From Anthoceros angustus (lineage: Eukaryota; Plantae; Anthocerotophyta), in contig VJWM01000226.1 of the NCBI GenBank assembly GCA_010909165.1, positions 186,001 to 250,000 of the forward strand: 64,000 bases of DNA, in the 5' to 3' direction. Position 1 is the stretch's first letter. Every line of letters begins with the position of its first letter. This document shows positions 1 to 64,000 of this stretch, piece by piece. The position numbers and the translations under genes were made by a program. A model generated the notes under the pieces. The model was not told where the DNA came from, did not search any database, and was given only the letters and a program-made list of their open reading frames with translations.

Positions 1-3000
1 TTGTGTTAAAACAATTCATGGGCCTCAAGATGAAAAGCAGACTGTGGATAAACATGTACTTGAGTTTCGCAATTCGCGAGCCAAGTTGGTTGGTTCTGCA
101 GTTTTGCATTGGAGGAGGAGCTCCTTGCATTAATTCTTCTTACCGCCGTAAACTTGGTCAAGTGTGGTACAAGGCTGCAGGATGCACCATCCATCACAGT
201 TAATCGAGTGATAGCAACAATGTTAACAGAAGAGTCAAGAAGGAAAATAGCAAATACTTCTCTTTCTCCAGGAGGAGACAAGGCCCTTTGGACGGCCAAA
301 CCTGGTAGAGGTCGTGGCCGAGGACGTCCATTTGGTAGGGGCCGAGGTCGTGGCCGAGGTAATAACTCAAGGCCTCTAAGCTTTGGTGGTGGCAGAGGCA
401 AGCCCCCTTGTGGGCATTGCGGCATGACAAATCATACCTGGGAAGTCTGCCGCAAGAGACTGGCTGGAGAAGGTGGACCTTGGTCATCTAGCGATGACCA
501 TGCAAAAATACAGAAGGCATTCTTTACAAGTGTCATTCATGACACCACGGTGAACTCATCTCGAGATCACAACTTCCATCATTGCAATGTGGTCACTTGC
601 TTTGCCACCATCCATCACACACATGGTATATAGGAGCCTCGCATATGACCCCCATCGCATATTTTACAGAGTTGAAGGAAAGCACACTGCAAAATTTGTG
701 TGCTTAGGAGACAATTCCAGCATGAAATTGCTGGTCGGCACCATTCAACTTGATTTGAAACCCAATCGGCATAGAAATTTCGGATGTGCTTTACATTGGC
801 AAAGAACCTAGTTTCGATTCGGAAGATGGATCAGTCGGTAGTTATGTGTGTTTTGGACGGCAAGTGTCTCGTTGAGTCGAAGGATGGCACCCTCTTGGCC
901 CTGGCACTGCAAAGGACGATCTTTATCATCTCGACATGAAAGAAGAAAAGGCACTCGACTTCACACACTATGCCAAACCCTCTCTTACCTATGGCATCTT
1001 CGCTGGTCATATCAATTTTCGAGCTTGTGACTATGTACAAAGATAAGCTGGTGGAAGGTATCACTCTTGATAACTGCAGAATTTTGGAGTATGCGGCTTG
1101 TGTCCTAGGTAAACACAAGCGTCGTCTTTCCCTCGGCAAAGCAACCCGAGCAACGGAGATATTAGGGCTAGTTCACGATTGATGTATGTGGAAAACTCCG
1201 GTTTCTCTTGGAGGGAAGGAGTACTTTACCACATTTATTGACTACACACGCTTTTGTAGTGTATTTTCTGAACAAAATCGATACTCTTGCATGCTTCAAA
1301 GAGTACAAGATATGTGAGACCCAAACCGTCGTCTGAAAAACTGCGGTCGATAATGGCGGAGTATGTCTCGAGAATTTGATGCGTTTTGCAGCATAGCATA
1401 GGTAGGCAATTAACCCATACCCCATGAGAATGGGGTTTCGAGAATAAAAATCGGTCTTTGGAGACATACGCTTCCGATGCTTCATTATGCAAACTTGCCC
1501 AAAGCATCGGGCGTGATAAGTTATGCTACCTACATTGAGCAGGATAGCACATCGCTTAAGGCAAGACTCCTTACGAATTGTGTGCGGGAAGCCCAATCTC
1601 TCGCATCTTCGTGTGTTTGGCTCGTGGTGTATACTCACATCCACAAGGACTGCGTGAAGTTCGAACCCAAGTCCACTCCGCATTTTTATTGGGTTCACCA
1701 AGGAATCAAGGGTATAAGGTCCCTGAGCAGAAGAAGCGAGGTAGTTACCCATTCACGTGATGTGGTGTTTGTCGGTGAATCTCACCAGCCCGGTGGGAGC
1801 ATTGCGTTACAAGGCAAGGTTGGTTGCAAAAGGGTATTCGCAAATACCTGGAGTGGACTACGATGATACGTTCAGTCCTGTAGTGAAGCTGAATACCCTG
1901 CGCATGTTTATAGCACTAGCTGCAGTGAATAATCTTGAGCTGGAGCAGCTGGACGTTACTACAGCATTTTTGTATGGGAACCTGCACGAGGAGATTTTCA
2001 TGCAAGTTCCAGCGGGAGTTCCAGTGCCTCCAAATGTGCCTCGTCCGATGTAAGCTCCAAGACTTTGTATGGGCTTAAACAAAGCTCCGAGCATGGTATG
2101 AAAGAATTCACACATACTTGATGGACCTTGGATATGAAGGCTTACATCTTGGCGGCAATGTCTACGTAAAAGAGAAAGTAAAGATTTCTTGGCACTTGCC
2201 ATTTATGTGGACGATATAATCATTCTCGAACTCTCACGCATGATATTTGAATTAAAGGAGCACTTGAGAAGAGCTTTTAAGACTACGTGGTGCACTTGCC
2301 TCGCCTAGGTATGCGACTACATAGAAATCGAGGTCGGTACTATTTTCCTGTACCAACGTAAATATGCCTTGGAAATTTTAGAAAGATATGGCATGAGGCA
2401 AAGCTGTTGCGACTCGATGAGCAAAATGTCAAGTATACGACAAGTTGGCGATATACCAAGAGGACGCTCAATATGTTGAATTGTATCCTTCAAAGAATGG
2501 AAGCTGATGCATTTGATGATAGGAAGCAGCTGATCTTGCCTTCACCTCGGATGACTTCACGGTTTGTTTCAAACCCCAAGAACTCATGAGGACGATGACA
2601 AGGGTCTATAGGTACATTTGGAACAGTTGGGGAATTTTGTATAGCTCAAAGGCAAAGAACCTAGTTTCAGATTCGGAAGATGGATCAGTCGGTAGTTATG
2701 TGTGTTTTGGACGGCAAGTGTCTCGTTGAGTCGAAGGATGGCACCCTCTTGGCCCTGGCACTGCAAAAGGACGATCTTTATCATCTCGACATGAAAGAAG
2801 AAAAGGCACTCGACTTCACACACTATGCCAAACCCTCTCTTACCTATGGCATCTTCGCTGGTCATATCAATTTTCGAGCTTGTGACTATGTACAAAGATA
2901 AGCTGGTGGAAGGTATCACTCTTGATAACTGCAGAATTTTGGAGTATGCGGCTTGTGTCCTAGGTAAACACAAGCGTCGTCTTTCCCTCGGCAAAGCAAC

Positions 3001-4270
3001 CCGAGCAACGGAGATATTAGGGCTAGTTCACGATTGATGTATGTGGAAAACTCCGGTTTCTCTTGGAGGGAAGGAGTACTTTACCACATTTATTGACTAC
3101 ACACGCTTTTGTAGTGTATTTTCTGAACAAAATCGATACTCTTGCATGCTTCAAAGAGTACAAGATATGTGAGACCCAAACCGTCGTCTGAAAAACTGCG
3201 GTCGATAATGGCGGAGTATGTCTCGAGAATTTGATGCGTTTTGCAGCATAGCATAGGTAGGCAATTAACCCATACCCCATGAGAATGGGGTTTCGAGAAT
3301 AAAAATCGGTCTTTGGAGACATACGCTTCCGATGCTTCATTATGCAAACTTGCCCAAAGCATCGGGCGTGATAAGTTATGCTACCTACATTGAGCAGGAT
3401 AGCACATCGCTTAAGGCAAGACTCCTTACGAATTGTGTGCGGGAAGCCCAATCTCTCGCATCTTCGTGTGTTTGGCTCGTGGTGTATACTCACATCCACA
3501 AGGACTGCGTGAAGTTCGAACCCAAGTCCACTCCTTTGCATTTTATTGGGTTCACCAAGGAATCAAGGGTATAAGGTCCCTGAGCAGAAGAAGCGAGGTA
3601 GTTACCCATTCACGTGATGTGGTGTTTGTCGGCGTGGAATCTCACCAGCCCGGTGGGAGCACTAAGGGAGCTCGGCATACCAGGGGGCGATAGACTTGTT
3701 GTGCGATAATCGAGTGCAATTGCGTTGACAATGAACCCTCGCTTCCACGCAAGGACCAAACATATTGGAATCGAACATCATTACATTCGTGAGACTGTAG
3801 CTCAAGGTTTGGTAAGGATTTCCTACTGCCCTACAGAAGTCATGACTGTAGACATCCTGACAAAGGCTTTGGGACGCATTAAGCATTACGAACATGCAGC
3901 TGCCATGGGCCTAAGGTCAGCCGGTAATCCTTTGAAGTGGAGCACACGAATCGAAGAATAAGCTGGGAACGTGAAGATTGACATGATGCCGATACCCGCT
4001 TTGGGCTGACGAGTTTCTTTGCGGGTTATCAGGTCTTCTTGTTAGATTTTACGTTTCATAGCATTCAGTATTAAATTATATGTAAATATGACAATTTATA
4101 CACATCCTAACTCTAGACCTGAGTGGGAGTGATAGTATACGCTAGTTGTACAGGTCGTAGGTTAGGACAAACCCTAACCGTCAGGACACGACTCTTGGGT
4201 GTCCAAGACAGCGACATCTCATTCATTCATTCATACGATTACCAGCTCTCGCGAACGCTCGCACTTGTCA
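1..4270 (+). mobile_element. Ty1/Copia LTR retrotransposon, degenerate and internally rearranged (5' end outside the window)
   Basis: gag with a CCHC knuckle (CGHCGMTNHTWEVC, ORF 109-633); integrase-region fragments at ~800-1770 and again at ~2650-3630; RT motifs RYKARLVAKGY..TFSPVVKLNTLR..LDVTTAFLYGNL (1757-2053) and IYVDD (~2201); RNase H TKHIGIEHHYIRE..DILTKAL (3725-3961). The integrase-before-RT order is Copia-type. Confidence 0.9.
3979..4270 (+). repeat. Putative 3' LTR of the Copia element
   Basis: Lies just after RNase H and a purine-rich tract. It is bounded by the inverted termini TGACA (3979) and TGTCA (4270). The partner LTR is not in the window. Confidence 0.6.
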
Positions 4271-4690
4271 AGCCATGCCCCGGAGCTGCATCAAGGGGCC
4301 GCCGTCGCCTAAGATCTGGAACAGGGACAGGTCGTTCAGAGGAGCAGAGAACTTGAGCTCCCCCTGGAACTGCATCCGCCCGCTGGTGTAATCATTGTTG
4401 ATTCGGATTTCGAGCCGGTCGACGTCGGTGTCGGTGATTGTGAACGTTTCCAGGGTGCCGGACTTGGTGTAGGTGCAGCCGTTGCCGGGGCAAGTGTAGC
4501 TGGTGGGATTGTTGGCAACGTTGCCTGCCTTAGCGGTGCCTGACTGGGTCTGGGTCTGCAGACTGTTGGTGTAAGTCCGCTCTGTCCATCCGGAGCCTTC
4601 CACCTGCGCTAGCGCTCTACCCACTTGGACGATGCTGCTGAGAAGAAGCATGGCCAGGACCTGTGTAAGTGGCGCCGATTGGAGGGCCAT
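4268..4690 (-). pseudogene. Secreted PL7 alginate-lyase-2 / citrate-binding-protein-like gene, truncated by the LTR insertion
   Basis: Signal peptide MALQSAPLTQVLAMLLLSSIVQVGRALA. The segment RLEIRINNDYTSGRMQFQGE..LFQILG..LMQLRG resembles the R-x-E-I-R..DY-x-SG..QF-x-G..QI-x-G pattern of the Alginate_lyase2/CBP family. The stop codon is the reverse complement of the LTR terminus TCA. Confidence 0.6.
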
Positions 4691-5390
4691 TGCCTTGGAT
4701 GGGGGTGAACGTTCACTGACGATCCAAGCCTCCAAAGTAGGCCTAGTGTTTATCAGGACCCCATGGATAATATTTGTGGATATGATTGGCTGGTGATGAG
4801 GCAGGCCTACGCCATGGCGATATGTATTGTTTGTGCATGAAGTCGAGCTTGACTCCAGTCAAGCTGTGTAGTAGAGGCATAGCTTTCAAGACTTTCAATT
4901 CGGTAGGTGCGTGGTAGGTGGTGGGGTAAAGACGCTATTGTGAACTGTTTATATTCAATGATGTTAGTACTATATACCAGCAAGTGGGAAGACCCACGAA
5001 AGGGAACTTTTTTGAGGGAGAGAGCCCATCAAACAGAGGACATCACCAAGGGTCGCAGTACAAAGGAGCAAGTTGAAGACCGCAGAAAGTAGGGTCCCGT
5101 TCAAAGACCGAGAAAAGTAGGTTTGCCAGACGTCAGTAGTAGTGTGGGTACCTTGGCCTTGTAGAAAGGTAAGCAGCTTCGCTCTGGTGGCATGGACGCC
5201 TGAAAGCAGGCCTAGGATTACTATTCGAGGACCTTGGGTATGCAAGAAACCTCCAGAAGACTTACGTCCCAGATGAGGTGGAGGTGGTCCAACTCCTGCA
5301 AATCCTATGTTGCAGCTGCACGTCATGGCTGAATACTGTCAGTAGACACTGTGGAAAGTGATACCGAGTTCCTATTCCATCCGCACCCAC

Positions 5391-5451
5391 TCTCTGGAGC
5401 AAGCTCGTTCATTCTCTGGAGCAAGCTCGTTCATTCTCTGGAGCAAGCTCG
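5391..5451. repeat. 22-bp tandem repeat, ~2.8 copies (TCTCTGGAGCAAGCTCGTTCAT)
   Basis: Direct inspection of the sequence. Confidence 0.9.
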
Positions 5452-5605
5452 ACCCACTTCATCACTGTCTCCTTGACGGAACGATACCCCGTCTTTATAT
5501 CCACAGCAGCAAGCTGCGAATCCGCCCACGCTGGCTATACATCTCTTGCCGCTGTCCAGTAGGATAGATGTTTCTGGTGATTCAATGAAGGGCACAATCT
5601 GAGCA

Positions 5606-5648
5606 CCGTCTGGTTCTTAATTGTTGACCGTCTGGTTCTTAATTGTTG
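5606..5648. repeat. 22-bp tandem repeat, 2 copies (CCGTCTGGTTCTTAATTGTTGA)
   Basis: Direct inspection of the sequence. Confidence 0.85.
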
Positions 5649-5697
5649 CTTGATGAAAACAGCTCTCAAAAAGTTCTTAGTTGCTTCTTAGTTATTC

Positions 5698-7311
5698 TCA
5701 CGGTCGACCATTACAACTGCAAGAACCAGCCGCGAATCGATGCACACGGTATCCATCCCTTACAACAATGTCTCTCTGTTCAAGCCTTGACATGATCTCC
5801 GTGGAATTGTGGCAGTCACTGCACATGCGTAGATTCTTCGTTACCACCAGGGGTGTGCCATCCGGCGTGTTCAAGAGACCAAATGCCAGAGCTAGCTTCT
5901 CAGCATGCCCACACAGCGCATCTTCCTTTTCCTTCTCACACAGCGGCCTCATAACCAACTTTGTGTCAGGTACGTGGCCTCCTTCCTGCTTCACACGTGC
6001 ATTTGTGCTCTCTACCTTCTCTGCAATATCCTCTCTCCTCTCACCCACCAGAAATCGATGTACTTGCTTATTCACCTCAATGGTCGCCACTGCAGGTTTC
6101 TTGTTAGCTCCTGCTACCCTCCTCTGAGTTTCAATCCTGTCTACATCGGTCCACCTACCTGCATCTGCATAGGTGTTGGCCATGAGCACATATGCGGGCG
6201 CCTCAAGGGGGTCCAGCCTAACAATGCTTTCAAAACACCACGCCGCTCTCTCTATATCCCCGTGACTTTTGCAGGCATTCAACAAAGACCTCAAGCCCAC
6301 AACATTACTTTGCCCCTCAGATGACGATAGCATCTTCTCTGCCTCATCTAAATGGCCCGCACGCCCAAGAAGATCAACCATGCAGGTGTAATGCTCAATA
6401 GTAGGTTCGATGCCATGCTGTTCAGCCATGGAATCAAAGTGCTTGCGACCCTCGCGGACTAGTCCCTCATGACTGCAAGCTGCTAGAAGGCAAGTAAAAG
6501 TAGCACCATCAGGATGAATACCAGCAGCTAACATCTCCTCAAAACAAACTAGTGCTCTCTGACCATCATCACAAGTACCATACCCAGATATCAGGGCATT
6601 CCATGTCACCACATTCTTTGTGTTCATGCTGTCAAAAACCTGGCGTGCATCTTCCAGTTCACCACATTTTGCATACATGTCCACCAGGCAGGTGCCCAAC
6701 ACTACGTTATCCAGCAGTCCTCTTTCCACAATCTGTGAGTGCAGCTGCCTGCCCTTCTGTAAGGCACCAGTGCTTCCACAGGCCTTCAGAAGGCAAGCAA
6801 AAGTAACACCGTCTGCCAAAATGAGGCCTTCTTGCTCCATTTGTCCATACACAACAAGAGCCTCTTGGCCAAGTCCTTGCTGTGCATACCCAGAAATTAG
6901 GGCATTCCATGTCACCACATCTTTCGTGGCAAAACGGTCAAAAACCTGGCGTGCATCTTTCAGTTCACCACATTTTGCATACATGTCCACCAGGCAGTTG
7001 CCCACCAGTATGTCATCCAGCAGTCCTCTTTTGACAATCTGTGAGTGCAGCTGCCTGCCCTTCTGTAAGGCACCAATGCTTGCACAGGCCTTCAGAAGGC
7101 AAGCAAAGGTAACATGGTCAGCCAAAATGAGGCCCTCTTGCTCCATTTGTGCATACAGAACAAGAGCCTCTTGGCCGAGCCCTTGCTGTGCATACCCAGC
7201 TATCAGGGCATTCCATGTGACCACATCTTTCCTTTCCAAGCTGTCAAAAACTCGGCGGGCATCTTTCAGTTCACCACATTTTGCATACATGTCCACCAGG
7301 CAGCTGCCCAA
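5698..7311 (-). CDS. PPR gene A, intact 3' part: PLS repeats-P2L2S2-E1-E2-DYW:KP (GRP end), candidate U-to-C editing factor
   Basis: 537-aa ORF with P/L/S motifs, KKPAVATIEV, CGHAEKLALAFGLL, RMCSDCH and the terminus CSCNGRP. Confidence 0.93.
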   Translation of the reverse strand: MGSCLVDMYAKCGELKDARRVFDSLERKDVVTWNALIAGYAQQGLGQEALVLYAQMEQEGLILADHVTFACLLKACASIGALQKGRQLHSQIVKRGLLDDILVGNCLVDMYAKCGELKDARQVFDRFATKDVVTWNALISGYAQQGLGQEALVVYGQMEQEGLILADGVTFACLLKACGSTGALQKGRQLHSQIVERGLLDNVVLGTCLVDMYAKCGELEDARQVFDSMNTKNVVTWNALISGYGTCDDGQRALVCFEEMLAAGIHPDGATFTCLLAACSHEGLVREGRKHFDSMAEQHGIEPTIEHYTCMVDLLGRAGHLDEAEKMLSSSEGQSNVVGLRSLLNACKSHGDIERAAWCFESIVRLDPLEAPAYVLMANTYADAGRWTDVDRIETQRRVAGANKKPAVATIEVNKQVHRFLVGERREDIAEKVESTNARVKQEGGHVPDTKLVMRPLCEKEKEDALCGHAEKLALAFGLLNTPDGTPLVVTKNLRMCSDCHNSTEIMSRLEQRDIVVRDGYRVHRFAAGSCSCNGRP

Positions 7312-10177
7312 CAGGTTGTCATCCCACAGTGCTCTTTCGACAATCTGTGAGTGTAGCTGCCTGCCCTTTTGTAAGGCACCGGTGCTTCCACAGGCCTTTA
7401 GAAGGCAAGCAAAAGTAACACATTAGCCAATCAGGCCCTCCTGCTCCATTTGTCCATACACAACAAGCGCCTCTTGGCCGAGTCCTTGCTGTGCATACCC
7501 AGCAATCAGGGCATCCATGTCACCACATCCTTTGGCCATGCTGTCAAAAACCTGGCGTGCATCTTCCAGTTCACCACATTTTGCATACATGTCCACCAGG
7601 CAGTTGCCCACCACTATGTCATCCAGCAGTCCTCTTTTGACAATCTGTGAGTGCAGCTGCCTGCCCTTCTGAAGGCACCAGTGCTTGCACAGGCCTTCAG
7701 AAGGCAAGCAAAAGTAACATGGTCAGCCAAAATGAGGCCCTCTGCTCCATTTGTCCATACAGAACAAGCGCCTCTTGGCCGAGTCCTTGCTGTGCATACC
7801 CAGCAATCAGGGCATTCCATGTCACCACATCCTTTGTGGCTGTCAAAAACCTGGCGTGCATCTTCCAGTTCACCACATTTTGCATACATGTCCACCAGGC
7901 AGCTGCCCAACAGGTTGTCATCCCACAGTGCTCTTTCGACAATCTGTGAGTGTAGCTGCCTGCCCTTTTGTAAGGCACCGGTGCTTCCACAGGCCTTTAG
8001 AAGGCAAGCAAAAGTAACACGATTAGCTACAACCAGGCCCTCCCGCTCCATTTGTCCATACACAACAAGCGCCTCTTGGCCGAGTCCTTGCTGTGCGTAG
8101 CCAGCAATCAGCGCCGTCCACGTCACCACATCCTTTGCGGCCATGCTGTCAAAAACCTGGCGTGCATCTCTCAATTCACCACACTTTGCATACATGTCCA
8201 CCAGGCTGTTGCCCACAAGTATGTCATCGAGCAGTCCTCTCTCGATAATGAGTGAGTGCAGCTGCCTGCCCTTCTTTAAGGCTCCAGTGCTTGCACAGGC
8301 CTTCAGAAGGCAAGCAAAACATGGTCAGCCAAAATGAGGCCTCCTGCTCCATTTGTCCATACAACAAGCGCCTCTTGGCGAGCCCTTGCTGTGCATACCC
8401 AGCAATCAGGGCATTCCATGTCACCATCTTCCTTTCAAGCTGTCAAAAACTGGCGTGCATCTTCCAGTTCACCACATTTTGCATACATGTCCACCAGGCA
8501 GTGCCCACCAGTATGTCATCCAGCAGTCCTCTTTCACAATCTGTGAGTGCAGCTGCCTGCCCTTCTGTAAGGCACCAGTGCTTGCACAGGCCTTCAGAAG
8601 GCAAGCAAAAGTAACATGGTTAGCCAATCAGGCCCTCTGCTCCATTTGTCCATACACAACAAGCGCCTCTTGGCCAGTCCTTGCTGTGCATACCCAGCAA
8701 TCAGGGCATTCCATGTCACCACATCCTTTGTGGCCATGCTGTCAAAAACCTGGCGTGCATCTTCAGTTCACCACATTTTGCATACATGTCCACCAGGCAG
8801 TTGCCCACCAGTATGTCATCAGCAGTCCTCTTTCGACAATCTGAGTGAGTGCCTGCCCTTCTGTAAGGCACCAGTGCTTGCACAGGCCTTCAGAAGGCAA
8901 GCAAAAGTAACATGGTCAGCCAAAATCAGGCCCTCCTGCTCCATTTGTCCATACAGAACAAGCGCCTCATGTCCGAGCCCTTGCTGTGCATACCCAGCAA
9001 TCAGGGCATTCCATGTCACCACATTCTTTGTGTTCATGCTGTCAAAAACCTGGCGTGCATCTTTCAGTTCACCACATTTTGCATACCCAGATATCAGGGC
9101 ATTCCATGTCACCACATCCTTTGTGGCCATGCTGTCAAAAACCTGGCGTGCATCTTTCAGTTCACCACATTTTGCATACATGTCCACCAGGCAGTGCCAA
9201 CAAACAAGTTAGGAGGAATGCCACTGTGCAACACATCACAGTGCACTTTTCTGCCAGATTCCAAGTCGGCGCAAATGCACAAGCTTGAAGGCAGCTACAA
9301 AGACGTGAGCATCCGCCTTCACTCCTGACCTACGCATCTCATGGTACAGTTGTATGGCCTCATTAGGTTTCCCATGCTTAGCGTATGCGGAGAGATTATG
9401 GAAACCACATGAAGGCATCTGGTTTGCCCACCTGGTGAACACATCCATGGCCTCCTCTAGCCTACCTCCACATGCATACATGCGCAAGATATGGTTCCCC
9501 AAGTATGCATTCGAATCGTAGCCAAGTTTGACACTGAGATCATGAACTCGTCGCCCCACAACCAAATCCTTCTTAGCTGTACACAGTTTCAGCAACTTGC
9601 AAAACAGAGACTGAGAAATGGCAGAGTCTGTTTGTGCCAGAGATTCCAGGGCTCCAACAGCCTGAGAGAGCTTCCCCTGCTGACATAACATGCTCACCGT
9701 TCCAGCCGTTACGACGCACATTCCGGATCCTTCGCGCCTGCCGGGTTCAGGCTTATCCGGAGAACTCGACTTGGAAGGAGAGGCACCATGACCCATCTGC
9801 ATATCCAAGGAAACGAGCTGCTCATCAACCCAAGCAGGCTTAAACATGCTGTTTAACCACAGGACCTCGCCGGACCCTTACGCCGGAAGTCAGGCGAACG
9901 GGAGCTCTTCTTATCTCGTCTGTTGTCCCACCACATGGTTGGGTCCAGAAAAATTGTTGCCACAAGTGCTCCTGCTCCTGGAGACGATCGCTGGAAATCC
10001 GTCCCACCACATATTCTATCGAAGAGGTGGGCTCCTTACACTGCTGCACCTGGAGGAGTGGTTGTTTGCCAGGGGTTGACTCCCTAAGGTGAGGTGAGCA
10101 GGAGCTCCTCGTAGAATCTCTGAACACACAGCAATTTGTTGACTCCACAACGGGTCCAGATGCCAAACAGTGGCCAT
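7312..10177 (-). pseudogene. PPR gene A, 5' part (frameshifted PLS repeats, PDF motif, start MATVWHLDP at 10177)
   Basis: Continuous 306-nt PLS units with many 1-3 nt deletions. The N-terminal leader and PDF motif lie at ~9800-9975, with a 1-nt deletion in the T-run. The frameshifts may be assembly error. Confidence 0.8.
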
Positions 10178-11558
10178 CGTCGAGGGACCACTGTGGAAGA
10201 AGGGCCTAAAACAACAAACTATTTCACCGGAAGCCCAGGTTCATACGTCCCTGAAGGGCCTTGCAGACGGTTCTTTAATGGGCACCTGCAAGAAAAATAC
10301 TTCATGGTTTCGACTGTTTGGTCACACGCTGATGTGTTTAGTATGCTTAGTTAACGACTTGTAAATACTGAACAACTGAGTATAGAGATTCCTCTTTCTG
10401 GACTGTCATCCGAAGAGGTGGATCTCGTTAGCGTCTGCGCTCCATGTGCATGTCTCAAAAATGGACATTCACCCTACAAGAGGAAACCAATGTTCTCCGG
10501 CGTACACAGTTGAGCTCGGGCTAGTTTTTCATCATTCTCAGGGTCCATTCTTACAACTGCCAGAACCAGGTGCGAATCGATGCACACGAGATCCAGCCTT
10601 CATGTTCCGACAGTGCCCCATGAACAATGTCCACAGCATGGCAACCGGACCTTTTGTGGATCCAACAATTTGGTCTGTGTACAGGGATTCTACGACCAGC
10701 TCCCCCTCACCTCACCTACGGAAGTCAGGCGAACGGGAGCTCTTCTTATCTCGTCTGTTGTCCCACCACATGGTTGGGTCCAGAAACAATTGTTGCCACA
10801 AGTGCTCCTGCTCCTGGAGACGGTGATCGCTGGACAATCCGTCCCCACCCACATATTCTATCGAAAGAGGAAGTGATGAGCTCCTTACACTGCTGCACCT
10901 GGAGGAGTGGTTGTTTGCCAGGGGTTGACTCCCTAAGGTGAGGTGAGCAGGAGCTCCTCGTAGAATCTCTGAACACACAGCAATTTGTTGACTCCAGGTC
11001 CAGATGCCAAACAGTGGCCATCGTCGAGGACCACTGTGGAAGAAGGGCCTAAAACAACAAACTATTTCACCAGGCCAGGTTCATACGTCCCTGAAGGGCC
11101 TTGCAGACGGTTCTTTAATGGGCACCTGCAAGAAAAATACTTCGCTTGGTTTCGACTGTTTGGTCACAGCTGATGTGTTTAGTATTAGTTAACGACTTGT
11201 AAATACTGAACAACTGTTATAGAGATTCCTCTTTCTGGACTGTCATCCGAAGAGGTGGATCTCGTTAGCGTCTGCGCTCCATGTGCATGTCTCAAAATGG
11301 ACATTCACCCTACAAGAGAAACCAATGTTCTCCGGCGTCACAGTTGAGCTCAGGCTAGTTTTCATCATTCTCAGGGTCCATTCTTACAACTGCAGAACCA
11401 GGTGCGGTCGATGCACACGAGATCCAGCCTTCATGTTCCGACAGTGCCCCATGAACAATGTCCACAGCATGGCAACCGGACCTTTTGTGGATCCAACAAT
11501 TTGGTCTGTGTACAGGGATTCTACGACCAGCTCCCCCTCACCTCACCTACGGAAGTCA
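9884..11558. repeat. ~835-bp tandem duplication spanning the head-to-head junction of genes A and B
   Basis: 9884-10718 is repeated at 10719-11549. CGGAAGTCA occurs at 9884, 10719 and 11550. Confidence 0.85.
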
Positions 11559-14424
11559 ACCCCTGGCAAGCAACCAGGCCTCCAGATGCATCAGTGTAAG
11601 GAGCCCAGCACTTCCACTTCCGAGAAAATGTGTGGATGGGGACGGGGTCTCCAGCGATGGTCGTGGCCACGAACAGAATCAGGAGCACTTGTGGCAACAA
11701 TTTTTTTTCGACCCTACCATGTGGTGGGACAACAGACGAGAGAAGAAGAGCTCCCGTTCACCTGATTTCCGGCGTAAGGGGTCCGGTGAGGTTCTGTGGT
11801 TAAGCAGCATGTCTAAGCCTGCCTGGGTTGATGAGCAGCTCGTTTCCTTGGATACGCAGATGGGTCCTGGTGCCCCTCCTTCCAAGTCGAGCTCTTCAGC
11901 TAAGCCTGAACCTGGCAGGCGTGCAGGATCGCAAATGGGCGTCGTGACGGCTGGAACCGTGAGCATGTTATGTGAGCTGGGGAGACCTTCTGAGGCCGTC
12001 AGAGCCCTGGAATCCATGGCGCATACAGACTCTGCTATTTCTCCGTCTCTGTTTTACAGTGTGCTAAAAGTGTGTACAGCTAAGAAGGATTTGGTTGTGG
12101 GGTGACGAGTTCATGATCTCACTGTCAAACTTGGACACGAGTCGAATGCATGCTTGGGGAACCATATATTGCGCATGTATGCATGTCGAGGTAGGCTAGA
12201 TGATGCCATGGATGTGTTCACCAAGGTGGGGAAACCAAATGTCTTCATGTGGTTTTCCATAATCTCTGCACATACTAAGGACGGGAAACCTAAGAAGGCC
12301 ATACAACTGTACCATGAGATGCGTAGGTATAAAAGTGCACTGTGATGTGCTGCACAGTGGCATTCCTCCTGACTTGTTTGTTGGCAATAGCCTGGTGGAC
12401 ATGTATTCAAAAAAATGTGGCCACCTGAAAGATGCACGCCAGGTTTTTGACAGCATGGCCAAAAAGGATGTGGTGTCATGGAATGCCCTGATTGCTGGCT
12501 GTGCACAGCAAGGACTTGGCCAAGAGGCGCTTGATGTGTACGGACTAATGGAGGAGGAGGGCCTCATTTTGGCTGACCATGTTACTTTTTCTTGCCTTCT
12601 GAAGGCCTGTGGAAGCACCGGTGCCTTACAGAAGGGCATGCGCACTCACAGATTCTCCAAAAAAGACTGTTAGATAACGTAGTGGTGGGCAACTGCCTAG
12701 TGGACATGTATGCGAAATGTGGTGAACTGAAAGATGCACGCCAGGTTTTTGACAGGTTGGCCACAAAGGATGTGGTGACATGGACAGCTCTGATCGCTGG
12801 GTATGCACAGCAAGGACTCGGCCAGGAGGCGCTTGTTGTGTATGGACAAATGGAGCAGGAGGGCCTGCTTTGGGCTAACCTTGTTACGTTTGAAGGCCTG
12901 TGCAAGCGCTGGCGCATTACAGAAGGGCAGGCAGCTCCACTCACAGATTGTTGAAAGAGGACTGCTGGGGCATGAACTCAAAGGATGTGGTGACATGGAA
13001 TGCCTTGATTGCTGTGTATGCACAGCAAGGACTCGGCCAAGAGACCCTTGTTCTGCATGGACAAATGGAGGAGGCGGGCCTCATTTTGGCTGACCATGTT
13101 AGTTTTGCTTGCCTTCTGAAGGCCTGTGGAAGCACTGGTTCTTTACGAAAGGGCTTGCACCTGCACTCACAGATTGTCGAAAGAGGACTGCTGGATGACG
13201 TAATGGTGGGCAACTGCCTGGTAGACATGTATGCCAAATGTGGTGAACTGGAAGATGCACGCCATGTCTTTGACAGCATGAACACAAAAACAGTGGTGAC
13301 ATGGACAGCACTGATTGCTGGTTATGCACAGAAAGGACTCGGCCAAGAGGCGCTTGTTGTGTACGGACAAATGGAGGAGGCGGGTCTCATTTTGGCTGAC
13401 CATGTTACTTTTGCTTGCCTTCTGAAGGCCGGTGGAACCACTGGTGCCTTACAGAATGGCATGCAGCTGCACTCACAGATTGTCGAAAGAGGACTGCTGG
13501 ATGACGTAGTGTTGGGCAACTGCCTGGTAGACATGTATGCAAAATGTGGCAAACTGGAGGCTGCACGCGGGGCTTTTGACAGCTTAGCGACAAAGGATGT
13601 GGTGACATGGAATGCCCTGATATCTGGGTATGGTGCCTGTGATGAAGGTCACAAGGCACTAGCTTGTTTTGACGAGATGTTAGTTGCCGGTGTTCAGCCT
13701 AATGATGCTACTTTTACTTGCCTTCTAGTAGCATGCAGTCATGACTGATCTTCTTGGGCGTGCAGGCCACCTAGACGAGGCCAGGAACATGCTCTTATCA
13801 TGTAAGGGCCAGAGTGATGTTGTGGGATTGACTTCTTTGTTGAATGCCTGCAAAAGTCACGGGGATATGGAGAGGGCGTTGTGGTGTTTTGAAAGCATTG
13901 TTAGGTTGGACCCTCAAAGGGCGTCTGCGTATGTGCTCATGGCCAATGCCTACGCAGATGCAGGTAGGTGGACCGATGTGGACAGGATTGAAACACGGAG
14001 GAGGGCAGCATGAGCTAACAAGAAACCTGCAGTGGCGAGCATTGAGGTGAATAAGGAGGTACACCAATTTCTGGTGGGAGAAAGGAGAAAGGATATTGCG
14101 CTTCAGGTAGAGAGCACAAATGCACGTCTTAAGCAGGAAGGAGGCCACGTACCTCACACAAAGCTGGTGTTGAAGCCACTCTGTGAGACGGAACAGGAAG
14201 ATGCGCTTTGTGGGCATGCTGAGAAGCTAGCTCTTGCGTTTGGTCTCTTGACCACTCCGAGTTAGACACCTCTGGTGGTAACGAAAAATCTACGAATGTG
14301 CAGTGACTGCCACAGTTCCACGGAGATCATGTCAAGGCTTGAGCAGAGAGACATTGTTGTAAGGGCTGGGTACCGTGTGCATCGATTTGCAGCTGGTCGT
14401 TGCAGTTGTAAGGATCGACCGTGA
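11458..14424 (+). pseudogene. PPR gene B: PDF-PLS-E1-E2-DYW:KP pseudogene (CSCKDRP end)
   Basis: The PDF motif is intact at 11683-11853. Nonsense substitutions occur at 12103 (CGA>TGA), 14011 (GGA>TGA) and ~14261 (TAG), together with deletions. Confidence 0.88.
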
Positions 14425-14671
14425 GAAAAAAGGACCACCCAGCGCACTCAGAAAAAATTGCTTTTCCTTTTCCGGTGGAAATGCCGTTAATTCCTCGCAC
14501 TTCAAACATAACATAAACATGGTTATGTGGAATTAACATGGACACATAAACTAAGATACATAAACATAATTTGCTACACCTGCTCTCTTGTTTTGCAACA
14601 CTTGGCGCTTGACAGCTTGTTTTGAACAATGTTCACCTACCTTCTCCCTTGCTGGGCATACATTTCTTTAA

Positions 14672-15290
14672 CCTTGCTCCCTCATTGTGCAGTGTTGTGC
14701 CCTCATCAATGTGTCTAATGCTTGCTCCCGATGTGTCTAATGCTTGCTCCCTTGGCGTTCACTAGATATCAAATGAAATTCATCAAAAAAAACCAGATCG
14801 GTGTCGAATGAATATTCTCTAAACTTGCTCCCTCGGTGAGCAGTGTTGTACCCTCATCCATATGTCTAATGCCCTCTGCAATGCATCTAATACATGCTCC
14901 CTTGGCATTCACTGGATGTCAAATGAAATTCATCAATGCATCTAATACCTGCTCCCTTGGCATTCACTGGATGTCAAATGAAATTCATCAAAAAAACTAG
15001 ATCGGTGTCGAATGAATATTCTCTAAACTTGCTCCCTTGGTGAGCAGTGTCGTACCCTCATCGACATGTCTAATGCCCTCTGTGATACGTCTAATACCTG
15101 CTCCCTTAGCGTTCATTGGATGTCCAATGAAATTCATCAAAAAAAACTAGAGTGATGTCGATTGCAAGACACTGTATCCAATGAACAAGATGGATATCGA
15201 ATGAAATTCATGAAAAAAAAATAGATTGATGTTGAATGAAATTCAAGAAAAAAAAACTAGATTGATGTCGAATGAAATTCATTTGTGAAG
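14672..15290. repeat. Minisatellite-like array of ~150-bp units with AATGAAATTCA sub-repeats
   Basis: Three diverged units containing CTTGCTCCCT..GCAGTGT..CTAATGC..AATGAAATTCATCAAAAAAA, plus an internal ~51-bp duplication. Confidence 0.75.
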
Positions 15291-15680
15291 TAGGTGGCCT
15301 TTGAGTCTTGCTTCACACATGCATATGTGCTTTACATACCTTAACCCAATATTCTATCTCCTTTCTCCCTCGAGAAATCTATGTATTGCTTATTCACCTC
15401 AATGATGAACACTACATGTTTTTTTATTAGTTGTTGCTGCCCTTCTTTGTTTAAATATTGTTGCCTATTTTGTTTAACACGCCACATGAATGAAATAAGA
15501 TGACATTACATGTAAGTTGTAATCAACATTGCATGTACATATATAATATTTATATGATATCTAATATATAATAAGTATATAGATATCATGTGCAGTGCAT
15601 ATAAAAACGGTCCTTGGGATGGTAGATCACTAATACTACTCCAAATGGCTTAGGTCAAATGGACACACATTTATAAGAAC

Positions 15681-15880
15681 GTTGCTATTAAGCATCCTGC
15701 ACTTAGATCGGTACTTAGATGGGGTGCCTAAAGGGAATGGATGTCCTTGGTGCAAGTAACTTAGATACACCATGGTACAAGTTGCTATTAAGCATCTTGC
15801 ACTTAGATGGGTACTTAGATGGGGTGCCTAAAGGGAGTGGATGGCCTTGGTGCAAGTAACTTAGGTACACCATGGTACAA
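15681..15880. repeat. 100-bp tandem duplication
   Basis: 15681-15780 and 15781-15880 are near-identical (GTTGCTATTAAGCATC...CCATGGTACAA). Confidence 0.9.
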
Positions 15881-16099
15881 GTTGTTAAGTACCAAGCCCC
15901 CATTTCCGTTCTTAGTGGACTTAAATAAAATTCTTCTTCTTCTTCTACTCGCCGTTTTTCACAACGGACATAATGATGAAAATGGAATGAATCTCCCAGG
16001 TCTTAACATGAAGCATTTTCCCACATTTGTGAAGAATCAGAGCGAACTGTCGGTGATCGGGGTTGTCAGGAAATATAAATTGTTTCTCTTTTTCATCTG

Positions 16100-16615
16100 C
16101 TAATTGGAATTCTATAAATGGGATTCCTCTCTAAATGGGACTCATCCTACTCCCTTTAGTTTACAATGTAATAAATGGGACTTTTCCTAAATGGTAATTG
16201 GGACCTTTGAAACATACATTCATGTTAGTTTCACCTCCCTAAATGGGATTTTTAATTTTTTTACTAAAAAATTTAAAAAAAGAAAGAAAAAAGAATCCAT
16301 TATTTGAGAGCACAATAGACTTTTAGGTGTGATTGAAGACTCTTAAGCTAAGCTTTTTCCTTTATGATAGGTAGAGGTTTTTTTATGCTGCTTAGAGAGA
16401 GTGCTAGCTTTCAAACAATTGTATAAAGAACTGGTAAAAATTAATTTTAGTGAAACCTATCAATCAAAATTTCAATTTTCTTTTTTTTTGAGTATTTTTC
16501 AATTTTTTTAAAGTTTATAACATTTTTATTATTTTTAAATAGGAAAAATACAATCGGGACACTTCCCTTAATGGGACCTCTAAAGGCACTCCGAACCAGT
16601 CCCAATTAGGGGGGG
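16100..16615. mobile_element. MITE-like non-autonomous DNA element
   Basis: Left end CTAATTGGAA (CCCCCCTAAG in the copy at ~20133) and right end TCCCAATTAGGGGGGG form an inverted pair. AAATGGGA subterminal repeats are present, the interior is AT-rich and there is no ORF. Confidence 0.45.
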
Positions 16616-16746
16616 TGGACTGTATTGTAGGGAGCCACAGGAAAAACCGTGCGCACCCATCTTCAGGGTGGTGTGGGGCACATACACTTGGGCATCCTGC
16701 CATAGTTGTGTTGCAGTACGCATCTTCCTGCATCGGTCCCTGAACG

Positions 16747-17088
16747 ATGGCCTCGGCATGGCAACCGGACCCGTTGTTGTCGCAACAAATTGGTGTGCGT
16801 ACGGGAATTCTACGAGGAGCTCCCGCTCACCTCACTTTAGGGAACCAATTCCCGGCAAACAACCAAGCCTTCAAGTGCAGCAGTGCAAGGAGCCCAGCAC
16901 TTCCACCTCCGGGAAAATGTGTGGGTGCAAGCGGGGTGTCCAGCGATGGTCGTCGCCAGGAACAGGAGCAGGAGCACTTGTGGCAACAATTTTTTCTGGA
17001 CCCTACCATGTGGTCGGACAACAGACGAGATAAGAAGAGCTCCCGTTCGCCTGACTTCCGTCGTAAGGGGTCGGCAGTGCTGTGGTAA
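16747..17088 (+). pseudogene. Isolated 5' fragment of a PPR gene (leader plus PDF motif)
   Basis: MASAWQPDPL...EHLWQQFFLDPTMWSDNRRDKKSSRSPDFRRKGSAVLW*, followed by unrelated sequence. Confidence 0.8.
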
Positions 17089-17759
17089 GCCTCCATGGCA
17101 ATGCAGCGCAAACTCCGATTAAGCCGCATGAAGAACTACAGGTGCGATAGCACGCTTTCATTACTGCATGGGAACCATTTTGGGACATCCGTGTCAATTG
17201 AAATGATGCCGCCCATACTACTGACCATAGACTGCCTTACCCAGGACAGGAACAAAACTGGCTCAGGATTTGGCGACGACGGAGTTAACTTCTGACATGT
17301 GGGTGATGCTGTAGTCACACACGGCCCAGTCCTATGCCCTTCGTACATTACTCCTTAACTGATACCGCAAGGTGGTCGTACTGGTCAATCTGAAGTTATA
17401 TAGCCGGTTTAAGGTTCCATACATCATGACCAAGGAAATTGTCATTCCGTTTGGTCGCAGTGGGAAGCATCGGTTCAGCTCCACTGTAAAGAGTACGAAG
17501 CTAAAGCGGTTTTGCTCACAGTGGCAATTAGCTGTCCAGCGAGGGGAGGACTCAGCGTTGTTATCGAGTAGCGAGACGGTAAAATGCCTGACGAATGACA
17601 TGTAGAAACACGAGTAGTCACAGTGCCCCAAGTCTAGCTGGACATTCCCTAGCTGTTCTCGCAAGCACTAACATGTAACAAGTAGCCTGTGAAAGACTTC
17701 TGAATCTACTGTTATGCACTTAGGCCCAGGTTTTTGAAGGCATAAACACGAAGACTGCT

Positions 17760-18930
17760 GCAGCTACCTTAGGGAAAATCCTTCCCGTGTAATGCCTGTA
17801 GTGACATGGGACTCACCATCGCTATCTGATGCTGGGCATGCAGCAAGGACTCCAGGAGGCTTTGTTGTGTATGGACAAATGAGGAGGGCTGCTCCAACTT
17901 GTTTGTTGAAGGCCTGTGCGTTGTGAAGAGGGCAGGCAGCTATCACAGATTGTTGAAGGACTGCTGGGGCATGAACTCAAAGGATGGTGACATGGAATGC
18001 CTTGATTGCTGGTATACAGCAAGGACTGGCCAAGAGCCCTTGTTCTGTATGGACAAATGGAGGATCTCATTTTGGCTGACCATGTTATTTTGCTTGCCTT
18101 CTGAAGGCCTGGAAGCACTGGTTTACAAAGGGCTTGCACCTGCACTCACAGATTGTAAAGAACTGCTATGACAATGGTGGGCAACTGCCTGGTGACATGT
18201 ATGCAAAATGTGGTGAACTGAAGATGCGCCAGGTTTTTGACAGCATGAACACAAAGATGTGGTGACATGGAATGCCCTGATTGCTGGGTATGCCCAGCAA
18301 GACTCGGACATGAGGCGCTTGTTCTGTATGGACAAATGGAGCAGGAGGGCCTCATTTTGGCTGACCATGTTACTTTTGCTTGCCTTCTGAAGGCCTGGTG
18401 CCTTACAGAAGGGCAGGCAGCTGCACTCACTGATTGTGGAAGAGGACTGCTGGATGTAACGTGGTGTTGGCTGCCTGGTGGACATGTATGTGGCTCATGG
18501 CTGCCTACGCAGATGCAGGTAGGTGGACCGATGGACAGGATTGAAACACAGAGGGCAGCAGAGCTAACAAGAAACCTGCAGTGGCGAGCATTGAGGAATA
18601 AGGGTACACATCTGTGGGAGAAAGGAGAGAGGATATTGCGCTTCAGGTAGAGAGCACGAATGCACGTCTCAGGAAGGAGGCCATGTACCACACAAAGTTG
18701 AGAAGCCACTCTGTGAGAGGAAAAGGAAGATGCGCTTTGTGGCATGCTGAGAAGCTAGCTCTGCGTTTGGTCTCTGAACACTGAGTGACACCTCTGGTGG
18801 TACCAAGAATCTACGAATGTGCAGTGACTGCCACAGTTCCACGGAGATCGTCAAGGCTTGAGCAGAGAGACATTGTTGTAAGGGCTGGGTACCGTGCATC
18901 GATTGCAGCTCTGTGTTGGATCGACCGTGA
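17760..18930 (+). pseudogene. PPR copy C, heavily deleted 3' copy resembling gene B
   Basis: Fragmented PLS, E and DYW:KP nucleotide homology ending GGATCGACCGTGA. The downstream spacer is a deleted copy of 14425-17090. Confidence 0.8.
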
Positions 18931-21089
18931 GAAAAAGAAAGGCACTCAGTTGCTTTTCCTTTTCCGTGAAATGTGTTAATTATTCAAACATCATAAACAT
19001 GGTTATGTGGAATTGGACCATCCAAGATCATAAACATAATTTGCTACATGCTCTTGTTTTGCAAGGTGCTTGACAGGTTTTTGAACAATATTTTATTGGT
19101 CATTTCAAGTTCATTGTGAGAAGCTCATCAATGTGTGTCAAGCTTGCTATGTGTCTAATGCTTGCTTGGCGTTCACTGATATCTGTTCATCACCAGTGGT
19201 GTGATGTATTCCAAACTTGTGGTGAGCAGGTCTCATCCATGTCAATGTTGAATGCATTAATATGTTGGCATTCAGGATGTCATGATTCATCAGCATCTAA
19301 TGCTCCCTGGCATTCACTGATGTCATGAAATTCATCCTAGATGGTGTGAATGAATATTCTCATTGCTTGGTGAGCTGGTGGAAGATGTAGGCAAGAATCA
19401 GTCATTGGATGTCATGTCATATCCTGAGGATGCTTGCAGCATATCCAATGCAAGATGGATATCAATGAAATTCATGAAAAATAGATTGATGTTGTGTTCG
19501 CTAGATTGATGCGAATGAAATTCATTTGAATGGATGAGTCTTGCTTCACACATGCATAGTGCCATACCTTAACCCAATATTCATCTCCTTTCTGAGAACT
19601 GAGCTTATTCACAATGATGCACAAGAAGGCAAGGCCCTCGAAATAGTTGCCAGAATCAGCCAAGAATGAAATAAGATGACATTACATGTTGAATCAAAGC
19701 TGATTATATAATATTTATATGATATCTAATATTGTATTGATATCAGAATGCTTCACTTGGGATGGTAGATCTACTCCCTGGCTTGTTGCACACTTTATGA
19801 AGGGCAAGCATACAGATTGAGGGATCGCCCACAATGGATGTCCTTGCAAGTAACTTGATCCTGCTACAAGTTCATACATCTTGCATAGATGGGCTTAGAT
19901 TGCCTAAAAGTGGATGGCCTTGGTGCAAGTAACTTTACATATGAGTACAGATGTGCCAGAGCCCCATTTGGTTCTTAGTGGACTTAAAAATTCTTCTTCT
20001 TCTTCTACTGCTTTTTCTGGCGGACATAATGATGAAAATGGAATGAATCTCCAGCTTAACATGAAGCATTTTGCATTTTTGAGAGCAAACAACAGATGCT
20101 ATCTGCGCAACATCAACCATAAAGCTCCAAAGCCCCCCTAAGAATTCTATAAATGGATTCCTCTCAAATGGGACTGATCCACTCCCAGTTTACAATGTAA
20201 TAAATGGGACTTTCCCTAAATGGTAATTGGGACCTTGAAACATACATTCATGTTAGTTTCACCTCCAGGGAAATTTTTACTAAAAATTTAAAAAGAAAGA
20301 AAAAGAATCCATTATTTGAGAGCACAATAGACGGTGTGATTGAAGACTCTTAAGCTAAGCTTTTTCCTTTATGATAGAGAGGTTTTTGCCGCTTAGAGAG
20401 AGTGCTCAAACAATTGTATAAAGAACTGGTAAAATTAATTTTAGTGAAACCTATCAATCAAAATTTCAATTTTCTTTTTTTGAGTATTTTCAATAAAGTT
20501 TATCATTTTTATTATTTTTAAATAGGAAAAATACAATCAGGACTTCCTTAATGGGACCTCTAAAGGCACTGAACCAGTCCCAATTTGGACTGTATGTAAC
20601 CAAGGAGGAAAACCTGCGCACCCATCTTCATGGTGTCACATACCTGGGCATCCTGCCATAGTTGTCTTAGACGCATCTTCCTGCATCGGTCCTGAACGAT
20701 GGCCTGGCATGGCAACCGGACTTGTTGTCGCAACAAATTGGTGTGCGTACAATTCTGAGGAGCTCCGCTCACCTCATCTTAGGGAACCACCTGGCAAACA
20801 AAGCCTGGTGCAGCATGCAGAGCCCGGCCCACCTAAAAATGTGGGGCGGGTGTCCAGCGATGGTCGTCGCCAGGAACAGGAGCAGGAGCATTTGTGGCAA
20901 CAATTTTTCTGGACCCTACCATGTGGTGCCAGACGAGATAAGAAGAGCTCCTGCGCCTGACTTCGCGTAAGGGGTCCGGCGAGGTGCCTGGTTAAACAGC
21001 AGCCAGCTTGGGTTGATGAGCAGCTCGTTTCTTGGATATGCAGATGGCTCATGGCCTCTCCTTCCAAGTCGAGCTCCGGATAATCCTGA

Positions 21090-23299
21090 ATCTGGAAGGC
21101 AAAGAAATGCCCAGGCACAGCAGTGTAAGGAGCAGGAACTTCCACTTCCGAGAAAATGGGGTGGTTGACGGGTTTTCCACGATGGTCGCCAGAGCAGGAG
21201 CTTTGGCAACAATTTTTCTGGACCCTACCATGTGGTGGGATAACAGACTAAGAAGAGCCCTGTTCGCCTGACTTCCGGCAAGGGGTCCGGCGAGTGCTGT
21301 GGTTAAACAACATGTTTAAGCCGGCCTGGTTGATGACACAGCTCCTCTTGGATATGTGGTGGGTCATGGTGGATCTGCTTGAGTCCAGCCTCCGAATAAG
21401 CCAACCTGGCAGTCGTGGTGGATCGGAGATGGGCGTCGTAACGGCTGGAACCGTGAGCACATTATGTCAGCAGGGGAAGCTTTCTGAGGCCGTTGGAGCC
21501 CTGGAATCCCTGGCGCAGACAGACTCTGCCATTTCTCAGTCTCTGTTTTACACTGTGCTGAAACTGTGTATAGCGAAGAAGGATCTGGTTGTGGGGCGAC
21601 GAGTCCATGACCTCACTGTCAAACTCGGGTACGAGTCGGATACATACTTGGGGGACCAGATCTTGCGCATGTATGCATATCGAGGTAGTCTGCCGGAGGC
21701 CATGGATGTATGTGTTCACCAGGGTGGGGAAACCAAATGCCTTCTCGTGGTTTTCCATTATCTCTGCATATGCACGGGAAACCTAAGGAGGCCATACAAC
21801 TGTACCATAAGATGCGATCGTCAGGAGTGAAACCGGATGCTCACGTCTTTGTAGCTGCCCTTCAAGCTTGTGCATTCGCGGGCGACTTGGAATCTGGCAG
21901 AAAAGTGCACTGTGATGCATCGTGAAGTGGCATTCCTCCTGACTTGTTTGTTGGGAACAGCCTGGTGGACATGTATGCAAAATGTGGCGAACTAAAAGAT
22001 GCACGCCAGGTTTTCGACGGCATGGCCACAAAGGATGTGGTGACATGGACGTCACTGATAGCTGGCTATTCAAAATGTGGTGAACTGAACGATGCACGCC
22101 AGGTTTTTGACAGCGTGAACACAGAAGATGTGGTGACATGGAATGCCCTGATAGCTGGGTATGCCCAGCAAGGGCTTGGACATGAGGCGCTTGTTCTGTA
22201 TGGGCAAATGGAGCAGGATGGCATCATTCTTGCTGACGATGTTACTTTTGCTTGCCTTCTGAAGGCCTGGTGCCTTACAGAAGGGCAGGCAGCTGCACTC
22301 ACTGATAGTGGAAAGAGGACTGCTGTATAATCTAGTGTTAGGCAACTGCCTGGTGGACATGTATGTGGTGAACTGGGAGATGCACGCCAGGTTTTTGACA
22401 GCATGAAGGCAAAGGATGTGGTGACATGGACTGCCTTGATATATGGGTATGGTATTTCTGATGAAGGTCAGAAGGCACTAGATTGTTTTGAGGAGATGTT
22501 AGCTGCCGGTATTCAGCCCAATGACACAACTTTTACATGCCTTTTGGTAGCATGCAGTCATGAGGGACTGGTCCAGGAGGGTCGCAAGCACTTTGATTCC
22601 ATGGCTGAACGGCATGGCATCAAACCTACTATTGAGCATTACACCTGCATGATTGATCTTCTTGGGCGTGCAGGCCATCTAGATGAGGCTAAGAACATGC
22701 TCTTATCATGTGAGGGCCAAAGTGATGTCGTGGGACTGACGTCTTTATTAAATGCCTGCAAAAATCACGGGGATATTGAGAGGGCGATGTGGTGTTTTGA
22801 AAAGATTGTTAGGCTGGATCCCCAGGACGCCTTTGCGTATGCGCTCATGGCCAATGCCTGTGCAGATGCAGGTAGGTGGACTGATGTAGACAGGATTGAA
22901 ACACAGAGAAGGGTAGCAGGAGCTAACAAGAAACCTGCAGTGGCGACCGTTGAGGTGAATAAGCAGGTGCATAGATTTGTGGTGGGAGAAAGGAGAGAGG
23001 ATATTGCGCCCAAGCTAGAGAGCACGAATGCACGTCTGAAGCAGGAAGGAGGCTACGTACCACACACAAATTTGGTGTTGAAGCCAGTGTGAGAAGGAAA
23101 AGGAAGATTTGCTTTGTGGGCATGCTGAGAAGCTAGCTCTGGCGTTTGGTCTCTTTAACACTCCGAGTGGGACACTGGTAACGAAGAATTTACGCATGTG
23201 CAGTGACTGCCACAGTTCCACGGAAATCATGTCAAGGCTTGAAAGAGAGACATTGTTGTAAGGGATGTACTGTGCATCGATTCGCAGCTGGTTGCTTGC
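21090..23299 (+). pseudogene. PPR copy D: PDF-PLS-E-DYW:KP, frameshifted, DYW tail replaced
   Basis: ORFs 21294-21830, 21944-22330 and 22403-23092 (P2L2S2, E1, E2, KKPAVATVEV). The HAEKLA and CSDCH codons follow out of frame. The terminal CSCKGRP is missing. Confidence 0.85.
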
Positions 23300-24869
23300 A
23301 GCATATCCAATGCAAGATGGATATCAATGAAATTCATGAAAAATAGATTGATGTTGTGTTCGCTAGATTGATGCGAATGAAATTCATTTGAATGGATGAG
23401 TCTTGCTTCACACATGCATAGTGCCATACCTTAACCCAATATTCATCTCCTTTCTGAGAACTGAGCTTATTCACAATGATGCACAAGAAGGCAAGGCCCT
23501 CGAAATAGTTGCCAGAATCAGCCAAGAATGAAATAAGATGACATTACATGTTGAATCAAAGCTGATTATATAATATTTATATGATATCTAATATTGTATT
23601 GATATCAGAATGCTTCACTTGGGATGGTAGATCTACTCCCTGGCTTGTTGCACACTTTATGAAGGGCAAGCATACAGATTGAGGGATCGCCCACAATGGA
23701 TGTCCTTGCAAGTAACTTGATCCTGCTACAAGTTCATACATCTTGCATAGATGGGCTTAGATTGCCTAAAAGTGGATGGCCTTGCAGTAACTGTGACACC
23801 TGCAGGGACCAGATTGCCAGTGGACCAAAATCTTCTTCTTCAGTGCCACAATAATGCAAATGGAATGAATCTCCAGCTTAACATGAAGCATTTTGCATTT
23901 TTGAGAGCAAACAACAGATGCTATCTGCGCAACATCAACCATAAAGCTCCAAAGCCCCCCTAAGAATTCTATAAATGGATTCCTCTCAAATGGGACTGAT
24001 CCACTCCCAGTTTACAATGTAATAAATGGGACTTTCCCTAAATGGTAATTGGGACCTTGAAACATACATTCATGTTAGTTTCACCTCCAGGGAAATTTTT
24101 ACTAAAAATTTGAGGAATCCATTATTTGAGAGCACAATAGACGGTGTGATTGAAGACAAGCAAGCCATGATGTAGAGGATGCTGAGAGAGTGCTAGCTTT
24201 CAAACAATGTATAAAGAACTGGTTTAATTTTAGTGCCTATCAATCAAAATTTCAACTGAGACAAAAAGTTTATAAGAATTATTTTTAAATAGTATGAATC
24301 ACACTCCTTCCACCTCAAAGGCACTGCCAGTCCCAATTTGGACTGTATGTAACCAAGGAGGAAAACCTGCGCACCCATCTTCATGGTGTCACATACCTGG
24401 GCATCCTGCCATAGTTGTCTTAGACGCATCTTCCTGCATCGGTCCTGAACGATGGCCTGGCATGGCAACCGGACTTGTTGTCGCAACAAATTGGTGTGCG
24501 TACAATTCTGAGGAGCTCCGCTCACCTCATCTTAGGGAACCACCTGGCAAACAAAGCCTGGTGCAGCATGCAGAGCCCGGCCCACCTAAAAATGTGGGGC
24601 GGGTGTCCAGCGATGGTCGTCGCCAGGAACAGGAGCAGGAGCATTTGTGGCAACAATTTTTTCTGGACCCTACCATGTGGTGCCAGACGAGATAAGAAGA
24701 GCTCCTGCGCCTGACTTCGCGTAAGGGTCCGGCGAGGTGCCTGGTTAAACAGCAGCCAGCTTGGGTTGATGAGCAGCTCGTTTCTTGGATATGCAGATGG
24801 CTCATGGCCTCTCCTTCCAAGTCGAGCTCCGGATAATCCTGAATCTGGAAGGCAAAGAAATGCCCAGGC

Positions 24870-26872
24870 ACAGCAGTGTAAGGAGCAGGAACTTCCACTT
24901 CCGAGAAAATGGGGTGGTTGACGGGTTTTCCACGATGGTCGCCAGAGCAGGAGCTTTGGCAACAATTTTTTCTGGACCCTACCATGTGGTGGGATAACAG
25001 ACTAAGAAGAGCCCTGTTCGCCTGACTTCCGGCAAGGGGTCCGGCGAGTGCTGTGGTTAAACAACATGTTTAAGCCGGCCTGGTTGATGACACAGCTCCT
25101 CTTGGATATGTGGTGGGTCATGGTGGATCTGTTTGAGTCCAGCCTCCGATAAGCCAACCTGGCACGTGGTGGATCGGAATGGGCGTCGTAACGGCTGGAA
25201 ACCGTGAGCACATGTCAGCAGGGGAAGCTTGAGGCCGTTGGAGCCCTGGAATCTGGCGCAGACAGACTGCCATTTCAGTCTCTGTTTTACACTTGAAACT
25301 GTGTATAGCAAGAAGGATCTGGTTGGGCGACGAGTTCATGACCTCACTGTCAAACTGGGTACGAGTGATACATACTTGGGGGCCAGATCTCTTGCGCAAA
25401 GGTGAGGGCTGAAAATGGATGATGTGTTCACCAGTGGGGAAACCAAATGCCTCTGTGGTTTTCCACATCTCACATGCATGGAAACCTGGAGGCCATACAA
25501 CTACCATGATGCGATGTGTGAAACCGGATGCTCAGTCTTTGTAGCTGCCCTTCAAGCTTGTGCACTGCGGGCGATGGAATCTGGCAGAAAAGTGCACTGT
25601 GATGCATGTGAAGACTCCTGACTTGTTTGTTGCAGCCTGGTGGATATGTGCAAAATGTGCTAAAAGATGCACGCCAGGTTTTGAGGCATGCAAAAAGGAT
25701 GTGGTGACATGACGTCCTGGTATGCAAAATGTGAACTGAAGATGCACGCCAGGTTTTTGACAGCTGCACAAAGGAACATGGAATGCTGATAGCTGGGTAT
25801 GCCCAGCAAGGGCTTGGCATGAGAGGCGCTTGTTCTGTATGGACAAATGGAGCAGGAGGCCTCATTTTGCTGACATGTTATTTTTGCTTGCCTTCTGAAG
25901 GCCTGGTGCCTTACAGAAGGGCAGGCAGCTGCACTCACAGATTGTCGAAAGAGGACTGCTGGATAACAGTGTTGGGCAACTGCCTGGTGGACAAAATGTG
26001 GTGAACTGGAAGATGCACGCCAGGTTTTTGACAGCATGAACAAAGGATGTGGTGACATGGAATGCCTGATATGGGTATGGTATTTCTGATGAAGGTCAGA
26101 AGGCACTAGATTGTTTTGAGGAGATGTTATTGCCGGTATTCAGCCTGACACAACTTTTACTGCCTGGTAGCATGCAGTCATGAGGGACTGAGGGTCGCAA
26201 GCACTTTGATTCCATGGCTGAACAGCATGGCATCAAACCTACTATTGAGCATTACACCTGCATGATTGATCTTCTGTGCAGGCCATTTAGATGAGGCAGA
26301 AGATGCTATCATGTGAGGGCCAAAAGTGTGGGGCTTGACGTCTTTGTTGAATGCCTGCAAAAGTCACGGGGATATGAGAGGGCGATGGTGTTTTGAAAGC
26401 ATTGTTAGGCTGGACCCCAGGCGCCTGCGCTCATGGCCAATGCCTGTGCAGATGCAGGTAGGTGGACTGATGTAGACAGGATTGAAACACAGAATGGCAG
26501 GAGCTAACAAGAAACCTGCAGTGGCGACCTTGAGGTGAATAAGCAGGCATAGATTTGTGGTGGGAGAAAGGAGAGGATATTGCGAAGGAGAGAGCACGAA
26601 TGCACGTCTGCAGGAAGTACCACTCACAAATTTGTTGAAGCCAGTGTGTGAGAAGGAAAAGGAAGATTTGTGGGGCATGCTGAGAAGTTCTGGCGTTTGG
26701 TCTCTTGAACACTGAGTGGACACTGGTAACGAAGAATTTACGCATGTGCAGTGACTGCCACAGTTCCACGGAAATCATGTCAAGGCTTGAACAGAGAGAC
26801 ATTGTTGTAAGGGATGGGTACCGTGTGCATCGATTCGCAGCTGGTTGCTGCAGTTGTAAAGGTCGACCGTGA
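24870..26872 (+). pseudogene. PPR copy E (degenerate PDF-PLS-DYW:KP)
   Basis: Nucleotide homology to the other units throughout, with dense small deletions. It ends GGTCGACCGTGA. Confidence 0.8.
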
Positions 26873-27265
26873 GAAAATGAAGAATGGACAAGAACTAAGT
26901 GTGGACCCCCAGAGAATGTTGCTTTTTCTTGGGGTGAAAGTGCTTGCGTCCAAACGCACTAAGACTTGTCGACCTCTGATCAGAACGCTTATAGTTTTCA
27001 ATGGAGAATGCCTCAGGAACGAAGATATCTGACGGATTTAATGCAGATGTGTGGAAATTTGGAGACCTGAAAGACTGCTTACTGTATGGCCCACAATGGC
27101 ATCCTGATCCATGTCCATCTTTTGGCCAAGGACTTCCCTAATAGCAGGTTTTCCGTGTCTTTGTGTGGCACATACCGTCCTGCTCTTTCAGGTGTGGTCA
27201 TGCACAGGAGCTCATCCTGGTAGCTTTGTGAGACTCATGTTCCGACAGGTCCCCTGACGGCCAGT

Positions 27266-30200
27266 ATGGCAACTGGACCCGCAGGGACCCAACAATTGGT
27301 CTGTGTACAGGGATGCTCAGGGATCTCACCTCAATTAGGAGTCAACCCCTGGCAAACATCAAGCCTCAGGTGCAGCAGTGTAAGGAGCCCAGCACTTCCA
27401 CGAGAAATGGTGGAGCGGGTTCCAGCGATGGTCGTCGCAGGAGCAGGAGCACTTGTGGCAACAATTTTCTGGACCCTACCATGTGGTGGGACAACAGACG
27501 AGATAAGAAGAGCTCCCGTTCGCCTGACTTCCATGTAAGGTCCTGAGGTCCTGTGGTTAAACAGCATGTTTAAGCCTGCTTGTTGATGAGCAGCTGTTTC
27601 TTGGATATGCAGATGGGTCCTGTGCCCTCCTTCCAAGTCGAGCTCTCCGGATAAGCCTGAACCTGGCAGGCGGATCGGAAATGGGCGTCGTAACTGCTGG
27701 AACGTGAGCATGCTATGTCAGCAGGAAGCTGAGCCGTTGAGCCTGGAATCTCTGGCGCAGACAGACTCTGCTATTTCTCCGTCTCTGTTTTACACTGTGC
27801 TAAAACTGTGTACAGCTAAGAAGGATTTGGTTGTGGGGCGACGTTCATGATCTCACTGTCAAACTTGGGTACGAGTCGAATGCATACTTGGGGAACCATA
27901 TCTTGCGCATGTATGCATGTGAGGTAGGCAGAGGAAGCATGGATGCACCAGGGTGGCAAACCAGATGCCTTCATGTGGTTTTCCATAATTTCTGCACATG
28001 CGTTGGGAAACCTAACGAGGCCATACAACTGTACCATGAGATGCGTAGGTCAGGAGTGAAGGCTGCTCACGTCTTGTAGCTGCCCTTCTGCTTGTGCCGC
28101 AGGACTTGAATCTGGCAGAAAAGTGCTGTGATGATTGCACAGTGGCATTCCTCCTGACTTGTTTGTTGGCACCCTATGGACATGGGCAAAATGTGGTGAA
28201 CTGAAGATGCACGCCAGGTTTTTGAAAGCATGGCCACAAAATGTGGTGACATGGAATTTGATAGCTGGGTATGCAGCAAGGCAGGACATGAGGCGCTTGT
28301 TCTGTATGGACAAATGGAGGAGGAGGGCCTGATGTTGACATGTTACTTTTCTGCCTTCTGAAGGCCTGTTCAAGCACCGCAGAAGGGCAGGCAGCCGCAC
28401 TGCAGATTGTTCAAAGAGGACTGCTGGATGATTATGTTGGGCAACTGCCTGTGGACATGTATGCAAAATGGTGAACTGGAAGATGCACACCAGGTTTTGA
28501 CAGCTGCCTCAAAGGATGTGGTGACATGGAATGCCTGATTCTGGGTGCACAGCAAGGACTTGGCCAAGAGGCGCTTGTGTGTATGGACAAATGGAGCAGG
28601 AGGGCCTGCTTTGGCTGACATGTTACTTCTGCCTTCAAGGCTGTGCAAGCACTGGTGCTTACAGAAGGGCAGGCAGCTGCACTCACAGATGTTGAAAGAG
28701 GACTGCTGGGTAACAGTGTGGGCAACTGCCTGGTGGACATGTATGCAAAATGGTGAACTGGAAGATGCACGCCAGGTTTTGACAGCATGGTCAGGATGTG
28801 GTGATGGAATGCCCTGATAGCTGGGTATGCACAGCAAGGACTGGAAGAGGCGCTTGTTGTATGGACAAATGGAGGAGGGCCTGATTGGCTGACATGGACT
28901 TTGCTTGCCTTCTAAAGGCCTGTGCAAGCACTGGTGCTGCATAGAAGGCAGGCAGCTGCACTCACAGATTGTTGAAAGAGACTGCTGGATAACGTGGCAA
29001 TTGCCTGGTGGACATGTATGCAAAATGTGGTGAACTGAAGATGCACGCCAGGTCTTTGACAGCTTGGCCACAAAGGATGTGGTGACATGGAATGCCTTGA
29101 TAGCTGGGTATGCACAGCAAGGACTCGGTCAAGAGGCTCTTGTTCTGTATGGACAAATGCAGCACGAGGGCCTAGTTTTGGCTGACCATGTTACTTTTTC
29201 TTGCCTTCTGCAAGCCTGCGCAAGCACTGGAGCCTTGCAGAATGGCAGGCAGCTGCACTCACAGATTGTTGAAAGAGAACCGCTGGATGACACTGTGTTG
29301 GGCAACTGCCTGGTGGACATGTATGCAAAATGTGGTGAACTGGAAGATGCACGCCAGGTTTTTGACAGTTTGGCCACAAAGGATTTGGTGACATGGAATG
29401 CCCTGATTGCTGGGTATGGTGCCAAGGGATGAGGCGCTTGTGTAGGACAATGGAGCAGGAGGCCTTTGTGGCTGACATTTATTTTTGCTTGCCTTCAAAG
29501 GCCTGTGCAAGCACTGGTGCCTTACAGAAGGGCTGGGCATACACACAGATTGTGAAAGAGGACTGCTGACAACATAGTGTGGCAACTGCCTGGTGGACAT
29601 GTGCAAAATGTGGAACGAAGATGCACGCCAGGTTTTTGAAAGCATGGCCACAAAGGATGTGGTGACATGGAATGCCTGATTGCTGGGTATGCACAGGAAA
29701 GCTGAAGAGGCTTGTGTGTATGGACAAAAGCAGGAGGGCCTGGTTTTGGCTGATGATGTTACTTTTGCCTTATGGCCAGCACTGGGAACAGAAGGGCAGG
29801 CAGCAACAGATGTGGAGAGACTGCTGGATAACGTAGTGTTGGGCAACTCCTATGGACATGTATGCAAAATGGGGTGAACTGCATGGTTTTGACAGCATGG
29901 CCACAAAGAATGCACGTGGAATGCCCTGATGCTGGGTACACAGCAAGCTTGGAGAGGAAGCTTTCTGCATGACAATGGAGGAGGAGGGCCTGTTTGTGGC
30001 TGATGTTACTTTTGCTTGCCTCAAGGCTGTGATTGGTGCTTGAAGGGCAGGCAGCTGCACCACTGATTGTTGAAAAGGACTCTGGATAACACAGGTGGGC
30101 ACCTGCCTGGTGGACATGTATGCAAAATGTGTGAACTGAAGATGCACGCGGGTTTTGACAGCATGGCACAAAATGTGGTGACATGGAATGCCTGATATCT

Positions 30201-31006
30201 GGGAGTTGTGATGTCCAGGCACTAGCTTGTTTTGAGGAGATGTAGTTGCCGGTGTTCAGCCTATGGTGCTACTTTTACTTGCCTTCTAGCGGCATGGTCA
30301 TGAGGACTGGTCCAGGAGGATGAGCACTTTGATTCCATGGCTGAACAGCGGCATCAAACCTACTATGAGCATACATTGCATGGTTGATCTTCTTGGTGCA
30401 GGCCATTTAGATAAGGCAGAGGATGCTATTATCATGCGAGGCCAAAGTAATGTTGTGGGGTTGACGTCTTTTGTTGAATGCATGCAAAGTCACGGGATGT
30501 AGAGAGGCGTGCGGTGTTTTGAAAGTATGTTGCTGACCAGGCGTCTGCGTATGCTCATGGCCAATGCTACGCAGATGCTGGTATGGACCGATGGGACAGG
30601 ATTGAAAGACAGAGAAGGTAGCAGGAGCTAACAAGAAACCTGCAGTGGCCCATTGAGGAATAAGCAGGTACATAGATTTCTGGTGGGAGAGAAGAGAGAG
30701 GATGCTCAAGAGAGCATGAATGCCGTCTGAAGCAAAGGAGGCCATGTACCAAACAATTTGGTTTTTGAAGCCACTGTGTGAGCAGGAAAAGGAAGATGCT
30801 TTGTGGGCATGCTGAGAGCTAGCTCTGGCGTTTGGTCTTGAACACCTGAGTGGACACCTCTGGTGGTAACGAAGAATCTACGCATGTGCAGTGACTGCCA
30901 CAGTTCCACGAGATGTGTCAGCTTGAACAAAGAGACATTGTTGTAAGGGATGGGTACCGTGTGCATCGATTCGCATGGTTCTTGCAGTTGTAATGGTCGA
31001 CCGTGA
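27266..31006 (+). pseudogene. PPR copy F (degenerate PDF-PLS-DYW:KP)
   Basis: Leader, PDF remnant, multiple PLS units (in-frame island 29064-29432) and a DYW ending GGTCGACCGTGA. Confidence 0.8.
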
Positions 31007-31429
31007 GAAAATGAAGAATGGACAAGAACTAAGTGTGGACCCCCAGAGAATGTTGCTTTTTCTTGGGGTGAAAGTGCTTGCGTCCAAACGCACTAAGACT
31101 TGTCGACCTCTGATCAGAACGCTTATAGTTTTCAATCGGAGAATCGCTCTCTTTCAGGAACGAAGATATCATAGACGGATTTAATGCAGATGTAGTGGAC
31201 CAATTTAAACCCGGAGACCTGCCAAAGACTGCTTCACAATGTATGAAGCCCACAATGGCATCCTCGATCCACTGTCCATCTTTTGGAAGGACCGTTCTAA
31301 TATTGTCATCCTGTCTGGTGACACAAGAAATACCGTCCTGCTCTTTCAGGATACGGTGGTCATGCACAGGAGCTGGGCATCCTGCCGTAGCCTATTGTGC
31401 TAGACTCATGTTTCGACAGCGGTCCCTCC

Positions 31430-33813
31430 ATGACGGCCACGCTATGGCAACCGGACCCGTTGGACCCAACAAATTGGTGTGTCTAGGGTTCTACGAGAGC
31501 TCCTCACCTCAGGGAGTCAATGGCAACACAATCCCCAGGTGCAGCAGTGTAGAGCCCAGCACTTCCACTTGAGAAATGTGCGGGGATGGTTTCCACCGAT
31601 GGTCGCCGCCAGGAGCAGGAACACTTGTGGCAACAATTTTTCTGGACCCTTCCATGTGGTGGGACAACAGACGAGATAAGAAGAGCTCGTTCGCCTGACT
31701 TCCGGCGCAAGGGGTCCGGCGAGTCCTGTGGTTAAACAGCATGTTCAAGCCAGCATGCAGCTCTTTTCTTGGATATGCAGATGGGTCTGCTCCTTCCCAG
31801 TCGATCTCCGGATAAGCCTGAACCTGGCAGGCGTGCAGGATCGAAAAGGGCGTCAACGGCTGGAACCGTGAGCATGTTTTGTCAGCAGGGAAGCTTGTTG
31901 AGGCCGTAGCCCTGGAATCTCTGGCACAGACAGACTCTGCTATTTCTGTCTCTGTTTTACACTGTGCTAAAACTGTGTACAGCTAACAAGGATTGGTTTG
32001 GCGACGAGTTCATGAGCTCACTGTTGCACTTGACGAGTCGAATGCATACTGGAACCATATATTGCGCATGTATGCATGTGAGCAGAGGAGGCATGGATGT
32101 CACAGGGTGACAACCAGATGTTCATGTGGGTTTCCATAATCTCCATACAAACATGGGAAACTATGAGCGCAATTGTACCAGAGATGAGGTCAGGAGGAAG
32201 GCATGCTTGTCTTTGTAGCTGCCCTTGCTTGTGCAGCCCGACTTGGAATCTGGCAGAAAGTGCACTGTGATGTGTGCACAGTGGCATTCCTCACTTGTTT
32301 GTTGGCACCTGCCTGGTGGACATGTATGCAAAATGTGGTGAACTGAAGATGCACAGGTTTTGACAGCATGGCCACAGAATGTGGTGACATGGAATGCCCT
32401 GATAGCTGGGTATGCACAGCAAGGCTGGACATGAGGCGCTTGTTCTATGGACAAATGGAGGAGGAGGGCCTGATTTGGCTGACCTTACTTTTTTGCCTTC
32501 TGAAGGCCTGTGCAAGCACTGGTGCCAACAGAAGGGCAGGCAGCTGCACTCAGATTGTCAAAGAGGACTGCTGGATGATGTAGTGTTGGCACCTGCCTGG
32601 TGGACATGTATGCAAAATGTGGTGAACTGGAAGATGCACCAGGTTTTGACAGCATGGCCTCAAGGATGTGGTGACATGGAATGCCCTGATATCTGGGTAT
32701 GCACAGCAAGGACTTGGCCAGGCGCTTGCTGTGTATGGACAAATGGAGCAGGAGGGCCTGATTGTGGCCCTGATGTTACTCTTGCCTTCTGAAGGCGTGC
32801 CAACTGGTGCCTGGGGCAGGCAGCTGCACTGATGTTGAAGAGGACTGCTGGGTAACGTGTGGGCAACTGCCTGGTGGACATGTATGCAAAATGTGGTGAA
32901 CTGGAAGATGCACGCCAGGTTTTTGACAGCATGGCACAAAGGATGTGGTGACATGGAATGCCCTGATAGCTGGGTATGCACACAGCAGGACTTGCCAAGA
33001 GGCGCTTGTTGTGTATGGACAAATGAGGAGGAGGGCCTGTTGTGCTGACGATGGACTCTTGCCTTCTAAAGGCCTGTGCAAGCACTGGTGCCTTACAGAA
33101 GGGCAGGCAGCTGCACTCACAGATTGTTGAAGAGGACTGCTGGATCGTATGTTGGCAGTGCCTGGTGGACATGTATGCAAAATGTGGTGACTGAAGATGC
33201 ACGCCAGGTTTTTGACAATTGCCACAAGGATGTGGTGACATGGAATGCCTGATAGCTGGGTATGCACAGCAAGGATGACAAGAGGCTCTTGTTCTGTATG
33301 GACAAATGGAGCAGAGGGGCCTTTTTGGCATGTTACTCTTGCCTTCTGAAGCCTGCGCAAGCACTGGACCTTGCAGAATGGCAGGCAGCTCACTCCAGAT
33401 TGTGAAGAGAGCTGGATGACACTGTGTTGGGCAACTGCCTGGTGGACATGTATGCAAAATGTGGTGAACTGGAAGATGCACGCCAGGTTTTTGACAGTTT
33501 GGCCACAAAGGATTTGGTGACATGGAATGCCCTGATTGCTGGGTATGCAGACCAAGGGCATGGCCAAGAGGCACTTCTTGTGTACGGACAGATGGAGCAG
33601 GAGGGCCTGTTTGTGGCTGACGATATTACTTTTGCATGCCTTCTAAAGGCCTGTGCAAAGGGAGCCTTACAGAGAAGGGACCTGCACTCTGGTTGTCAGG
33701 ACTGCTGGACAACATGGTGGGCAACTGCCTGGTGGACATGTATGCAAAATGTGGTGAACTGGAAGGCAGGTTTTTGAAGCAGGCCAAAGGATGTGGTGAC
33801 ATGGAATGCCTGA
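31430..33813 (+). pseudogene. PPR gene G, 5' part (degenerate)
   Basis: Leader and PDF remnant at ~31620-31770, then PLS units with dense deletions. Confidence 0.75.
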
Positions 33814-35301
33814 TTGCTGGGTATGCAAGGGGGCACAGGCGCTTGTGTGTATGGACAAATGGAGCAGGAGGGCCTCATTTGGCTGATGATGTTACTTTTC
33901 TTGCCTTCTAGGCCTGTGCAAGCACTGGTGCCTTACAGAAGGGCAGGCAGCTGCACTCACAGATTGTGGAAGAGACTGCTGGATAACGTAGTGTTGGGCA
34001 ACTGCCTGGTGGACATGTATGCAAAATGTGGGGACCTAGAAGCTGCACGACGGGTTTTTGAAAGCATGGCCACAAAGAATGTGGTCACGTGGAATGCCCT
34101 CATAGCTGGGTATGCACAGCAAGAACTTGGCCACGAGGCACTTATTCTGCATGCACAGATGGAGGAGGAGGGCCTGTTTGTGGCTGATGATGTCACTTTC
34201 GCTTGCCTTCTCAAGGCGTGTGTGAGCACTGGTGCCATACAGAAGGGCAGGCAGCTGCACTCACTGATTGTTGAAAAAGGACTTCTGGATAACGCACAGG
34301 TGGGCACCTGCCTGGTGGACATGTATGCAAAATGCGGTGAACTGAAAGATGCACGACGGGTTTTTGACAGCATGGCCACAAAAAGTGTGGTGACATGGAA
34401 TGCCATGATATCTGGGTATGGTAGTTGTGATGATGGTCACAGCGCACTAGCTTGCTTTGAGGAGATGCTAGTTGCCGGTGTTCAGCCTGATGGTGCTACT
34501 TTTACTTGCCTTCTAGCGGCATGCAGTCATGAGGGACTGGTCCAGGAGGGTTGCGAGCACTTTGACTCCATGGCTGAACAGCATGGCATCGAACCTACTA
34601 TCGAGCATCACAATTGCATGGTTGATCTTCTTGGTCGTGCAGGCCATTTAGATAAGGCAGAGAGGATGCTATTATCATGCGAGAGCCAAAGTAATGTTGT
34701 GGGGTTGACGTCTTTGTTAAACGCATGCAAAAGTCACGGGGATGTAGAGAGGGCGCTGCGGTGTTTTGAAAGTATAGTTAGCCTTGACCCTCAAAGGGCG
34801 TCTGCGTATGTGCTCATGGCCAATGCGTACGCAGATGCTGGTAGGTGGACCGATGTGGACAGGATTGAAAGACAGAGAATGGTAGCAGGAGCTAACAAGA
34901 AACCTGCAGTGGCAACCATTGAGGTGAATAAGCAGGTACATAGATTTCTGGTGGGAGAGAAGAGAGAGGACATTGCTCTCAAGGTAGAGAGCACGAATGT
35001 CCGTCTGAAGCATGAAGGAGGCCACGTACCTCAAACGAATTTGGTTTTGAAGCCACTTTGTGAGCAGGAGAAGGAGGATTTGCTTTGTGGGCATGCTGAG
35101 AAGCTAGCTCTGGCGTTTGGTCTCTTGAACACTCCGAGTGAGACACCTCTGGTGGTAACGAAGAATCTACGCATGTGCAGTGACTGCCACAGTTCCACAG
35201 AGATCATGTCAAAGCTTGAACAAAGAGACATTGTTGTAAGGGATGGGTACCGTGTGCATCGATTCGCAGGTGGTTCTTGCAGTTGTAAGGGTCGACCGTG
35301 A
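33814..35301 (+). CDS. PPR gene G, intact 3' part: PLS-E1-E2-DYW:KP (GRP)
   Basis: ORF in the PPR frame from ~33975, with KKPAVATIEV, HAEKLA, CSDCH and CSCKGRP. Confidence 0.9.
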   Translation: MLGMQGGTGACVYGQMEQEGLIWLMMLLFLPSRPVQALVPYRRAGSCTHRLWKRLLDNVVLGNCLVDMYAKCGDLEAARRVFESMATKNVVTWNALIAGYAQQELGHEALILHAQMEEEGLFVADDVTFACLLKACVSTGAIQKGRQLHSLIVEKGLLDNAQVGTCLVDMYAKCGELKDARRVFDSMATKSVVTWNAMISGYGSCDDGHSALACFEEMLVAGVQPDGATFTCLLAACSHEGLVQEGCEHFDSMAEQHGIEPTIEHHNCMVDLLGRAGHLDKAERMLLSCESQSNVVGLTSLLNACKSHGDVERALRCFESIVSLDPQRASAYVLMANAYADAGRWTDVDRIERQRMVAGANKKPAVATIEVNKQVHRFLVGEKREDIALKVESTNVRLKHEGGHVPQTNLVLKPLCEQEKEDLLCGHAEKLALAFGLLNTPSETPLVVTKNLRMCSDCHSSTEIMSKLEQRDIVVRDGYRVHRFAGGSCSCKGRP

Positions 35302-35633
35302 AAACATTGAAGTACCCAAATGTGTACGCCACAAAATATTTCGCTCTTTCTTGGGGGTGAACGTGCTTAACTCCATCTCCTATCTGAGACATGGCCATGG
35401 ACATGCTAAGACATTCACTACACCCACTGTCATCGTAGTATTGTTGATCAGAGTCGAATGAATCTAATCTGTTTTCTTGAAATGAAAACTTTATCTTGAT
35501 TTAAATAAGAAATAGGAACGCTTGTCGCTGCCGTCCGCACTTCCCTTCCCGGTCGTGTGGTCATGCACAGTGTGTACCTCGGCTTCCTCCTGCAGTCAGC
35601 TGGTAGACAGCTTCCGACAGCGGTCCCTGAACT

Positions 35634-38600
35634 ATGGCCTCAATATGGCAACCGGAACCGTTGTGGACCGAACATACAGTGTCTCCACGGTTCTAGAAGA
35701 GCTCACCTCACTCAGGAGTCAAGGCAACAACAACCCCAGGTGCAGCAGTGTAACGAGCCCAGTACTTCCACTTCCGAGAAAACCTGTGGGCGGGGATGGG
35801 CTTTCCACCGTTGGTCGCCGCCAGGAGCAGGAACACTTGTGGCAACAATTTTTTCTGGACCCTTCCATGTGGTGGGACAACAGACGAGATAAGAAGAGCT
35901 CACGTTCGCCTGACTTCCGGCGCAAGGGGTCCGGCGAGGTCCTGTGGTTAAACAGTATGTTCAAGCCAGCTTGGGTTGATGGGCAGCTCGTTTTCTTGGA
36001 TATGCAGATGGGTCCCGGTGCCCCTCCTTCCCAGTCGATCTCTCCGGATAAGCCTGAACCTGGCAGGCGTGCAGGATCGGAAAAGGGCGTCGTAACGGCT
36101 GGAACCGTGAGCATGTTTTGTCAGCAAGGGAAGCTTGTTGAGGCCGTGGGAGCCCTGGAATCTCTGGCACAGACAGACTCTGCTATTTCTCAGTCTCTGT
36201 TCTACGCTGTGCTAAAACTCTGTACAGCTAACAAGGACTTGGTTTTAGGACGACGAGTTCATGAGCTCACTGTTGCACTTGGATTCGAGTCGAATGCATA
36301 CTTGGGGAACCATATATTGCGCATGTATGCATGTGGAGGTAGGCTGAGGAGGCCATGGATGTGTTCACCAGGGTGCAAACCAGATGCTTCATGTGGTTTC
36401 CATAATCTGCATGCCAAAGGGAAACCAGAGGCCGTAATTGTACCATGAGATGCGTAGGTCAGGAGTGAAGGCGGATGCCCACGTCTTTGTAGCTGCCCTT
36501 CAAGCTTGTGCATTTGCCGGCGACTTGGAATCTGGCAGAGAAGTACACTGTGATGTGTTGCAGTGGCATTCCCTTAACTTTGTTGGCAACTGCCTGGTGG
36601 ACATGTATGCAAAATGTGGGGAACTGAAAGAAGCACGCCAGGTTTTTGAAACCATGACCACGAAGATGTGGTGACATGGAATGCCCTGATAGCTGGATAT
36701 ACCCAGCAAGGGCTCGGACATGAGGCGATTGTTCTCTATGGACAAATGATGGAGGATGGCCTAGTTTTGGCTAATCATGTTACTCTTGCGTGCGTGCTGA
36801 AGGCCTGTGCAAGCACGGGTGCCTTACACAAGGGCAGGCAGCTGCACTCACAGGTTGTCAAAAGAGGACTGCTGGATGACGTAGTGTTGAGCACCTGCCT
36901 GGTGGATATGTATGCAAAATGTGGTGAACTGAAGGATGCACGCCAGGTTTTTGACAGCATGCCCACAAAGAGTGTGGTGACATGGACGGTGCTGATTGCT
37001 GGGTATGCAGAGAAAGGTCTGGGGCAAGAGGCGCTTATTGTCTACGGACAAATGGAGCAGGAGGGCCTCATTTTGGCTGACCATGTTACGTTTGCTTGCC
37101 TGCTAAAGGCCTGTGCAAGCAGTGGTGCCTTACAGGAGGGCAAGCAGCTGCACTCAAAGATTGTCGAAAGGGGACTGCTGGATAACGTTGTGCTGGGTAA
37201 CTGCCTAGTGGACATGTATGCAAAATGTGATGAGCTGGAAGATGCACGCAAGGTTTTTGAAAGCTTGGCCACGAAGGATGTGGTGACATGGACGGCACTG
37301 ATTGCTGGGTATTCACATGCAGGACTTGGCCACGAGTCCCTTGTTCTGTATGGACAAATGGAGGAGGAAGGCCTCATTTTAGCTGATGTGGTTACTTTTG
37401 CTTGCCTTCTAAAGGCCTGTGCAAGCACTGGGGCCGTACAGAAGGGCAGGGAGTTGCACTCACAGATAGCTGAAAGAGGATTGCTGGATGATGTAGTGTT
37501 GGGCAATTGCCTGACGGACATGTATGCAAAGTGTGGTGAACTGGAAGACGCGCGACGGCTTTTTGACAACTTGGCCACAAAGAATGTGGTGACATGGACG
37601 GCACTGATTGCTGGGTATGCACAGCAAGGGCTTGGCCAAGAGGCGCTTGTTGTTTATGGACAAATGGAGCAGGAGGGCCTGCTGGTGGCTGACAATGTTA
37701 CTTTTGGTTGCCTCTTAAAGGCCTGTGCAACCACTGGCGCCTTACAGAAGGGCAGGCAGCTGCACTCACAGATTGTCGAAAGAGGACTGCTTGACGACAT
37801 ACAGGTGGGCACCTGCCTGGTGGACATGTATGCTAAATGTGGTGAACTTGCAGATGCACGCCAGGCTTTTGACAACATGCCCACAAAGAATGTTGTGACA
37901 TGGACAGCGCTGATAGCTGGGTATGCACAGCAAGCACTTGGCAATGAGGCACTTGTTGTGTATGAGCGAATGGAGCAGGAGGGCCTCGTTCTGGCTGACG
38001 ATGTTACTTTTGCTTGCCTTCTAAAGGCCTGTGCAAGCACTGGTGCCATACAGAAGGGCAGGCAGCTGCACTCACAGATTGTCGAGAGAGGACTGCTCGA
38101 CAATGTAGTGTTGGGCAATTGCCTGGTGGACATGTATGCGAAATGTGGTGAATTGGAATATGCAGGGGTTTTGACAGCTTGGCCACAAAGGATGTGGTGA
38201 CATGGAATGCCCTGATTGCTGGGTATGCACAGCAAGGACTTGGCCAAGAGGCGCTTGTTCTGTATGGACAAATGGAGCAGGAGGGCCTGATTTGGCTGAC
38301 ATGTTACTTTGCTTGCCTGAAGCACTGGTGCCTTACAGAAGGCAGGCAGCTGCACTCACAGATTGTGAAAGAGGACTGCTGGATAGTGTTGGGCAATTGC
38401 CTGGTGGACATGTATGCAAAATGTGGTGAACTGGAAGATGCCAGGTTTTGACAGCTTGGCCACAAAGGATGTGGTGACATGGAATGCCCTGATATCTGGG
38501 TATGGTACTTGTGATGATGGTCACAGAGCACTAGCTTGTTTTGAGGAGATGCTTGTTGCTGGTATTCAGCCTGATGTTGCTACTTTTACTTGCCTTCTAG

Positions 38601-39354
38601 CAGCATGCAGTCATGAGGGACTGGTCACGAGGGTCGCAAGCACTTTGATTCCATGGCTGAACAGCATGGCATCAAACCTACTATTGAGCATTACAATTGC
38701 ATGATTGATCTTCTTGGGCGTGCAGGCCATTTAGATGAGGCAGAAGATGCTATTATGTGAGGGCCAAAGTAATGTTGTGGGGTTGACGTCTTTGAATGCC
38801 TGCAAAAGTCACGGGGATATAGAGGGCGATGTGGTGTTTTGAAAGCATAGGCTGACCTCAAAGGGCGTCTGCATGTATGGCCAATGCCTACGCAGATGCA
38901 GGTAGGTGGACCGATGTGGACAGGATTGAAAGACAGAGAATGGTAGCAGGAGCAAACAAGAAACCTGCAGTGGCAACCGTTGAGGTGAATAAGCAGGTAC
39001 ATAGGTTTCTGGTGGGAGAAAGGAGAGAGGATATTGCACTTAAGGTAGAGAGCACGAATGCACGTCTGAAGCAGGAAAATACCACCAACAAATTTGGTGT
39101 TGAAGCCTCTGTGTGAGCAGGAGAAGGAGGATTTGCTTTGTGGGCATGCTGAGAAGCTAGCACTGGCGTTTGGTCTCTTGAACACTCCGAGTGGGTCACC
39201 TTTAGTGGTAACGAAGAATCTACGCATGTGCAGTGACTGCCACAGTTCCACAGAGATCATGTCAAGGCTAGAACAAAGAGACATTGTTGTAAGGGATGGG
39301 TACCGTGTGCATCGATTCGCAGCTGGGTCCTGCAGTTGTAAGGGTCGACCGTGA
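35634..39354 (+). pseudogene. PPR gene H: PDF-PLS(long)-E-DYW:KP, with several frameshifts as assembled
   Basis: PDF motif at 35831-36001, a 510-aa clean PLS run at 36668-38200 and a DYW:KP end at 39094-39354 (HAEKLA..CSCKGRP). Confidence 0.88.
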
Positions 39355-39729
39355 TAGAAATGAAGAACAGGCGGTTGTCACGGTGTATGCCAGAGAGTAT
39401 TGTCGTTCTCTTGTGGGTGAATGTTTCTAACATCATCCCTTCCCAAACTGAGACATGGACATCGATGGCTAATAGGGTTCGCGTTCAGAATCGAATGAAC
39501 CTCTCCCTTCTGCGATGAAGCAATATGTATTCGACTGATTTAATCAACACAAACCTTAAGTAAGCGTACTTGACATTGGAGCTACCATGTTATTGTGCGT
39601 ATCCGGAACCGTCTTCTTGTTCTCTGGGTACCGGATGCAAAACGAATTGCCAGTTTGCACCTGGGCATCATGCCATAGTACATATGTTGTTACTATGTAC
39701 ACTCATCTTCGGACAGCGGCCCCTGAACG

Positions 39730-42326
39730 ATGTCCACAGTATGGCAACCGGACCCGTTGTGGATCCAAGAAATTGGCGTGTGTACAGGGATTCTACGAGG
39801 AGCCCCCGCTCACCTCGCCTCAGGGAGTCAACCCCTAAGCAACAACCAATCCTCCAGGTGCAGCAGTGTAAGGAGCCCAGCACTTCCACTTCCGAGCAAA
39901 TTTGTGGGAGGAAATGGGCTTTCCAGCGATGGTCGTCGCCAGGAGCAGGAGCACTTGTGGCAACAATTTTTTCTGGACCCTACCATGTGGTCGGACAACA
40001 GACGAGATAAAAAGAGCTCCGGTTCGCCTGACTTCCGGCGTAAGGGGTCTGGCGAGGTCCTGTGGTTAAACAACATGTTCAAACCAGCTTGGGTTGATAA
40101 GCAGCTCGATTCCTTGGACATGCAGATGGGTCATGGTGCCTCTCCTTCGACGTCGAGCTTTCCGGATAAGCGTGAACCTGACAGGCGTGCAGGATTGGAA
40201 ATGGGCGTCGTAACGGCTGAAACCGTGAGCATGTTGTGCCAGCAGGGGCAGCTTTCCGAGGCCGTGGGAGCCCTGGAATCCCTGGCGCAGACAGACTCTG
40301 CTATTTCTCCGTCTCTATTTTACACTGTGCTAAAACTGTGTACAGCTGAGAAGGATTTGGTTATGGGGCGACGAGTACATGATCTCACTATCAATCTTGG
40401 GCACGAGACAGATGCATTCCTTGGGAACCATATTTTGCGCATGTATGCGTGTGGAGGTAGGATAGAGGAGGCCATGGATGTGTTCACCAGGGTGGGCAAA
40501 CCAAATGTCTTTATGTGGTTTTCCATAATTTCGGCACATGCTAAGCATGGGAGGCCGAATGAGGCCATACAACTGTATCACGAGATGCGTAGGTCAGGAA
40601 TGAAAGCGGATGCTCACGTCTTTGTAGCTGCCCTTCAAGCTTGTGCATTTGCGGGCGACTTGCAATCTGGCAGAAAAGTGCACTGTGATGTATTGCGCAG
40701 TGGCATTCCTCCTGGCTTGATTGTTGGCACCTGCCTGGTGGACATGTATGCAAAATGTGGTGATCTGCAAGATGCACGCCGGGTTTTTGACAACATGGCC
40801 ACAAAGGATGTGGTGACATGGATGCCCTGATTGCTGGGTATGCACAGCAAGGATGAGGCCTTGTTGTGTATGGACAGATGGAGCAGGAGACACTGATTTT
40901 GGCTAACCATGTTACTTTTGCTTCCCTTCTTAAGGCCTGTGCAAGCACTGGTTCTGTACAGAAGGGCAGGCAGCTGCACTCACAGATTGTCGAACGAGGA
41001 CTGCTGAATGACACACTGATGGGCACCTGCCTGGTGGACATGTATGCAAAATGTGGTGAACTGAAAGATGCACGCCAGGTTTTTGACAGCATGGCGACAA
41101 AGAATGTGGTGACATGGACAGCGCTGATTGCTGGATATGCACAGCAAGGACTCGGCCAAGAGGCGCTTGTTGTCTATGGACAAATGGAGAAGGAGGGCCT
41201 CATTTTGGCTGATGATGTTACTTTTGCTTGCCTCCTAAAAGCCTGTGCAAACACTGGTGCCTTACAGAAGGGCAGGCAGCTGCACGCACAAATTGTAGAA
41301 AGAGGACTGCTGGATAACGTTGTGTTGGGCAACTGCCTGGTAGACATGTATGCAAAATGCGGTAAACTGGAAGATGCACTATGTGTTTTTGACAGCTTGG
41401 CCACAAAGGATGTTGTGACATGGAATGCCCTGATATCTGGGTATGGTTGTTGTGATGATGGTCAGAGAGCACTAGCTTGTTTTGAGGAGATGTTAGTTGC
41501 CGGTATTCCGCCTGATGATGCTACTTTTACTTGCCTTCTAGCAGCATGCAGTCATGAGGGACTGGTTCATGAGGGTCGCAAGCACTTTGATTCCATGGCT
41601 GAACAGCATGGCATCAAACCTACTATTGAGCATCAGAATTGCATGATTGATCTTCTTGGGCGTGCAGGCCATTTAAATGAGGCGGAGAAGATGCTCTTGT
41701 CATGCGAGAGCCAAAGTAATGTTGTGGGGTTGACGTCTTTGTTGAATGCCTGCAAAAGTCACGGGGATATAGAGAGGGCGTTGTGGTGTTTTGAAAGGAT
41801 TGTTGGGCTGGACCCTCAAAGGGCGTCTGCGTATGTGCTCATGGCCAATGCGTACGCAGATGCAGGTAGGTGGACTGATGTAGACAGGATTGAAAGACGG
41901 AGAACGGTATCAGGAGCAAACAAGAAACCTGCATTGGCAACTATTGAGGTGAATAACCAGGTACATAGATTTCTTGTGGGAGAAAGGGGACTGGATATTG
42001 CTCTTAAGGCAGAGAGCACGAATGTACGTCTGAAGCAGGAAGGAGGCCACGTTCCTGACACAAAGTTGGTGTTGAAGCCACTGTGTGAAAAGGAAAAGGA
42101 AGATGTGCTTTGTGGGCATGCTGAGAAGTTAGCTCTGGCGTTTGGTCTCTTGAACACTCCGAGTGGGACACCTCTGGTGGTAACGAAGAATCTACGCATG
42201 TGCAGTGACTGCCACAGTTCCACGGAGATCATGTCAAGGCTTGAACAGAGAGACATTGTTGTAAGGGATGGGTACCGTGTGCATCGATTTGCAGCTGGGT
42301 CTTGCAGTTGCAAGGGTCGACCGTGA
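39730..42326 (+). CDS. PPR gene I: PDF-PLS-E1-E2-DYW:KP (GRP), the best-preserved copy, with one disrupted spot at ~40820-40860
   Basis: ORFs 39730-40830 and 40866-42326 join except for a 1-nt and a ~10-nt deletion in one P motif. All the DYW:KP motifs are intact. Confidence 0.9.
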
Positions 42327-43457
42327 GAAGAATGAGGAACTAAATACTGCTCAGGTGGGTACGCCAGAGAACATTCTGTTTTTTCTTGGGTGTGAGCGTG
42401 TTTCTTAACCGATCCCATTCAACCCGACAGAGAGATGGAAAAACTGATCCGCCACTCAGCAGAACAGAAGTATCAGAATCGAATGGATCGGTCCCTTTCT
42501 GGAGTGAAGCAATGTTCACTCTGATTGAACTAAAAACCTTTATCAAGCACATTTATGTTCACATTTAACGTAAATTGCTTGGTAGTACTGTAGTCATACA
42601 CGGTACCTCCTGGGCATTCTGCCGTGGTTTGTTGTTACTTCCGTTGCTTCTGTGTCATGTTTCACTGATAAAGCTTTGGGGGGGTTGTGTGAGTGAGACC
42701 ACGTTTTTGTTGAATTAAATTGAATTTAGATCCAGGGCCACACTTCGTTCGTGCTCAGAATGGTATAGTTCACTTTCTGTCCAAGTTTGTTAAGCACTCT
42801 CTGCACACTTGGCCTGTATGTTCACAAAACAATCACAGACAAGCAAATCTTCCTGGCCAACAAGTCACGCGTCTGCTGTCCAGATTTCAAGTCTGATCAC
42901 CTTGCTCAGGCTCGAAGGGCTGCCACAAATGTCCATCTGGCTCCACACTCCTCAACTGCCTCAGTGACATGGCCCTGATGATGTTCATAGCTAGCTCACA
43001 ATTTTGGCCGTCACCCCGCTTTCGCATCCTGCAGGCCTGCCAGGGCCGCCAACTCACTAAATGGATGTCTTTGGAGTGTTGCTCATGGTCTGATGGATTT
43101 AACTGATGATCTCGACAGGGACCTAGCTTGCTATGGCATGCTCCGCATCTACGTCTATGGTTTGGAGGCCAGAGGGCTACGGAAAATCCTCAGGCCATGT
43201 TGTGCGTGGTAGAAGCATTTTGTGTCCCAGCTGCCGCGGGTGGGTCCACGCCATGGATGTCGGGAGGTTGACAGGGTGTGTCCTCCACCTGACATCAAGA
43301 AACCAAGGATCGCCGAACAAAGAAGACGCCAGATGCAGCACCTTTCCAAGGAAGGCAGCCGGTCCAACAGGATGTGTGGCTGGAACAATGTCTTCCAGCC
43401 TCCTGGAGCTCTTGTCGAATAGCTGCCATCCGCCTGCGTTCCGACAGAGAGAGTCCC

Positions 43458-46400
43458 ATGGCCAGGAGGTGCTCTAGGCTAGACAAGTTGTACAAGTCAG
43501 CTTGGGTGAATGCCCAGCTGGATGCTCTTGATGTGCATGTGGATCGTCTCGTCCCTACATCCAGGTCTGCAGGATACGAAATTTGCGTAACGGCTGACAC
43601 CGTGAGCAGACTATGTCAGGATGGGCAGTGCAGTGAGGCCGTGGAGGCTCTGGGAATTCTGGTGCACACGGATTGCTACGTTTCCAGATCTCTGTTTTAT
43701 GCGGTTCTGAGAGAGTGTGTGGCTAGGCGGGATCTGCCTCTAGGTCGCCGTGTTCATGCTCTGTCCGTGAGGAGGGGGTATGAGTCGGACACGTTCCTGT
43801 GCAATCACATCCTGCGAATGTATGCTTCTCATTGCAGGTTGCAAGAATCTGTAGAGGTGTTTTCTGTGGTTGCCAACCCAGATGCCTTCACGTGGTCTGC
43901 CATCATTTCCGCGCATGTTAAACACGGACTAGATAAGCAGGCCATCCAACTATATCACCGGATGCGAAGTTCAAATGTGAAGCCGGATGGCCATGTATTT
44001 GTAGCAGCCCTCCAGGCTTGTGGGAGGGGAGCGGACTTAAAGTCTGGGCAGCAGGTGCATGCTGATGTGTTGGGTAGTAGAATTGAGCCTGACCTGTTTG
44101 TCTCTAGCTGCTTGGTGGACATGTATTCAAAGTGTGGCAGCTTGGACTATGCTCAAAGATTGTTTGACGGGCTCCCTCAGAAAGATGTGGTGACGTGGAA
44201 TGCAATGATAGCTGGATACTCCCAGCAGGGCATGGGGCAGAAAGCCCTTTGTCTTTACAACGCTATGGAAGAAGAGGGGCTGGTTGCGCTAGACTCTGTG
44301 ACATTTGTGTGCCTCCTGCAGGCATGTTCAAGTGTGGGACCCCCTGCCTTGGAGAAAGGGAGGCAGCTTCATATAGCTATCAGAGCACAAGGACTTGAAG
44401 CTGACCTGTCTGTAGCCAGCAGTTTGCTGAATATGTATGCAAAGTGTGGCAGCTTGGGAGACGCTCGAAGAGTGTTTGACAGACTCGATCAAAAGAATGT
44501 GGTGACATGGAGTGCCATGATAGCAGGCTATTCCCAGCAAGGCATGGGGCAGGAAGCCCTTCATCTTTACAGGTCTATGCAGGGTGAATGCCACATTGCA
44601 CCTGATTCTGTGACGTTTGTGTGCCTCCTGCAGGGCTGTGCAAGTTTGGGCATCTCAGCTTTGGAGACTGGGAAGCAGCTTCATGCGCACATTAGACAGC
44701 AAGGACTTGAAGCTGATGTGTTCTTAGCAAGCTCTTTGGTAAGCATGTATGCAAAGTGTGGCAGCCTTGTGGACGCTCGGGACATTTTTAATGGACTAAG
44801 TGAAAAGAATGTGGTGACATGGAATGCCATGATAGCTGGATATTCCCAACAGGGCATGGGGCAGGAAGCCCTTTGTCTTTACAAGTCCATGCAAGAAGAA
44901 GGTGTGACTTCACCCGATTCTTTTACATACGTGTCCCTCCTGCAGGCATGTAGCAGTGTAGGCACCCCCGCTTTGGAGAAAGGGAAGGAGTTTCATGCAC
45001 AAATTGGACAACGAGGGCTCCAGGCTGATATGTTCTTAGCCAACAGCTTGGTAAACATGTATGTAAAATGTGGCAGCTTGGAGGACGCTCAAAGATTGTT
45101 TGATGGGCTTCCTCAAAAAGATCTGGTGACATGGAGTGCCATGATAGCAGGATATTCTCACCATGGGATGGGGCAGGAAGCCCTTCAAGTATATAGAGCT
45201 ATGCAAGAAGAAGGCATTGTTACACCCAACTCTGTGACATTTGTTTGCCTCCTGCAGGCATGTGCAAGCGTGGGCACCCTGGGTTTCGAGATGGGAAAGC
45301 AACTGCATGCACAAATAAGAGAAAAAGAACTTCTAGCTGACGTGTCTGTAGCCAGCAGTTTAGTAAACATGTATGCAAAATGTGGTAGTTTGGAAGACGC
45401 TCAAAGAATGTTTGACAGGCTTAGTGAAAAGAATGTTGTGACATGGAGTACCATGATTGCAGGCTACTCCCAGCAGGGCATGGGGCAGGAAGCCCTTTGT
45501 CTTTACAGATCTATGCAAGAAGAAGGTGCCATCGCACCCAATTCTGTGACATTTGTGTGCCTCCTGCAGGCATGTGCAAGTTTGGGCAACCTGGCGTTGG
45601 AGCAGGGGAAGCAGCTTCATGCACAGATTCAAGAACAAGGACTTCAAACAGATGATCTTATCGCGAGCAGTTTGATAAGCATGTATGCAAAATGTGGCGG
45701 CCTAGAGGATGCTCAGAGTGTGTTTGTGGAACTTGGTAGAAAAACTGTGGTGACCTGGAACGCCATGATAGCAGGATATTCTCAGCAGGGCATGGTGCAG
45801 GAAGCCCTTGATGTCTATGGAGCTATGCAAGAAGAGGGCACGTCTACACCTGATTCTGCGACATTTGGGTCCCTCCTTCAGGCATGTGCGAGTGTGGGCA
45901 CCCTATTTTTGCAAAAGGGGAAGGAGCTTCATGCTCAGATTAGGGGACTAGGACTTGATGCAGATGTGGCGGTAGTGAACAAACTGGTAGACATGTATGC
46001 AAGGTGTGGCAGCCTAGAGGGTGCTCAAGTCTTGTTTGACGGACTGTCTCAGAAAGATGTTGTGACATGGAATGCCATGATAGCAGGATATGCTCGGGAA
46101 GGTATGGGTCAGGAAGCTCTTCGTCTTTATAGTGTTATGCAAGAAGAAGGCATGGCTGCACCCAATTCTGTGACGTTGGTGTCAGTCCTGCAGGCATGTG
46201 CAGGTCTGAGCCATCTGGCGCTTGAGAAGGGGAAGCAGCTTCATGCACAGATTAAGGAACAGGGTCTTCAGGATGACGCCGTTGTAGGTGGGAGCATGGT
46301 GAATATGTATGCAAAGTGTGGGAGCTTAGAGGATGCTAGGAGAGTTTTTGAGGGTCTTGCCCAAAAAACCGTGGTGACCTGGAATGCCATGATTGCAGGG

Positions 46401-48017
46401 TATTCCCAGCAGGGCATGGGGCAGGAAGGTCTTCTTCTGTACAGTGCTATGCAAGACGAAGGCATTACTCCTCCTGACTCGTTAACATTTGCGTCTGTCC
46501 TTCAGGCATGTGCAAGTTTGGGCACCACAGCGCTGGAGAAAGGGAGACAACTTCATGCACAAATTAGGGAGCAAGGGCACGATGCAGATTTATTTGTAGC
46601 CAGCAGTTTGATAAAGATGTATGCAACGTGCGGCAGCTTGGAAGACGCTCGAAGAGTGTTTGACGGGCTTGATGAAAAAGATGTCGTGATGTGGACTTGT
46701 TTGATAGCAGAGTATTCCAAGCAGGGAATGGGGCAGGAAGCCCTTGATCTTTACAGTGCTATGCAAGGAGAAGGCATCGTGTCACCTGATTTTGTGACAT
46801 TTTTGTGCCTTCTACAGGCATGTGCAAGTTTGGGTAATCTAGGTTTGGAGAAGGGAAAGCAGCTTCATGCACAGATCAGAGAAGAAGGACTTCAAGCTGA
46901 TGTGTTTGTGGCCAGCGGTCTTGTTAACATGTACGCAAAGTGTGGCAGCATAGAGAATGCTCAGGGCATATTTGATGAACTTGGTCAAAAAACTGTGGTG
47001 ATGTGGAATGCCATGATTGCAGGCTATTCTCAACACGGCATGCGGCAGGAAGCCCTTGATATTTTCAAAGCTATGCAAGAAGAAGGCATGGTTGCACCCA
47101 ATTCTGTGACATTTGTGTGTCTGCTGCAGGCATGTGCCAATGTGGCAGCATTGCACCTGGGAAGGCAGCTTCATAAACAGATTGAAGAACGTGGGCTTCA
47201 AGCTGATGTGCTTGTCGTCTGCAGTTTGATTAACATGTATGGGAAATGTGGTAGCATGGTTGATGCACAGCAGGCGTTTGATGCATTGCCCGAAAGAACC
47301 GTTGGCATCTGGAGTGCTCTGATTGCAGGATACACCAGACAGGGAGAGAGTGATGTGGTCTTTGACTTGGTATTTAAAATGAGAGAGGATGGCTTACAGC
47401 CAGACGGCATCACGTTTCTTAGTGTACTAACCGTATGTAGTCATACCGGTCTCGTGGAAAAGGGGCGAGAGTATTTTGATACTATGAGCAAAAAGTATGG
47501 CATCACTCCCACTACAGCTCACTACACATGCATGGTAGATATCTTGGGTCGTGCAGGACAACTGGACGAGGCACTAGCTTTAGTGAGGACAATGCCTGTA
47601 ATGCCTGATGCTGCAGTTTGGCACTCTCTACTGGGTGGTTGTCAAAAGTGGAGCAACGTGGAAGTGGGGCGCCATGCTTTCAAGGAAGCAGTGAAGATAG
47701 ACCCTAAAGATGCTACAGCGTATGTGTTGATGTCCAACATATACAACGGTGCCCAGATGTGGGATAAGGCACATAACATGCAGGTGAAGAGGAAACGAAT
47801 GAGAGCTTGGAAGCAGCCAGGCCTGAGCTGGTGGACAGACATGGACGGACTGGTGCATAATTTTTCGGTTAAGGATAAGAAACACCGCCCAAGTCAAACA
47901 AGTTTGACATGCGTTTTTCCGCAGATGACAAAAGAAACTGTCGTGCGGTTGGACACGTCACCGGCAGACATTTCTGTTGAAGAGGAAAATTCTATTCGTG
48001 TGTCTCTTGAAAAGTGA
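43458..48017 (+). CDS. PPR gene J: very long PLS-class protein (~38 motifs)-E1-E2-truncated DYW:WW
   Basis: Intronless ORF (track 43374-48017; first ATG at 43458) with 11 P-L-S triplets, P2L2S2, E1, E2 and QPGLSWWTD. There is no HxE or CxxC before the stop. Confidence 0.93.
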   Translation: MARRCSRLDKLYKSAWVNAQLDALDVHVDRLVPTSRSAGYEICVTADTVSRLCQDGQCSEAVEALGILVHTDCYVSRSLFYAVLRECVARRDLPLGRRVHALSVRRGYESDTFLCNHILRMYASHCRLQESVEVFSVVANPDAFTWSAIISAHVKHGLDKQAIQLYHRMRSSNVKPDGHVFVAALQACGRGADLKSGQQVHADVLGSRIEPDLFVSSCLVDMYSKCGSLDYAQRLFDGLPQKDVVTWNAMIAGYSQQGMGQKALCLYNAMEEEGLVALDSVTFVCLLQACSSVGPPALEKGRQLHIAIRAQGLEADLSVASSLLNMYAKCGSLGDARRVFDRLDQKNVVTWSAMIAGYSQQGMGQEALHLYRSMQGECHIAPDSVTFVCLLQGCASLGISALETGKQLHAHIRQQGLEADVFLASSLVSMYAKCGSLVDARDIFNGLSEKNVVTWNAMIAGYSQQGMGQEALCLYKSMQEEGVTSPDSFTYVSLLQACSSVGTPALEKGKEFHAQIGQRGLQADMFLANSLVNMYVKCGSLEDAQRLFDGLPQKDLVTWSAMIAGYSHHGMGQEALQVYRAMQEEGIVTPNSVTFVCLLQACASVGTLGFEMGKQLHAQIREKELLADVSVASSLVNMYAKCGSLEDAQRMFDRLSEKNVVTWSTMIAGYSQQGMGQEALCLYRSMQEEGAIAPNSVTFVCLLQACASLGNLALEQGKQLHAQIQEQGLQTDDLIASSLISMYAKCGGLEDAQSVFVELGRKTVVTWNAMIAGYSQQGMVQEALDVYGAMQEEGTSTPDSATFGSLLQACASVGTLFLQKGKELHAQIRGLGLDADVAVVNKLVDMYARCGSLEGAQVLFDGLSQKDVVTWNAMIAGYAREGMGQEALRLYSVMQEEGMAAPNSVTLVSVLQACAGLSHLALEKGKQLHAQIKEQGLQDDAVVGGSMVNMYAKCGSLEDARRVFEGLAQKTVVTWNAMIAGYSQQGMGQEGLLLYSAMQDEGITPPDSLTFASVLQACASLGTTALEKGRQLHAQIREQGHDADLFVASSLIKMYATCGSLEDARRVFDGLDEKDVVMWTCLIAEYSKQGMGQEALDLYSAMQGEGIVSPDFVTFLCLLQACASLGNLGLEKGKQLHAQIREEGLQADVFVASGLVNMYAKCGSIENAQGIFDELGQKTVVMWNAMIAGYSQHGMRQEALDIFKAMQEEGMVAPNSVTFVCLLQACANVAALHLGRQLHKQIEERGLQADVLVVCSLINMYGKCGSMVDAQQAFDALPERTVGIWSALIAGYTRQGESDVVFDLVFKMREDGLQPDGITFLSVLTVCSHTGLVEKGREYFDTMSKKYGITPTTAHYTCMVDILGRAGQLDEALALVRTMPVMPDAAVWHSLLGGCQKWSNVEVGRHAFKEAVKIDPKDATAYVLMSNIYNGAQMWDKAHNMQVKRKRMRAWKQPGLSWWTDMDGLVHNFSVKDKKHRPSQTSLTCVFPQMTKETVVRLDTSPADISVEEENSIRVSLEK

Positions 48018-48546
48018 AACCTTCCTCTCCCAGCTGCAACACGGCAACCGTACCGGTACCCTAAAGGTTTGGTTACTTCTTATCGTCCTTACCCTTAAAA
48101 GACCAAAGATTATCTATACTTATCAATAGTCAATCATACAATATTCACCTAGTATATCTTATATTTACTTAGTACATCCTACCTATAATACGAACGTCAA
48201 CCAAAGGATACAAACTTATGGAAGTCATTGTCTAGCTGGTCATGTTTATTTCCCTTCTACAACATCAAAATTGTCCAATTATGCAAGGAGGTTAGTAAAA
48301 GAATCACCTAAGGGTATGCAGAATTCAAATACCTCGGTCTAATCTACGAAGCCAAGTGGCGTACCCTATGTTATCCCTGACAAGAGGCCCTCGCAGCGCA
48401 CGTCAGCAAAGGCCAACTAAATAGATTTCTGCCTTGGGTCGAAGACATATCTACTCATAGAAAACAGCGTGATATACTCTCACTGTCCCTACATACATCC
48501 AGAGAAGGACACCTAAATTATTCTAAAATACATACAATTATAGTAT

Positions 48547-50388
48547 TCAGCTCTTAGGCACTTCCTGGACTTGGAGTGATACCATTTCCCCTTCAGCAAA
48601 CGCCTGATCCAACTTCACAAATCCAGACTGCCACCATCTCAACTTTTCTGGCCACCACCTACAAAACAGATACACTCGATCACACACAGGCATCGAGGAG
48701 CTATGGCACCACCTTGTCATCCACCAGAACCAGAACAGGAGCTCACAGGTCAAATTTTTCTTGCAGGGTGCGCCTAACAGATGCATTCAACCCATACGCT
48801 ATAGAGTTGAAGAGCCCCTGCAATCAGACAGATGTAAGAGGCTATCGTACAGGATCAGAGACTGAAAATCACCCCAAAACAGGAAGCCCTTACCATGAGA
48901 GCTGCAGTGCCAATGTGAAGGCAATACAGCCAGAACAGCCGTTGATGTGGTTTCACAAAATCATGAATTCGGTTGATAGTTCCAAATGTCCAGGAGCCTA
49001 TCAGAATCAATGGATAATAGCCCCACCTGTTCATGGCCTGAAAAGATGATAACGAAGTTCACAGTGACAGCTAGATAATGGCAAGTAAAGGCTAAGTAAT
49101 GTTATAAGCAACAACCACACCAAACGGGAGGACAAGGTTTGGCATTGAGTTACCTACCTTCATGTCAGCGCGGACCTCAACCTGTCGCTGCCGTTCAGAC
49201 ATGCCCACTGCCATCTGCAAAAACCAAGTGCTTAAATCAAGCAATATATGACAGATGGAACTAGCGGGCTTGAGCCTGATGACGGAAACAAAAAGCCAGA
49301 TACTTACACGGGTTGCATGATTTATCATGCGAATGACTTGAAAGTAAACTGTTCCATTGAACAGTATAGCTCCCCAGAGAGGTACATAGAATGTGATAAA
49401 CCGCAGCACCTGGTACCAGAGTTTTGATAGTTGGCATCCATTGTTGCGCAGCGAGCCCTAACCACACTGCAATTGAAGAAAACCACAAAGTTTCCGTACC
49501 TTTCCTGTAGTTGTCTCTGTCCTGACCCAGCACCAAGCACCAGCCGGTCCATAGTCATTTGCAATTGATGGTATGATGGTCATGACCAGCGAGGTCACTG
49601 ATAAGAGCACACATCACAATTTCATCATTCGATATCAGAGAGCATCTGCTATGCACGCACACCGAGAGCTCGGAATATGCAAAGTGTCAACTCTCTTTGC
49701 GAGCTGAAATTGAGACATACCCCAGACATACAAGTGATAGATGTGGCCAAGGTCCTCCACATCTGTCTTGTGACGAACAACCGTGCGGTGAAGAGTGAAC
49801 GCTATGGTTGTAGTCCACAGAAAGGACGCCACTGAAAAGAACTGTGTGGTGTAGCCTTGAACAGTGCACAAGAAACCTTCCCCTGGGTCACTGCCATGCT
49901 GCCAATCAGATTCAGCTTGACAGATAATAGAAGATGGCCAATCTTAAGAAAAGTCCACGGCTCTTGAACCTCTACGCTTATGTTTTCCATTCTTGCGGCA
50001 CCTAAGACGAGATGTGCTCACATCTGCGTTTGTCGAAGTTCAAAACCACAAGAAATCATCCACAGACAACCAAAAACCGTGACTATCAGGCTTACCCAAG
50101 CAGATTGAAGAGGCTGGTGAGCATGTCCTGCAAAAGAAAAGTCCAAGGACAGCGATCGGGCTTAGAAAACCCCTGACCAGGTAAGTGCACTTCACCCGAA
50201 TTCCGAGACGAATTCATACCACTTACAGAAAGAGCAAGGTAGAACACCAGCTGGAATGAAAACTTGCGCAACTCCTTGAAACAGATGTAGCAAAGAACAA
50301 TGAAGGCGGATCCGATGAACGACAGCACAGATGCGCCCACATTGATATGCGTTAGTGTTCGGGTCTGAGATTCAGTCAATCCCTCCAT
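48547..50388 (-). CDS. GCR1: G-protein-coupled receptor 1-like 7TM protein (multi-exon)
   Basis: Exons encode INVGASVLSFIGSAFIVLCY..KELRKFSFQLVFYLALS, QGYTTQFFSVASFLWTTTIAFTLHRTVVRHKTDVEDL, FITFYVPLWGAILFNG..YFQVIRM and a C-terminal EMVSL, matching plant GCR1. Confidence 0.92.
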
Positions 50389-51261
50389 CGTCCGTCACTC
50401 GTGCTATCCGTAGCAGGCCACGAGCCCTCTACAGCCCCGCTATGGTAATAAGGACATCCCAGCCGAAAATCGAATTTCCCCCACGCTTCGGAATCCTCGC
50501 AGGCACCATGGATAGGATCAAACTCCGGATCACCTGATAGCTCTCAAGTTGCAATCACCGTTGGTGTTATTGATCTTCACTGATCGTTGTCGCCACAATA
50601 AGTTAGTAGCAGAAAAACAACGTGTCAATCAAGACAGAGGAGGAAGACTCAAAGACCTGTAGGGCACGAACACTCAGGTTCCCATCTAAAACCGGAGAGG
50701 CAACATACAGTAACAACTTGCCACCTGAAGGGCGGAGGAGTCCAACAACGATAGAAGGAACACTCAAAGACCTAGGTCGAAGACGGACTAAGCTGAAGGT
50801 CACCGATCACGCAATTGTGGAAGGCTTCCAATCTAAAACTGGAGTGGCAACAGAACAACCTGCCAGCTGAACGCCGGATGAATTCACCAACATAAGAAAG
50901 CCCCCAAGAGCGAGGGCCGTCACATCGAAAATAACATCCTAGATCTAGTGTCTGAGCTTCCTTCCCAAGTTTCCAAAATTGAGAATTGACACGGTTACTT
51001 CAGGGGAAAGGTCAAGATCTGGCTCTCCCGGGCTTGGACAGAGAGTGGCATTAACTGCATCTCTCTTTGCTTTTGACTAGAACCCTTCCTATTCGAAGCC
51101 AGGTGAAAGCATCTGTACAGCCAAAACGCGGCTACCAATCCAAGATGAGATAGGTCCATGGACGTCATGGATTGCTGAAGGTGCTAACAGACAACATGAT
51201 ATCTCCGGATCGTCATCAGGCATTCAACGTGTTGTGAAAAAACACTTTCAGTATGCTACAT

Positions 51262-52819
51262 TTACAGTACACTGACACCTGGGACATAATCCGTGCTGGT
51301 GGACTCCCATATCACAGTACCGTCACAGGTGCACAGCTTCTTATAGTTTTCTCCTACGCCTGCACTTCTAGCAATAACCGCGGCAGCTATGCCATCTTTA
51401 CTCTTCAGTTGGTCATCGTGAAGGACCAAGGCCCTTCCTATCAAATCCCCTACAATCAGCTGTGCTTTGGTCCCCCGGAAATCAGCTTCTCCACTCGCAT
51501 TGGCCTCTAAAACACCTAAATCGCCCAGCGGCTGCAGCCAAGACATTCTCAGAAAGGCAAGAGATGGGTACGTCACTAACTATATATGGCAGCTGAGGAT
51601 AGAGGAAAGCATACCTCACTACTCTCCGAAGGGTTGTAAACAGGACCGGTAGAGGCAGCCCCTCTCCTCAAGTCACCATAACAGTTGATGGACCAAGCAT
51701 GGAGGCCAGGCGGCAGGCCTGTGAAGGAGGCCTCAATCCTTGCAAGTTCCATACTCACCTGGGCGAACCTTACTACTCCATAGATGACTGGGCCTTTGAA
51801 CTCAGACACTGCAGCAGATAATGCAAACTCTGAAGCAGCCACACAGCATCCGCTATCAGGTGACGGAAAGGGCACGACCCTGTAAAGTGACATCAGGGCC
51901 TGTTGAGCCATTTCTACTTACGCTCTGCGGAGCCTTGGCCTATCAGTCTGGCTTTACGACCTGACTGCTCAAGAGCTGTTGTTAACTCCCTCAAGGATGT
52001 TGAGCCCAACACCTTGACTACCTGATTGGGAAGATCCACATCCACTGACTTCACCCCTAGTACATCAGCAACAATAGAGCAAACCGTGTTAGCACAAAGT
52101 TGGTTTTTCGGGAACAGAAAAGGCATGCCCAGGATTGGGCAGCATGGACACATACCCTCCAATGGCTCCAGCTTGCCTCTAACTGATTTCACACACCCTT
52201 CGCATTTCATGTCGACCATGAACTCAGTCTGCAAGAAACGGAACACAAGCACGAGGCACAGGTTAATTCCATGCCACATGCATGGAACATGAAAGCGTGC
52301 AGACCAGAAAATGCTCACCAGGAGCTCCGGCAAAAACGCACCGTTGCCCTGCTGTGAAGCACACTATAGTCAGCCTTCGCGATTCCCAGCAGCACCTAGA
52401 AATCCATCACCTACAGTGAGCCAAGGGCAGGCGCTGAAGCCAGGTTTTCAATACCTGCGAGGTGGATGTGTCCCCTTGCGTCTCCACAGCCATGTCTTCC
52501 GCCAAGGCGCACCGCAGCACAGGCCACAGCGAGCACGCTCTCGAACCCCTACTGCCACCCAACCTCAAGCTGGACCACCCCAATCCCAGCCCACGCCTGC
52601 AGCCACCTGTCCGTGGTGAATCCCCTTCCCGTCTCACAGCATGTTCAGCGCCTCGGGCTGGCTGAACATTCGGCGAGATGCCAGACACGGCAAGGCCAGA
52701 CTGTGAGGGGGAAAAACTTACTGGAGGTGCACTGAGGAGCAGGTATCTGCAGAGCAGCAGGCGACGGCGGCCACAGCAACAGGCAGCACAGGCCGGCCCA
52801 GGAATCTTAATGCTGCCAT
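51262..52819 (-). CDS. CCS: Copper chaperone for Cu/Zn superoxide dismutase (multi-exon; 5' exon structure uncertain)
   Basis: PELL|TEFMVDMKCEGCV (HMA domain), GVVRFAQVSMELARIEA, PLGDLGVLEA..DLIGRA and RSAGVGENYKKLCTCDGTVIWE (CxC motif). Confidence 0.93.
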
Positions 52820-53474
52820 GAGGACCCGAAAAACAGCGTGCACCAAGACGCCTGCTTCATAAGGCAGTGAACTTCACCTGCTCGTTACCAGGCACGTCCG
52901 AGTCGAGTACCTGGAAGCTTCGACGTCAACTTCGTAACCCACGAAGGACCGAGCGATCCAACAAGACTGCTTGCTCTTGTGAATTCAGCTGCCACATGCA
53001 AATGCCGTGCACAAGATAAACGTCACAATTGAATTGAAAGGCCCTTATTGTTGGTGGCTGACTGTCGGGGGCACAAAGGAGGTCACAGGACTCGAGATTT
53101 CACGCCAAAGCAGCACAAATACTTTTATACAGAAACAAATGAGGTACATAGGGCTCCCCGGGGAATACTGGAGATGAAGGTGCCATGCCATCAGAAAGGC
53201 CTCTTGTTGAGAGTCACATGTACAAGATTGGCCAATGATGACAAGACAAGTCGGGAGTGGCGAGATGAGCCACCATCAGGTTGTGACAACGACTGACGGT
53301 GACCCAACAAAGCACTTTACATGACCCCAGAAGATGAGAGCTGGGGCACCAGCACCTGCTACAATCTTCGGCAAGATGGAAGCCCAATACAAGTAGAATA
53401 TTGGTAGGGTGGTGAAGAAAAATGGATATTACGTCAGAGAAAAGATGATCACACCAGGAGCCGCCCCGCCCGCC

Positions 53475-53912
53475 CTAACGGACAGGATGGCTGTCATAGT
53501 CCAGGACTTCTGTCTCGGTGATGGACCTGGAAAAGCGTACGATAGCCCGACCCATGGAGTTGATCCAGTCTTCCTTCTCCTTTTCCGTGTCAGCTATGAA
53601 GTACATGGTCTCCTTACTTGTGGAAAGCTCAAAGGCGTTCTGCTTGTTCAACACATCTTCAGCACCCTTAATGGTGAGGCAGCTGCCCATGTTGATGACA
53701 CCCCTGGGCTTGGAGTTCCTGGACAGAATTCTGTCTTTAAACCAGAAAACCTTGCCCCCCTTCAAAACAAACCACCGCCTGCGCCATGTCTTAATGTACT
53801 CCCCCTGCTTGGTGAGCCAGCCTTCACGGTCCGCATCATGCCAGAACTCCACCTCGACAGGCGGCTCCTCCTTCTTTCCTCTGAAAAAGCTCGCTGCTGC
53901 TGCTGCTGCCAT
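53475..53912 (-). CDS. PH1: Pleckstrin-homology domain protein (AtPH1-like), single exon
   Basis: EFW..REGWLTKQGEYIKTWRRRWFVLK..PRGVI..CLTIKGAEDVLNK..AFELS..YFIADTEKEKEDWINSMGR..EVLDYD. Confidence 0.9.
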   Translation of the reverse strand: MAAAAAASFFRGKKEEPPVEVEFWHDADREGWLTKQGEYIKTWRRRWFVLKGGKVFWFKDRILSRNSKPRGVINMGSCLTIKGAEDVLNKQNAFELSTSKETMYFIADTEKEKEDWINSMGRAIVRFSRSITETEVLDYDSHPVR

Positions 53913-56810
53913 GGACGACCTTCCGGTTGCCAGCAGCTAACATCCACTGACATGCACACAAAATCCAATCCGGTTAGCCGGCAGTTTGCCCAGGCATCAT
54001 GCTGTTCCGGTTTCCACGCTACACGCACACAAAACTGCCGTCAAAGCAACCCTGTGCAATCATCCACTTTCCTCCTCCTGTCCCTCAAGCTGCCACGCTC
54101 TACAAATCCCGAAACACCAAACTCCAACACGTACCTACTGCTGCTCCCCAGCTGAGCGCTTCTGGTTGCAGGAAGAATCAAAGGTGCTGGAAGCTGGGAG
54201 ATGCCACCGAGGTACTCGCCGAAGCCATGCTCATCACGATCTCCGGAACGCGGGCAGGATCCGGGCCGATGTTCCATCGCTACTCGGCCAAAACCGCAGC
54301 CCGCATCGCAGCACATGCAACGGCACCAGCTCGCAGGCCTGCAGGAGAGTGCTTGGGCGAGAGGAACCCTTGCTGGCTTTGCCTCGTTTCGACAGATGAT
54401 GTAGAATTTTAGGTAGGTCGGAATTTAAATGCATTAAATTCTAATTATGCGATCAGCCGCGGTGAGAGCTGACTAAGTAAATAGGGATGTGCCTATTTGG
54501 ACGAAAACCGATCGATGAGAAACTTGGGAGTGCCAACGTCCAATGACAAGTTCTGTTCCAAGAATCCAAAGGGGTTATGGAGTCGCCCATGGGAGGAGCA
54601 GTGGACATCGGCTGACGGCAGGGCAAGGATGGTGGCAGGGAAGGGAGTTGGGGCTGGCACAGCAGACTTCCAATTTCCCTGGAGCGTTTGCCTCCGGTGT
54701 GGCAAGAAGTGACGAGATGAGTTGGTTCTCGAATGTCGGTAAGCGTGGTGGGTTGTCACCATGTAAATGCCGAATTTTAGGGATTTGAAGGGTAGTGGTA
54801 ATCAGCGGCTTTTCTTTTCTGTTCTTTTCTCTTGTTGTTGGGCAGGTTTGGGCAAAGCAGAGGGCAAACCTGGTTTTGATAGAAAGGCATCACTTGGTCC
54901 GTGCCAGCTGGTGGCAGTACTCCGTTTTACTCCATCCCTGTTTGAGAGGCACGGGGATGAGAGCTAATTTCAGGGCAGCCTTCAACCTACGCTTGACATC
55001 CTCGGCGGTGTCCGTGCCGAGTTTGACGAGGCCAGGAGTGAAAAAGGTCAGTAGGGTGCGAGGTGATACACATGTGAGTTACTGTTTTAGGCGAGGGGAG
55101 TGATTCGTTTGTGCGCGGTACGCAACGCACTACGTGGTGGTATGCTCGAGCCGTTTTGCTCACATCCAGCCACTTGGTGTTGCAGATCCTGAGAGGTTGG
55201 TGGTAGAATTGGTGGTTTATTAGCCGCGGAATGCCAAGAAAAAAAATCTCAAAATCCTGAGAAAATCACCCTTTGTGGCAGTTACGTATTAGGTGACGGG
55301 GCCAGGAAACTGAACAAGTGCCTGCACAAACCAGCATTTACTTTTCCTTCAAAACCAGCCTTTTTTGGTATCCCTGCAGTTACAAGCAAGCAGGCATCGT
55401 GAAAACGGTGGGAGTGGTGGGAGCAGCGCTTGCGCTTGCGGTGGCAAAGATAGGTCAGAAAACCATGGGCGATGGAGTCGGAGTCGGAGTCGGAGTCGGA
55501 GACGGAGGCCGAGGCGAGACCTAGTCCGAGTTGGGCTAGGGGATGCAGGTCTCACCAGGGACAGGCGCACTCTGGCGGCGCAACTGGACGAAGAAGTCTT
55601 TATGGTAGCCTAGCCTGCACAGAAACCTCGGGCTCGCCCTTGGGGTGCCACTGTGCACAGTCGTCTCGGCCTGCGTCGCTGGCACTGTACGTGTTAGGTC
55701 AAAGCCTTCTTCCGCATACCTACAAATGTACGGGATTGTATGTAGTCCAATCCAGCGTCCAGCGTGCAGCGTGCATGACACGATGTGCAATCGCGGCAGA
55801 GGGAAAGGGAAAGGGAAAGGCACAAATCTGAGGCCCCGGCGGCTGGATGGCTGGCTGGCTGGATGCGGGGCGTGAGCCGGAGCAGGAGGGAGGAGTAGTT
55901 CCAGTGCGCGTCACGACTGGATCACAGTGGTAGACCATGCGAGACATGTGCAACTACCGACGGTGTCGGTTTCGCTTCGGCCTTGGGCACCGCAGGCGGT
56001 ATTGTTGGAGCGGTCGCAAGACCCGGGAGGCGTGACGTCCCCCGGTCCCCGGTCGGCGCCCTGGCGTGTGGTCGTGCGCGCGCGGCATATGTACATATGT
56101 ACTTGGTTCAGTGTTTCAGTTTGGTGGCCCCAAAAATGCTGGCGGGTCCCGCCACCGCAATTTGGTGCGCGCGGGCGCGGGGACGCGGGTTTGTGTGCAG
56201 AACGAGTGTATATATTTGGGAGCAGGCTACGGTGCGCGTGAGCGAGTGCTCATCCGGAATCAGGATTCTGTCAGTTGGGTCGGGTTCGGTCCGGATTAGA
56301 TTTTGCCTGGCAGGGGCAGGTGGAGGGCAGGGGCAGGGGCAGGGGCAGGATGCGACGCGATGCGATGCAACCCGTGCGCCTCCAGCTCGAGGTGCAGCTC
56401 CAGGGTCGCCGCCGCTCCTCGCAGCTCGCAAGCGCTGCTGCCGGTGCCAGTGCCAGTATCAGTGCCACTGCCAGTTCCGCTGCCCACTTCTTTCGCTTGT
56501 ACGCATATGCTTGCTGCTCCTCCGAGCGGTGTACATGTGCGCAGTGCTGTGCCCTTCTTCCCCTTCCCCTTCCCCTTCACCTGGTTGTTGCCTTGAGACG
56601 TCTCGGAACACAAATCTCCCATCCTATCTATCTGTCTATCTCTCTATCCCTGTTTGCTATTGGCTCAAGGCTCTCTTCCCCCATCCTGCTTCATGGTGCA
56701 AGGTACCGGTGCGCACTTGCGTGAAGCAACTCCAAGGCAGCTGCGGCTGCGGCAGGCTGTGAATTTGTGTGACTTGCGCGTTTGGTGATCGGTTGGAAGC
56801 AAGCAAGCGC

Positions 56811-58022
56811 ATGGGGCGATCAGCGCGGGCGTCGACGCGGCGGAATAGTTGCAAGCGGGCGGGGTCGATGCGCGGGGCGGGGGGCCCTGACAACGCCAAG
56901 TGCAATTACCGGGGGGTGAGGCAGCGCACCTGGGGGAAGTGGGTGGCGGAGATTCGCGAGCCCAAGCAGCGCACTCGCCTGTGGCTGGGCTCCTTCGCCA
57001 CCGCCGACGAGGCGGCCCTGGCCTACGACCAGGCCGCGCTCAAGCTCTTGGGGCCGCAAGCCCACTTCAACATCCTCTGCGCCAGCCAGGTGATGCAGCT
57101 GCTCGCGGCCGCTGCTGCGCATGCAACGCCGCCGGCTCCACCCTCCGGATCCTGCACCACGTCAACACCTTCCAGTTCCTCCACCTCCACTCCTCCGCCA
57201 ACAACAAGCGCAGCTCGTCCCTCCAGCTCCGCCTCCGGCTCCCCGGGGCCCTCAATGGCAACCACGTCCGATTCGGAATGCTCGGACGGCTACTCCGGAT
57301 CCCTGCAGGCTGCAATTTACCATGCCCATGGGCCATCCTCTCGCCACCACCTCCAGCCCGCAGCCGACTTGGACTCCCCCGGATCCGCCTTCGGATTCCC
57401 CGTTCTGCACAGCCCGCGGGCCTTGGAGCTGAGGGGAGCAGCGGTACCGGTACCGGTACCGGTGCATCACCCGGGCCTGAGCCTGGTGGGATGCGCGAGC
57501 CCCGGGGGATTAATATCGGAAAGCCTCGTGCAGCCGAGCTCGCCATCGGCGCCGGGGGGCCTCGGCCTCGGGGATGAGGATGAGGATGAGGAAGCGCTGT
57601 TCGGCGGATGCGGAGTGGTACCAGTGATGGAGTCGCAGCAGGCCTGCACCAGCTCCGCCCACTTCCATCCGGACCTGCAGCTCAAGATATCGCACATGGT
57701 GCAGGACGACGTCGACGACACCTTCTTGGAGCAGCTGGGTGAACTGGACGGCGCCGGCTTCCACACCTACGCGTACGGCGACCAACACCCCTTAAGCTTG
57801 CAGCTGCCCAGCCTAACCCTGCCCTCCAGCCTTCCCCTATCCCTGCTCCAGGAGGACCACACTCTCACCTGCTGCACTAGTACTGCTGCTACCCAGGTCG
57901 TGGAGGACTCATCCTTGGACTCTCCCAGCTCCGGAACCATCGCGGCCTCCCAGCTACCTACATCCCCCGTCCCCTACCCCTGCAATTGGACCCTTCCCTT
58001 GCTGGATTTCGACAATTTCTGA
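56811..58022 (+). CDS. AP2/ERF transcription factor, DREB A-2 (DREB2-like)
   Basis: [48 protein letters not shown] carries the DREB2 CMKGKGGPxN-type motif. The C-terminus is acidic and the gene is intronless. Confidence 0.88.
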
Positions 58023-59165
58023 TGGCGAGGCCTACCGCACGCCATGCTGCACATCCCTGCGCCTTTCTCTTCAGCCTCGCGGTCGTGCGTCACATCACCC
58101 AGACCCCAGACTTTGCTTATTTCCACACCTGAGGTACAAGAGCCAAAGGACGCTGCCACGCACATACTTACTTAACACGCTGCAAGCGACTTCAGCGAAC
58201 AAGAGCTCGCGTCTAGCGCTTCAATTCCAATTCGCGGCATCAGCTAGCATTCAAAATGTACTGGCTTTGCTTTGCTCTGCTTTTCTTTGCTTTGCGTTGG
58301 GTTGCGTTGCGTTGCTTTGTGTACATATCACCGGTGTCAGGCACCGCCAATTTTGCCCTCTTCTTGTTACTCTACACTTTACATTGCAACGACTCTTCTC
58401 TTATCTTTCAATTCCATTTCAATGCCGAGTCTAGTGTGCCCTAACTCAGGGACACATGCCATACCGAAAATACAAAATAAAACCTTTTCCGGGCCTTTCC
58501 ATCTGTATCTTGTTTCCAAGTATTCCATGTCTGTAATGTGGGTTCTATCAATCGCTTTGCATTCATACCATGAAAATTTGAAGCAACAAAACACGACGTT
58601 TTTGCATGAAAATAGTTTGGAATGTGTGAAAGGTTAAAAGAGTAGTCTAGACGATTTGGTACCTGTTGTTCACTGTCTCACTGAGGCTAGCAACACCTGA
58701 CTGGCTGAGAGAGCCCTTGAGCCGATCTTTGGGCGTGGCACATAGCCATTTGTCTTTGCGGACAACATAGCAGTGTTGGTTGTCACAGGCAACTGCACCT
58801 GATACATATGCTGCTGCAGGAAGGGAGGGGATCATGATGAGAGCTTCTGCTGCAGGTTTCTATCAGTCCATCAAAACGCTGATTCTTGAGTGTCCTGAGG
58901 CCAGTAGGCTGCAGGTTGCGGAGCTGGGGCTTGGAGAAGTCCTGGCCCGAGTGACCTGCTAGCGCTCTTTCGAGCCATGTCTTTGGAGGAGCTCATACTT
59001 GCCAGCGAATTTTTCGTCAGACACCGATTGGGAGCGCTACTTGAAAACCGTAGCATCACCAAACTCCGAGTAAGGTTCTCGCGGCAGGAATATGCAGGAT
59101 TGCGAGCGACGACGTCGCGGTGGAAGAGTGGAAGAAGAATGGAAGAAAAAAATGGGGTGGAAGGA

Positions 59166-59422
59166 TGTTAGAGATTCAATCATCTGCTACTTACTCTAGT
59201 ATATTAGGATATACTAGGATATTGCACTCTCGAGTCTAGGGCTTACCTCCTCGATAGTTGCCTAGCCTAAGGGCTATATATGTAGCACCTGCACCATATT
59301 GATGTGTACCGTGGAGCCTATCTAAGCCGGTGGTGCTATTGCGTGTGCCATCCATTGCCTCTGCTTGTGTCTGCATGTTGATCACATGTGTTGCCCAGCC
59401 GTGTCTCGAGCTATTTCTTACA
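59166..59422 (+). repeat. LTR copy 1 (TGTTAG...CTTACA) followed by PBS TGGTATCGGGC
   Basis: 257 bp with TG..CA ends. The Met-tRNA-like PBS starts at 59423. Confidence 0.85.
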
Positions 59423-59645
59423 TGGTATCGGGCGGGAACACTAATCGCGAGACTTGATAAGAGAGGACGGAGTTGTGATGGCGATGGGCTCAGTAACCAC
59501 CGCGGCCTTGAGGATGCGGGTGTTTGGAACGGAATTCCATGTATGGAAAAGGTCCATGAAGGTTCTCGGCAGAATATGCGGGATTGCGGCAGCGTCGCGG
59601 TGGAAGAGTGGAAGAAGAATGGAAGAAAAAAATGGGGTGGAAGGA

Positions 59646-59899
59646 TGTTAGAGATTCAATCATCGCTACTCTAGTATATTAGGATATACTAGGATATTGC
59701 ACTCTCGAGTCTAGGGCTTACCTCCTCGATAGTTGCCTAGCCTAAGGGCTATATATGTAGCACCACCACCATATTGATGTGTCTTGTGGAGCCTATCTAA
59801 GCCGGTGGTGCTATTGCGTGTGCCATCCATTGCCTCCCTTGTGTATTAGCTGTGTTGATCACATGTGTTGCCCAGTGTTGTGTCGAGCTAGTTCTTACA
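59646..59899 (+). repeat. LTR copy 2 followed by PBS
   Basis: 254-bp near-identical copy 480 bp downstream. The PBS starts at 59900 and gag follows. Confidence 0.85.
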
Positions 59900-62200
59900 T
59901 GGTATCGGGCGGGAACACTAATCGCGAGACTTGATAAGAGGACGGAGTTGTGATGGCGATGGGCTCAGTAACCACCGCGGCCTTGAGGATGCGGGTGTTT
60001 GGAACGGAATTCCATGTATGGAAAAGGTCCATGAAAGTTCTGCTGATGGCAGAGGATGCGTATGGCATTGCCGAGGGCAAAGAGCCGAAACCGGAAGATG
60101 AGGGGAGAGAGCAGAGAGAATGGATGCGGAGAGACCACAAGGGTACAGCTCTCCTATATATGAATCTCTCTATGGCAGTCCAGCTGAAGGTCGGAGAACC
60201 AGACAAGGGCACGGAGTACATTTGGAATCTTCTCAATGAGAAATATGGCTAGAAGGGAGCAGGTGAAGTATTTCACTTGTTTTGTCGCGTGACGACATTG
60301 AAGTATTCAGACGGAGACGATTTGCGAAAGCACATCGACACCTTTCACGAATGGTTTACAGCGCTAGCATCAGCTAACGAGCGCTTTGCTATCCAGGAGG
60401 ACATACAGAAGATGTTTCTATATCGTTCTATGCCTGAAGCTTGTTCAGGGTTCATAGATTTCCTAATAGCACAAGACACTCTCACATGGGAGGAGGTCAC
60501 CTCTAAGATGTTGGCGAAGGAGACTCGCCAGTTGGACGCAATGGCGGATCTTCAACAGTCCGAGTATGCAATGTTCATCAAGGGAAGGGATGGAACAAGC
60601 GGAACAAGGACAAGGTGGGGAGTCCTCGCAGGATGAAGGACAAGAGAATAGTGAAGAGGGGACAAGGCAAATGCTTCAAGTATGGTCATTATGAGAAGGA
60701 TTGCAAGGATCGAAGACCGCACATCTCACGGAGGGTGAGAGTAAAGGTGAGGTTGCGGAGGCAACGCTCATGAGAAGAAGTATCGCACGCTGCTACAAAG
60801 ACACAAGCAAACGATACCGACGATAGATTACGCATGTACATCCTTTATGGTGAAGGATAAGGAGCTCCTTCAAGACTACGGAGGGAGAAGGCAGTGCGCC
60901 TAGGGAGCGATGAGATAGGCGTCGAGGTGTGGGGAGTCTGAGCTCGGTTGCTCGGCGAGGTCAAGGCAATGGAAGGAGCGCTATTTGTACCGAACCTACA
61001 TAGAAATCTCATGTTTGTGGCACCATTGGCCGTCACGGGTTTGCAGTCCTTTTACGAAGAAGGAAGTTTTGTTTACGAAGAATGGTCGGATGCAGCGATG
61101 TGGTGGCAAAAGGCCACCGTCTGAGAACTTGCGGATGGAGGTTCACGATGACCAAGAGGTTACGGCGATCGAGAAAGGTGGAAATGCCTTCATGGCATAG
61201 GCGGTTTGGGCATACCAACTTGAAGTTTCTCACGGAGATGGCGGAAGAAGCTCGTGATGCATGGAGCTCGAGGCGAGAACTTAGTGCATGGCGCTTGTAT
61301 GAAAGGCAAGCATCCCGAAGGTCTTATGTTTCGATCCACGAGAGCAAAGAAGTCTTGGAACTTGTCCACTCGATCTTTGCGGACCAATGCAAGTGGAAGC
61401 AAGGATGATACAGGCGAGATACTATATTTCGTTTATCGGCGACTACATGGAGAAACGGTGTACTTCTGGAAGAAGAGTGGCGCTCTCAAGCATTTCGGAT
61501 GTTGAGGCATTGCGGAGAAACAAAGGAAAGAAGTTGAAGAAACTTGAGGCGATGGAGGAGAGTATTTAAGTAAACTCTTCAAGGATGAATGCACGGCCGG
61601 AATTGAGAGGCGATTGTGACAAGGTACGCAGTGAGGATCAGGCGGAAGAATCGTACCATCTGCAATGGCGCTAGGAGTATGCTAGCGGAAGCGAGGATGC
61701 CAAAATATTTTTGGGATCACGGGTGCAGCACGGTACGTCTGAGAATATGTCAATTACCATGGCGCTAGGTGGCTCTATGACACCCCATGAAGCTTGGCTT
61801 GGTGAGAAACCAAATGTCTCACACTTGAGAGTGTTTGGCTGTGTAGCATATGTGCATATTCCTAAGCAACTGCGGAAGAAGTTGGACGATAGAAGCATCA
61901 AGTGCAGCTTCATTGGTTATGCTAATGAGCGAAAGGCTTACAGATTGTGGGATCCCGTCAGCAAGCAGACGTATGAAAGTTCTGATGTCGTGTTCGCTGA
62001 GAACAACATTGGAAGTCATACGGAGAGCACGGATGCTTACACGGACCTCGACTCTGAGTTTATCCTGGACACCTTCCTTGTCCCAGATCCACCAACGACA
62101 GCAGAAGAGGATCACCACACACCGGAGGGTGATGGTGAGGACATCCCAGCAAGCACTACTACAAAAGGAGGCAGAATATGACGAAATTAAAGACAAGGAT
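59646..62200 (+). mobile_element. Ty1/Copia element, degenerate and 3'-truncated (gag, protease and integrase; no RT or 3' LTR)
   Basis: gag ORFs 59950-60252 and 60277-60636, a decayed knuckle, frameshifted integrase and TPHEAWLGEKPNVSHLRVFGCVAYVHIP..KLDDRSIKCSFIGY..YRLWDP (61711-62181). Confidence 0.88.
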
Positions 62201-62731
62201 GTGACATTTGTGTCTCGTTCATGACAGGCTCACTCGGCCGGAAATTTGTGGTTTGTTTGTCATAAGAATATCGTTCTCGATTTCTGAATGACGGTGTCTG
62301 ACGATTGGGAATTTTCCCGTTCGCGGTTCCTGTTGGCGGAATTCCTGTCCTGGCAACCACTCTCTCACTTGCAGTCGCGGTGTTCGGTCGGCGATGTTCG
62401 CAACATCCTGCGGGTAGGGTTCCGTCGAAAATGCAGCCGCACGTCCGTCTTCCCCCTCCAGCGAAAACCCAGTCGGAATGTGGGGACGCGGGCCAGGTGG
62501 CATGGGCATCCTATCTATATGGGGTTCTGGGGGGGAGGAGGGGAGTGCCACGTGGATACCCATTGGTGTCCCGGAAGTGCAGCACGTTTGTCCTTTCCAC
62601 ATTATGCTTTCGTCGTACGGTTGACGGCCCCATCGAGCAAGCACATTCAGCGTGAGGCCTCCGTGGTCAAGCGCATGCGGCGTCGCTGAATTTTCCATCT
62701 TTGGCAAGCGTTATCTGGCGTTTAATGAATA

Positions 62732-63570
62732 TCTATTTATATATACTAAAAGTGTCATGATTACTTTGGGAAACCGCAGTTTATTACCCATTACTTCAAT
62801 TGTTTAGGCAAAACAATAGGCTATCGACACATCCGTCCATCTTTTGAGCCAACAGCCGTCCCTAGCCGTGTAGTCCTATCGGATGACGCCACATGCACAT
62901 CCAGCCACCCCACTTGAATGTTCGCCAGTCGAAAAAAGCCGGTTCAGTGATCTATGCTAGACCTACACGCTGAAACACCCTCGGAGGATGCCTACACTTT
63001 CTTCTTCTTCATAGCTCCTTTGCGTGCGGGTGCGTCCTTTCGTTTCTTCGATGGGAAGCCCAAGTTCCGTTTTGCAGGGGGTTCGGGCCCATCCCACCCA
63101 TCTACAAGCCCCTCGCATCTCGATCAGGGGCCTGGTGACTCTGGGTCGGAGTTCTTTGGCGAACTGCGTTTCTGCACAATGTCGGAGGTGGATCCACCTC
63201 ACTTAAGATTTTCTTGATTTACCTTTGAGTTGCATTGCACATGGTCCTTTGCACACGGCGCTCTCCTCCTCCCCTCTCTGGTGTGTTTGCATCTGCGAAC
63301 ACACCACAGAGCACTCAATTAGACTGTCGTATGCACCAAGTTCTCTCAGGCATGGCCAGCCACAATCACTAACCGGGAACAGGGGTATGTACTTACCTGT
63401 AGGTTCTTCATCTCCATTTCCGACATGGTTCGCTTCTCCTCCTCCTCCTCCTTCGATCCTCCACGCCGGCGGATCCTCCAAACAACCCCACGCCGGCGCA
63501 TAGCAAACATGGGTCCGCGTAGCACAAACTCGTAGGCACAAAAGGCACTGAGTGCTCAAGGACAAACTAG
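62732..63570 (+). mobile_element. Candidate non-autonomous Helitron
   Basis: 5' end TCTATTTATATATACTAAAAG after an A. The 3' end has the hairpin GCACTGAGTGC (63545-63555), an 11-nt gap, then CTAG followed by T. Confidence 0.45.
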
Positions 63571-64000
63571 TAAACATATCGTGGACGTGTACAAAGTATG
63601 TACGTTATCCGTGTGACGTATATGCTTAATTTATATAAAATAGAATATGACCATATATCACAGGAAATTACCATATAGTATATGTTACCATGAACAATTC
63701 GTGTATTTTACAAAGAATGTATTCATGTATGTATTTATATATATGTGTATTCATACGAGTATCGGTGGGAACTACTAAGTAAAACTAGGTATTCCATAGG
63801 GTAATAGTAGTAAAAAGAGGAAGGTAGATGGGGAGGAGGTTCGGTACCAAGCCTGCAAAATTGTAACAAGAGACGATGTAACACTTTGGTTGTTGCAATT
63901 ATGTTGAAATTTTGCGAGGGGACACAAACCACCTCTCACTACATTGCAACATAATTGCAACAAGACTGTAACATGACTGTAACAAGGTGGGGGGGTTGGT

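Follow-up and report, generated by a model that had tools for sequence, protein, structure and literature searches.

An OSB-type PDF domain precedes the PPR array of DYW:KP pseudogenes in Anthoceros angustus and recurs on PPR proteins of seedless plants

Introduction

Why should genes of the RNA editing type begin with a motif known from DNA-binding proteins? In the literature, PPR editors are described as a transit peptide, a PLS array, an E motif and a DYW domain, with nothing more, and the PDF motif is regarded as the hallmark of a single family, OSB, which maintains organellar DNA. The PDF motif of Arabidopsis OSB1-4 (Zaegel et al. 2006, as summarised in PMC6963530 and PMC4166229) is responsible for ssDNA binding, and in OSB1 it is sufficient for it (PMC6963530, PMC6451138, PMC4166229). 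OSB1 and OSB2 both prefer ssDNA to dsDNA and RNA (PMC4166229). The GRP subtype of DYW:KP proteins is known from hornworts, and U-to-C editing activity is known only for synthetic KP proteins (PMC9478123).

An initial annotation of a 64,000-nucleotide stretch of the hornwort Anthoceros angustus (contig VJWM01000226.1; here "the window", to which all coordinates refer) proposed that PDF motifs are fused to the N-terminus of PPR-DYW:KP editing factors. Here, the identity of the segment, the state of the genes that carry it, its distribution among PPR proteins and its likely function are considered.

PDF copies in the tandem array

The window contains a tandem array of about ten PPR-E-DYW:KP units, all of them now pseudogenes: every unit is split over several frames or by stop codons, and none retains an uninterrupted coding sequence. 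Translation of three plus-strand intervals (39949-40119, 35831-36001 and 11683-11853) yielded the 57-codon segment that had been claimed for them, EHLWQQFF(L/F)DP(T/S)MW(W/S)DNRR(D/E)KKSS(R/G)SPDFRRKGSGEVLWL...KPAWVD.QL..LD, with 84-88% identity among the copies. The description of these sites as intact holds for the motif but not for the host genes, all three of which carry frameshifts or stops. The copy at 39949-40119 forms residues 74-130 of a 366-aa ORF in unit I, that at 35831-36001 lies in the broken unit H (35516-39351), whose frame is lost near 36400, and that at 11683-11853 belongs to the broken unit B (11455-14421).

A tblastn search of the window with the motif also recovered every remnant that had been listed, with E-values from 1e-5 to 1e-38. 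Two are on the minus strand: a remnant spread over three frames at 9803-9971 in the broken unit A (10177-5701, minus strand), and a fragment of motif positions 1-38 at 10694-10807, part of a short N-terminal gene fragment that stands head-to-head with unit B. On the plus strand, unit C retains positions 1-43 at 16972-17097 (86% identity), unit F a remnant in three frames at 27447-27580, and unit G a remnant in two frames at 31619-31755 (57-60% identity). Units D and E each carry two diverged remnants spaced about 310 bp apart, in unit D across 20886-21344 (20886-21032 and 21195-21344, 49-53% identity) and in unit E across 24639-25098 (24639-24785 and 24948-25098, the second frameshifted). A further plus-strand trace at 43395-43532, at the head of a 1547-codon PPR ORF, is decayed and weak (37% identity) and clear only in its C-terminal K.AWV.AQLDALD. 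The statement that every unit encodes the motif is borne out in that a PPR-E-DYW unit lies 3' of each one, and the position of the PDF N-terminal to a GRP-type PLS-E-DYW:KP frame is confirmed for the window.

The least damaged unit, unit I (39730-42326), best displays this layout. Its presequence (39730-39948, residues 1-73, plus strand) starts with an ATG at 39730, is rich in S, R and P and predicted to be disordered, and is probably an organelle-targeting peptide; the start MST.WQPD.LWIQ is common to unit I and unit B, where it lies at 11458. The PDF is followed by a low-complexity linker (40120-40209) and by the first PPR motifs (40210-40827), which are in the frame of the PDF with neither intron nor stop between and are matched by Pfam PPR, PPR_1 and PPR_2 at residues 257-330. 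Presequence, PDF, linker and first PPRs are all encoded by the single ORF 39730-40827.

Three-frame translation and the repeat consensus of the sister arrays place a 1-nt deletion in the lesion zone 40821-40856, where unit I reads TGGA-TGCC and the paralogues TGGAATGCC; after it, the old frame ends at a stop at 40828-40830 and the new one at a TGA at 40854-40856. In the Logan read data, an extra A behind 40821 was present in about one third of the contig depth in all four runs, the Logan contigs of this multi-copy family over 39000-43400 being fragments of 60-460 nt. Run X1, the one run that comes from the organism of the window, behaves like genomic DNA because intergenic and genic DNA have the same low depth.

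Beyond the lesion, 40866-42326 encodes PLS repeats, an E motif and a DYW:KP deaminase domain (Pfam on 40866-42323: PPR 2e-49, E_motif 1.5e-13, DYW_deaminase 1.8e-33). The KP box with its KPALA core (KKPALATIEV), the zinc site (HAE in GHAEK, and CSDCH) and the GRP end (...CKGRP) are all present. Unit I thus has the PLS repeats, E motif, KPAxA box, HxE...CxDCH and C-terminal GRP of the hornwort GRP-type PPR-DYW:KP proteins, the candidate U-to-C factors (PMC9478123, PMC11332814, PMC11845758). Two differences stand out. The published hornwort GRP-type and designer KP proteins begin at the PLS array, and the accessible text of these reports makes no mention of an N-terminal PDF; moreover, the window copies, unlike the published GRP-type proteins, are pseudogenes. 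As every copy is broken, a protein product is unlikely from any of them.

Identity of the PDF domain

The segment is a true PDF domain of the OSB type. Alignment, profile search and fold comparison bore out the gap-free match to the OSB motif asserted in the initial annotation, whose consensus nearly equals the one computed from 53 diverse PDFs. The PDFs of OSB1-4 and of the window have the same length, align without gaps, and share the P-D-F triad, the near-invariant W/F/R/K positions and the predicted fold. In the 53-sequence alignment, in which F29 and D16 are invariant and P27 and D28 at least 90% conserved, the window copies keep all 13 invariant or near-invariant residues (W4, P11, W14, D16, R18, K21, P27-D28-F29, L38-W39, P46 and W48), the P27-D28-F29 triad being present in three of three.

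A profile built from the three window copies was searched against 1.84 billion proteins and matched 623 representative proteins at E<=1e-3, by which chance resemblance is excluded, and 179 at E<=1e-10. The profile comparison with OSB proteins that the initial annotation had suggested recovered a Populus 'protein OSB1, mitochondrial-like' at E 2.7e-25 in two stretches, and in 81 of the best 150 matches the motif comes after an SSB-like OB fold. One match, P0047 from Coptis, joins the PDF to a kinesin, perhaps because gene models were merged. A word-indexed search with the PDFs of two proteins (P0117 and P0078) recovered little beyond the queries, the region being too short for shared 5-mers.

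The AF2 model of the PDF has a pLDDT of 92. When it was compared with the Swiss-Prot AFDB by Foldseek, with both sides of the comparison predicted, only Arabidopsis OSB1-4 matched, and exactly at their PDF regions (TM 0.79-0.90, rmsd 0.7-1.2 A, 38-46% identity); the top match was OSB1 187-241 (TM 0.90, 46% identity). Searches of the AFDB clusters and the ESM Atlas gave OSB-like clusters plus three PPR/DYW clusters. No solved structure resembling the PDF was found (sequence profile E>=0.5, Foldseek E>4, VIA-align Z<=2.5), the BFVD fold search returned nothing, and no Pfam model matched the motif in scans of the window ORFs. A language-model search gave only weak Phage_gp49 leads (score <=0.80). 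Phage clusters were also flagged in the ESM Atlas; with AFDB A0A3M1NXI7, they bear on whether the fold has a non-plant origin. Descent of the PDF fold from phage or bacterial ssDNA-handling proteins is a speculative possibility.

The surroundings of the domain differ from those in OSB proteins. OSB proteins carry the PDF behind an SSB-like OB fold, on its C-terminal side, and often in 1-5 copies, whereas the window has it ahead of a PLS-type PPR array, at the N-terminus and usually as a single copy. The window ORFs gave no match to PF00436 or any other OB model, and PPR repeats follow the PDF. Membership of the window protein in the OSB family is therefore ruled out; the PDF module alone is shared.

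Domain architecture and selection

In the AF2 model of unit I, pLDDT is 30-43 at residues 1-63, 89-96 in the PDF, below 50 at residues 136-156, and above 90 in the PPR-type helix pairs from residue 163 on. The PDF is accordingly modelled as a fold of its own, flanked on one side by the disordered presequence and on the other by a disordered linker of 25-30 residues that leads into the PLS repeats. Among the window paralogues, dN/dS is 0.11-0.21 in the PDF (0.14-0.21 for the copy at 39949-40119) as against 0.6-1.4 in the flanks (presequence 0.6-1.4, linker 0.7-1.3). For the nonsynonymous and synonymous counts, Fisher tests yielded p 0.007-0.07; the signal is based on 57 codons and three non-independent pairs. 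The PDF was under purifying selection among the paralogues while its flanks drifted. An explanation of the PDF as transit-peptide sequence is ruled out, for the segment is folded, conserved and selected.

The same data bear on whether the PDF is a passenger, captured once and copied along with a proliferating PPR lineage but without present function. The family does grow by tandem duplication, decayed copies are many (all units here, the trace at 43395, and the degenerate PDFs of the PPR proteins P0232 and P0230), and the sampled gymnosperm PPR proteins lack the domain. Such a relic is nevertheless improbable, given a dN/dS of 0.11-0.21 against about 1 in both flanks, a confidently predicted fold, and near-invariant residues that are all kept in hornwort-type, moss, lycophyte and fern PPR proteins. 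These lineages separated more than 400 million years ago.

Distribution and origin of PDF-PPR proteins

Intact PDF-PPR proteins were found in hornwort-type samples, lycophytes, ferns and a peat moss, with C-terminal ends of the DYW:KP (GRP or DRH), DYW:PG or E-only type. One of them, P0117, is an intact 753-aa presequence-PDF-PLS-E-DYW:KP ORF. The lycophyte, fern and peat-moss proteins (for example, Selaginella XP_024517303.1, Ceratopteris KAH7429238.1, Adiantum KAI5076972.1, the Diphasiastrum O6H91 entries and Sphagnum BDL97_19G044000) share the layout of one to three N-terminal PDFs, a linker and a PLS array, and their PDFs cluster with those of the window. Unlike the window copies, they end mostly in an E motif or DYW:PG and are intact gene models. 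Some, from Pteridium, are transcriptome-derived, which places PDF and PPRs on one mRNA ORF. In the databases, these proteins are labelled 'hypothetical' or 'PPR-containing'.

Every PDF of the window is attached to a GRP-type DYW:KP unit, and the fusion had been proposed as a trait of U-to-C editors, that is, as recruited for U-to-C editing or for aiming the base-conversion domain at ssDNA. The survey by DYW subtype contradicts this. Diphasiastrum has N-terminal PDFs on PPR proteins that combine a PG box with a DYW end, Selaginella, Ceratopteris and Adiantum have them on E-type PPRs, and Sphagnum fallax has one on a DYW protein. Among the 120 closest PPR relatives of P0117, 34 have a PDF, including 15 from Diphasiastrum (PG box, DYW end) as well as GRP and DRH types, with Sphagnum fallax also represented; 12 of the 15 relatives scored as KP-box carriers show none. 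Specificity for DYW:KP is thus largely refuted and almost certainly not the explanation. Many hornwort-type DYW:KP ORFs in the Logan assemblies are also without a PDF; the domain may be dispensable there, or the ORF calls may be truncated N-terminally. None of the 28 sampled gymnosperm PPR proteins carries a PDF.

In a tree of 99 PDFs (57 columns only; the 99 rows replaced an unresolved 294-row set), PPR-linked PDFs form a cluster of their own, apart from OSB PDFs. The PPR label required 4 changes where shuffled labels required 32.8 on average; one clade (SH-aLRT 97) united the PPR-PDFs of hornwort-type samples and ferns, and a tree constrained to hold all PPR-PDFs together was better than the free tree (p-AU 0.83), so that a single origin was not rejected. 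Because PPR-PDFs cluster apart from OSB PDFs, are widely distributed and are absent from the 28 gymnosperm PPRs, these sequence comparisons fit a single old PDF-PPR fusion that would have been passed on as the PPR family expanded. Such common descent could also be mimicked if PDFs in PPR proteins were under similar selection. The combination is ancient, is found widely among seedless plants and seems not to have been described: as the initial annotation had suspected, no paper on PDF-PPR proteins was found in the searchable literature.

Proposed function

The PDF is best explained as a sequence-independent grip on single strands, a general accessory of the PLS-class editing factors of seedless plants that goes back to a single old fusion and is not a U-to-C device; we assign this reading a probability of about 0.6. 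In functional members of the family, the PDF would be imported with the protein and act as a flexibly tethered, sequence-independent hold on single-stranded nucleic acid. It might hold RNA on the 5' side of the PPR footprint, because PPR tracts lie parallel to the RNA they bind, with the N-terminus towards its 5' side, or it might grip ssDNA at the nucleoid or in the transcription bubble; either contact would raise the local concentration or the dwell time at targets. A role as RNA clamp is not the default expectation, because OSB1 and OSB2 prefer ssDNA to RNA (PMC4166229).

A possible, tentative reading is that the PDF tethers editors to the nucleoid or transcription bubble, where it would bind organellar ssDNA (non-template strand, R-loops, replication intermediates) and concentrate them for co-transcriptional editing. 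In Arabidopsis, OSB2 is identical with PTAC9, which belongs to the plastid transcriptionally active chromosome. Within OSB proteins, ssDNA is bound by the PDF, with the preference of OSB1 and OSB2 already given, and the modelled flexible linker is what a tether would need. This reading is, however, a sub-case of the general single-strand grip and not an exclusive alternative to it, none of the 28 sampled gymnosperm PPR proteins has the fusion, and editing in seed plants proceeds without it. Its broadest form, in which a large share of seedless-plant PLS editors would be tied through the PDF to organellar ssDNA (non-template strand, R-loops, replication and recombination intermediates) in an ancestral mode of editing, coupled at the nucleoid to transcription or DNA metabolism and since replaced in seed plants, is doubtful.

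The PDF could also serve protein-protein contacts, giving self-association or docking to OSB, Whirly or other nucleoid or editosome proteins. Seedless plants are not known to have MORF-type editosome helpers, so another partner module is plausible; the conserved aromatics could make an interface, and AtOSB2 is a tetramer (PMC6963530). Such a role is unlikely, however, in view of the published function of the PDF, which is ssDNA binding and not oligomerisation, and of its basic, aromatic-rich surface motif (WWDNR..K...PDFKHK), which is typical of nucleic-acid binders.

Significance

The presence of a PDF on many editing factors joins the toolkits of organellar DNA maintenance and RNA editing. 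It bears on where and when organellar editing occurs, perhaps at the nucleoid and co-transcriptionally, on how seedless plants cope without MORF-type helpers, and on whether an added PDF would improve designer PPR editors. Censuses of OSB proteins based on the PDF only will also catch PPR proteins, and a Pfam model for the PDF would re-annotate many proteins now called 'hypothetical'.

Identity and Fold of the PDF Domain

The 57-residue segment at 11683-11853, 35831-36001 and 39949-40119, assigned in the initial annotation to the PDF motif of the OSB (Organellar Single-stranded DNA Binding) family, is obtained on translating all three intervals, and the copies share 84-88% pairwise identity. 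Pfam holds no model for the PDF motif. When a profile of the three copies was run in an exhaustive hmmsearch against 1.84 billion representative proteins, 623 matches were found at E ≤ 1e-3, of which 179 reached E ≤ 1e-10. The OSB architecture, an SSB-like OB fold followed by at least one motif copy, was present in 81 of the best 150, and the Populus 'protein OSB1, mitochondrial-like' was matched over two stretches (E 2.7e-25). The consensus of 53 diverse motifs, xxLWxxLFxxPxxWWDNRxxKxNPxxPDFKHKxxGExLWLxxxxxPxWVxxxLxxL, lies near the one given in the initial annotation, and the window copies keep, gap-free, 13 of the 13 invariant or near-invariant positions of this alignment.

AlphaFold2, run for the 57 residues on the 53-motif alignment, confidently predicted two helices, the second C-terminal, with three short strands between them (pLDDT 92, pTM 0.73). 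Among all Swiss-Prot models, only Arabidopsis OSB1, OSB2, OSB3 and OSB4 were matched at E < 1e-3, each at its PDF region, so that the proposed kinship with the OSB1-4 PDFs is borne out by fold; the best match was OSB1 residues 187-241 (TM 0.90, 46% identity, predicted models on both sides). The window segment is thus a real PDF domain. Searches by sequence profile, Foldseek and VIA-align found no solved structure that resembles it. Judging from predicted models, the fold, which has been called 'plant-specific', may have relatives beyond land plants. The PDF model (mb6f777101e7f) resembled two clusters of tailed-phage hypothetical proteins in an ESM Atlas shape search (TM 0.69-0.75 over 54-55 residues), and AFDB matches included A0A3M1NXI7 (27% identity, TM 0.76) and A0A7S2HFR7 (31% identity, TM 0.86); a BFVD search returned nothing, and language-model matches to Phage_gp49 were weak.

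AlphaFold2 was also run on the 366-residue first ORF of the best unit with an alignment of 26 PDF-PPR N-termini. Residues 1-63 are predicted to be disordered (pLDDT 30-43), residues 66-134 form the PDF domain (pLDDT 89-96), residues 136-156 are a disordered linker, and PPR helix pairs run from about residue 160 onward (pLDDT > 90). With disorder on either side of a confident PDF, this layout indicates that the PDF folds as a unit of its own, flexibly tethered and outside the PPR solenoid, and it bears no likeness to a targeting peptide.

PDF Copies, Gene Decay and Selection in the Array

Mapping of the best unit on the window by its N- and C-terminal halves revealed about ten PPR-E-DYW units in tandem; a PDF, or the remnant of one, stands at the 5' end of each. 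One unit (10177-5701) is the sole minus-strand member, and the others span 11458-48017 on the plus strand. All PDF remnants reported earlier were recovered by tblastn of the motif against the window, together with a weak additional trace at 43395-43532. Two units carry paired, diverged remnants about 310 bp apart on the plus strand (20886-21344 and 24639-25098), which points to a two-PDF subfamily inside the array. At 9800-11900, the minus-strand unit and the first plus-strand unit stand head-to-head with an N-terminal gene fragment (10694-10996, minus strand) between them, indicating an inversion or duplication breakpoint.

Each PPR array contains a tandem DNA repeat of 306-312 bp, with up to 9.7 copies at 73-87% identity, whose period equals one P-L-S triplet (102-104 codons). 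The tracts lie at 6579-9086, 12987-13632, 28194-30203, 32300-34420, 36581-38504, 40726-41445 and 44112-47145. It seems that entire PLS triplets have recently been duplicated and that the arrays lengthen in this way; if so, their RNA-recognition code would be periodic.

Scanning of stop-to-stop segments against an intact relative found no intact unit, every unit being broken over several frames. The best unit consists of two plus-strand ORFs: one of 366 codons (39730-40827) with presequence, PDF, linker and five PPR motifs, and one of 486 codons (40866-42323) with further PPRs, E motif and DYW domain. They are parted by a 1-nt deletion near 40821 (TGGA-TGCC versus TGGAATGCC in sister repeats), which makes the old frame stop at 40828-40830; the new frame meets a TGA at 40854-40856. 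In each of the four read runs, roughly a third of the contig depth has the extra A at the deletion site, presumably from frame-keeping paralogues. The PDF-PPR copies of this window are dead. The C-terminus of the best unit, which carries KPALA where the PG box would be, followed by HAE, CSDCH and a terminal GRP, is of the hornwort 'GRP' subtype of DYW:KP described previously (PMC9478123).

A single long open frame is present in the array: an uninterrupted PPR ORF of 1547 codons (43374-48017, plus strand), with an E motif, no DYW downstream and a decayed PDF trace at its head. Since so long a frame is improbable by chance, it points to a gene that is live or died only very recently. Outside the array, an ORF at 56769-58019 (plus strand), in a stretch of markedly raised GC content (64% versus about 49% for the window), encodes an AP2/ERF DNA-binding domain (Pfam E 1.9e-14), and a fragment at 61711-62178 (plus strand) with a retroviral-polymerase SH3-like domain (PF25597, E 3.7e-33) is presumably an LTR retrotransposon remnant.

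In a rival, less likely reading the PDF would be a neutral passenger of the PPR genes. In codon alignments of the three window copies, dN/dS was 0.11-0.21 for the PDF, 0.6-1.4 for the presequence and 0.7-1.3 for the linker. Nonsynonymous to synonymous counts were 7-9 : 8-12 in the PDF against 25-37 : 6-18 in the flanks (Fisher p 0.007-0.07), a contrast from a small sample of non-independent pairs that is consistent in direction. The PDF was thus constrained while the window paralogues diverged.

Distribution and Origin of PDF-PPR Proteins

Of the best 150 profile matches, 11 are PPR proteins that carry one to three PDFs at the N-terminus; those with a name belong to Ceratopteris, Adiantum, Selaginella and Diphasiastrum. 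Two stem from a Pteridium aquilinum transcriptome, and PDF and PPRs therefore lie in one ORF on a fern mRNA. P0117, an intact protein of 753 residues, has the order presequence-PDF-PLS-E-DYW:KP and a GGRP end; its ORF runs without interruption on an assembled contig of 9.1 kb. A PDF HMM scan of the 120 closest PPR relatives of P0117 detected the domain in 34, with 28 of 40 from Diphasiastrum, one DYW protein from Sphagnum fallax, three hornwort-type proteins from Logan assemblies (P0186 and P0117, GRP; P0254, DRH) and 0 of 28 from Ginkgo and Cryptomeria. Further DYW:KP ORFs of hornwort type from the Logan assemblies lacked a PDF or had just a degenerate one, which may reflect N-terminal truncation of the ORF calls. 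An ESM Atlas shape search independently returned a single OSB cluster, besides three clusters of PPR or DYW proteins with 57-127 members.

The PDF-PPR-DYW:KP fusion proposed in the initial annotation is a real architecture. Of the 28 PDF-bearing Diphasiastrum proteins, 15 have a PG box and DYW end and the others are mostly E-type; it is thus not peculiar to U-to-C editors to carry the fusion, and its link to U-to-C editing is incidental. A role specific to DYW:KP is largely refuted by the same PDF on DYW:PG and E-type proteins.

A tree of 99 PDF motifs (44 PPR-linked, 55 OSB-linked; 57 columns) required 4 changes of the PPR label against a shuffled mean of 32.8. The window PDFs share a clade with other hornwort-type and fern PPR-PDFs (SH-aLRT 97), and a tree holding all PPR-PDFs together had a likelihood above that of the free search (p-AU 0.83). 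A single old fusion thus survives this test and is the simplest reading, though 57 columns are not proof. The architecture is old and common in seedless plants.

A third PDF architecture is represented by P0001, P0008, P0010 and P0015, proteins from ENA and JGI assemblies with 9-11 tandem PDF motifs, in which neither OB fold nor PPR was detected. In the Coptis chinensis kinesin gene model KAF9616283.1 (P0047; 1526 aa), residues 191-246 are a PDF motif; this may be a merged model rather than a true fusion.

Full-text searches of openly available papers found no report linking PDF and PPR, although an earlier mention is possible; neither a 2026 survey of domain fusions in editing factors across the kingdom nor a 2026 OSB family study mentions the fusion. 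The PDF-PPR architecture is real and apparently undescribed.

Possible Role of the PDF in PPR Proteins

According to reviews of Zaegel et al. (2006) and later work, ssDNA binding is due to the PDF, which in OSB1 suffices for it, the OB fold does not contribute, and OSB1 and OSB2 prefer ssDNA over dsDNA or RNA (PMC6963530, PMC6451138, PMC4166229). We infer, as the best explanation, that on PPR proteins the PDF would provide a tethered, sequence-independent grip on single-stranded nucleic acid; service as a protein-protein interaction module is a less likely rival. PPR tracts bind RNA in parallel, which would place a PDF at the N-terminus toward the 5' side of the PPR footprint, away from the edited base. 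Such a grip would hold either RNA 5' of the footprint or ssDNA at the nucleoid; the nucleoid tether fits the published ssDNA preference and is the more interesting of the two.
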